Below the pieces are notes generated by a model. That model ran no database searches and was not told the origin of the DNA. It saw only the letters and a program-made list of their open reading frames with translations. DNA of 59,852 nt, filler included, from Sphacelaria rigidula (lineage: Eukaryota), in the NCBI GenBank assembly GCA_964200075.2. It is 3 parts of 3 records of this genome, joined end to end, with 100 filler letters (N's around TTAATTAATTAA, not from the genome) between each part and the next. Parts side by side here need not be neighbours in the genome. Positions count along the whole stretch, not along the records: positions 39,975 to 59,852 come from CAXNAA020000597.1; 2 more parts are not named here. One strand, written 5' to 3'. Of this stretch, positions 1 through 59,852 are shown piece by piece; positions within the stretch are counted from its first letter, which is position 1, and each line of letters opens with the position of its first letter. The position numbers and the translations under genes were made by a program.

Positions 1-20
1 GGCCCCCCCCCCCCCCCCCC

Positions 21-75
21 GTCTGTCAAAGATCAAACGACTAAGGCAAGCAACAAATGAGTACACCCCTCCCCT
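21..75 (-). mobile_element. Short poly-G/C-associated insertion, copy 1 (GTACTCATTTGTTGCTTGCCTTAGTC family)
   Basis: Plus strand reads gactaaggcaagcaacaaatgagtac then a C-rich run, preceded by C18. Same core as the copies at 10041, 39975, 42875 and 59764. Confidence 0.75.
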
Positions 76-1919
76 TAGTGTTGTGCCTTACATATTTGTT
101 GTATGTTTTGCCCAAAACCACTATTGTAGCGGCATGAAGGCCTCTGCAAACCGCTCATTTGCTGCTGAAGTGTCCCAATAAACACAACACAAATGGTTTA
201 GTGATGTGGACTTTTGTTCACTCCCCACCCTTGCGAGTGTCAGCGTCGGTTGACAACGACGCTGTAAAACGTCACTAAACGCGTAAGCTAGGCAACCGGG
301 CAACCATTTTTTTCGCTCGCGTTTTGTTGCGGTCACCATGATGGTCGAGCTGGATCATATCTTGCGGGGTAAGGAACCCAAACTCCGCGCAAAGGGGGAT
401 AGTCGTACTAAGTAGTGTTGGTATGGTGAGACACCCATGAGGCAGTGCGTAATCCGTGACTGTCTAAAGAAATGGCGATAGCAAAAAACTAAGCAATTCA
501 TGGTAGGCCGTCATCCATATGCAACATATTCAGTACGCTTCGGGTCGAAAAATCTCAGCAGGATTCTGCTCACCCCTCATGCGACTCGCTGAGGGCATGA
601 CGGCGCTTCGCGTTTGGGGATTGCGAGCCTGGTCCGGCGAAAGTCCGCGTTGCTCCCTCCCGGCTTTGTAGGGGTGCGAGATCAACGATCTTGATAATGA
701 GCACACCCCTCCTTCATAGTATTCGGCACGGTCTCCGGCAAACCCCAAAACCCAGTCGCCTCAGTAGGTTTTCTTTATTTACATCAGTTCGGTTCTGATG
801 GCTGCCGGTCAGCACATACCAAAGTCTCGCCCACGTTGTACATCTTTGCTCCTACTCCAGGAATATACTCTCGAGACCTGAACTAACTTCACTTGAAGAG
901 GTCTGACCACGTTTGACAAACTAGCGGCGTGGATTAGAGTACGCCCCTCTCCCAGCCCCCCGCCGCCAAAATTTGGTCTCGAAGATTTTTTTTAGTGTGG
1001 TGTTGGAAGTTAAAAAGTATGGCACCCCTTGACTCAGCAAATATGAAATTTTTGTAAAATAATAGGTTTTCCCACCAGCTTGATTTTGAAGGCAATACCT
1101 ACAGTAGGTAGGTGTCTAGATGCTGAAATCTCAAGTGATTGTTCCTACAAAACCTATTGCCAGGATATTTTGATTCGAAAGACGGAAAAATGAAAGTGAG
1201 CACATGTCAAGTCGGTTGCATCTCGAGTTTGCATCGGACTGCAAAATTTCACTTGTCAAACTCTGAGCAACCACGGGGTAGTAGGAGGGTTGTGACTGTT
1301 GCTCGTTTTTCACTCTCGACTCTCATCTCGCGATATAAGTCGTCCAAAAAAACTACTTCGCAGTACATTGTTCCAAAGGGACGCACACAATCTCGTCTCC
1401 TGAACAGTCGACATTCTCGCGTCTTCGTTGCGCTTGATGTAAACTGCAGAAAAAGTGACAGATATGATAGAAAACGTTGAAGAGAAAATAATGTTGCTCA
1501 GGAACAAATGGTCCGTCGTCATTTACCAAATATATGCTTGTTCCTGTGATGATTCTGATTCAGCGTTCACACTGCCGACCAGACGTGCCACGCGGACCAC
1601 GCTCACGCGCAAGCATGACGGATGTCATTCGCGGAGTTATGTGCAATTGCCGTTTCTTCCATTCATCAACTACACGAACCGTTCATGCTAGAGGCTGTAA
1701 CCATCACCGATCACGCCCATCTTCAAATGGGTGGCGTCCACAGCCGCCCAAAACACGGTGCAATCGGGGCGATTGTTTCTATCATCACCACAGCCCGTGA
1801 CCACCAGGCCAACTGTACACTTCCTGTGAAAAAATGGGGACATGCAGACGAGGTCTCGCACTCTGTCCAGGAGTTCAGGATACATTTCTTGTCTTCATTT
1901 CCCCAGATTTTATTTATTC

Positions 1920-2232
1920 TGTCACACTTTGAACCCCTCCCCCTCCTCAGGACGAGTCCGTGACCTCAAGGGATCAACCCATCTCTCCCCCGGTACACGC
2001 CTTGCATTTGGGTCTCGCGGATTGGATCAATACTCCCGCTCCGCGTCAACTCTCGTTAAACAAACCCAGTCAATCAAGCCATTGGTTTCTAGCCACGCCC
2101 TCCCGCTATCACAGGCAGAATTCAGATACAGTACTTGTAGGAAGAGAAAACCTAAATGAATCTGGCGGGGGCGGAACCCCGCGTTCTCCCCACCCCAACG
2201 ACGCCGGTTGAACCGTTAGACAATTGCAACGA
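1920..2232 (-). mobile_element. tRNA-derived SINE, family A (near full length)
   Basis: Body (gaacccctccccctcctcaggacgagtccgtg...aagggatcaacccatctc) recurs at 20930, 27893 and 52843. The minus-strand head has degenerate A-box-like (ttgtctaacgg) and B-box-like (ggttccgcccc) motifs. Confidence 0.7.
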
Positions 2233-2591
2233 CGATGGTGTGAAATTTCAAATCTGACTCTTCAATGTCATCGAGAGACAGTTCGTTTTCAGGTGACACT
2301 TTTTCGTGCTTCCTAGACATATCGGCTTGTGCTTTCACCGCGGGCCTCACGTTAAGGTGGTGGGTATACTTGTCGTGCAAACAAAAGTTGACCGGCGTAA
2401 AACGGGGTCCTACCTTGAAGTGGATTGGCCCCCCAACTACCCCAGGAGAAAAATCCAGGCCGGTTTCCACCACGGTAAAGCGGGGGTACCACCATTCTGC
2501 AGCATCGAGTACCGTAATCGTTCCCAAGCGCTTTAATCGCCGGTGAATTTCTTGTCGTATTTGGCCGCGGCATCTTTCCTTCCCGTTTCAG

Positions 2592-2702
2592 GTAACCGCC
2601 GTGGAGGCGGTGGAAGATGAAGAGCTCGTGGACGTCAACCAAAAGGAAGCCAGTGCTCTGGAAGAGCGACTGAAGTCGGCGGGCGTACCTTTCGAGCCTT
2701 GA
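2592..2702 (+). CDS. Terminal coding exon of an unidentified gene (VTAVEAVEDEELVDVNQKEASALEERLKSAGVPFEP*)
   Basis: Polypyrimidine tract plus acceptor (tctttccttcccgtttcag), then 37 codons ending in TGA with natural acidic composition. Upstream exons not identified. Confidence 0.6.
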   Translation, partial: VTAVEAVEDEELVDVNQKEASALEERLKSAGVPFEP

Positions 2703-2844
2703 CCTAGTGTTGGGCTGGGGCCTCAAGACGAATGCATGTCGTTTCTGGTCACGTAATGTCGACATCTTTTCACACGGGAGGGGGGTGTCGTCCAGCCCTC
2801 TACAAACGCGCAGAGTGGAGGCTGTGCTATTCATACAGTACGGG

Positions 2845-3072
2845 TATATATATATATATATATATACATACACGCCATGGATCATGTTTCATGTACAGGT
2901 ACTGGCTTATTTATGCTCGATGCTTTCAGCAACTGTTTTTTCTGTGTTATGAGGATATTTCCGATTTTTGCGATATTGTCTTTCCCTTGCTCAAAAAAAT
3001 AAATCAAGTGACCAACCATCCATCCATCCATCCATCCATCCATCCAATTAATTATTATTATATATATATAAT
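2845..3072. repeat. Microsatellites: (TA)n at ~2845-2866, (CCAT)n at ~3018-3045, (TA)n at ~3058-3070
   Basis: Directly visible. Confidence 0.95.
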
Positions 3073-4104
3073 TTAAAATTTTATCAGCTATTGCTGCACG
3101 AAACTACAAATGAATGCTATGTGTGTTATACGGATTTGTGGATGCTTTAGACGGAGATCGCCGATGTTCGTCGTGGCCAGCGGAAGGTGCGTGTCGTTTT
3201 TGTGTATTTTTCTTCTCACACGCTTTTCGAAGGTACCGCGATTGTCGAAAGCCTGATTGTTTGATTTGGTTCCTTGGGCGATGGAATTTGAAACATGACT
3301 TTCCAAGTTTGACACGCACGACATGAATCGCGAATTTCACACCTACGGCGGCATGTATCATGGAACCCACAGACACAGTCTTCTCCAATCATCGTGGGAA
3401 GGAACGCGAGTCTGACCCCCAGCTATATGGCTGTGCAATGTTCGTGTATCCGACGGTTCCCCAACATCTTGCATGTATTACGGAAAATCGCCACCTGCGG
3501 CATGGCTCAGCAGCGACCCGGGAGCTGCACCGCGACAACCGCTTGCGTTGTTTTTGTCACTTCCGTCCACGACTTGGTTCTCCGCAGGCATATAAAACGT
3601 ATGAGAACGCTCAAAGATCGACAGTTGCCTCCCTAAACGAGCGCGTCTGTGGTTCAAGAGTAGCGACAACCGCTGGTTGCTCGACTAGATCCCCCATCCT
3701 GTCGATCTCGTCGACAACAAGAATACTAACGCAAACATCGCGCCCTTCATCGAAGATCCCGGCACGGCACAACTCGTCACGATCCTCGAAAATCAAGCTC
3801 CCACGGCCCACGCGGATCTTGGTGATATCGACTAAAATCTGCCGGTCCCCGCCATGAAATCAAGAGCAACATCGATCGCACTCACGAATGTTTCCATGAT
3901 CACCCTTGACATACAATCGCAGGCTTCTTCCCTACCTCGTGCTGCACGCCTTGCTCCTTCGTTTGAGATGTTTTGAGAACATCATGCCCCCATAATCTAC
4001 GATGAGACGATGTGACTGACAGCCGATCATCAAAATTGAGGATGGAGCTTTTCATCGAGAATGAGAACCCGGAGGATTCAAATCTTCGTATCCACACCAA
4101 TTCT

Positions 4105-4385
4105 TCGAAATATGGTTCCATTCCTTCACCTACTGGTAGCTGTTGACAACTGCTACTGTACACGCCCTACAATTTAAGGATTGCGTTGGCCGACATGTTG
4201 GCGTCCTAGATGAGAGACGAGTTCGGGGAATTTAGGTGATCCGATCGGATCGCCGAAATTCCCCGAAATTAGTTTTTCACCTAGGACCCCAACATTTCGG
4301 TTATCGAATTTAAAGTTTCAAATTTGTGTGACGCGTGGTACCTGTCAATAGCTACCAATAGGTAAGGAATTGAATCATATTTCAA
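4105..4385. repeat. Imperfect palindrome/foldback centred at ~4244-4245 (probable MITE relic)
   Basis: ccgacatgttggcgtcctagatgagagacgagttcggggaatttaggtgatccga is the near reverse complement of the next ~55 nt. Outer arms gaaatatggttccattccttcacctactggtagctgttgaca and tgtcaatagctaccaataggtaaggaattgaatcatatttc also pair. Confidence 0.8.
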
Positions 4386-5084
4386 CAGCCTGAATCCGAT
4401 TTTGAGGTTCAACATTTGGGAGAGGTTGAAGTCGTCATTGAAATTTCATTTATTGTGTCCAATAGGCTCGGGATGCGCAAGCAGTTTCGGCCATGCCATT
4501 GGTGCCAGAAGCTTTTATACGGCAGCCCAAGCATGATGAGCAGTCAAAAAAAAAAAAACACCGGCAGGGTGCGGCGTTCTGTGAACAGGACGTGCCTCTA
4601 AGCGCTACAGAACACGTAACAGGGCGATGTCCCCGTCGCGCAACTGCCGCTGACGCAGGTACGGTACCGGTTGTTTGCGTACATGCATACTTTCGAAGTG
4701 ATGGGCAGGGAAAATGTAGCGGCGAGGTACTCGCCTGCTGCGCCGACACGAGCATGAGCTACCGCACCTCCTGTAACGTCTACAGCTCGTGAAGTGGTGG
4801 GTACATCTAAGCGCATAGCTAATCGAAAGCAAGCATGCTGGAAACAAATTTCTTTGAACTAGTCATCAAGTTTTCGAGCGCCTCTTGTTTAGTATCTGAG
4901 CGAGACTTCGTACTGTTGCCACCGGCGACGACCGCCGTCAGCGAAACGATCCAACACGGCGACAGACGCCAGCGATCTTTGAAACGTAACATCATTCAGC
5001 AGTCCGCTGAGATACACTGTCACCAGCGTACAGCATCATGACGCACGTAGTTGCTCGTGGCAACAGACCCCCTGTGGTTGTGAC

Positions 5085-5592
5085 TAGAGGTGGGCACGTG
5101 TAAAAAAACCCCGGTTATAACCGGTTCTTGAAAACCCCAATGGGCGTTTACCGATTACGGTTCTTGAATGCAAAAACGAGAGTTTTTCTTCTGTTTTTTT
5201 CCCCGGGTTATGAATGTTACGTACGACGTTGTAAGTAATTGTGGTACAGGTTGAGCGTGTGACGGTTGTGACGTTCATTCAGACGTCACAAACGTATCAT
5301 AATGTGACGTGTGACGTTTAGCGTGACGTGTAATGTTTCATGTGACATGTAACGTATAAAATACGCTACACGTTACAGGAAACGTTTCAGAATATGTCAC
5401 TGTGACGTAACGTAAAATGTATTTTTTTATACGTCACATTTGTGACGTAACGTAACGCACCCGTAAAACATGTGACGTCACGTAACGTATCAATTTTCAT
5501 ACGTCAAAAAGTGTGACGTGATGCAGTCACGCATAATTTTTCATACGTCACATTTGTGACGTAACGCGTAACGTGTAGCGCACAGAGCCCTG
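5085..5592. mobile_element. Non-autonomous DNA-transposon relic(s), hAT-like ends with dense GTGACG/GTAACG subterminal repeats
   Basis: Left end tagaggtggg with aaccggtt motifs. Many gtgacg/gtaacg/acgtca motifs at 5250-5580. Right end cagagccctg (rc CAGGGCTCTG). The ends do not match each other, so probably a composite. Confidence 0.5.
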
Positions 5593-5682
5593 ATGTTTTT
5601 GGAGGGGTGGTATCGCAGCGACCGATCACCGGTCGTTTTTCAGAAAGGGGATTTTGAAAAAGGGGATTATCCTCTTCGTTAA

Positions 5683-5783
5683 CCCTTAGACCGCGAAATT
5701 ATTAGTCTTTCTAGATCATGCATACTTTTGTTCACTTGAAATTGATGTTGATTCAACAGAAGACTAGCCTCGCGGTCTGAGGG
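5683..5783. mobile_element. piggyBac-like MITE (~100 bp)
   Basis: TIRs cccttagaccgcga / tcgcggtctgaggg. Flanked by TTAA (5679-5682) and TTCA (5784-5787, mutated TTAA). Confidence 0.7.
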
Positions 5784-7320
5784 TTCAAGAAGGGGCGGGC
5801 CTCGGTTGCTGGAAACGTTTCACAGATGACAGATAACACCGATATTTCCAGCTATTTGGCTTCGCCAACTAACTGATTGGAAGAACATCGATTAAGTGAC
5901 ACGGTTACCCCAGGCCACCGTCCTGAAGCTTGTAAACCTCTCGCTATAATTCGTAGGTAACACTTTTTCAGCGCGTCTTCTTCAGCCACTCTCTCTCGCC
6001 ACTCGTGCAAGAAGAGGAGGATATTCAACCCGTGCGAATCACCATGCCATCCATAAAGTATTTTCACAAAGCTATGTATAATAGTGAACGCACCACAATG
6101 AATGCGCGAATGCGGGCAATATGTATGTCCATAATACAGCAGCTCTGTAATGTGAGATAATCTGTACACAAGGACATGATGTAATAACAGTGTCAGCATC
6201 TCACCTGCATCCACAAATGAATGCAGTTGACACCAATCTGAGATGGGGATGGCAGAGGTTTTGAAAAAATCGCCGTCGCGGTATCGGAGCGGGGTGGGAC
6301 CGTCGCGGTGTCGAGGTTGGGCGGGTAAATATTTCACGTGATATTATTGCGCTCCAATATTTTCTGTTTTTCTATACGAGCTATATGGCGCGTTATTGTT
6401 CATAATCGTGAACAAAGAGGACGAAGCATCTGACCTGGCTGTTGTCGACTAGATGAACATATTTTCCTAGATTAGACAGTCAAGAAGATGATATCCCGAT
6501 CACGGCCCAATTCGCCTTCGTCGATGAGATATAACAAATAATATTATTGCTGTGTGGCGGTTTGAATTTTCTGTCTTCAGGCTGGTATATTTATGTCATT
6601 CTCCTTCGTGTTACGATACGATAGCTCGTAGCTAGCTCGTGTCATTTCTTCTTCATCTTCAATTCTTGAAATTGAAATAATGCGGGGGTAGGCGTGGAAG
6701 GTTTCAAATGCGCTACGGGTAAATCTTTAAATCTTTCCACGCGAAACGGCTCTTCTTTTCTAATATGAAGGGTAGGTGCGGAGGGTCCAAAACTCACCAT
6801 CGCCCCGGGTGAATCTTTCCGCGTGTAAACGGCTCCTCGTTCAAACATGAAAGAAAAACCTTACTACAGATTGTGCGTGCGGTAGAGTACAGTTGTAGTA
6901 GTATGAAAACGAATTGATGTATGTGCACAACAGGCAGTAGTACAAATCGTTGAGATTAATCGAATCATGCAAATATGCAGGGGAACAAAGTGTAACTTGC
7001 CGTCACCTGTAAACGCTCGCCACCCGCGCGCCGCGGACCCAGTATACCGTCATAATCTCAATCCCAGTGCGTCATTCGACACTACCATATACACAACCCC
7101 ATAAACACTCACAGCCTGTTGGCATACATACAGCTCCTCTTGTAGAAGCATCTCCACGGGATAAAGGTATCGGCAGTTGAACGCGTGCTACTGCCGTGTG
7201 CTGCCCAAAAATTTGGCGCGGATATCAGAAGCTCGGTCAGGCAGATCAAGATCTACCTTCACCAAACAGTGAGCAAGCGAAATAAGCGAGAACGCCACAG
7301 GAAGACTTGCCCTGTCATCG

Positions 7321-10300
7321 ATGCCTCCTCCTCAGAAGACTATGCGATTGCTCTCTCCAGGAAGTGGTCTTCCTGACAGTGCATCAAAGACGGGCGGCGG
7401 AGCATTTTCCCATTCGGGTCCTGAAAGTCTACCGTGGGGTGACAATGCAGCGGGCTTCGGCAACTGTAACGGGTAAGCGAGTCAACTTGACGTGCAAGTA
7501 CCCGTATACCTGCAAGCTCGCGAAGGGCTCCCTCGTGTCTCAGTATTGAAGACTTGATCAATAATATTGTCGTTTCAGGACTCAAACTTGACATGAAACT
7601 CCTCTGAGCTGTGACGAAAAACGTCGCGTGCCGAGGCTGGAAGAGAGCGGCTGCTGTACGTGTACGCTACTGCCTGCGTGACCCGCTTGGCTATGCATTA
7701 CTGCAGTACGCTGTACTACACTGTACTGTAGTCTGTACTCGCCTTAGTATTGCTACAACTACTGCGGTCACTACTGTACGATAGCTCGGTATCTTGGGAT
7801 GGATATTGCATGAGGACTTTATTTTTATCGTCAAGAGTTTGAAAAATCGTCAGAGTTTGATGGCGTGCGTAAGTTTTCAAACAAGCATCAAACACTGTGT
7901 ATCGCGCAGTCTTCAGAAACCGTCATTCATTTTCCCCCTGATGTGTATAGATTCCACTACTTCTGTACATGGTGATTATCGCACAAAAAACTTCATCGCT
8001 GTCTGGCCAAGCCCAGCGATTTATGCTTTCACTGGCAGGTTTCAAGAAGGGGTGTCAGCTTCAACTGCGTGGCTTCAAATCTGTACGACGGTTTGTTGAA
8101 CGGCGGTCTTGCATCTACAACAACAGTACGAGTAGTGCTGACTTTGTAGATACTGACTCTTGGTACTTTGAAGATATACAAGAAGCCTGTCATCAACCCG
8201 CCCGAGGTCAAGATGTGGTCTTGTTGATGCGTTTTTCATGTCGACCGTGTGGGGCGTTCCTCCCTGGTGCTGCACGTCGAAACTCCCAGATCACCACGAA
8301 AACCTTCTGGGGCCAAGCCTTTCTGGCTTTGTGCGAACGGCCTCACCGATGGCATCAGTAGTGGATCGTCGTGGGAGGGCTCTGCAATCGTAACGACCAC
8401 ACCAGCATCAGCTCTGGGTCTGGCGACAGGAAACAGCGCCACTACAACAATAAGCAATTCCTCGCGACTTTGTGGCAATTCAGCGGCAACGGAAGACCTA
8501 GATGATGGTGAATTCACTGTGATCCGACCTGCTCTACTTATACTGCAAAGTAATCAAACAACGATGGGTCCTGTTGACCTACATCTACCTCAAAATGCCG
8601 GCATCAGCGACGACGAGAATAGTATCAACACGGATTGCCCCGGAAATGGAGATTTAAATGATGACGTCATAAGTGTAACGGACGAAACCGTCGGTTATTT
8701 CTGTGAAGGCGTTTCACCGCCGGGAAGATCACTAGGCCAGTACCCTCCGCCCCAGCTGCCAGAACAATCAAGCCAGCTTGTAACGTCAAGCTGCCCAGCA
8801 GCTTTCCCATTTGACTTCCCGCTCTTTTCCGGCAACACGCCGTCGGTGTCACCATCACAATCAAAAACTGTCCCCGACGTCATACGGGCGAAAAAAGATC
8901 GAGCGAGCAGCTACATCACGGGAGAGCAAGGTCAGCGAGCTACAACAGACCAAGGGATCGGCATCGGCGGTTGTCACTCTCGCCGCGACTACCGTAGCTT
9001 CACACGAGCTATGCGGTGGGTGGCGATGACAGCGGCTATAGATGTAACAGATATCTCCGTAGACGCGGGAGGGGATCCGGGGGGAAGAGGTGCAGCTCCC
9101 CATAACAGTGCTGCTCTGATTGCTGCGGATATGCCGCGGTTACCAGGGGAGCCAAGTGACAAGCAGGCGGTGGAAATAATCCTCCGAAGATTTTGCAAAA
9201 TGTACCCTGGTGTTGGATACAATCAGGTGAGTGTGATTAGGACGAATCCTCTTATAAGGTTTTCAAACCTCGATATAGGTTGACAGAGTGTTGCAGTTAT
9301 TGCTGTTTGAGGGTTGTCCTCCCGGTCGTGTCGCCTGGGGCTCGGCTTCATTAATTCATCCGCCTCGGCTTCAGGTTTTACGACTCCAGGAACCAATCGT
9401 TCGTTGCCAAATGGCGAAGATGTATGGAACAAGAATACATTCATGCATATTTCTTTGCGGAGGTACACTCCACCCGAGCAGAGCACGAACGTAGCCTTTT
9501 GGATGTGAAGAAGAAGAACGTGTACGGCGGTACGCTCGTATGTGTTTCAAGCTTGTTCGAGAAGGTCTACTGTAGTATTGGCCACAGGACTGAAGGGTAG
9601 CGCAGGAGTTAGCATACATGAAGCGACGATCAATCTCTCACTGCATGCATTTTCTGCGAATACAGTTGATCTACCTTCCTCTAACATCATCATGTGACTT
9701 GTGGTGTGTGAAGATGTACACGTAAAAATGTGCCCACGAGGCGATGGTAGTCGAGTTTTGCATGAATTCGAATACCCCTTCAGTCCAAAAGTTGTATGAG
9801 TGATTGTTGATGCTAACTCTCGATTTGCCGGGTACCCTCTCTGTTCACCTCTTCCAGGGGTACGACAGTGCGTGCATGGCTATATATCTAGCAGCTGGTC
9901 ATGACGCCACAGCAACGATGCCAGTATTCGCAAAGTGGGCCGCATGCACGGGCGTGTTCATGTTTCACATTGCTGAAGGAGAACATCAAACAGCCTGTGA
10001 CAAGGTTAGTGGAAGCAGGAGGAGGTAGACGGGAGGTGGGGCGTACTGATTTGTTGCTTGCCCTGAGTCATTTCGAGTAGAGGGAGGTGAGGAGGGTGTA
10101 CTCGTGATCTTGCATGCTGTAGTAGGTAAACTAAATCAGAGTAGGGTAGAGGAGGCGGGGGGGAGAGGATTACTTGACCTTGGTTCGTTCCAATAAATCG
10201 TACAGAGCCAATCCGTTCTTCTGCAGAAGGGAGCGGAGGAGGGCGTTCCTTGTGTACGTTGCACTCGTTTACTGGAGTCTGGATTCCAGGGCTATCTTCC

Positions 10301-13300
10301 AAACGCCACACCCGTCGTTGCTGGACTTGTAAAGATGACCGCGAAATACAGCGCCAAGAATTCATGTCAAAATCTGACTACGAATGTTCCTGGTTCATGA
10401 TCTTGGCTGCAAGTAAAGCCCAGGCCGTTGTCGAATAAAAGTCGGAACTCATACATACCTCCTCCCCTGGCACATACGCGTCCCGTCCAATATCTTGTTC
10501 ACCGAGATGGGGACACGTGCGTTCCACACTTACTTTTTGACTGAAAATGACGCGTACTCAACCAATGATCCACCTTAGCGGCGCAAGGGTTATCACACTA
10601 TTCCCGTGACAATTTGTCGACCAGCCCCGTGAGTCATCTTGCCAAAACTTGCTTTAACGGGGTGTGGGAACACACGCTGGAGTGATGCTAGTACTTCCAT
10701 TTTAAACAAGTGGGGCTCCTGCGGCTACCTTTTCTTGGAGTTTCGTGACGAAAATTGAAAATGCAACTAGACTGACTGACTGCCTCTACAGCTTGAGTAC
10801 AGGCATTGCCCCTAAGGGCGTTTCGCATTGCAACGAAAGAGAGGAACGGCCTAAAGATGCGCTTTGAGTTGCACCAAGGTTGCTGTTGCCTTCCGACTGA
10901 AGACTCGCACGTTTCGTCGTGTTCGAACTCACTCAGAATAGTGGCTGCTACCGCTGCACTCACGAAAGTTGTGCATCTCGTGGGTCTGAGCGGGTTTATT
11001 CGTTGCCGCTGCGCACTCTGTACAGCACACCGGCCCTATCGAGTAGCTCCGCCTGTCTACTCTGCATTCTCCCAAGAAACACACACGACCGGCATGTTTG
11101 CGTTCACCATGAATCATTTCCACCATCAGCGGGTTCACTCTAGTTCGGCAGAAGATAGTCACGCTTCACGTACATTTCATTTTTATCGAACCGTAACGCT
11201 TACCCTTGACCTCAAACCGTAACCAAGTCAGATCGAGAACCCTCGGGCAATCAATGTTAATTCAAACGCAGTTGGCAAGTCTTGGCGCTGGTTTGAGCCA
11301 CTAGAGCGGCGCACGTGAGGGCACGCTGGGTGTGTGCTTGAAGACTTTGAGCCCTGAGGAGACCCGAATTCGATAAATCTACACCAAAATACATTCAAGT
11401 ATTCAACCATTGCTTATTTTCGCCGAACTAGGGCGGACAAATCCCACCGAAAATGGCTCACGCGTGAATGAACTGCGGATTGGCTCAAGGTTATGGTTGT
11501 GAATCGTCGTGTCCCCTCTTTTCTTCATGCCCCCCTGCATGTTTGCCGAGGGGAGTTCATTTGAAACATCGTCATGATCGTATGGACAGGGCAGTAAAGT
11601 GACGGCAGCAAGTGACATTTGACTATTCGTGCTGACACAGCACCCGAGACGCCGTCGTCAGGTTGGCTTCGCTGTTGTTTCTTGGGCTGGCTATTTCCGG
11701 ACCCATTCGGTCTGGTCGATTGAACCTTCGATCCTGTGTGTCCTGAAGTTCAGATGTCTTGCGCACAGTGTACCTCAAGGGCGTTAATTACACAATGTTC
11801 AACGTGGTGTGGTGACGTGTCCACCCGAGCACCCGCCACCGTCAACCATGTGCACTTCGCGGTCTTGTCGAATGTTCACTGTCGGGTTGTGTCTCTATTT
11901 TTCGTCCGCAGGCGGCCTCCTACGCTCGATTCATCCTCCGAAAACGAGCATCTTTCGTGTTCAGGTGGCTCTCGCGGGACCCTATCATGGCGGACGGTTT
12001 TGACATCGGCGACGCTCAAACTCTACTGGCCATGGTATTTTTAAGGTGAAAAATTGGTCCGTCGCGGCAACAACGCGGAAACGCTTCACGACGTGTAGTC
12101 AATCGAGAAGTTCGTCCGCACTCGAGTGCAGTCAGACAGTGCAGTTGGAGTACGCCTTCGTATCTCTTTGCTGTGCGACCGGCCAGGTTTCGGTCGGCGC
12201 GCATTTTGACACGAAACGCGATTTGGGTCAATCCAATGCGCATTGATGGGAAAAGTGCGGCACAAAAAGCGCCTGGCCACACAATAAACAAATCATTGTC
12301 TTCGAAAAAGCCCGACACGATGATGCCCAAGGGGTTCAGTAGAGTTGGCTTGCATTTTCCGCGCGGACGAGACTAGGGGTGAAATTTCATTTAGTGGGCA
12401 GCACGAGCTAGACATGAAATTTCGTGATGGCGCCGCGGTTCTTTCCGGTCGCCGGTTACAGCAGCAGCAGCAGTATGATCCAAGTACGAATGGAATATTG
12501 AACGATCAAGTGCACCGTACAAGTGCACCGAAGGACAAAATCACACATGTCCAGTTTCACGGCATCCGACATCGTGCAAGTAGTTTTCCGATTCTTTTCT
12601 TCAAACTCGTCGTGATTCAGTGGTTGCTTCACAGCGTGTGGCGCGTTTCATGTATCCCATTGTGGGTCAGCGTACCGTTGTTGCAGTTGGTACAACAACG
12701 ATTCAGGGCGCAGCATCACCAGTAGAACGCGTTTGTTCACTCCATCTCGTGACAATATAATGTTACGCCGCGAGCGAGCACTGGCAAAATTAATGGTGAG
12801 AAGAAAATGTACGAAAGGTCATCTCAACACACATCTTGGGAAGAACTCGGAAATACTGTTGCTTTTTGACCGGCCTGACAGCGTCGTTTCGTTGTGGGTG
12901 TTCAGTGTGTAACATGCCCCGCATATATACTGTCATGGAATAACTTGTGTATGCGTCGCGTTGTTCGTGACATCCCGGCATTGCTGCCACCACCACTGCT
13001 CCCCGCAGGCCGTTGGTTTCTCTAACCTCGAGGCTACAATTCCGACAAGAGCTCTTGGGGGACATTGTAGACAAGGTCCTAGACCACGGGCACGATGGAC
13101 CGGCCGTAATAATGTGGGTAACGTGCACTCTGATGTGCATGGCCGCCAGGGAGGACGGCGGGAAGCGGACCAAGAGGGGAGAGGTACGTAGGGTGGATGA
13201 TGCATTATGCTCTTCTTCATGAAACACGAATATGGCCTCTACTTTTTACTTCTTCTACGCCGACCCGGATAAACGGGGAGACGGCGTCACTCAACCGAAA

Positions 13301-14069
13301 ATGAGCGGTGGAAAAAACAGAAACTTGAAATCATGTATTTCACCTTTTCATCCGCCGCGGACCAAAACGCGTATCGGCGGAGTACGTTGCCCTCCGCCTC
13401 TGTCGGCATGTCACACGCCACCACGTGGGGACAGCACCCAATGGTTGACTGGTTTCTTTCTGACGCGATCAGTCGGATATTTCGAGGCGTGCCGAGATGT
13501 GGTACGTGACTCGTCCGGGTTTGTTCGCCTTGTGCGTCCATCCCCCGAAGCTTTGTTCCAGTGTTCGCCTTGTGGCAGACGAGGAGAAAACTATGATATA
13601 TTTCCATGCGCGTTTCCTCTTCCGTGTGAACAAAGACGCAGGGTTTGGTTTTGCCCCGTCTTCTGTGGTGCTGTGTGCACGGGTATATTTAGCCCTCGTT
13701 CTGTCGTGAAATGATACACGTAAGGTATCGGAACAAATTGCTGATTTCAACAAAGCGAACAGCACTACTGGTGCGTATCCGTCAGACAGAGCGTCACGTT
13801 TAGCGGCCACTGACATCAGTCCACTCGATGTACACGTATGTGCATGGCGGTTGTACGTACGAGCATGACAACTGTGCGTCCTTCCATCTCATGCCTCGTG
13901 ATCTTTGTCTCTTGATTATCCCGTGTTTGTACAGTTTATGTCGGTGAACAGACGGCTTGACCAGGTTTCTGCCGACGTGCAATCCTGGAGTCATCTGGAG
14001 GCTGCAGCCTGCCTACCGCTGTCGCTTTTCGTCCAAGGATTTCGTGACGCGGTTGGTTCTCCTGTATGA
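7321..14069 (+). CDS. TBC-domain (Rab-GAP) protein, 6 exons, ~549 aa if the ATG at 7321 is the start
   Basis: Phase-consistent GT-AG exons 7321(or 7301)-7472, 8290-9226, 9858-10004, 11912-12045, 13009-13183, 13965-14069(TGA). Contains IAADMPR (IxxDxxR arginine finger) and GYNQ|GYD (YxQ glutamine finger, split by an intron). An additional upstream exon is possible (acceptor at 7299-7300). Confidence 0.8.
10025..10092 (+). mobile_element. Short poly-G-associated insertion, copy 2 (diverged), in TBC intron 3
   Basis: ggggcgtactgatttgttgcttgccctgagtcattt flanked by imperfect direct repeats gtagacgggaggtgggg / gtagagggaggtgagg. Confidence 0.7.
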
Positions 14070-14399
14070 CATCCTCAATAGCTCTACTTCGTTCTATATG
14101 TATATGGTGATGAGTGATTTTATTGGCCGTTTTTTGTCGGCTTCAGAGTTGAACGCATGGCTGTGTTTTTATTTTTATTTTTATCACTTCGTCGAAGATA
14201 TTTTTATGCGTTGTGGATTCGACCTTGTTTTGCTGTATGAGTAGACAAACAATACTTTCAGGCTATATAAACGTGCCGATCTGACACACATGATGTCTTT
14301 TTACAGCAGAAACGTAGAATGGATGAATGATTCTTTCTTTCTTTCCTTCTTTTTACCGTAAGTTCTTGATTTTTTATTTTTATTTTCGCGGGTATCCGA

Positions 14400-17300
14400 C
14401 GAGCTTCTGTGTTTTAAAGATCATGAGATATCCGATCCTTTCAGTCTGCCGCTTGCCCTATACCTTCCTTGGTTGGCGCTCTCGTGTGCTCCATGTACAC
14501 GGGAAAATGTACGTGTGCATTTGTGCGGTTTGGATCCTGCTCGCGCGCTGCGCGTGAAGGATCTTCCGAGCATTATGTAGAGCCATGCGTTGTTTGACCT
14601 CCTAGGGACGTGATATTTCGAGTAGAAGATGCGTGAGGCGTCCCCTTTACACGCGATCTGGATGGAGAACATTTGCAAACTCCATTTCTTGTGTGGGCAA
14701 AACTGTATGGATTTCCAGGGGTACATGATCGTGAGCGGGGGTAGTAGTGCAGGACGTGGGGGTGGGGGTGCGTTGAGGGTTCACGGGAAGAGACGCTCTA
14801 TGCCTCAACCGCAGAATTTAGCGTCGATTTGAGCATGGAGGAAGTGGTCCACACGTAAGGGAGATGAAGGACGTTGGGTTTATTTTCAAACCCGCAACCC
14901 CCCCTTCTCCTGCTCGCCTCTTGGCGACGGGCTTGTTGGATGTAGCGATTTATACCCGGCCGATTTCTGTGAGACATGTTGGGTGTTGAAAATCGCGACA
15001 TTTTTTCTTCCACGTTGATACATACGGCTTTCTTAGCTTAAAATAATAGTGTGGGCCTTGTTGTGCGTGCGGTCCTTCTGAGAGAAGTCCACGACATGAC
15101 GCGTGTAAATAATGGTGTAGAGATATTCATGGTGCGAGAGGAAAGCGATAGGTTGTTGTCGGGGTAGAAGTTTTTGGCGTTTTTTTTCATGTTTTTTTTT
15201 CATGTTTTTTTTTCATGTTTTTTTTTCATGTTTTTTTTCTCTGCGTTCATCACATGAGAAGTATATTTTCCTCACACTTCTTACCATGCGCGAAACTCCT
15301 GTGAACAAGCGCCGTGTAGAAACAGTGTGCGAAGAGCCGGTTTCGAATCATGCCAGGAAGAAGTGGGGAGTTTATTCGAAGTTTATTTTGATGTTTGCGT
15401 CGCGGTGTTTAGTCATCGTTTTCGATATAGTTCGTTCACGCACACCGCGGGGTTAGTTGTGTGGAGCTGAACCGCTGAATCGAGCAGCTGGGTTGTCTCG
15501 ACACACAGTAGCAGCTGAAGGGGTTAGGGAGAGGGCGGGGGAGGGGGGGGGGAGGGGAACCGTTGGTAACTATTGCAATATGCTGTCTCATGGGCTCGGA
15601 GAAAACGGTTATTCTCTTTGGTGACTTCACACAATTGAGCCCCCACGCATGAGTTTATAGGCGGGGGAATCTGTCATACCTAGAAATTAGTGTTTTTGGG
15701 TGTGTGAGTTTTCCTCCGTGAAGTACATGTCGGGTCGGTGAGAACAAGAACCCGAGTGTTGCGTCAAGCCTTAAATGTTGGGTTTGGATCATCTATGCAG
15801 TAGCGTTTGATGCTGTGGGCGGCTGTTGTCGAAGTTGTGCGTTTTTGGTGTCTGAGATGTTGCAATGATGGCGAGCGGGAATTTTACGAGCTTGGGAAAA
15901 GGTACGAGCTTGACCGAATGCTTGCCGTGTATCTTCGTGTGGTCCAGGGGTGTCTCGAGTGTGTTTCATGTGATCGCTTGAATGGGTTCTCCGTGTTGTA
16001 CAGACGTTTTCGAAGTACTCCGGGATTTAGGGGAGACTTGGGCAATGTACGTTGGTGGATGAAATAAAAGTTTAGAGGCCAGGGGAACGTGTATGTGTAC
16101 ATTCGTTTGCGCGAAGTTGATATTTTTTTAGTGTTTCGTTCAAGGTGGTAAATCGCCAGCATACCAATGTTTGTCTGCGGTGGAGATGATCCGCCGTTTC
16201 CGACAAGCGCATCACACGCACGACGTATTTTATGACGGTCATTTGCACGCTACGAGGGGTATACTGGCGTGTCCTTTGCTGCACTGAAACAGAATTCAGT
16301 GCATACGAGAGTCAGTATACTTGATCTGGAAATGATCTGTTCTGTATGTGGCGTATGCAGCCGATCCCACCCCGGACCTCCCCTCCTCTCGAAGGAAGCT
16401 CACGTGTAACGTGTAACGTGTAACGTGGGAATCCGGTAAGGAGGGAGGCAGGCCCGTTTGGATTATGACGTTTCCAGGATAACTAGCACAATCTGATATA
16501 TATCGTGATGGTGATATCTATCAGGCATTTGGTGCAGTAGTGGTTATTTTTATATCAAATTGGATAAGTGGAGGATGCGTTTCTGTGTTGTGTTTAAAAG
16601 AGAGTGGAAATCGGGTCTAACTCTGTTCGTTCTTTGTTCTGTGGAGCTCGTAGGCACGTGGTTTGGAGGTGGAAGAACTAGTGTTACCGGGAATGAAGAT
16701 TGTAAGCTGCGGATCCATTTGTGGGTCAAACACTGGTGTCAGCAGAGGATGGATAACTTCAGGTTTGGATCTGTAAATGTGTGTGGGTGGAACATGACGT
16801 GTTCTGTGTATTGAGACCAGGGGGGATCACAAATATTTCATACTGGGTGAAATATGCGCACGTTTGCGGCCTTGTTTGTTAGTTGGCCCGTGTGTGTTGA
16901 GAGGGTGATGCTCGGCGTTCGGTGGTCTGTACGGTGTGACGCAAATGTGGTGTCTGGTTAGTTCTCACGAGGTAATTTCATGCTGCAGTCAGAATCTACT
17001 TTCGTTGAATATATGCGTCGGCGTTTGGATGACCACGGTCTGACCTGTGACGAATTGATGCTGCGGTGCAGGGGAGGAGCGATTGGCTCTGTGAGATGCA
17101 TGTGTGTTGTGTCTATGTTTGCCGAGGGGTATCATACCTGTGAATTCATGAGCAGATGTGAGAGCGCCTCTCTGTTTCTTTTCTTGACTTTTTCTATCGT
17201 GGAGACGGTCGGGGGGACAGGCAAAAAATTCGCCCGTGGAACGATGTCACTGGCGGTCTGAGCACTGCTGAGAGTGCGGTGTGGTGTCAACATGCACCTG

Positions 17301-19200
17301 GTTGCCTTGTGTCATTTTCTGGCTATCTCGGCGATCCGAGGGCGTGGTTGGAGCCGTTGGAATGGTGGTACTAACGCGTATCTGCAAACAATTTTTTGCT
17401 GGAATCGTGTCGTGTCTTGCCTGTTGTTGCGCTGCCGCCATGAGCGGCTCGGAGGTAAAGCACGCTTCACTACCCCGTGGAGGGTAGTAGGATACATCGA
17501 TACACGTTCCTTTTTTTACGCGGATCGTGTACAGCACCAATGTGACGTGTCGGGGAGGTATTTGGTCAGTGCCAAGGATGTCGGCGTTTCCGGGAGGTAG
17601 TCAGCGAATTGTTCTCTGGTCTGATGTGGGCGGGCCTATGGATGGCCCCGTGAACGTGAAAAGTCAGGGTGGACTTCTCCGCCACGGGGTCTGAATGATG
17701 TTCCCGGAGCCATACTTTGGTGGTGGAGGGTATCTGATGTTCCGGGACATACGTTCAGTCGTGGTTCAGGACTATCGGCTGAGGTGGTTCGACGAAAAGT
17801 CGGGGTCCTCCGAACGAAATGGGTTGAGACATGCGGGCCTTGGAGTGGGGGCATTCCAGTGTTTCTAGGCTCGGATGTTTCGGGAGTGAGACGGACGGCT
17901 GGGCGGAGGCTGCGTAACGTAGTAATGACAACGGAGTCGGCCCGCGAGGTCGTTCACGTAAGTGAGGGTGGGGGGGAAGCGGGGGGGGAAAGACTGTGCG
18001 GTTTTGTAGCGTTGCTGTCCAAGGGGGCGGAACCGAGCACTTCTAGCGGTCGAAATTATTGTAACATCAACGTATAATTACGTTCGTTTGCGCAATCGTT
18101 CATGATTAGTATCTAATGTGGACGATGGTGGTTTTATTACATATATATATATATATATATATTTCGTAGAAGCACCAGTGTCGCTCTCCGTCTCGTATTT
18201 GTGGCGGATCTGGCGGATATTAGTGCGTGCGTTTCCAACTGTTTTCCTGTGTTTTGGCAGCGACGGAGTAAGTTTTGTTTGGTTCTACAGTAAATGTGGT
18301 GGATTAGATATCTGGGTATGAAATGTTCCGCGGTAAGGCGTGGACTCTTCGAAGACTACCCTTATTTTTCAAACCATTTTTCGTGTGTTCGCGGATATAT
18401 TGGTTTTCGGTTAAAGTTGTCGGTAGTGTCTCTCGCGTGACACCTATTTTTGTTGACCGTTGCGGACAGTGTTTCCACACTTCCGAGTATGCATGATGTG
18501 CCCAGGGCGTGACTGCGGGCGATGGTTATGAGTCGTTTGCTCGTTGCTTCGTGGTGTGGATTGACGACAGATGGGCCTGCCGAGAGTTGAGGTGCTGACT
18601 CCGACCATTGGCGCAGGTTCCCCTGCCTGAGTTGTGAGCTTCTAACGCCTGGAGGGTCTTCAATTAATTGATGGTTTACTTGGGTACTGTTTGCGATTCG
18701 CTCATGATGATTGCGATTTTTTCTATTATGAAGAGGCGGAGTAGTCTCTTGTCTCTTCAATACGTTCTTTTACCGTAATTGTCACCATGCTACGTTCACG
18801 GGAGAATCGCCGGTGCGTTGCCCCACGTCGACGATATGGACGGTTTTGCTGTGTAGCCGCAGACAGGAGTGCTGTGATGTGCTGTTTGAAGGGTGAGGTG
18901 CGACATCCGTGTCGGCGGCTTTTGTGTGTAAGTGCGGTGTTTCAGCCACTAGTTGGTGGCTGTTGTGCTCCGGTGATTCGCCCGTTTTCACGTGGTGGAA
19001 GTATTCCGATACTGCTATTTTTGGTACGGAATACTCGAATGAATTTGATTGCACGATGTTGGCGTTTGCGTGTACCGTTCCACCGGGGAACGGGGGTAGT
19101 TTTGACGGTGCTATGTGATAAATGTGGTTTCCGTGTTCGGTATATATTAACATGAATGGATATTGCTGCATAGTTCAATCCGCTGGTTTACTCCGGGCGT
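14400..19200 (-). mobile_element. Heavily decayed non-LTR retrotransposon (L1/Tx1-like); boundaries approximate
   Basis: Sustained G+T skew on the plus strand (A/C-rich sense strand). Frameshifted RT motif traces in the expected order on minus: NA(F)DR..H near 16510-16535, VQQ(G) near 16270-16285, YAGDL (for YADDL) at 16149-16163. Confidence 0.5.
15180..15240. repeat. (T7-9CATG)n tandem, 4-5 units
   Basis: Directly visible. Confidence 0.9.
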
Positions 19201-19206
19201 GTCGCT

Positions 19207-19245
<39 letters not shown>

Positions 19246-19894
19246 GAACTTCCAAAACACTCGTCTTGAGCCCTTCAATAATTAATTGAAGGATGAACAC
19301 ACTAAACAAAGCAAACGAAGCCATCCGTCAACCAACCGATCAGCAGGAGAAGCGGAAATTGACTTCGAAGAAATGTTGATCCTTGCGGTACGCCTCGATT
19401 ACTCCGCCCGTTTTGAAAAAAATGCACGTGTCATCTGCTGTTGATACGCCATGTATGAATGTCAAGCTCTCAAAATTCTCCGTGGTGTTGAGGAGGACCC
19501 ACAGGAATGTCATCCCAACTTCCGTCGGACTTTGTCGACGGATAAAAGCTGCCCCCAGGATATACATCTTACAGCACGCCCTTGGAAGTTGGGTGTCGAA
19601 GGGGTACGACACCACGACACCGCGACACGCCGGGGACGAGGATCCGTTTACCGCCAATCAAGATGAACACTTCCTTTCTGTCGTCGAGAAAAATATTGAA
19701 TGCCACTGGGACTAGTGAACGTTTGATCTTTTTCAGCTGACTCAGGAGTGCCCCCCCCCCAAAAAAATGCGAGGCCCTATGCCGATTTTTTTAATCCTAG
19801 GTGTTGTCGGGGGGGGAGGGGGGGGGGGGGGGCCGTAGGTCCCAGGAGTTTTTGTGGGAAAAATGAAGTAAAAAAAGGAAAGGGAAAAAAGAAA

Positions 19895-19994
19895 NNNNNN
19901 NNNNNNNNNNNNNNNNNNNNNNNNNNNNNNNNNNNNNNTTAATTAATTAANNNNNNNNNNNNNNNNNNNNNNNNNNNNNNNNNNNNNNNNNNNN
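19895..19994. other. Artificial 100-nt contig linker (N44-TTAATTAATTAA-N44)
   Basis: Six-frame-stop spacer inside Ns, identical to the linker at 39875. Confidence 0.95.
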
Positions 19995-20002
19995 ATTCAC
20001 AG

Positions 20003-23000
20003 TCAGTTACGGAAAACATCATTGCTGTCTCCCGACTGTGAAAGGACCAAAGGACCGCAATAAAAATAGGGCGCACCGGCTTTTAGCTGATGCGGACCTC
20101 CAACACTCTGGCATGAAACAGACGCGTCAAACTTTTCGGTGACCGCGTTGAGCCTTTCGGTGGCCGCCTTGAGTTCTTTCTCAGCCTTCTCCGCGCGTCG
20201 AGGCGCCGCCTTGACCTTGCGCGCGGCCGCCAGGGCACAGGTCAAGTCTTGACCGGTTCTTTCCTTTTACTTCGCCCATGCTTCGCGGGATTTCGATTTT
20301 TTCTTAAACTTCGAAACACCGTGCTTCTGATAATTTCCTATTTTTCACCTCCGCAAAAGCTGCTGGTCCTCAACCCACAACTGCCGATTTTTCAACTTTT
20401 TTTTCTCGGCAACCAAGTACAGGATTCGACTGCGGTTTGATGTGCGCTTTCCATACACCGGAACTGTTCAGTGTGGCGACAAATTTCCGTACGCGTGCCC
20501 AGCACTTTTGAAACCGCTGCACCAAACACAAAATCTTCTGAAAAACGCGTTTCCTGCAACGTTCTGGGACTTTTTGTATCCCCTGTGGCGAATGGAGCAA
20601 ATCTGCTCGCGCTGCTGTATAGGTGTCCTGTGTGTGCTGCGGGCTGTGAAGTTCCAGAGGCCGCTGTGCGTCCTGTCACGAGATAATTGCCATGAAAAAA
20701 ATTACATCTGTCGCATACTAAACCTCGGTGACTTGGGATGGAGCGTGTGTCATTTTCGGCAGAGGTTCGGCACAGGCCCGACCAGTCTATGACGTCTTCA
20801 ATACGTCTTCAATATGCGTTCGCATTCAATTTTTTTTGTGGGAACCGGATTTTTGGTCGGTAAGGCCTTCATTCACCCTCATAACTGTGTGTAGAAAAGG
20901 TATACTAAAAGGTGGGGTACTTTCATTCTTCACACAGTCAAACCCTCCCCTTCCTCGGGATGAGTCTGTGGTGTCAAGGGATCAAGCCATCTCCCCCCCG
21001 GTATGGTGCACGCCTTACATTGTCGTACCGCGGATGGGATCAGCACTCCCGCACCGCGTCGACAGTCGTTAAGCACACCCAGTCAAGCATAATCTTCTTT
21101 TTGTCGCTCGCTCCCTCACGCTTCCAACGACGGGAATCAAATACGTCACCAACAAAATCGAAACCAGATTCATCTGACGGGAATCGAACCCACATTTTCC
21201 TGACCAAATTATGTCTAATAGTATCAGTTGAACCTTTAGACCATAATATGCGGCTGCTTTTGGGTGCTAGCAGCCCGCTGCTGGCGTAAACTTTGTCCAT
21301 TTCGTCCTTTTTCTTCTCTTCGTACAACACCGAAGAATTGAAAAAACGACCAACACGTGGCTTTTTCTCGGCCGACGCTTTCTTGCGCCGCGCGCACGTC
21401 CGGTAAACTTCGTATATGTATGCCATGTTGTGGGATCCAGCCTCCGGGATATATACACCGGCAACTCAAACAAGTGTCAAGCCTGCCCCCCCAATATGAC
21501 ACAGATTGCAAGCATTTGTATAGAAGCACGATTTATCCTTGCCATGTGATTATGCCCTCATACAGTACTCAGCCAAGAATACCTACGCCCACTATATACG
21601 TGTTGAACCCGCCACAACTGAGTAGGTGCTATTGCGGACTTCTAGCAATATTTTTTACAGCTGTTGGGACCCTCCCGTGCCAAGGTCGGAGCCGTACCGA
21701 TAGTGGGTTAGCCCTTCCAATAATCTTGCGTACCTCGCGGTACATGTTCAAGAAATACGAATGATATGCCACTCACTACATTCCACTGAGAACTGAACGT
21801 GAATCAAACGACTCACTGTCGGGCCCGAGCATTTGTTTTGAATGCACCACTTCACGCCTCCGTTCAGGTGGGACTTGCATCGATATTCCCGGCTTCAAAG
21901 TTGACCCGTGTTTCAGCAGATCCGTATTCACCGTCCAGTGAGCGCACGCCACTGTGGCAAATATCGGGCCCTGTTGCCTCGATAGAGGGTAAAACAAGTT
22001 GGTGAGCGACGAGTAGGACAGGGGAATGTCGCCGCCACAGTGTGTACCATCCCACACAGCAAACCCGTCTGGCAGTGTCAAGAGCGCACACCGCGGTCGC
22101 GAAGTAGGCGAGCAATACCTACAACTTCACGAGGATCTACGCACTTTACATGTATTACAGCATATTTTACGAAATGGCACGCCATGTCATTCAGATGGTC
22201 TACTGAAACGACTTGATTGAAGCTCGAAATACTTGATTAGTTATCGCTACCATACACCTTCACTCGTTCATCGATCAAACCATCAGTCGTACAGGATGCC
22301 TGGAACGACATGTATTCTCTTCAAACTTCAAGTCCCTTTACTCTGAAAGGTAGGACTCTACGGCAAACGATTCCACGCCATTTCACGTGTTCGACGGATG
22401 GCGTGAATAAATCTCGGAGTCTTCGCGAAATTCATCCTTCGTCACATTCCCGTTTGCTTACAGGAGTGATTGCGCTACAAAATTTTTGTAAGAGTAGCGG
22501 CATATATTGGCTTCTAAGCGGAAGCCTCCACAACCTTGCAATGCGCCGTGTACTCTGATGATTACAAGAGTTTTTATTTATCACGCCGTTGTGTCCGCAT
22601 TTTCCCTTAAACGACGCGGTTAAAGACCGTGTTTTGTATTAAATCTTGCCCTTGTCGCATGTTCACTCAAGTCTAGAGCAGTTCATTGCCGTACAGATTG
22701 TAGCAATTTTCCATGAATGTAATCTCCAATCAAATCACTCTCCCCAACTTTTCTGAGCTTTTGTGCTTTGGACGGAGAATCACAAGTGATGAGTTCTCAA
22801 GGATACGTGTTTCGTCTTCCGGGGTTCGGTACCACTGTGCTTGGTCATCAGCCCGGCATTCTACTTCTTTTTTTTCATCCCTTTTCTTTAGTTTACTTAG
22901 TTTTCTTTTTTTTGCGTATTTCCCCTCTGTCGAGTTCCCTTCAGCGAGTGTTACTCTCCATTTACCTTAGGGTACGTCATCCTTGTGTCTAACGATCACG

Positions 23001-23950
23001 GCTGAATTCGTGGTGGAATAATCGATGTTAACGACCAAGAATAAAAACAAAAACAAAGTGCTTAAGAGGTGGCACAATTTCATCAAGGGGGCAATGGAAC
23101 GGCGCAGTTGGAACTCGTGTTTTTTTCTTTCCAAAAACCTCTTCAAAAGTGTAGCGGTTGTTTTTATTCGAACTTTGTACCAAATTTTCCGACTCTCAGC
23201 TGGTCCTACTCACCTCTGACGCTGTACGATTGCCCCATGCTACAGGGGGAACTCTGCAAATGCTTTGAAGTGCCCCATGAAGCTACATTAGACGAGCATA
23301 ATCGCTTTCACGGGCAACGCCATCAGGGCAAGGGGTCAGTGTTGAATCAAATATAAACTTGAACGTATTTTTGGTACCCCAGCCCCCCTTTTCATCGCAA
23401 CACATCCAATACTGAGCGCACACAGTTGCTGATGATTCATGCTCGAGCTTGAAGTGTTTCTGTAGGTGCGTTACGATAACGTGAGTTCTGCCTTTGCTGC
23501 GAATTCCAGCCACGGTTTGAAATGACGAACACGTGTATGCCATCGACGCACTTGCTTCTTCACTACATCTATTTTTCAGGTGATGATTATGTGGCCTGAA
23601 CGGTGAAATGAGTCAAACCACTCGCGTTACGTAGGCTTATCAGTATGCTACCCATGAATATCGCTGAAGTTGCTGTGAACTAACTTTTCACCTCGTACTC
23701 TCCGCCAAGTATCCCCTTGAGGGGACGTGACAAAAGTACCGGCATATACACACATCATCAGTGTAGAAGCGCATCGCCGACAGTTAGCGTGTGGCTCGCG
23801 CAGTATCGCAACGTACCTTCTGAAGATCATCACATCGGCCGGCCATTTACGTCTACAGTAGTCAGCGTCAGACGGATGCAGAATTCGTAATTTCTTAGGT
23901 TCCCAAAGATTTTCCAAATTTGTTTCGCTTGCCACCGCTCATCACAGTGA
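20003..23950 (-). pseudogene. Large decayed ORF with superfamily-2 (SNF2/D6-D11-like) helicase motif traces, interrupted by a SINE
   Basis: Long broken minus frames with motifs in the expected order: TAPFHCPLDEIVPPL (~23060-23110, motif III-like), AYHSYFLNMY...WHGRVPTAVKNIARS (~21640-21770, motif IV-like), GGAGLTLV*VAGVYIPEAGSHNMAYIYEVYRTCAR (~21390-21495, motifs V-VI-like). Multiple stops and frameshifts. Confidence 0.45.
20930..21254 (-). mobile_element. tRNA-derived SINE, family A (full length)
   Basis: Minus strand has A box TGGTCTAAAGG and B box GGTTCGATTCC. Body homologous to 1920-2160. Confidence 0.8.
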
Positions 23951-24231
23951 CTGTTGGATGCGAAAAATTGGGCATCTGGAGACATTTCGATCCTCTTGAC
24001 AAATATTGAAAGAAAAACTATCCGCGATCAATATTGAGTGACTTACGGGCTTGACCGATCTTCGGGGGTCCTGCGGAAGTGCAACCCCAGGTTCTAGCTT
24101 TTCGGTATTTTCGGTGGACCGACTCGATCCCGATCATATAAGTGAGAAGACTAAATAATGATGACGTTTTTGAAATTCCACCTTTTCACTACGCTAAAGC
24201 TGGAAAACTATGTTTCATGGACCATTCACAG

Positions 24232-24678
24232 TCAATAACACCCTCCTGATAAACGGGGTCCTTACTCCGTATCGCCCCCACGACACCAACTTGGGCATTG
24301 CGATTTGAGCACGGTTTGCTTATTTTGCCAAAACTATCGACGCTAGCACTTTCGAGTGCTCATGGAAAATGTCAAAACCCCCCGAAAAGAGGTCATTCGC
24401 AGAAAATGCTAGACGTGGGTCTTTGCAGTATAGGAGGGAAACGCGATCTTGATCGTTGTTGTGAATTTTTTTTCACGCATTCATTCATCTGAATTTTTAC
24501 CGTTTCGTTGCGGAAGAGCCGGAAAACTGTTTTTATTGGACCAAAAACGATCAATAACACCCTCCTGATAAACGGAGTATCTAGTCCGCATCGCCCCAAA
24601 AACATCAACTTGGGCACTGCAGTTTGAGCGCGGTCTACGCTTTCCCCCTAAATCTACCAGCGCTTGCACTTTCAAGTA
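24232..24678. repeat. Two diverged ~125-bp direct repeats (~24232-24357 and ~24551-24678)
   Basis: tcaataacacc(c)tcctgataaacgg...caacttgggca...gcactttc(g/a)agt occurs twice, about 320 bp apart. Confidence 0.8.
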
Positions 24679-25508
24679 ATGATGAAGAATAATACCCGAG
24701 AAAAATTCAAAAACTACGACAACTACGAATTCCCAAAACTTCTGATGCTGACTACTATATATTGTTACTTGAGTGGTTGATCCTGCCAATCCTGCCACCG
24801 GGCCTATGATGAAAAATGATTCGTACAATAGCGTAATTGATGTAATCTATTACAGGAATTGCGAGAGTAGAGTGGCGTATTGTTTTGAACGATAGTTGTG
24901 GTAGGTACGTCCATGGTATTTTGGGTCTTGACGGTGCAATACATTGTAGTCATAGTGTATCACAACAGTAACAGTACACCACGGTGCAAAGTGCAGTACG
25001 TGTGCTACAAAGAAGGTTGGATTGTGCATGACCGCATTTGACACCACATACTACATTTCGTTTGAATTATAACTTTGTGCGTATGAAATATTGCCGATGC
25101 TGATTGCACATATTCTTCATTCAACTTTCTTCCTGCTTTTGTCCTGGGCAGCAGGAAGATACCAAAGGTAAATGAAGCACAGATCAGGCCTAGATAACAA
25201 ATAACCGAAGAGAACAATCTTGTTGATCTCTGCGGCAGATAGGATTGAGTAGCGCACGTGTATCCAGCAAAAATCTCAAATAAAATCGGTACAAGAATCA
25301 CAGAAAAAGACCTAATTTCGCTGATTTCAATTTAATTATTTCATAACGACCCAATGAACTCCTTGATGGTCTAATGGCAAGACACCGTATACAACGCGCA
25401 CCAGAGGAGAGTGAATCTCGACTCTAGCAAAAGACGTGCCCCAAATGCAGTGAAACATGAGTTGATCCCAAACATTCCCGAGTTGCTAACACATCCATAA
25501 CGACCTAC

Positions 25509-25876
25509 CCCCACAAGAGCACAGCATCTCCTTCTTGAGAATCTTTTCCGAAGAATGCCCCGGCTTCCTCCATTTCCTGCGGAGATTTCACGCGTATGGA
25601 GAGAGTAGTCTGCGGAACATCGCCGACTTCCACCCTCCTCGATGGGTCGCGCACACACATGCCATCTCCTTCTTGCTGTGGTGACGTGCACCGCTGTGAT
25701 GGGTTGAATGCTTCTCGTGGATTCTTCAAATGTATGCCTGGCCATGATCGGCAAGTCTCAGTTCCACATGATCGTCCCCATCCCGGATTCGACCGTGCAC
25801 AGTTCATGCGCCCACCCAAAAGCGAGAAAAGGCCTCCCGAGCGGTTGAGCAGCAGAGCATACGGGCCAATCTTCAT
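25509..25876 (-). CDS. tsaE: Exon 1 of a TsaE/YjeE-like tRNA t6A biosynthesis ATPase with N-terminal extension (rest of gene not in contig)
   Basis: ATG at 25876. The exon ends ...SIRVKSPQEMEEAGAFFGKDSQEGDAVLLWG|gtagg, matching the TsaE N-terminus immediately before the GDLGxGKT P-loop. GT donor at 25508 (phase 2). The P-loop exon was not found. Confidence 0.7.
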
Positions 25877-26159
25877 GGCTCACACAGCTTCAAAGCGTAT
25901 CCTGTTCCACTGAAGCCGGAAATGACCGAGACGTTTTGTTGATATCCAACTAAATCAAGGGTGTGTCGATATCTCATCAAGCCAGCCTGATCACTTTTCG
26001 AAAGTATAATTTACCGCGGGTCTGAGCAAGCGAGGACAATTTGACGAAACAGCACGGCCGCACACGCATGACTTCTTCCTTGGATGCTGGTGGTGGTGGT
26101 GCAGAGAACGCGAGAAGAGTTACTCCTACACGAGCGTTCTTTCCTTGCAGACTGGAAAA
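25877..26159. promoter_or_regulatory. Putative bidirectional promoter/5'UTRs between tsaE-like gene and NSA2
   Basis: Only 283 bp separate the divergent ATGs. Acceptor-like ttctttccttgcag ending at 26150 suggests a 5'UTR intron in NSA2. Confidence 0.55.
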
Positions 26160-29100
26160 ATGCCGCAACATGAGTACATGGAAGTACACAAGAAGCGCCA
26201 TGGAGAGCGAATGGATCGTGCAGAAAAGAGGTATTGTGGTGTTGGTGACTGGCAGCTGTGTTCTGCGTATATTGATGCTGCAGCGGTGGTGTATGGCCAG
26301 TGGGCGCCAGAGCTGAAGAAGTGTACCATCCTTTGTGAACAAGCGTACCTGAGCTGATACCTGCAGTGGCGCGTTTGTTTTGTGGGATTGCAATTCAAAT
26401 CACGACCCTGTCTGCTCTACATGATAGTTCTTGTCTTCTCTACGCGTGAATTCTGGTACGGCACTGGACTGCTGTCTGTACGACAGTATAGAGAACTGCC
26501 CTGTACCGTAGGTACGGCACAGCTGCGCCGTGCGGAGCGAAATTTAACCTTTTCAAACTTGGCCCAACTCGTTGCAATTGCGGCCTGAAAATGGAAATCC
26601 GCAAATTCTTTTGCAATGCAAGAACTTGCCATCTTTACATCACGACAGCATCCTCGTTGTTTCTGCCGGTGGCGTAGCGCGAACGCACTACTTTCCCACA
26701 ACACCGTGCATGAGGTGTCTTACAGGTTAGGTTGCGTCCACCCCAGACCGGATGGATTTTACGAGTAACGGTTTCATACAGTACGGGTTGCCCTCCCCTC
26801 CAAATTTGCAGCAGGGACCACTGTTCATGTTTAAGCACGTCGCAATTCTTCTTACGTTCGCTCCCGCTGCGTGGGCGATGCTGAGTGGTCCGTTCCGGCA
26901 TGTTCATTAGACGTAGACTCTGCGAAGTCGGGATATTTGCCATCATCTGCCGTTTCTCGTGGAGGCGTTAATAAGTGTTGCAATAGAAACGAAAATACTG
27001 TGTCTTATTCACTGTCCTCTATGCATCAGTTTCTTGACGGACAGTGCACGCCTCCAGTTCAACACGGAGTCATGTTGCTCCATCTCGTTTTCCGCGAGAG
27101 CGCGCCTTTCGTCTATCTCGATGCCACCCTTCAAACAATGCCACGTTCCGGTAGGGCGACCGCCCCTGTCTGGACAATAACTACTTTTAATGACGAGAAA
27201 ATCACGCAACACGTCATTCTCTGATGACCGTAATTTGCTGTTTTCAATACGCGAGCGTAGTCGTGGAAATGTGGGGCTTTTGACGATCGCTTCCTATGAT
27301 AAATTAACTCTTGAGCCCTAACCACCAGACAATTATCTTCGACTGTCATCGAAAAAGTGATCATGGCACAGATTCAACAGACACACGCGGGCCCTTTGGT
27401 GTCTACCTAATCCGGACACACAGTAAGTTTTCCCCAAAATTAGTCGGTCATCATCGCGTTCTGTCATCGATCGGTGCCGGACCATCCCCCAGAGACTGGA
27501 AACAAACTATTAATAGTTGCTGCACAGCGTGTTGAAGACTACGTTCGAGCTTATTCGGATATTTTCACGCAACGCACTATCTGTTTGATCGAAGGACAGA
27601 AATGTAGCGAGCGCCTGAACAAGATCGTGCAGCTCGAGTCTTATCTGCTGACAGTGAGCACGATGCACTTGGCTGCTGTTGGATTTGTTCGAAATTGAGA
27701 AATAAAACGATAGTTTGTCAAACGCGCGCTAAAAGCACCTCCATCAAGGATCAGCTCCAGCACGTCGTTTGTCAGTGACGAGTATGCCTTCTTGAATACC
27801 GAACGTGTTTGTTTCCATGGGAGACTCGTTTGTAGATCGGTAAGGGCGAAAGTCGGATCTATAATAGTGCGCACGTCTAGTGGGCCTTTTTTTCGTCACA
27901 GTTCAACTCTGTCCATCTTCCTCGAGACGGGTCCGTGGTCTCGAAGGAGCAACCCATCTCCCCCGCGGTACACGTCTTGCAGTTTGGTATCGTGGATTGG
28001 GTAGTACACCCCGCGCGATCGATTTATGACTTCCCATCTGTAGGTCTACAAGTGCTAAGCTCCCTTCTTTCCATTTTCTAGCAGCTTCATCTTCGATGAT
28101 CCTGATCTGGGTTGACAATACATGAATAATCTGTGAAATAACATAAGATACTAAAGCATTGATAGTAACGCCATGCGTGCTGATATCTAGTGCCGACTCC
28201 GAGAGAGGCAAAACAAAAAGCCAGACTCGTGTCGCATGGCTTGAGGTAAGAAGGCTGTACGAAATCAAGGTCGTGAAAGAAGTTTGCTACTCAGCTATCT
28301 ACGGATCGCACTTCATATTTGGGCACTCAGTCCTACCCACGAACTCTACACGAACGAGGCCCAGACAGTGATGTAGGAGAATAGGAAAAGGAAACACGAA
28401 AAAGGAAAGAAAGAAGAGGTGAAAATAAGGGACCGGAGAAATTCATCAAAGGAACTCGGAGACGAAGCAGCACGTGCACAAGAGCACAGCTAGGGAAAAG
28501 CGCGTAGGCTCTAAGCAAAGAAAAAAAGCCATTCTCACATTGCAGGCATGCGGCAAGAGGTACGATGCTGTGCGTCGTTTTTCGCTGCCTTTTGTGTGTT
28601 GTCGGCCTGCTGATTTCGCTGCTTACATGGTACACAAAATCGCCGTCATTAGACGTCTTGAGCACCCCTCAAACGTTAATATGCGTACAGTAGCAGATGC
28701 ATTTCATCGTGCTAGAGAAATTAGCAAGGTTGTGTTCGGTAGGGTATAACCGGAAGTGGGGGATTTTTGGTTGACATACTAAAACGTTAGTGGAGTGTGT
28801 AACGCACATTCAAGTATGGCTCGGCAGGGTATTGAGCCCTATTTCAAACGCTCTGGTAAGGTTCTGAAAGGCATTTTCTTATACAATACCTCCGTGAGAC
28901 TTATGTGAATACCTGATTTTTCAGCAGGTATACCCTATAGAACATAACCTTATGTAAATACCTGATTTTTCAGCAGGTATACCCTATAGAACATAACCTT
29001 GGAAATTAGTAATGCGTATGTGAAAGGGCAAATGAAATTATCGCAGCGTTATGAGCTTGTTTTTGCTAACCAGTGAACTGGTTGCAAGAAGGAATTACAA

Positions 29101-32100
29101 CCAGTTACAGTCATTAGTTGAAACTGGATAGCTGGCGGCGGAGCCGCCTCGCGACTCCGCCAGCATTGCCTGGTGAGGGGGCCTCGCCGGGGGCAAAAAA
29201 ATACGCCATTTGGCTTCATATCTTTTCAACATCGCGGTAAATTCTAGCCGCCTAGCGCCAACAATTCCAGCACGTAATCGGTGCACAAAAAACATGCACG
29301 TATGGGGGAAAAGAAATACCACTGAACCTTGCGACGTGACTCAAAAACGTAGCGATGGGACAGTAGTGCAGCATAGATAGCGCTCCGAGTGTACCACCAA
29401 AGCGCCAAGAACCTTTTGAGTACCCTGCTGTCCACAGAATATGTGTACCTCTGGAGGGCATTGACATGTGCCATTTTTTCACGAGGTGTTCGCGTTCTTC
29501 GTCTTTAGTGCTTGCTTTCTGCGAAAGTCGTGTTGCTGAGATCGACGGGGACGTCATCGCTTCCTTCATTGCAGCTGCTGCTTCTGCTGCTCGTATTATG
29601 ATCTTTTGTCTGCGATATTCTTGTCCACGTTCAGGTGTGTGCGCTGTGTCGTCATGTGCTCGCCTCTGTAACATCCCCAAGTTCATTGCAGTACGACAAT
29701 ACATCATAAATATTGATTTGAGTATGACACATACGTACACATAACGCGTTGGATTATGACACACATGTTGAGTGAAATAGCTGTTTCAAGTGTTTACAAA
29801 ACCGATCAATTAACCAGTTTTACCAGTTGACTGTAACTAGTCAGTTAAACTGGTAGCCAGTTCACAACACTCATCCATCGGGTTTTAAGATTTCGTTTTA
29901 TGCCTGTTATCTGAATGCCGCAGTGACCATCAGGACGCTGGGATCCTCATGAGCGCATCTATACACGCACACAGTCGCCTGGATTGTGGGTGAAGGAATC
30001 CTCCACAAGTGGAACGTATGCATTCGCATGACGTTTTCCCTCCGGTTTTTTCTGGAAATTTCGCGAGAATTAGAAACAACTCCATAGGGCTATGTTCAAC
30101 ATTCAAACTTCGGCTTCTCAAGAAATTTTGCGAGCAAAGCAGGGGTTTCGCACGCCGCACGCGCGACGTCGTCTAGCCAATCTTTCGAGCCCGCATCCTA
30201 ATTGCTTTGAATGATTAGAGTTGACAATCCCTCGTAAGTTCGATTCTCGGACGGATGGTAGGGGCATGAAGAAAAAGGGGGATTCTACGAAATCGTTGAA
30301 ACTGCGAAGTGATCTACAGGGTGGGCGGATATGAACGCTAGTTGGACACTGATGCTCACAGGATATTCTCAACATTAGTTTCAGCAGTAGAATTTGCAAA
30401 TAGTCTTCCCATGACCCGTCATGTATCGTCCTGTTGTGTGCTGCCCGGATCGGCGTCAACACGATAGCTGCGCCGACCACACCTTCGTTTCCCACCGTGG
30501 TTGCTATCGATGCGAAATGTTCACTCTGTCGCTCCACATTTCTATTAACAAGACGCTAGAGCATACAATCCTACTCTCTGAAACTTGCTCAACTGATCTC
30601 TGAGAGTATCACTCAAATGGCACTCTGAATTTCAAACAACAGCGGATTACGTCAGCAGTTACTGTAGTCGAGTGTACTGAACGGCTTGTTTCACGACTTG
30701 AATTCACACCAACACTCCCTATTTTCTACTAGGAATTAGGTGACCACTTTCATGAAAGGACAGTGACAGCAGCATGAGTGTTTCCAGATGCCATGCAGTA
30801 TACGATGACATCGATACGGAAGCGATGTGTAGGCGTGTGGAGTGCGGTATAGAGCTGTCGATGAAAATCTGCGGCAGGCACAACAGTGTTGCGGGAAGTT
30901 GGTGTACACGGATTCAAAATTGGACACCGATGTTGCAATGTTGTGATGCTGCGTGTACACTACGTGCTCCTCAACTATTTTCAGATGATACGAGAGTGTG
31001 TGGGTCTTCAGGCGCTCTTATTCGCGCCCCATATCGGCGTCGCCACATACAGACACTTTCAGGTTACGCTCAGACGCTGTTTTCTCATTGAACACATCCT
31101 TTGCCGAACGACAGGAGGGTGTATAGAATTTAACCGTTGCTCACTTTCCCTCAAATTCATACTTCTACTCTTGATATTTTTAGTGTGAAGAAGTTAGATG
31201 CATTCGCTGGCGGGAGGAAATTCGCCCTTTGATCGCAAGACCGTGCCGGATACACGCGAAAATGAACACCTCTTGAAAATAGATGGAGATACCCCAATAA
31301 TTCAAGCCACAATGCCTCTTACCAGGTATCGGCGAGAAGTGAGGATTTGTGTTGAACATCGCATAGACAGTATCTTGGCGTTGTTCCACGATGACTATTG
31401 CATTGCTCTTTTCTCTCGTCATGGCACTAGTTGTGGAAACATGACTCACCGTGTATATACACCTTGTCCACCGGTAGAGCCGGTCGTAAAATGTTGCTGT
31501 TGCTCTCTCGGCGTTGCCCTGGTGTTGTAAAAGATGCCTTGATCAAGGTCTCTGGCGTTGGATGTGAAACGCGTTTTCTGTCAATCACGAATGAATCGGC
31601 ACAGCATGCCAATATTAGTTTTCCAGTACAGGTGGCACAGCGCACTGTACCAGCCACCAGCCTATCCCCCAGTGCCAGTCATCAGCCCGCACCGCACCAC
31701 ACCACAACACACTGTCGCCCCGTCTCCGCTCTTGGCCGCGCTCTACTGGGGTCGTGCCCTTACGCACAAGCCCGTGGTTGCACCCGGACACTGGCACACG
31801 GTAGACCCGTCGCGCCAAGCCCGAAATCGACAAAATTACCGCCACGCTGCACATCTTCGATTCATCATAGTTCCCATATCACATGAATAGCCCCAAACTC
31901 ATCCCCTCCACCCTCCCAAGAAGTTGGTGCACGATACCATCGGTGGGCTATATTGTTCCCGTAGTGGGCGTCGCGGTCGAGAAGCTGTACAGTCTGCCAT
32001 CAAATAGACGCTACTGCACAGTGCTTCCCACATAGCTGCTGAGCTACAAAAATACATCCAAATGTGATGAGCGTCCTACACGAGCGAGGGTGATTATCTC

Positions 32101-35100
32101 GCAAACTCGCTCCGAATTGACAAGCATGGGTTGGGCAACCCGGCCCCGGCCCACAGGTCTTTCTGACTGCCTCCACGTCAACCGGCCTCAAAACCAATCA
32201 TATTGGGCGACGTCCTGTATTAACGTAATCCATGTCGTGAAGGGCACACAGGTGTAGATAGGTCCGGTGAAACATGGAAGGACCTGGTATCATTAATATC
32301 ACATACCAAAATGTAGAGTTCCAAGAGAGCTATGGGGTCGTCCTGAACTCCGGCGCCTGAAGGGCCAAGCACATGTGTAGATGCGTCTTGAAAGTTTATG
32401 CGAGCAGCAGCATAGGCGTCGATCGTGGTATGTACGTCTCCACTTTTCGTGTCTGGCTCATTCTCGTCTGCTTCTGTACCGGGCATTTTTGGTTGTCAAG
32501 CCATCTCACAAGCGCCCTCGTTGTTCGCCCAACTTGTTGGCGCCACTCCACTTGAAAGGCGAAAGAAGGAAGCCAGAGAAGTCCACAAGCGATCAGAGTT
32601 TGCACAGAAGGTGCACGGAATTCGCGCGAAGCTGTACCAGCGAAAACGGTTCAAGGAGAAGGCCACCATGCGAAAAACGTGAGTCCGAAGATGACGGACT
32701 GGCAGTACGTTGTACGTTGCGCGGGGCTTAATTTACTGGGAAGTTTGTGTTGCTGTTTGATATGGCGCGCGAAACCGCAGTTGTTTGAGCAGAGAAGCAA
32801 TTTCTAACACGTGATGTCCCCGTTCAACCTACGATCCATGAATTTGCGTGTTTTGTAAGCACCATGTCACTACGGATAGGGCCGCGGATACGAAAGGGTG
32901 TTTGTTGGTGTGAATTTGTTCGTTTCGCGATATCCAGCGAGCGATGCAGAAACGAATACAAGCAGTACATTACGACTACTGCCCTGTACATCGGGGATAT
33001 ATTTGTCCATCTTCCCATGGTCCGTCTCGTTCGGGAGTGATGCATAAGAACGTGCTTGTTTCAGCTTATTTCAGCATGCCTCTTGCTCACCTTTTCCCGT
33101 ATTATGGGATACCCTTACCCTTGTCCGCAACAGCATCGCCATGCATCAGGAGCGAACAAACAAGCACGCCAACGATGATGCTGTACCGGATGGTGCTGTA
33201 CCAGCGTACTTGCTGGATCGCGAAGGGGTTAGCAGGGCTAAAGTCCTGAGCAATACTGTGAAGCAAAAACGCAAAGAAAAGGCGGGAAAGTGGGACGTGC
33301 CGATTCCTAAGGTGTGCGCAGGTCGTGTGTAGAAAGTGTGTACAATATACGCCTTCGTAGAACGTCAAGCCTTTATGTCTAGATATGTAAATACATGAGC
33401 ATCGGCCTGAACACCTTCGGTATGCAGCTTGCCATAGCGTGTATCATCAGGATATGTTGCTTCACTCTATATACTGCGCTGAATCGTCGTGAAAAAGATC
33501 TGCATAGCATCGGCGGTAGTTTAAAGTGCGTCCAGTCGACCTGGCACCCGTGGCCTCTGTATCATTTCTGGTGTCATTATGATTAATGCTGGCCCACGAC
33601 ACGCCTGACCCACTGCACACACGTTCCCTGTGATCCTAAATTCAAGTACATCACAGTGCTGCTCTGGAGTCACAGCGAAACCACGTCTAAGCGCAGTACA
33701 AGCATACGAGGAAATGTTGGTACATGCCGTACTGCGCAACGCTCGATTCCATGGTAGCTCTCGGTACCCAGTCTTGTCAAGACTGACAAATGAGCCCTCC
33801 TGCCTTCTTGCTCGCCAACAATACTGTTTTGTCACGTCCGTCCAAACGTGGTGGCCGTGCCCAACAGTGGACTTCGTCCATCTCTTTTTGCTTGTGCGGG
33901 TTAACAGTGTCGTTGCTCCCCTTGTATATGTGCAGTGATGGATGCTGACACTTTTTTTTATTGGTCCGTTTTGGATGTAGTAACTGGCCTCCGCGCTCCG
34001 GTGGTGTAATGGCACACCTGCACTATCAGAGTGGAAAGAACGCGGGTCTGATTTACGTCGTTGGAAGCGTGATCCCGTGATGACGTACGTGAGTAGGAAG
34101 AATAGTTTGTTTGACCGGGTTTACTTGAAGAGATCACCGCGGTGCGGTAGTTTTGATCGAATCCATGATACTAGCATGCAAGGCGTGTGCCGGGGGAGAG
34201 GGAGAGAGATGGGTTGATTGCTGCCCTCGAGACCACGGCCTCGTCCTCAGCAAGGGGAGCGGTTGAAGTGGCGCGGGAAAGAGTCAACATGTGTGCATCG
34301 TGCGCGACCGCTGCCTAAAACTTGAACTCAGGTCAAGCCAGTGGCCGATGACGAAATGTTCAAGGTTTTACGCAGCGGGAAACGGAAAAACAAGGCGTGG
34401 AAACGGATGGTCACCAAGGTACGGCTTATGAATTACACGCACAGCTATTCGCCTGGTGTCAAAGTAGGCGGGGGGCGTGCGTGCATTGCCACCTCGTACG
34501 GTACAAAGGAGTTCAATCACGATTTCGCATGGCTTGTATGTGCACTTACAGTATAGTTGCATTTTATGGCGTGTTTAATGCGATTTGAGACGATAATCTC
34601 TTTTGGGACGGGGCACACGTTAAACTGTCAGTCCTTTTACACAACGTGACATACACCCGCTTGCCCCTCGACGAGACAACAGAACTGTAGGTTGCAGTTT
34701 GTTTCAAGTTTGTGCAAACTGTCATGTAAGACGCGCTGGTGGTTTTTGTGTCGCTTCGTTTAGTTCGATTACGTTTCAATCCATCGGTCATGATTTAACC
34801 TGGTATAGAGCAGCGTCGACCCGGAGCCGAGCACCAGCTCGAGGTGTCGCTACCCCAGTAGACCAATATTGCAGAGAAGTCGACGTGGGCACGTTTTTAA
34901 CAACGTCGCTGAGATCCATGTCTGACACATTTTCAGCAAAATATCGTCAGCTGCCTTTTCCACCTATTGCCATGTATCGACGGTCTGAATAGGTTACCTT
35001 CGTAGGAGAAGGCTTCACGCGGAAGGCACCGAAATATGAGCGGTTCATTCGGCCCAGTGGTCTTCGCTTCAAGAAGGCCCACGTGACGCACCCAGAGTTG

Positions 35101-35166
35101 AAGGCCACCTTCCACCTTGACATCCTTGGGGTAAAAAAGAATCCGAGCTCTCCTCTTTACACCCAG
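26160..35166 (+). CDS. NSA2: Ribosome biogenesis protein NSA2, exons 1-5 (C-terminal exon beyond contig end)
   Basis: Phase-consistent exons 26160-26230, 32559-32678, 33134-33311, 34332-34418, 34993-35166 encode [103 protein letters not shown], characteristic of NSA2. Confidence 0.97.
27893..28025 (-). mobile_element. SINE family A, 3' fragment
   Basis: cttcctcgagacgggtccgtggtctcgaaggagcaacccatctccccgcggtacacg is homologous to 1935-2040. Confidence 0.7.
28900..29000. repeat. 49-bp tandem duplication
   Basis: cttatgt(g/a)aatacctgatttttcagcaggtataccctatagaacataac occurs twice in tandem with one mismatch. Confidence 0.95.
29065..29870 (-). mobile_element. hAT transposon relic with C-terminal dimerisation-domain trace
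   Basis: aaccagtt/aactgg subterminal repeats at both ends, right end rc agtgttgtgaactgg. Minus frame [23 protein letters not shown]...FSPIRA resembles the hAT dimerisation region (LxWW...YPxL..A). Confidence 0.5.
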
Positions 35167-36885
35167 GTATGTTTCCGAAGCTTCACTACGTCACTGTGGA
35201 GCGTCATTTAGAAGCAGCTGGAGTCCTCTCTAAGTCGTTGAAAGTAACGCCTCTGATCAAACATGACACGCTGGGTGCCGAAGCGTCCGCTGGCAGTGAT
35301 CGCCCTTATCGTTGAGCGTAGCTTTGTTCGGGCCGCGGAAGGTTGAGGTCTGCCTCCGGACGAAATTCAAAATTCCATATCAGCATCACTACGATCCACC
35401 ATCACGGGAGGCACTTCCATATATTGTTTTGTGATGAATGATATTTGCCCTACATCACACTTGAAAAAAACCCCTCCACAAGCGGCTTTTCAGTCATAAA
35501 AAAGGTCCCATCGTAGTATCGTGTCAATGAAGGAGGCGTCCTCTGCACACGCAGCACCCTCAGCTCAACGTCAGAGTATACTAAATAAACCTACAAAAGG
35601 GGACGTTGGACGTTGGACACACATCGCTCACATCCGTTATCAACAATGCCCACAGTTGTGCTGCTATAGTGATGGTACATACCGGTCACCCCAAATTGTG
35701 TAATCAGCAAATGCCTTCCGCAATACCTACCCAGTGGTCGCACATGCAGTATCACACTGACGACCGGCCATGAACAAACGAAGAGGGTGACCTAACGTCA
35801 TTTTTGTTTACGGCCATAGCAGTGGCGCTATTCAAGGGCCAAGACGTACTTGGATCAATCGGCGCCCTTCAAATTGTTCTGAAAATGAGAATACAAATTC
35901 CCAACCTATTAATAGTTTCTACCCAATCTCCCTATGCTTCAAGTTGTAGTGGCCGCCATCAGCTCGGGATTCCAACTGTGAAGGTAGATTTGAAAACGGT
36001 TGCTATGGGATCGACTTATACCCCACACTGCGGCATTTCGGTCATGCGGGAATTTGGCGTCGTCTGATTTCCACTGATCATAAATAGACATCAAAGACCT
36101 AGAAAGTGTCCTGACAGTTTTCCATATATCTGTCGTCAACAAGCTCCGGCCGCCCGCAAACTTGGCAGTTCGGTGGATATTGGTGCTTGAAATATAAAAA
36201 CGTATTATCGAGTATCTCGAAGTTTCTCTGCTCTTGACGGGCTTCCGGGGGTCTTCACGCTGAGACCTTAGAAGCCCGGTCCAAAGTATTGAAAAAAAAC
36301 AAATTGCGTCCCGGGGTAGTCCAAGGAACATATGTACAAAGTTTGATTGCAAAACTCGAAAATCTGATGCAGTTTCCCTCGCACAAAGTTGAACATCCCG
36401 AGAAATACGTTTTCAGTCAAACATCAAGTAGTTTGGAGTTTGCCCGTTTCAAGTTGACTCCATCGCACAAAATCATTGGCCGATTATTGCAGTTGAAATT
36501 CTGAAACTTTGCGTACGCATGCTATGAGACATGTCAAAACTCAGCATGAGTGCGGTCTTTCGATTTTTTTCTCACACCTGTTACCGGGGTTCTCGGAAGG
36601 GTATGCGGCTCCACAGGACCTTGGGACCCCTGATACCTGGCGAAAAGAAGGAAATCGAAAGACCCCCTTGACACAAGTTTCGTGATGTTTCATAGTATAA
36701 AGTGTGCAATTTTGTAGAGTCTTAACTCCAAGAAAGGGCGTGAATATTATTCGCGGATGAGAGGATTTCGCGTGATGAGCGTGAATCAGCCTGTACCATA
36801 TCGTACTGTGTGCTTGTTGCATTGATGCCAGTAGGCCAATTTTGCGTGTTTTAAGTTCCAGTTCGGATTGAATGTGGGCACATGA

Positions 36886-37385
36886 GGCCGCTCCTTACAG
36901 CGGACGAGAAAAAAAATCTGAAGAACTTATTTTATGGAACTTCTACATCTTTTGACGCCTCAAACGAGAGCTGGACGGATTTTGACACCTTGGAATGCCT
37001 TGCTGTACTCGTTGAGCCGGTTCCAGCACACCTGTACATTTTCCCGGTGGTGGCAGTTTTTTCCTTGCCCGAACTTGCAGTTTTCTCGGAGACTGACCGT
37101 TTTTCTCGAAGATCAATCAAGTCCTTAAAAACTTGCGAACTTTTGTGGACTTTCCCGGTCTACGAGAAAAATCACCGGTCTCCGTGAAAAATGCAAGGTT
37201 GGGCGAGGGAAAAACTGTCACAACCGGAAAAATGCGCAGGTGTGCTGGAACTGTCTCAACGAGTACCGCAAGGCATTCCAAGGTGTCAAACTCCGCCTAG
37301 CTAGTTCTCTTTTAGGGCGTGAAATGTCGTAGCTCCAAAAGGCACTTTTCCAGATTTTTATTATTGTCTGCTATAAGGAGCGGCC
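36886..37385. mobile_element. 500-bp foldback MITE, PIF/Harbinger-like
   Basis: TIRs ggccgctccttacagcggac / gtctgctataaggagcggcc. TGA duplicated on both sides (36883-85, 37386-88). The arms stay complementary for ~230 bp. Confidence 0.85.
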
Positions 37386-39561
37386 TGAGCACCCCCCATT
37401 TCATGCATGTTGCAAAAACTACGGAAACAGGCCTACTCCCTGGCGCACAAATGAGGCTTACCGCTTCTAAACGTCGTCATTCATTCTTACGTGGGGTGGA
37501 AAGAGCTGCATATTACGCTACACTTTTGACTCGAGCCTTTTCTAGTAGCGGCGCGTGTCACGATATCGGCCGCCCAGGTCACAACTTCGCGCGGTGAATC
37601 CCAACTACTCGATCTTATACAGGTACGTACGTGTCGTAGCTTTTCGCCTCCAAATAGAATCGGCAGACGTGAACACTTGTTCGAGAGTGGTTTACAATGC
37701 ATACTCAGCCCGTCTGCCAGGTTGCAGGCAATCCGCTGATCATGGCGCACTGTTTTTTTTGTCTGCTTGTAATTTTTCGTGCAGGAACCACAAGATCAAA
37801 GATGATTAGTGTGTATACTTGTGTCTGATCTCGACTTCCTGCGCACGCTTTCCATGGAGACGATTTCGATACCCCAAGTTACTTTAGTATGGAAGACCGC
37901 ACACGATTAGTGATGGTTTAACAGGGTCCTGTGGAGATGAATGCTACCTGAGCGCAAACGTCATGGATCGTGGATTGTGGCATTCGTAGGTTCCATGTAT
38001 CAATAGACGTGCAGACCTTCACTGCGCGCGCCCAGCACGCTGCGATCCTACACCCTTTATTTATTTTCAAGGCGTTGAAATTCATCTGTGCGGTTCTTTG
38101 ATAAGCTTTCCTGTTCTCCGTCAACCGTGCCTCCTTGTCAGCATGAACTACTCGTCTCAACTGTTTGCGATTTTCGCGGTATTTATCCTCTTTCTTTTGA
38201 TTGAAGACAAAACTGCCGACACCGTTGGCACCTTTCTGAATTTTGGTCGGGACAGAAATTCATGAACTTCGCGGAGTAAACCTCAACTGGTTGAGCGCCA
38301 AGCCTCGATTCTCTGCAGTTTCTCCCGTTGATTCGAAGGGGGATGCTATCGGGATATATGATGCCATACTTGAATCAAAGCAATGACGGGCCATTTACTC
38401 GCTGTTGAACTGGGCAAATATGGAGTCCTGAATCTAACCCGGAAATCGAACGAAGTTTTTCCCTCAGACGACCAACATGTTCACATTTGCCTACCCCCAG
38501 CTAGTGCCAGTTCAGACGTGGGCTTTTCGCGCAAGAGCGCGAGCTCAAATAGCGTACGTCCGGGAGATATATTATATTCCTTATTTCAGTCCTAACTTGT
38601 GTGACGGATGGTACAGCAGTGAAGTCTGTAGCGTGGCGTGTACGGCACGGCTCGTGAGTGGGGCCGGTGGATGGTACAGTACAGTTGTGAGCGCGCTTGA
38701 CCCCCCAAATTCGGCGAAATTTTTTTCACCGACCAAAAACACGAAGAGACCGCAAATATTGTTTAGCCCCTGATGATGCACGCCATAAAACCACCCAAAG
38801 TACTTGTGATTTGTGTGGGGTTTCCACTTCACGGTCTTGCATTTTTCTCCTCCCAGCCAACGAACCACGGCGCGCTCGGCTACTCACCGGCGTGTATGTG
38901 TCTAAGCTACAGCTTCTAGCCAGCGTTTCGCGAAAGAAGTTACGGTGATCGAGAAAGTAGCAGAAAAACTTTTCCCACCAGTTGGTTGATCATAAAACTC
39001 GGATTCTGGTGAGATGGAGAATCTCCTGGCACCAAGTTGTAGCTGTGGTTTTGGCGCAGATGATGCAAAAAATCGTATCGCAATCGACGGCCTTGGCAAT
39101 GAGGACTCTGGAAAGCGGTTTGGGCAGCGCAAACAAGCGCCTCCAACCCTCGCGAGTTTCCATGACACGAAAACATGACCGCTGCGCAATGGCCTCAGAA
39201 TAGATTGCACCCATGAATGACTCCTGATACTGGTACAAACGACAGTGGTAATGTAGTGCAGATGACTTTTCACGCCATGAACATGATACTTCATCGGACT
39301 CCGAAGATGTTTGCGTTTCGACAGGAGATGGAAACAAACCGCCATCATGTGCGTGATCCGTCAGTGCGAAGTACGAGCTGGGCCAGTCTAGAGGCGGATT
39401 GGAAGTTTGCAGGCGAATGCGCCGGCCAATATTTAGAGTTGGACCCTGAAATTTGGTATGGACAATGCATACGGCAAAGCAAAAAATCGATAAGAAGCAT
39501 CAGAGTTTTTTCTTTGGTGAGTTAAGGGCGTTTTGCTGATGCCTGAGAACTGATTATTGCA

Positions 39562-39874
39562 CAGGCACCGTAGGTAACGTACCATACCGAGCGTACCCCC
39601 GGTATTTACCGGGGTATCCCATACCGTGGTATGCGTAGGTATCGTAGGTATGACATTTCAAAATGCCGGATTGGGCCGGTACGGTAGGTATTGAAATCTC
39701 GAAAAACCCTGGCATCGTAGGTATCGTAGGTATGAGCTTTCAAAATACCAGATTGGGTGGGTACGGTAGGTATTGGAACCTCGAAATACCGTGGTATCGT
39801 AGGTGTCGTAGGTACGGCATTTCAAAATACCGGATTTGGCGGGTACGGTAAGTATTGAAATCTCGAAATACCGT
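39562..39874. repeat. ~82-bp tandem repeat, at least 3 units (starts ~39621, 39704, 39786, 39868), probably a TE subterminal array running off the contig end
   Basis: Unit ataccgtggtatcgtaggtatcgtaggtatg..tttcaaaataccggatt.ggcgggtacggtaggtattgaaatctcgaa. The element starts caggcaccgtaggt. Confidence 0.85.
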
Positions 39875-39974
39875 NNNNNNNNNNNNNNNNNNNNNNNNNN
39901 NNNNNNNNNNNNNNNNNNTTAATTAATTAANNNNNNNNNNNNNNNNNNNNNNNNNNNNNNNNNNNNNNNNNNNN
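39875..39974. other. Artificial 100-nt contig linker
   Basis: Same N-TTAATTAATTAA-N spacer as at 19895. Confidence 0.95.
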
Positions 39975-40042
39975 AAAGGGATGCGTGGTCAATGGCCAAA
40001 TGACTAAGGCAAGCAACAAATGAGTACCCCTCCCCCCCCCCC
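39975..40042 (-). mobile_element. Short poly-G/C-associated insertion, copy 3 (cut by contig start)
   Basis: aaagggatgcgtggtcaatggccaaatgactaaggcaagcaacaaatgagtac followed by a C run. One mismatch to copy 4 over ~53 nt. Confidence 0.85.
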
Positions 40043-42859
40043 ACCTGGTGGGCGGCTCTAGATGGAGGCGTCACCGGAAGCAACAAAAGCGAAAATATGG
40101 CATTTGCCTTCATCCTATTCACTGAATCAGGTCCATCATGATTGTGCAGGAGACGTGCAACGAAGCTACAAGACAAAACAAATCGACTGACAAACGAGCT
40201 TGACAAGCGCATACACTAAACAGCAAAAATAGTGTAGTAACTTCCTTAGAAACCTTTGAGTGTCAGGCCGACAGAGCAAATTGATATGCAGATTGAAAAT
40301 TATTGCTTGTTTTTTTTCGGTACAGTAATTAATCGGGTGGGCCTAAATGGGTTTCATATTTTCTGCACCACTACGAGAACTACTGAAGTGTTTTGACTGT
40401 TCGACGCACCACTCACAGCAGATGTAACCATTTCTACGCCACCATCATGTTTATTCCAATTGTGTATATCACTATCGGAGATATCGATGACCTGCATGTT
40501 TTACGTTACAGCTGATGGAGGCAACCTGGATATATATATATATATTTATATATATATGGATACCGGTTACGGATACGGAACGATGTATCGTACCGTTCTG
40601 ACATGTAGTCATTTTCAGTATCTTGAGCCTACATTTCAGTTCATTTGTTGTCCGATAACCCAACACTAGGTTTGGCACAAGTCTCGCCTTCATGCCTTGG
40701 ATGCGTTATTTCCGACATATTGGGCACCTCTGCGTTTTGAACCGGTTTTTGAACATTGGCGGACTCAACTTGACAACGTGAGGGGCATATTGAACTCATT
40801 CCCAGTACCTGACGCTGCTACACCATTTCGTTGTTGGCACACGCGGTATGGACGATGTCTACCATCAGGATTCCTGGAGGCGTCGGCGCGGTGTTGCCAT
40901 GGTTCCCGGTGAAGGCGTTTAGACCGTGTCCGTCCTTCACTGCGGCCAAGTACAGATACGATCGCTCGGGACAGAGTTTAAATGAGGTGGGTACTATTTA
41001 TAGGTACAGATGAGTTTGTGGCTAGTGGTTATTTTTTTAGAATACGTTGGGTCATGCAGCATCATTTTGATTGACACCTAGTTAGAATTGGGCTGCAACT
41101 GGTTGAATTGCACAAAATCTTCACTCATATTGTAATACACCTCGCTGTGGAGGCACGGGCCGTAATGTTTCACTCGCGAGTAACTTATGCAACAGTAAAT
41201 GTAGCTTTTCCCCTCGGCAATACGAGGTAGTCTGGTCGCAGTCGGGGGAATATCTTGTGTATTTTGTCGTACCAAACATTATGGCGAGTTTCGTAAGTTC
41301 TGAAGATGCCTCCATTCGGACATGAGTACTTACTTGTGTCCATGGGGGCCCTGAAGCCGTTGAACCTGAAATGAATGATGTACGTGGCACCAGAAAGCAA
41401 ACGAATATATCCGCGTGCGCATGTATTGCGGCCGACATCGATTGCGGCAGGTTATGTTCGCAGGCAAGAAGAAAAACCGGAAAGCCCAAGGAACTGCAGC
41501 TGCCGACACAACAGCTGACATGGACGATAGTGCAGACGATGACGTGTAGTTTTATTACGGGGCTATTAAATCTATGTCGCACCCTGGACCTGTAGCCAAA
41601 GGATACCAAGCCGTAAGGTTTCAGTATATTCGCATGCATGATTGGAGCAGTGGCAGGGGACAGGGGATCCTGGACTGATGGCCCTTTTCCGTGTGGCACC
41701 TTGCTGTCTGGCTCGTGATCTGTCGAGGATCACTCCGAGATAACAGGTTAGAAAAAAGGACTTGTCGAGCACAATGCCAGTGACACTGGGGGAGTCCCTC
41801 GGTGAACGTCGATTGTCCAGATTGTCTGGCAGAGGCTATAGACCCCACTACAGAAGATTTCCGTATTATTGTCGTGCTTTGTCGCTTGAGACCCCTTGCA
41901 TTTGCGCGACGGAAACACACAACACTGACTGAGCTCAAGAGTGTTTGAGACGTCGAACGCCCAGTCATGTTTCAGTATGGTCATGCGGAGACACGTCGAT
42001 AGTTGTCTTTTCTGTGGGTAGATGTTGATCTCCTTCCGATATGATTGATGTCCGTGGTGCGTACTACTTTCCCCAAGTGGCATGCTCTGTTCTACTGGGA
42101 TCAACACGAAAGGGCCGAGGGTTAGGTTGGGACAACACAGTGGAATACCTTGGTATATGTACTCCGAACCACCGTTACGTGTTAGAGAATTGAACGAAGT
42201 TGTTTTCGTTCTCGTTTCATTGTGTAGGCGTCCTGTATTTCCAGCACCGTTTGTCGAGCTTTGGAATCTGTCCGTCAAACCTGTGAACTGTTTGATTTAA
42301 GATTCGTCGGAGCATTCTTGTGGGTTAGCATGTTGCGAGGAACCGTTAGGTCAGCAACTACGATCGCTGGCTATAGTGGCACTTGTCTGCATTATAACGG
42401 TAGCATTGTAGGGACTTCCCAATCCCGAGGGGGACACCTCGCAAGACGCCGCAGCGATGCTGTACAGAACACGTAAACACCGAGTGGTGCCGGACATGGC
42501 GAGTTTCTCACAAGATCGCTTGCAATGCTGCTGCTGAGCCAAATCAACACTTTAACGTTTCTAGTTGGTTCATGTTTTTAATATTGCTGGTTGTTGTCTC
42601 GTCTCCCGATTTCGCGGAGGGTGTGCTGCCACCGACCGTACATTGCTCGAACTGTCGTGTACACCCAGCCCTACCGCAACCCCCTCCCTCAGCGTGATAA
42701 AATTTCAGCTCTCCTTTGGCACCAAAACAGCTTATAACGGCAAGCACTACATCAGTCGATCTCTCAATTGATGTAGGTGTTTCTTGCGGTTCTTTGCATA
42801 GTATTCTGTGTCCCTTCTGCTCCCATTAGACTGGTACTATAGTAGAACCTTAAGTACGA

Positions 42860-42959
42860 CCCTCCCGGAGGGGGTGCTCCGTCTCGAAAGGGATGCGTGG
42901 TCAATGGTCAAATGACTAAGGCAAGCAACAAATGAGTACGCCCCCCCCTCCCGGAGGGG
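42860..42959 (-). mobile_element. Short poly-G/C-associated insertion, copy 4, with 14-bp TSD
   Basis: ccctcccggagggg at 42860-42873 and 42946-42959 flanks ccgtctcgaaagggatgcgtggtcaatggtcaaatgactaaggcaagcaacaaatgagtacg(C)n. Confidence 0.85.
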
Positions 42960-44954
42960 TGGTGTTGAGCCCCTTTGGACGAGGAGTCCAATTTCACGAA
43001 GTGAATTTGGTTTCTGCTGCGGGTAAAATTTCGACTAACCGTTTTTTTGCGACTTTTTTTTTGCTAGATTCTTTCTCTGAAACCTCAATGATTTCGTTTT
43101 TCCGGGGAAAAAAACCAAACCTTCTCCACGGGGCACCTGGACACACAGCAGTTGCTGCTGATTATCTAGTATCATCCTCCAAATCGAAGTCTTGCGTGAG
43201 AACGCCCAGCGTGCAGCTGCTTGACGCGACCACTGCGTTTTGCCAGTTACCCTTTCCCACGTACCCGACAAGGGGGCAACATTCCTGTACAGACAGTAGC
43301 AATGCTAACGGATCTGACGTCCTGACAGTCTGGCAGCCGGCAAGGTGGTTATGACGGTGTTCTTCTGGCGATATCAACCTACAGTGCTCTGGAGCAGAGT
43401 TTGCAGGTGAATATTCTGGAGATTGCCACACCTGCAGTTCGCCCAGATGTTGCGTATTTTTTTCACGATAACACTGAGTAACACCACATACATTTTCATG
43501 TGGAAATGTATCAGACACTGCACTACAAATGGAGTGTTCTGCGCACAGTGTGCTGTGTGTTTTGTCGCCCCACTTTTTGGACGCCGGTCTCCATCTTTCG
43601 GTATATGTGGGCGCACCAGCCGCGGCTGTGTTACCATACAGCTTCGCCTCAGATACAGGCAGCCATTCTAGCGGCGGAGGCGGCCTTTCACTACTGCGTG
43701 CGCCACCTGGGGTAAACGCACGCTGTAACTGCAACATGGACGGCTTTACAAAATGTGACGTGGCGATATTGCGCGTAACGAGGGGTGATATCCTGCGTAC
43801 ATGTTGGCCGCAGGTACAAGCGGCTGCGTTCATGATGTGGCGAACTTCAAAGGACAACGCCAAATCAATGCAGGACAGGGATAGGCTAAGGATGTGACGT
43901 CCTGCAGTGTACTTTGTCGCCCTGCACCCTGCCGCTGTGCAGTGAGCAGGTAATACCGCCGAACGCGTCACGCTGCGGTTGCTACGCAGTGTCGAACACA
44001 GCAGGAATCAGTATATTTTATGTACGGTACTTGTACATGGATCTGTGCTCTGAAGATCGATGCGCACACAGACAGCAACTGCTATCGCTGTATATCGATC
44101 AGCGGGGTACCCCCCCCCCCCCTCCTCAAATAGGGTATCCAGGGGTCCCCCCCTCCCCCCCTACGGTCTCAGAATGAGGTTTGGGCGACCTGGGGGGTGG
44201 TGGTGCCGTCATTTCCCGATATGGGACCCCTCGGCCCAGCGTGCAGCTGCTTGACGCTTGACGCTGTCTCATGTCTGCGCGAGGAACAGCAGCTTGAAAC
44301 TTATGGTCTACAGCCTACCGGGAAGCACATCGTGTACGTGAACTTGAAAACAGGCATGGTAGCGGCTGGAACTTGTGCGGGACGACCTAGCGGGAATTTG
44401 TCGGGTAACGGCTCGCGTCTCAGCGCCGGCTTGCTGCGGGCCCTTGCGAATGTGGGGCGACGACGATATAATGAACACGATTCATGCCTCAATGCAACTT
44501 TACGCTTCCGTGCTTCGACACATCACCATACCCCGGGTGCGTGCGGCAGACCTTCATTCTAGAGCAGAAGGGCCCAGCCGATATCACTCCGGTTTCACCG
44601 CCGAAATCCGAGACCGCAACATCACAAACACCGGAATAAATCGAGATTGGAAGTGCCCTGGGCACAGGGCAATCTATAAATGAAACAATCACGATACGTG
44701 GAGGATCGAGCGTAACGTGATCTGGATCTACGGATGATCAGGAACCGACTGCGCCGCATGCCGGATGCACTGTACAGTTGACTTAATCGCACACCCTGGA
44801 CAAAAGAAAACACTATCGAAAACTATACTATGTACAGTTTTGAATATTGCGCCTATTGCAGCAGACAATAGATTCCATACTGTACGCGGTACATTTATTT
44901 ACAATAAAATCTATTGTCCAGGGTGTGCTTAATCGCATCGGATCAAGAATCTGA

Positions 44955-47334
44955 TTATTGGGCACAAGCGTTTGTTTCTCCTTGCGCATGGAGTTGTCCT
45001 GCCCGATCACCGTGGTTTCCAAATAGCTGCCTCGCCAGACACGCGACAGGCGGTGCTATTTCTGATGCTTTCGATGAAGCCTCCTTAACCAGCCACATGG
45101 TTCCCCAACGGTGCAGTTTCCGACGATGAATTGGCACGCTCAGATATCCTAATCTCTCCTATGAACCACAGGCTCCGGGGTACATGTGTGTGTTGGGTGG
45201 TCTCCAGCTACAAATTGGAAAGTAACTTCAGGCTGTATAGGGGATGAACGGATCCGCTGGGTATCCGCTGGGCATCACCCCCTCCCTGCCCCCTCAAATC
45301 ACCAAACTTCAAACTTCGAAGCGTTGGTGTTATAACTTCAATATATGGGCACCTTCGACTCTGCGCATATCCCTGGCGGCAGAGAAAGTCGTTGTTTTCT
45401 TCGCACCAAAAACCGTTCTCATATCTCCGCAGTTCTCCGTACTGGGCATCTGATGCGGACGCCTTCCGTAGTCATAATAAACTATCTACCCAAAAAGAGG
45501 TATAAGGAAATCAAAGAATAAAACCGGACGCACAAAAATTCTCTCAGACACGATACAAATAAAATAAACAAATAAAATAAATAATTCTAACCTCATAGTT
45601 TTCGTTACCACAGCCCAGGGTTTCCACTTAACACCCGAGGCCAAACATAAATGGCGCCAAACTCAAGAATCAGGATCATCGATAAAGTACGGATAGATAT
45701 TTCATACTTGGATTCAAGTATTGTGACGACATTCACGCTCTTGTAAGTTAGTGTGCATTTCGCGGAATCATCGAGCGCGCACACACAGTACACCATAATG
45801 CACTTGACCCGTGAAAGAGACATGCTCCCGTGAGGGTTGGGGCTCGTAAATTTGATGAATAATGAAAAGCCACACAAGGATATGACATTCCCTTTTTCGA
45901 ATTCATTCAGGAAATCCCTAGCCCATCCATTGAAATGCTCATCGTTGCGTGTTCTCACGTATTTCGTAAGTCGTTTCTTGGAAGAGATGAAGGGCTCCTG
46001 AAGCCGGTCGCCCCGGTGGCCCAGTTTGTAACCTCGAAACCTTCTGACGGTTGGGTCGGGGGTTCGAATCTTGGTGCAGTCACACGATCTGGAATTTTTC
46101 CTCACACGATGCCCAACAGTGGATAACGACTAGGTCGTGGGTACACAAAATTCGACTTATTCATAGTCGACGAGGAAAAGGGACCGCTGAACCCCTCTTC
46201 TAGCGATAAAAAATAGGGCGAGTACAACAGGAGGAAGGTGGAGTACTGAAAACGAAGAGAAAGAACTCCTGTGTTGTGTTGGCCTTCTTCCTGTGTGACC
46301 CCGACTGATGCGTCCACATACATCGAACGGTGTAGACTGGTTCAGAATTCAGAATAGTTGGAATGACAACATACAAAACACACATCATGGCAACCCGAAC
46401 CTCAGCAAATATTTGTGCACCCTTACCGTAGCACCGCTCAGAACACACAATCTTTGATGTGCCTGGTAGTTATCGAAAAAACTATACAAGGATACATGCG
46501 GAGCGTTTTTGGTCACGACATTTCGATGCTCTCCGTATTTCCGTGGCCGCCCGAAAATGTTTTTTTAAGACCGTCTTGTATGGCAACCAATCCGTGTTTG
46601 TACAAACATGAGGACATCAGTCCGCCTACATCTGATTTTCTCCCGTGGATTGATTTTTCGGACCCCAGTCCGCTGGGCAATGTTTTCCCCTTAGCTCTGA
46701 GGAAACCAGATCAAATGTCCGATTCTCTGGACGCTGACTTTTGATTTATCACCTTTCTGCATCGGATGTAGACGGAATGAAATCCCCATATTTGTACAAA
46801 TACGGATTAATTGTTTGCCATACAAGACGCTCTTACATGCCGAATTGCGGAGGAATAGCTGACTCTTCAATTTCTAGTCAAGTTAAGTTCAAGCCCACCA
46901 CGTTCACATATTCTGAAGATATTTACCGCTTTAGCCCCAACGCCAGTGATAGGACGAAACCAGACGTCTAATTAGGCAGCGGGTGTTGGATGTACCTGTC
47001 GCCAACCGTATTTCGTGACCTCACCCACGGCGATCGAGTGACGGGATAACGGAGAAAACGTGGCGGTGGCATGTTCCGCCGCTTCAAGGTTTTCCCGTTC
47101 TAGCATCGTCGATGTCGTCGACGGTTTGCCGCTGCTATGACGGAGTGGAGTGTCCAGCGGCATCTTCTGGAGTAGAAGACTTTTTTGCTCATATACAACC
47201 GGTACGATTTCCCATGCACGCCCTAGAATGCTGCGAGAGCTCCGCTTGGCGGTCGTCATGCGCAGACTGGTGATTGTTAAGACCTCAAGTGCACAGGAAT
47301 TTGCCGACATTGTTGGCCCGGTGTGATACCGCAT
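44955..47334 (-). CDS. Small two-exon hypothetical protein (~155-180 aa)
   Basis: Exon 47334 (or ATG at 47310/47259)-46996 with cag|gtacat donor, joined in phase 0 to exon 45158-44955 (catag acceptor, TAA). The junction reads EVTKYGWRQ|ERLGYLSVPIHRRKLHRWG. No family recognised. Confidence 0.55.
46003..46323 (+). mobile_element. tRNA-derived SINE, family B
   Basis: A-box-like tggcccagtttg, B box ggttcgaatct (46061-46071), ~320 bp, ending in a (ACAT)n-like tail. Confidence 0.75.
46568..46833. mobile_element. MITE with long imperfect TIRs and TA flanks (Tc1/mariner- or PIF-like)
   Basis: agaccgtcttgtatggcaa..atccgtgtttgtacaaa at the left end pairs with tttgtacaaatacggat..ttgccatacaagacgctct at the right end. 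TA on both sides. Confidence 0.8.
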
Positions 47335-47453
47335 GCCTGCTCTTGGGAAGAAGAGCGTGCAGTACTCGTCATCTGAACGAAACTCCGAACAGTTGTGAAT
47401 TTACTCATGCTGGCGTTATGTTCTGGCCATACGTTCTTACTTGGTCTCAGAGC

Positions 47454-50400
47454 ATGCGCGAACTGTCTAACAGGCAAACGGGCTGTATCGTACACCAGGT
47501 TTTCACACTTCGCATGATACTGTAGTAGTCGCCCCATCCAGTCCATGACGCTCCTACTGTGTGTCTGCACCCTGTCTCCTTGGTTCCCTCCAGTACAACT
47601 ATATTTCCTCAGGGTACAGTCTGCTCTGTCGAAAGATCCCGTATAACCGTGTCTCAACAAACAGGACGATCTGTCGAGCGCCGTTGCTGAGGCCGTCAGT
47701 GACTACGTCCGTCTCCGCGGCTTAAACGGCCTGAGCCCCGACGTGAAAAAATGGGGTTTCCCTCCAAGTCCCTCTGCGTTTCTGAATTCCGGGCTTCCAC
47801 GGACCCATGGGAGTGGCTCCCTCCCACGTGGTCTGACTCCCGATCCCGTCGGCTCTACAGGATCCCTGCAACGACTGTGTGGCGTCTCATCAAGGGGCGG
47901 AGGCCCGATGAGGGAGGCCAACGATATACCTCGGCCAACGTGGGAAGAATATGGGTGCGAGGGGTCGTATTGTCAGGTTTTATCGTGCGATGATGAAAGG
48001 ACAGAGGGCAACGCGGCAGGGGTTTGTGTGGTCAATATCCGTCCTGAATCAGGTGCTACTAAGGAGGTCGGCGACGGTGTTGATCGTGATGGTGCAAGCC
48101 ATTTGAAAAGCGCGGGAAAGGATACAGAATATTTCAAAGACGGGCAAGGGGTAAGCGATGCGCGGGACAGCACCTTCGTCGGGTCTTGGAGTACACCGCA
48201 GCTAGCTCAGCACCAGACTCACACTCCTGAGGGGATATCGGCAGAATTGTCGCTAACCAACGGGAAGCAGGTTATTTTAGTGTGTTCTTGAGTGGTTTCC
48301 CGGAATATGTCGTCGACGGATATCTATGGACGTGGCGGGTTATCATCTTGGAGCGGGGGCTTGAACGCCGACAGGGGCAATCATTCAATTAAATGTTTCA
48401 TGAGTTTGAAATAGATGGCATGTATCACACATGCGCATTTCACCGTCAGCCAAGGCTGCTGCTACAGCGCAAGGAGTACGCGGTACATAGCTCACGTTGC
48501 GGGCACTGTGCGGGACTGTTGTCAACGCATCCTCTAGTAGCCATTGCCACCTACACATAAGGTTGGACTTGTGCAATTTGTTCCATCCGTGCCCTGCTGT
48601 CAAGGAAAACACAAGAATCCAGCTGGTGTCCGATGCATCTTCCTTTGCTTCAGCTTTATGACGGTCACACAAGATCTTGTCAATAATCTCACAATGTGTT
48701 CTTTCTCACCACCCGCACGTGCCTTGGAAATCTTTGTCCGTGCACATCATCCTCTTGCCCACTCCCTGGTTCTCGATTTCGAAATTTCTCGTTCTAACTT
48801 AACCAGCTGTTGCGCTCGCTGAGGGCACAAGGCAAAGTCGCCGACAGCCGTCGTTGTCACCGCTCCTCGCGAGCGTCTAGCCTTGCGGGCGACCCGAGGC
48901 GGACCACACAATGCAGAAGAAATCTTAGAAGACCATTTTCGCCCCCAGATGAGTGGGATAACACGGGCTTATTCACGGTTGCTCCACGGCCGAAGTCCGT
49001 ACCTAGCAAGACTCACGGACAACGAGCGCTAAGGCATACGCTCGCTGCACCAGTTTCTCCCGCTCTGTCAAACTCCGCGAGTGCTTCTAGTATTCTTCAC
49101 AGTCAAGGTGCTAATACCAGGGGAACATGTACCCGTAGCCCAGGCGAATCTACCACGTCTGAGGATGCGTTTTCTCCTTCAGGGAGAGGGGGGAGTGATT
49201 TTGAGGGAGGGATTCGTGCGTGGCCAAGACGTAGGCGTATATACGGTGGAGGGGGCGGGGATGCGGCGGTGGAGTTCTTGGACGTTAGGGAAGCGGCGCT
49301 TGTGAGCGTTGCGGAGGCACTGGCAAGGAGGGCACTGCCTTGGCAGGCGCAGTTGTGTCCGCGGGCGTTGCAGGACTTCGAAATCGCTAGGACCAAGGTA
49401 GGTGTGCCGCTTTGTGGGTTCTTGCCAAGTGACGGGTACCTATTCTCTGAAACGGCACTCTGCGGATACTTCACGAGAGAATAGAAGACATCGTAGCTGT
49501 GCCGGAAAACGATTTTACAGCAGCACCACTGGGCTTCAATCATCGCTCGCAAGAGCTAGTGGCCATACTAACCGGGCATACTAATATCGTCGCTGCACAC
49601 CTCATGTCTGGACGAGCTTAACGACATCCTCCTTATTACGGAAATAAAAACGTTGCCAACCGCGGCGATTCACGCGCAGATCTTCCACAAAATGCGGCGC
49701 AAGCAGAGAGAGGCGTATGAGGGTCACATCAAGGACAACCTGCGCGATCTCCTTTTATGGGAAGAGCAGTCCTGGATGACGTTCGTTAGGAGTGAGGATT
49801 CTGCCTTCAATGGCACTTTGAAGAAGGTAGCCGCGGACACGTGTCGCAGACGCGCATTGATCGATCGCCAGATGTCATAGGTTAATGGTCGCAATATGGA
49901 ATTCCATAAGTGCGTTCAGAATGAGAATAGTTGGAACATGCTGCACAACGGGTTGGCGTTCATACACCTACAGCAAATGAAGCCAACGATCATGGATCAA
50001 GATTGTAGCAGATTGAACACTTTTTTCTGTTTGTGGACGAGACGTTCGTGTACCCCGAGGCAAGAAAGTTCCCCATATTTATCACGTACAACTTGGGTGC
50101 AGGAACCCTCCCCGCCTCCCACCCTGCCTCCCGGAGCATTTTCTGCTCGGAGAGCGCGACGGGGGTACTAGCAGTCGTCTGACAACATTCTTCAGGGAGC
50201 CTGTGAACGATAGGAAGAGCAGAGGAGGAATTAACTAATGATCAGCTGTTTGGACGCGGAACTACAAGACACTCGCCTTGTGTTTCACCGCCTGTGCACC
50301 GTTCCCCCCGCCACCGGTTCTTTGAACTTCGCAGATCAAATCCGCTGCAAGGAGTTGGGAACATTCATATAATGCTGACCTTTCCAATCGAACGGCGAAA

Positions 50401-53400
50401 AGCGACGAAAGAGTCAAAAGAGCCGAGGTACGCGCTTGGACAACAGATCGGTTTACTTCGGTTCCATAGGCAACGTCGACGACGAGGAATTCGTAGTTTC
50501 AGTAAGGTGCGCATACATGCAGAGGTACTTGCGCAGGTACACATACTATTGTGGATTGTCATGCATATTGCGATCAGTGCAGCGTGTCCTCAAAAAGGGC
50601 CCGTGACACTCGTCCGTTGCTCCCCCACTTTGGAAATGGCACCATACTTTTATCGAGTGAAGACATGCGTGACGACGACAGGCGCCGTCAACAGAACATA
50701 TCCTAGCTGGTACATGACTCATGCTGACGCATGGGCCCAACAAAGAACGAAAGGCACAGTTGTACGTTATAGGCAATATAACGGATGTGTCCGCTCTTGT
50801 ATCTGAAACTCTCGGAATCAGGGCCGCAACTGGTACAACATCGACCAGTTTGAGAGCAACGAGGCAGACCGGGCCTGGCGGCATCAAAGATACATCCTCA
50901 CCGACCTGATGTGGGATGCACCAGCAGTGCTGCAGACGAAAGAGGTGGGCATATGCGTCAATGTCAAAACAATATCCCTCAGCGCATGCAAGGAACATAC
51001 TCTAGAAAAGAGCACGGAGACGGTGCAAAAAATCTACAGCTGCTGTCGTTGGTGCTGAGTAAAAATGACAACACCGCCTGTTCTTGTGAACTAAACCTGG
51101 GTCTTGTGAACTGAACCTGGGCCACCAGGCGGAGGATCAAAGGGTAGGGACCGCTCTTGAACAGTGGGGAGACAAACAAAGTGTGGCAACAAAGCACGAA
51201 GATGCTTTGGGGTGGCTGGAAGCCGCGGGTGCCAGCGCGATTACTCCGGAGGTGCTTTCCTGGTGAGTACGCTGACTTATCATCGCCAATGCCTTCCCGT
51301 AGCGTCTGTACTGCAAAGCGGTCCGTGTCTTCGATTGTTCGGCAGATTGTTTTCGACCCCTCTGGAGTGGGGCTGTCAGGAACGCCGTCGGTATATAAAA
51401 TTCCGCACGCAGTAAAGAATTGCCATCCATCCCGTGATCCTCCACGTCCGCACTCAAAGGGAGCAGTTCGACAAATGGACGAAACCCATGTCGATTTTCT
51501 GGTAAATTACAACAAGTTGACCGCTTCATCATCAACGAGAATAAAGACACGGACCTTGATGGCATCATCGTCGATATTGAAGTAGGTGGTCTCCACTTTC
51601 ATAGTGCGAAAATAGACATGGACAATAGTCACAGGCAACCCTTTGGCTGCGAATCTTTTAGCATATTTTCTGAACGACCGCCGGTATATGAAAATTAAGT
51701 AAAACATACTTCGCATTGATTTCAGATGAACTAAAATGAAGAAAACTGTTCCTACCAGATGTTTCGCGACGGTACTACATTTCCCATCCATAACTACCCT
51801 TGATAGGTGATAGCTTCACCGATTTAACTATGAAATATTGGCAGGTGGGAAAGAGACATTTGGAAGATAACCATCGACGAGGAAAGTAGGGCGGTGAAAG
51901 CTCGTGCTGAGGAGCATCAAAGAAGCTCGGAAAGGCGAGCTCGCATGTTGTACGTCGCCTCGCTGCGCACACATAATGCAAGGGCTATTCCGTTGTAACC
52001 GAAGCTGCTGCTATCATTTTCGAATCGCTCCGGACCGATCTTCGAACGCGCATTGAGAGCCGGTGTTTGTCGTGATTACGAAATAAGGATGCGTCGATGT
52101 ATGGTCGAAGTTCCCATACCTAACCGGGTAGATAAGGCAGAGATGGAGAATGATTGTCCGTGTTCGATTTCGATTACATTGTAAGATCGCACGAGGTACG
52201 TACTCCGAATCCTCTACCGTGCCATTAGTTTCCCCTTTTTGCCGTTTTTGTTGTATTCGGCTGTGGACTTGCGGCGAACTTTGCTGTGCCCAACTGCTCA
52301 GGTACAGGAGCGTGCTTCGGTCGGTAGGGGAGACTGAAAAACGACAGCGCCTGCTTGTGGCCGAGGCGTGGAATATTCAAGGGTGGGTGTCGGTGGGCAT
52401 GCACAAACTGGTGCAGCAAACGCTACGGGCTTTGGTTCGCTACTGTACCAACCCCCACGCTGTGAGTGTGATCCCGACTGCACCAGTGACAGCAGAAAGT
52501 GACATCGCGGGCGTTTACGATTGATGGCCACCGTACAGTCGGTTATGACACCCGCTCGTCGTCGCTATTCACTAATTTGCCAAGAGACATATGGGCTCAA
52601 TTACTTGCAATCATTCTGAGAGCTCCAAGTATGTGGCAACGATGATCCAGGGCTTGAGAAATCCTTGCCGACACTGGTCCTAACCGGTACTAGGGATCTA
52701 CCACTGCTGCCCCAAACATGGACAAAACATTTGTAACGGCTACGTCACGTAACAGTAAGCCAGTTGTATCCATACCAATCTCCGACAAGCGTCTAAATCA
52801 GATGTACGCCGGCAAGCTTTTATTTTCATTTATTTATATATTTGTCGCAATTTGAACCCCTCCCCTTCCTCAGGACGAGTCCGTGTTCTGAAGGGATCAA
52901 CCCATCTCTCTCCGGTACTTGCCTAACTCAAACGTCTCTATCACTGAGGAAGAGTGATCATGACCTAGAGGGAATATTCTCACCAATGATTGGAACGAGC
53001 ACTTTTGTCAAAACGTCGTGTTGCAATTCCCATTACGAAACGATCTACGGCAAAGTCTTGCGAGTAACCAAAGCTTCCGGCCTGAATAATTTCTTGTTGG
53101 GCGTAGCGCTCGGCATCATGCGAAGTCAAGTTGGCTCACGAAGCGATGCTCTGTCAGCGTGCGTAGCACTGCGGAATGTGTCGGTCGGGCCCTCGGGCCG
53201 TCAGCATATCCGATTGCATATGAATAAGACAGATGCGCCTCGCTGGCGCGGTCGCCGCTTCAGCGACTCCAAATGTTCCGGTTGTGATACGGCAGTGTTT
53301 TGGAAACAGAATATTAGTTTTCGAGACATCATCATGAAGTTCCACCACCCTTCATGTCGATATCAAAAGAGATAAATCAATGAGGCACACATGATTGGTC

Positions 53401-55987
53401 AAAAGCTAAAGTTATGATGTCTATTTGACCAATATTTCTTGGTTGACGCCTAATGCCAACCATACCATTGGAGCGGACGACGGAGTTTTGAACGTCAATG
53501 TCCTATCGCTTTGTTCGGCGACCAAGTTTCTAAGGAATCCCTTGAAACAAGTCTGACAAAAATAACGTAACCCACCGCGTGATGCCATCCATGTTCAACA
53601 TTATCTCCGGCAGTCCAACGGGCCATGGTTGACATCAGAGTCGACGAACATTGTTGACCAATCGTATTTCATGAATTCTATATTTGGCCCGTCAGAAAAA
53701 CTGCGGGCCATTTTATCGCTTTCTTACATGCTGTGTGAATGCAAACCCATTCTATTCTGATCATTCCTCCGCTGTTGGCACAAGCTTGTTCTCTAGCTTC
53801 AGTCCATCGTGATTACGCTGACATAGTGCGCCGGAGCCGGCAGAATGACGGGCGATTGTCTTTACCCGATATACTCCGGCCGTTAACTCGAACGGTATTG
53901 ATACAACTTTGATTCCTCCTTGAAATGCGGTAGGTGCACAACGTCGACATACTATATCAAACATTGACTGAACGGAGCTGTTTCCCCCTCATCATCAAGT
54001 AGGTTCGTAGTGTTCTGTGGGAGACTCGCGAGGCGGCCGAATTTTCCGCCGCTGCACGGGCGGCCTCTGCAGCACAACGCGCTAGTGATTCCCGGGAGAT
54101 GAAGAATACCCTCCGCGCTTACAAGAAAACGGTCCGCACGCACAAACAAGACGGACATCAGGTGCGGCTCTGTCATGGGTATCCTTAGGGTCACACGAGA
54201 GAGCGCGATGAACTGCTGGTGTTTCTCAACCCTCGGCAGCGAAGCAAGTAATCTTGACTGCAGAAGCATTTTGTATTGGCATGAACGAGACAAAAAATGA
54301 CAAACTTGATTATTTTGCAGGTAAGTTGCGAATTTAGCTTCTCCGGAGGGATATCTGATATCTATAATGGGCGCGCGATATCCGACTCTACGGTCGATCA
54401 AGTTCCAGTGCCGTCGGGGGTGCTGTATACCCCCATACATGCCCTCCACCCCTTGTCTAACTGTCGCTGTGGCGGATCATTTCGTCGTGAGGGACCACCA
54501 AGAAGTGTATCCGTGTGAACTCACCGAGCACTATATATTTGCATAGGCGGAGAAAAGGCGTGCGAGAGCGGAGGATGAGGAGAGGAACAGGGCCGCTGAT
54601 CAGGTGTTATCAGGGCTGAGAGAAGCTACACTGGCAAAATCTTCGGAAGCTAAGGCACACTTCAAGGAGAGGAGGTGAGGGGTGATGCGCCCATCTATAT
54701 CTGGGCGACCGATACCCCGAACTACGTCGGGAACCTTTCCGGGGCTTCACGTATGGTAATGTCACATCGCGTGAAGACAGTCCATTGTTTCAGAAATACC
54801 CTTTGTATAGGTGCAACACGCGCGCATTCTCGTCGGAAGCCTCTCGAGAAAAAACGTTTACAACACTCACGGGGCGGTACAGTATCCTATGCTCTAAATA
54901 CTTTTTTCATCGCCCCCCTCGCCCGGAGTGATGAGAACGTTCTTGTTGAGGGTTTCGAATGTTCGACACTGTGCCCAAGCTAAACCGTTCTTTCTGCCAA
55001 TCGACCTCCAACCACAATGATTCCCCCTCCTCTGCGGGAAACAGGGCCCGGGCGCTACTTCTACGAGAAGAAGAGGACCGGCGGTCGACGGCGTATCGCG
55101 AAGAAGCGACGATTCTGGCTAGGGAGACAAGCAAGGAAGCCGAGAGGGTAGCCTCTGCCGTGTTGGGAAGGAGAGTCGAAGAGGAGGAGCAAGCCATTGC
55201 TGAGGTGGGACAAGAGCAAACGCTTGAGCTTCAGAGGTACACGTATGTTCGATCCCTAATAGCGAGCGACTAGTGTCTTCTTGAGCGCGATCGATACCCC
55301 TCTTGATGTGTAATTTTGTGTATACAAGAGCACCTTCTTGCATCAGAGATCTCCGGTATACTGCGAGGAAAGGGCCAAAACCTTCCCCTGGGACAGATTT
55401 TTCGCACTACTTTGGGGTACACATCTGAGGCGGTATTGCAAACCCGGGTATTGTTGCAGCATGCACAGCAAAATGTGATGAAAGTGTACTGCAGTGCGCA
55501 TTATCCACGTGTAGAGGTGAACAGTTAACATGAAAATCGGGCGCTTTTGTATATCGAGATACACGGGTCACGCGAGTCGTTGGAGCCTCGTTACATGCTT
55601 TCCCTTCGTCCGGGCAGTACAAACGCGCCTTGCGCCGAACCCACTTCAGTGGACACCTGTGCAGCTACTCTACTCGGGAGTGCACAGTGCTTCTGATTGA
55701 TTGCGCGTATTTCATCGATGCAGTAATGTGGGATGTACAGAACCTTCCTTTACGCAATATGGACAGGTAAGCGTCGTGTCCGGCAGTAGCGACCAATATA
55801 TTGGATTTGTAGTCCCTGGATATGCACAGCGATGCACATGGCTCGGGCTATTCTCACTGCCCAGCACCAACGATATACCGCAGGTCGCTGTTGCCACTGC
55901 TGCCTGTGAAGAGGAGCAGACTAGATCTGATGGCCGAAACGCCCTCTTCGATGCAATGATGGTTCGGGAGAAAGATACTCATGACAG
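47454..55987 (+). CDS. Large multi-exon hypothetical protein, disordered N-terminal part and coiled-coil-like C-terminal part (3' end beyond contig)
   Basis: Phase-consistent exons 47454-47498 (tentative), 47665-48270, 48807-49397, 49680-49826, 50335-50427, 51983-52062, 52302-52382, 53107-53158, 54547-54674, 55045-55204/55236, 55884-55987. E/R/A/K-rich helical peptides such as AEKRRARAEDEERNRAADQV. Exon structure at 55200-55880 is unresolved. Confidence 0.75.
50660..51791 (-). pseudogene. Decayed CDC7-like Ser/Thr kinase, antisense within an intron
   Basis: Frame 51791-50979 has a single internal stop (51507-51509). Ordered motif traces: IVHVYFRTMKVETTYFN (VIb), FILVDD (VII), ~85-aa insert, HLRSNRAGTRGFQPPQSIF (VIII; CDC7 has RANRAGTRGFRAPEVL). 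A shifted frame then gives YCFDIDAYA (IX) and LLGPCVSM..PARICSVDGACRRH (XI). Confidence 0.6.
52843..52925 (-). mobile_element. SINE family A, 3' fragment
   Basis: tttgaacccctccccttcctcaggacgagtccgtgttctgaagggatcaacccatctctc is near-identical to 1928-1990. Confidence 0.8.
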
Positions 55988-56629
55988 GTGATGAAACACG
56001 GTTGACTTATACCCTTGTGCATGAGATGATGAGAGACACCCGAGACAGGATATCGATGTTGTGAGCGTCTGGTCACCTGACATGTTCGAACACACACCGG
56101 TATGCTCGAGGTCAGAAGCACTCTGTCTGTGCGGCACGCTAGGTTTTGCACGTAGCGGAAACATAGAAATGAAGCAATTCCGCCGACAGGGTATACAAAA
56201 GAGGTACCGATAGCTATTGGTGAAGCTTCAATTGTCGAACTGCTGTCAGACATGAGTCTACTGCTGGATGGTATTATAATAGTGTTACTTATTGAAAAAC
56301 TATATATTTCTCTAGCAGTTTGGATCAATATAAGGGTCTGATGTGGGCCTTTACCCGCAGGCTGACTCAATCTTATGTCAGTTGCCGTCGTTTACATTAA
56401 TTAATTATCCCTAAAACCCGGGATATTGAGTTCATGTCTGATACTATCAAAACTGCTGTGAGTGTTGACATAATATACAGACTAGTCTGCACACGTTGTA
56501 AGTGGTGATGCAGCATAAAGACTAGTCGGTGGGCTATGCACAAGGCATTGAACTGGAAGCTTAGCCCTACACCAGCGAAATATTACCCCGTACTGTGATC
56601 AAGTTTTGATCCAGCGGCTGCGGAGTTAT

Positions 56630-59600
56630 ACCCAGAGTTGGGACGCTGTCACGAAAAACACATCGCCGGGTATGAGACACCAGCGAGTGAGTGCCAGGTT
56701 CGGACTGGAGCTAGCAGCCGACGCTGGCTATCGCGGCTGAAGCCATGCCTGGAGACCAAGGTGCAAGGCATGTACCTATATAGATGGACCAAGGAAAAAC
56801 TTGGGCAGCAGGACACATTACTCGCACGAAAGATTAGAAAGAGGGCCAGGTCAGAGCGTAAGACCGCGTAGCTGCAGATGGAGCTTGTGCTAGGTCCCAA
56901 ACAGGGTAGCTGAAAGTGGCGACCTAAAACGCTCGTAAAATGTCCCTCAGCGGACAGAACGGGGTTGGCCATACCGAGCCGAGGTGGTTTTGGAACACGC
57001 AAACCAGCGGGTTTGGGGTCGTAAAACTGAGTTCTCTGCAGCGAGATCCCGCGTCTTCTCCTGCGGGGTGGAAAGGGGAAAGAAAATGGCTAGATAACAT
57101 GGGGTTGGGTTGGCGGTCAAGGAGCCGATCATGAACAAGGCTGCGTGAACATCAGCGATCATCATCGAGCACCTGAACTCGACGAGATTCAACCTCACGG
57201 GCAATTCGAATGCCACCAGTTTCACACTTGCCTTTGCCCACGGCCCCTGCTGAGTCGAGAGAAGCGTGGGACATGTGCTGGGCTGAGTTGGACAGCACTT
57301 TCTCGACAATGATCACCTGCTGATAGACGCCAACGCAAGGATTGGGGTAAGAACATGAGAGCAGGATAAAAATTCATCAGTGATATAGGGCAAGGACTCC
57401 CGGGCTAGCGACATCAGGGACACGGCACAGCTACAACTTGCAGGTGACAACGGGCTTGCCCTCGTCAAGGCGTGCTCCACCCCTACGGGAGGCAAGAGCC
57501 GTTCCTTGGACAAGGAACATATTTGCTATATTATCACACGGCAAGCACACCGTCAGCTTGTTCGAAGTACGACCGTCCGCCTCTAACCGCCCAACTCGTC
57601 GGACTCAGATCACAACATCGTGTGAGCCACATCGCGAATCGTTGACCAATTCGCACGCAACACACATCGGCAAATACCCTTTGGGCTTGAATCCACCGAT
57701 AGGCGACAAAACATTTGGCACCGACAGACGTGGGAGATTTCCGCCATCGAGCTCAGAAAGACCAATGCCAGAGACACCGTCGGTGAACCGACCGGAAACT
57801 TTGCCGACATGTAACCAAGGTCCGTGGGGATAAATACCTTGCATCCGAACCGACGAGCCTGCGTGTACAAGGGTGGTTGAAGAAGTTGCGATCCGGGTCG
57901 AGTTCGGAGAGATCTGGAATGAGTAAGAGAGGTCGAGGTTGGCGATACGCGTTAGGCCGAATTATTCCCCAGCATGACACACCCTGCGAGAACGCGCACA
58001 ATGCTCAGAGAGGTGATCCAAGCTGAGTTAGGAAGGTAGCTGGATGGGTATCCGAAGCAACCGACGGAGTACACTACACTTGGGAATATGAGAGTCTGGT
58101 ACGTTAATCTGAAAGATGGACTGCGGCCGGCGAGAATGAAGCTAGAGAATGAGCAGTACATCAAGGATGAGGAGGAAAGACTGCTACGACACTAGGATCC
58201 CATCCGTAAATAATGGAAGAGCTACTTCTCTACTTTTCTGAATGAAGCATCAACCACTATTCACCCAACTATCTTCGAGAGCATAACGCCGGGGCCGAAA
58301 CCTGTCACTTGGAGATCCTCCAACCCTGCATGAAACAAAAAAAAACACCGACAGCCGTAGGTGAGCCGAAGGTAACGACAACGCGGTAGGACCGGATGAG
58401 CTACATATCCTCAAACCTGCAGTAGCCTTCGTGGTTCCCGTACCACTTACATAGCGTTATCGTTGGTGTGTGAGCGTATAGTGAGGTGCCGCAAGACTGG
58501 AAGGGTGCCACTGTCACAGTGCGGCACAAGAAAAAGGAAGGAAGAACCGAGCACGGTAACCGCAGGGGTATCTTCCTCGAGGCGCATGCTGTTAAACGTA
58601 TCCTTGAAGTCGCAGCCAACAAGCTCGGCGTCTTCTGTGAGAAGACAGGGGGTTTCGTGAAGGAACAGCGGAGATTTCGACGCCAACGATCGACCGGCGA
58701 CATGATGTTCCTCCTACGCCGAATGCAGGAGTTGGGACCTACAAGCGTGTCTCAATGAACATGTGCTTCATCGACCTGCCGAAGACTTACAACTTTGTAG
58801 ACGACACGCTTTTGTGGGAAGGAGTTGCCCGTTTCGAAGTCACGTTACGGATGATCAGGATCATCGATATGTTTCACAGCGGCATGCGACCTGGGCTATA
58901 GCTGAATAATGGCAAGCTATGCGAGTAGTCCCACGTCTGCTGGAGAATCAGGCATGGATGCACGTCATCCCCATTACTGTTCAAGATATTCAGCGCGGCG
59001 TTGGACGATATGATGTTACAGCATCTCGCAGCAGACCCGGCCATCGTCACAGACTTTGTATACATGGATGGTGCGCCATAAAATGAAGGTAGCAACGCCC
59101 TGGAAGAGACGCCGCTGGAGAGGGTGTAGCGCGCAGTGTAAGGAATGCCGTACGCGGATGACGAAGGCATGATGTCGAGGTCCACAGACGGGCTTACTGG
59201 GGTGACGGTGGCAGTGGTATCCGAGGTTGATTTGATTTGATTTGATTGGTTATCGCACTTTACTCGGATACCAAGACAGACTTCATGCGCCTGTGACCGA
59301 TACTCAGCTCCCCAGGGAGTGTACCGGACATCATGGCGACGTGCTGATAAGTAGACAACTGATTTCGTAAATCTTGGTGGTGTGTCAGCGCAGACGCGAA
59401 TATTTACATCGAAATCATGCGCCGCATTAGCGCTGCGAGGACACGCGTCTGAAACTATAGTTTCTGGCTCTACAATCGGCCCAACGCCATTTCTACCTCG
59501 AAATCCGGTCGCTCGAAGCGGAGGTGGTGAAAGCGATCCTGTACAAGTACAGATGTGCTACGTGGACGCTGCCCTCACAGAGGCTCAACCACTTACTTAT

Positions 59601-59852
59601 CGCCCATCACAAGATGTATCTATGAACATCCGATTTCTGGGAAATTGATCGCAGTGAACTGAAGGCAATTTCATGCAGAGCTGTGCTGGAGATGACGGAA
59701 TGCGAGTCTATCGAGATCACTATTCTCAAGCGCCAACTTTTGTTCGCGGGGGGGGGGGGGGGCGTACTCATTTGTGGGGAACGGCCATACCACGTCGATA
59801 GCACCACATCCCGTCCGCTCTGTGAAGTTCGCGGGGGGGGGGGGGGGCGATC
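56630..59852 (+). mobile_element. Decayed RTE-clade LINE (AP endonuclease + RT), intronic; 5' boundary approximate
   Basis: WKGATVTVRHKKKEGRTEHGNRRGIFLEAHAVKRIL...EQRRFRRQRSTGDMMFLLRRMQELG (58498-58737), CFIDLPKTYNFVD (~58764), IRHGCTSSPLLFKIF (~58946), YADD (59151-59162). Many stops and frameshifts. Confidence 0.9.
59778..59829 (+). pseudogene. 5S rRNA 5'-half retro-fragment (approximately nt 2-53)
   Basis: GGAACGGCCATACCACGTCGATAGCACCACATCCCGTCCGCTCTGTGAAGTT matches the 5' half of eukaryotic (brown-algal-like, from memory) 5S rRNA and stops at GAAGTT, before the rest of the internal promoter. Confidence 0.85.

Follow-up and report, generated by a model that had tools for sequence, protein, structure and literature searches.

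An antisense 5S rRNA fragment joined to the 3′ terminus of a C-run LINE within one target-site duplication in a brown alga: a candidate for twin priming on two RNAs

The window, by which we mean the whole 59,852-nucleotide stretch of Sphacelaria rigidula DNA analysed here, joins three contigs (A to C; 1–19894, 19995–39874 and 39975–59852, of 19894, 19880 and 19878 nt) through artificial linkers (N44-TTAATTAATTAA-N44, at 19895–19994 and 39875–39974), and no feature described below reads across either join. At the true end of contig C lie two direct repeats on the plus strand, each reading GTTCGC-G15-CG (59742–59764 and 59827–59849), with only ATC (59850–59852) after the second; as an earlier note on this DNA had claimed, the copies are identical, at 23 of 23 positions (sequence inspection; self-BLAST of the window, E = 2.3e-5 for the pair), and the first is also found in public read contigs (X1 and X4). 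Between them stand TACTCATTTGT (59765–59775), a single G (59776) and a segment running from GGGAACGGCCATACC to GTGAAGTT (59777–59829), which prove to be the end of a LINE, an extra base and the 5′ half of a 5S rRNA. Neighbouring blocks have letters in common: G59764 belongs both to the first repeat and to the element end, and the same GTT closes the 5S piece at 59829 and opens the second repeat, a 3-nt microhomology. We read the repeats as the left and right copies of a target-site duplication, one 23/23 duplication thus enclosing the whole LINE and 5S composite, of which the homopolymer makes up 15 of the 23 bases, only CGC and CG are duplicated outside the homopolymer and the 5S (to which the GTT may belong), and the right flank past the second copy is 3 nt long.

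The DNA leading up to the first repeat (58707–59741, plus strand) contains a decayed LINE reverse transcriptase (RT), broken by stops and frameshifts. By tblastn, 58707–59120 aligns at 24.5% identity (E = 5.7e-5) with the protein of L017, a LINE copy described below, and three-frame translation gives RT-like blocks, including ...YADD..., that end in ...ILKRQLLFAG at the G-run. The target is an old LINE pseudogene, in line with the earlier reading of it as an old, putatively RTE, LINE coding region, and the contig's last three bases (59850–59852) would continue it. By self-BLAST the last 2.85 kb occurs only once in the window, so that there is no paralogue from which to read an empty site; a protein search with the C-terminal 82 residues of the target (stop as X) found nothing, and Pfam assigned no family to the 10 longest open reading frames (ORFs) of the window.

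The first piece between the repeats (59764–59775, minus strand) is the last 11–12 nt of a LINE that ends at a C-run. Counting G59764 it reads GTACTCATTTGT; its reverse complement, ACAAATGAGTAC, includes the TGA stop codon and is identical to the 3′ terminus that is invariant in all eight copies of our alignment (A1). Every one of these copies ends ...CAAATGAGTAC and passes into a C-run of 8–19 bases with at most one interruption, a single G standing between terminus and run in five of the eight. The G15-C-GTACTCATTTGT of the chimera therefore has the terminus of all eight aligned copies and the G-run-C junction of five, which bears out the claim that the 12-nt piece is the shared end of a 'poly-G family', placed at its canonical junction with a G-run. 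Within the window, GTACTCATTTG occurs four times exactly and five times at ≤1 mismatch, against 1.13 expected, and every exact copy abuts a G/C-run. So short a piece would be the product of an abortive first-strand cDNA.

The identity of the family emerged from a metagenome scan for a motif that the earlier note had named, G6-N0-2-GTACTCATTTG. It yielded 42 loci, two of them true LINE copies (L004 and L017) and neither with 5S sequence next to it; in the other 40 the sequence does not go on as LINE, and we set them aside as what look like chance matches. On the strand opposite to the scan motif, L004 and L017 carry ORFs of 1253 and 1426 aa, both with Exo_endo_phos (E = 6.7e-13) and RVT_1 (E = 1.1e-30) domains (Pfam) and a Cys/His motif near the C-terminus. 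Both end ...ASNK, with a TGA stop 4 nt before the element terminus (...AAC AAA TGA GTAC): the 3′ UTR is almost absent, and there is no poly(A). Among solved structures the protein is closest to LINE-1 ORF2p (E about 3e-22), with R2 proteins next, and the nearest named proteins, at 59–66% identity, come from Ectocarpus sp. CCAP 1310/34, which points to a brown alga or a near relative as the most likely host. With both domains in one ORF, truncated copies of 44–65 nt in the window and a duplication at 42860/42946, these sequences identify the 'poly-G family' as the 3′ end of a non-LTR retrotransposon with an AP endonuclease and an RT.

Two further copies of this LINE, L043 (JBDWQI010000325.1) and L044 (CBRFFM010000043.1), lie in bacterial MAG contigs, one titled Sulfitobacter sp., which are probably algal contamination of bacterial bins; searching the two mis-binned MAGs with the chimera DNA returned LINE-end matches only. 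Two diverged relatives of the LINE in one MAG likewise have C-rich 3′ flanks. A viral contig scan gave 0 matches. Folding of the last 113 nt of the LINE gave no evidence for a 3′ stem-loop (z-score −0.57), and Rfam searches of four LINE-bearing loci returned sub-threshold miRNA/sRNA noise only, with no small-RNA chimera. In the literature searched on LINEs and 5S rRNA in brown algae we found no account of a C-run-tailed LINE or of algal 5S chimeras.

Three fragments of the family lie elsewhere in the window, all on the plus strand and all defined through alignment A1: a diverged 44-nt 3′ fragment preceded by C18 and followed by ACCCCTCCCC (21–64), the 3′ end with which contig C opens, leading into CCCT-C11 (39975–40027), and a 5′-truncated copy of about 65 nt followed by G-C8 (42873–42939), which by tblastn matches the C-terminal 20 residues of the L004 protein at 100% identity. 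This last copy is flanked by the duplication CCCTCCCGGAGGGG (42860–42873 and 42946–42959), and since the duplication begins with the C-run, the run must at least in part be target sequence carried in the duplication; the 3′ run is longer than the 5′ run (C8 versus C3), the few extra Cs reflecting either a short tail or slippage. With 14–17 bp duplicated at this copy, run-containing duplications of such a size can be taken as normal for the family. The sequence just upstream of two 5′-truncated copies is similar (ACTATAGTAGAAC at window 42838–42850, ACTACAGTAGAAC at about 340–360 of L043), a likeness that may be chance or may mark a repeat beside which the LINE tends to sit.

The same behaviour bears on how the two G15 runs arose. 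The earlier note had proposed that the run expanded in both copies of the repeat; we find this unparsimonious, because two runs are unlikely to have grown independently to exactly 15 bases and the LINE evidently seeks such runs, and a G15 already present in the target and copied with it into the target-site duplication is the better explanation.

Two other places in the window have homopolymers in related arrangements. At 19751–19832 a 48-nt segment (AAAAAAATGCGAGG...GGTGTTGTC) lies between C10 on the left and G8-A-G15 on the right; here the paired runs are inverted, whereas the LINE fragments are flanked by direct pairs. At 44100–44165 a sequence ending ...GGGGTAC is followed by C13 and two C7 runs, and may be the 3′ end of another GTAC-ending family.

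The second piece between the repeats (59777–59829, plus strand) corresponds to positions about 1–53 of 5S rRNA and is antisense to the LINE piece. When the segment was run against the Rfam 5S model (RF00001), as had been suggested, the match scored 26.8 bits and placed model position 1 at 59777; E was 0.012 when 2.85 kb was searched and 0.25 when the search took in the entire window. The score is below the gathering score of 38 bits because only half a molecule is present, and a test for a full-length 5S gene failed; the real match is confined to the first ~53 model positions, the rest of the Rfam alignment crossing the G-run at low confidence. The segment is a fragment rather than a gene. All 28 of the 5S-type read contigs listed, which come from four runs and are the longest ones rather than the best-matching, align to it from 59777 or 59778 as far as 59828 to 59830, each with 2–5 base differences. 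The alignment of these contigs, together with an Rfam match that starts at position 1, supports the reading of the segment as 5S-derived.

Both boundaries of the piece can be placed closely. On the left, homology begins at 59777 in six listed contigs and at 59778 in the other 22, so that one or two extra Gs precede the 5S and not necessarily two: the earlier note was right that extra G is present and too definite about its number. This G (59776, possibly also 59777), placed by where 5S homology begins, would be an untemplated base added on reaching the 5′ end of an RNA template. None of the 28 extends leftward into the 12-nt LINE piece. On the right, the loose ends of the listed contigs past 59828/59829 go on as ...AAGCGGCGTCGGGCC...TAGTAC..., by eye the next part of the Rfam 5S consensus. 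Real 5S copies thus read GAAGTT+AAGC... (loose end at 59829) or GAAGT+CAAGC... (59828), unlike the chimera, and the divergence after GAAGTT agrees with two statements of the earlier note, that sense 5S runs from its 5′ end to GAAGTT and that the final GTT is common to 5S and repeat. The segment therefore consists of the 5′-most ~53 nt of the organism's own 5S rRNA, with one or two extra Gs in front.

Elsewhere in the 59.8-kb window, Rfam (at gathering and E-value thresholds) and ARAGORN detected no further 5S, tRNA or snRNA piece. A minus-strand stretch (707–736) of L009, an unrelated metagenome contig, had appeared as a possible relative of the chimera in sharing the 18-mer GTACTCATTTGTGGGGAA; it has no 5S continuation and lies in G-rich low-complexity DNA next to a (AAAATGAAGGAGTA)n satellite, and we judged the match a coincidence. 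The read data hold many 5S-like sequences: several thousand distinct read contigs fall on a 1.25-kb stretch that includes 59777–59829 (3,968 in X1 alone), those of 5S type that are listed have about single-copy depth and upstream flanks that are only about half conserved, some lose the 5S match at position 34 or 47, and X5 shows 5S-derived tandem units of ~90 nt. Sequence of this kind appears widely dispersed or rearranged in the genome. We also considered a tandem array of an 85-bp unit, given joints from 59829 to 59773, 59778 and 59784; these fit ordinary tandem 5S copies, and the reading was dropped because an X1 contig ends at 59773 where the model predicts 59771.

The stretch is represented in five public sequencing runs (X1–X5) from two studies, one labelled 'algae metagenome', and four of the runs supplied the read contigs compared here. 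Contigs of single-copy depth, starting 5.7 kb upstream, cross the first G15 and reach TACTCATTT: one from X1 has 0 differences and ends at 59773, one from X4, in the other study, has 2 base differences and 1 gap and ends at 59775, and there is no fork at CG/T in either. The left junction is therefore real and common to two data sets. Each of the two breaks off within the 12-nt piece or immediately past it, which implies that the k=31 read graph forks there, and in X4 a contig of single-copy depth (29.8) goes on after 59775 as TCTTG, then CGC and a G-run, with no 5S. This alternative looks like a 17–18-nt LINE fragment between the same kind of repeats; the fork could stem from an allele or a paralogous site, from a second module in series, or from other LINE copies that happen to have (T)CGC-G14/15-CG as well. 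No contig among those listed runs from 59775 into the 5S, or from the 5S on into the second G15 (59829–59833), a finding that neither supports nor refutes the chimera. The caveat of the contig end remains: among the contigs listed, the left junction is the one that is present.

These data are what a misassembly, or a locus more complex than the one assembled, might also produce. The contig could follow a path through a read graph tangled by G15 runs and by LINE ends and 5S copies in their thousands, and the true structure may be a plain 17–18-nt LINE fragment between duplications, or several modules in series. The position of the chimera is in keeping with this, as are the starts of contig A at GG-C18 with a LINE fragment and of contig C inside a LINE end, the stops at 59773/59775 with the single-copy X4 continuation, and an X3 contig that diverges after 59718 (24 letters unaligned). 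Yet the inner junctions hold specific non-G letters (TTTGT-GGGGAACGG; GAAGTT-CGC-G15-CG-ATC) that must exist in reads, so that a poly-G sequencing artefact cannot explain them; the left junction is present, unforked, in two studies; and the geometry, with the 5S 5′ end at a junction, a microhomology and a duplication, is too orderly for an assembly accident and matches a published class of insertions, at least as that class is set out in the part of the source drawn on here (PMC13174262). We regard this explanation as unlikely.

The arrangement is clearest on the LINE sense strand (the minus strand of the window), which reads the duplication CG-C15-GCGAAC, antisense 5S from position ~53 down to 1, one or two Cs, ACAAATGAGTA(CG) and the duplication again. 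The 5S is thus sense on the plus strand and the LINE on the minus strand, with the 5′ end of the 5S RNA at the internal junction. This opposite polarity excludes a continuous cDNA jumping between RNAs, which would give the two pieces a common orientation, such as U6/L1 chimeras have. It disposes in the same way of a template jump from 5S to the element RNA, one of two routes offered in the earlier note: the strand that carries antisense 5S carries the element in sense, and the 5S cDNA can therefore have joined only the first-strand cDNA of the element or a DNA end. The inner boundary is also informative. As it coincides with RNA position 1, an RNA template is favoured over a captured gene fragment; by our own estimate, a random DNA fragment would start exactly there in roughly 2–3 chances in 120.

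Polarity likewise excludes a 5S-headed SINE. SINEs derived from 5S (SINE3-like) contain the 5′ part of 5S and a LINE 3′ end; here the two are in opposite orientation, there is a single copy as far as seen, and they form no transcribable unit. A many-copy SINE or composite with a 5S head and a LINE tail might have been expected from the several thousand read contigs with 5S-like sequence at about single-copy depth, and Ectocarpus has abundant LINE-dependent non-autonomous elements whose head origin is given as unknown in the portion of the survey consulted (PMC12477816). But with this polarity one RNA could not carry both a pol III 5S head and a LINE 3′ recognition end, the 28 listed 5S contigs that fail to reach the LINE piece and the two true LINE copies that lack 5S give it no member, and the LINE tail is only 12 nt; we hold this explanation to be highly improbable.

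In twin priming, both 3′ ends of a staggered break prime the RT, giving two cDNAs in opposite orientation. We propose, at a probability of about 0.55, that the locus records one abortive LINE integration in which the second end was primed on 5S rRNA, that is, twin priming on two RNAs. The LINE terminus lies at the outer junction in its canonical G-run context and the 5S is antisense with its 5′ end innermost; opposite polarity, a single duplication and the 3-nt microhomology at the 5S priming point fit together under this reading. Twin priming was the other route offered in the earlier note, and it agrees both with the strand geometry and with the human 5S/LINE-1 chimeras in so far as the part of the report drawn on here describes them (PMC13174262).

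Given the observed parts, strands and boundaries, the identity of the LINE and the left junction in reads, we infer the order of events, RNA as the template of the 5S piece and the LINE's own RT as the enzyme of both syntheses. A staggered break would have opened at a pre-existing G15 run inside the old LINE pseudogene, and the top-strand 3′ end (...G15-CG) would have primed on the terminus of the LINE RNA, of which only ~12 nt were copied. The bottom-strand 3′ end (...GCGAAC) may have paired its AAC with the GUU that lies near position 51–53 of the abundant 5S rRNA, and the cDNA begun there would have been extended to the 5′ end of the RNA (run-off), with one or two untemplated bases added. 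Joining of the two short cDNAs and filling of the gaps would then leave a 23-bp target-site duplication containing the whole run.

The RNA step could be replaced by repair. An abortive LINE insertion may have been healed by end-joining that captured free 5S cDNA or DNA as filler, not primed from the target end; a LINE cDNA of 12 nt does suggest a failed reaction and a break needing repair, and 5S DNA and RNA look abundant, all 28 pieces listed besides the locus's own four contigs being of 5S type. Random filler would not, however, be expected to have its outer end at a 3-nt match to the target and its inner end at RNA position 1, and staggered nicks, rather than the repair of a blunt break, typically leave a duplication of 23 bp. 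We consider filler capture decidedly unlikely and keep to priming on 5S rRNA from the second end. The broader suggestion of the earlier note, that this RT captures cellular RNA at G-run breaks, is a weak one, with one case among eight copies.

Provided that the junctions are real, the capture of a 5S 5′ half in antisense when LINE integration fails is not confined to mammalian L1 but would extend to a stramenopile alga and its distantly related endonuclease-RT LINE, which would argue that two-end priming and the availability of 5S RNA are general to target-primed reverse transcription. The more unusual side result is that the LINE 3′ terminus always abuts a C-run and that duplications can contain the run. 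Such a LINE may explain both an excess of long G/C runs and the fragmentation of the assembly: the window has 35 overlapping G10 matches against 0.07 expected and 18 G/C runs of at least 7, and assembly seems to break at these long runs. Of the six contig ends, three coincide with a long C/G run and/or a LINE 3′ end, namely the start of contig A (1–20, C18), the start of contig C (39975–40043) and its end (59833–59852, G15).

We suggest, tentatively and as a doubtful proposition, that this LINE lineage uses C/G homopolymers as L1 uses A/T: a 3′ end formed by a G-run would prime on a C-ended RNA, the run would be carried in the duplication, and short abortive insertions and twin priming on small RNAs would be common. 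Were this so, each insertion would make a second run and hence a new target, and very short insertions (12–65 nt) would seed G/C runs and dispersed 5S halves that break contigs.

The C-run behaviour of the algal LINE resembles, by analogy, the target choice of RTE-type LINEs, which in the part of that study drawn on here insert next to a homopolymer, with a 3′ microsatellite that correlates with the first base of the duplication (PMC6007223). The likeness extends to a single endonuclease-RT ORF, a near-absent 3′ UTR, the lack of poly(A) and a target beside a homopolymer; the run here is C/G and not T, and the algal LINE is likened to RTE by these features and not by clade. In Ectocarpus, CRE, RTE, RTE-X and unknown LINE clades are listed, in a text that is silent on tails in the sections consulted (PMC12477816).

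For the composite itself, the nearest counterpart is a set of 27 human 5S/LINE-1 chimeras in which, in the part of the account that deals with them, the 5S is typically antisense, begins where it meets the LINE and is truncated at position 46 or 90, with duplications of 7–17 bp in 20 of the 27 (PMC13174262). For antisense small-RNA chimeras, among which 5S is predominantly antisense like tRNA pieces, the same account proposes twin priming (PMC13174262). The algal locus agrees in its antisense 5S, in a target-site duplication around the composite and in a cut in the first half of the molecule (~53, against 46 in humans), and differs in having a non-L1 LINE without poly(A), a G/C homopolymer in place of TT/AAAA, a LINE part of only 12 nt and a duplication of 23 bp rather than 7–17 bp. 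In LINE-1 twin priming with 5′ inversion, as presented there, the same LINE RNA is used twice, whereas here the second template would be 5S rRNA; in U6/LINE-1 chimeras a single event, leaving a single duplication, likewise links a small RNA to a LINE 3′ part, but the small RNA stands in sense with the LINE, so that the template switching or RNA ligation open to them is excluded by the antisense 5S found here (PMC13174262). Architecture and mechanism are therefore already described for human LINE-1, as far as the part of that account drawn on here goes (PMC13174262); what is new in the alga is the host, the LINE lineage, the G/C-run context and the extreme shortness of the LINE part.
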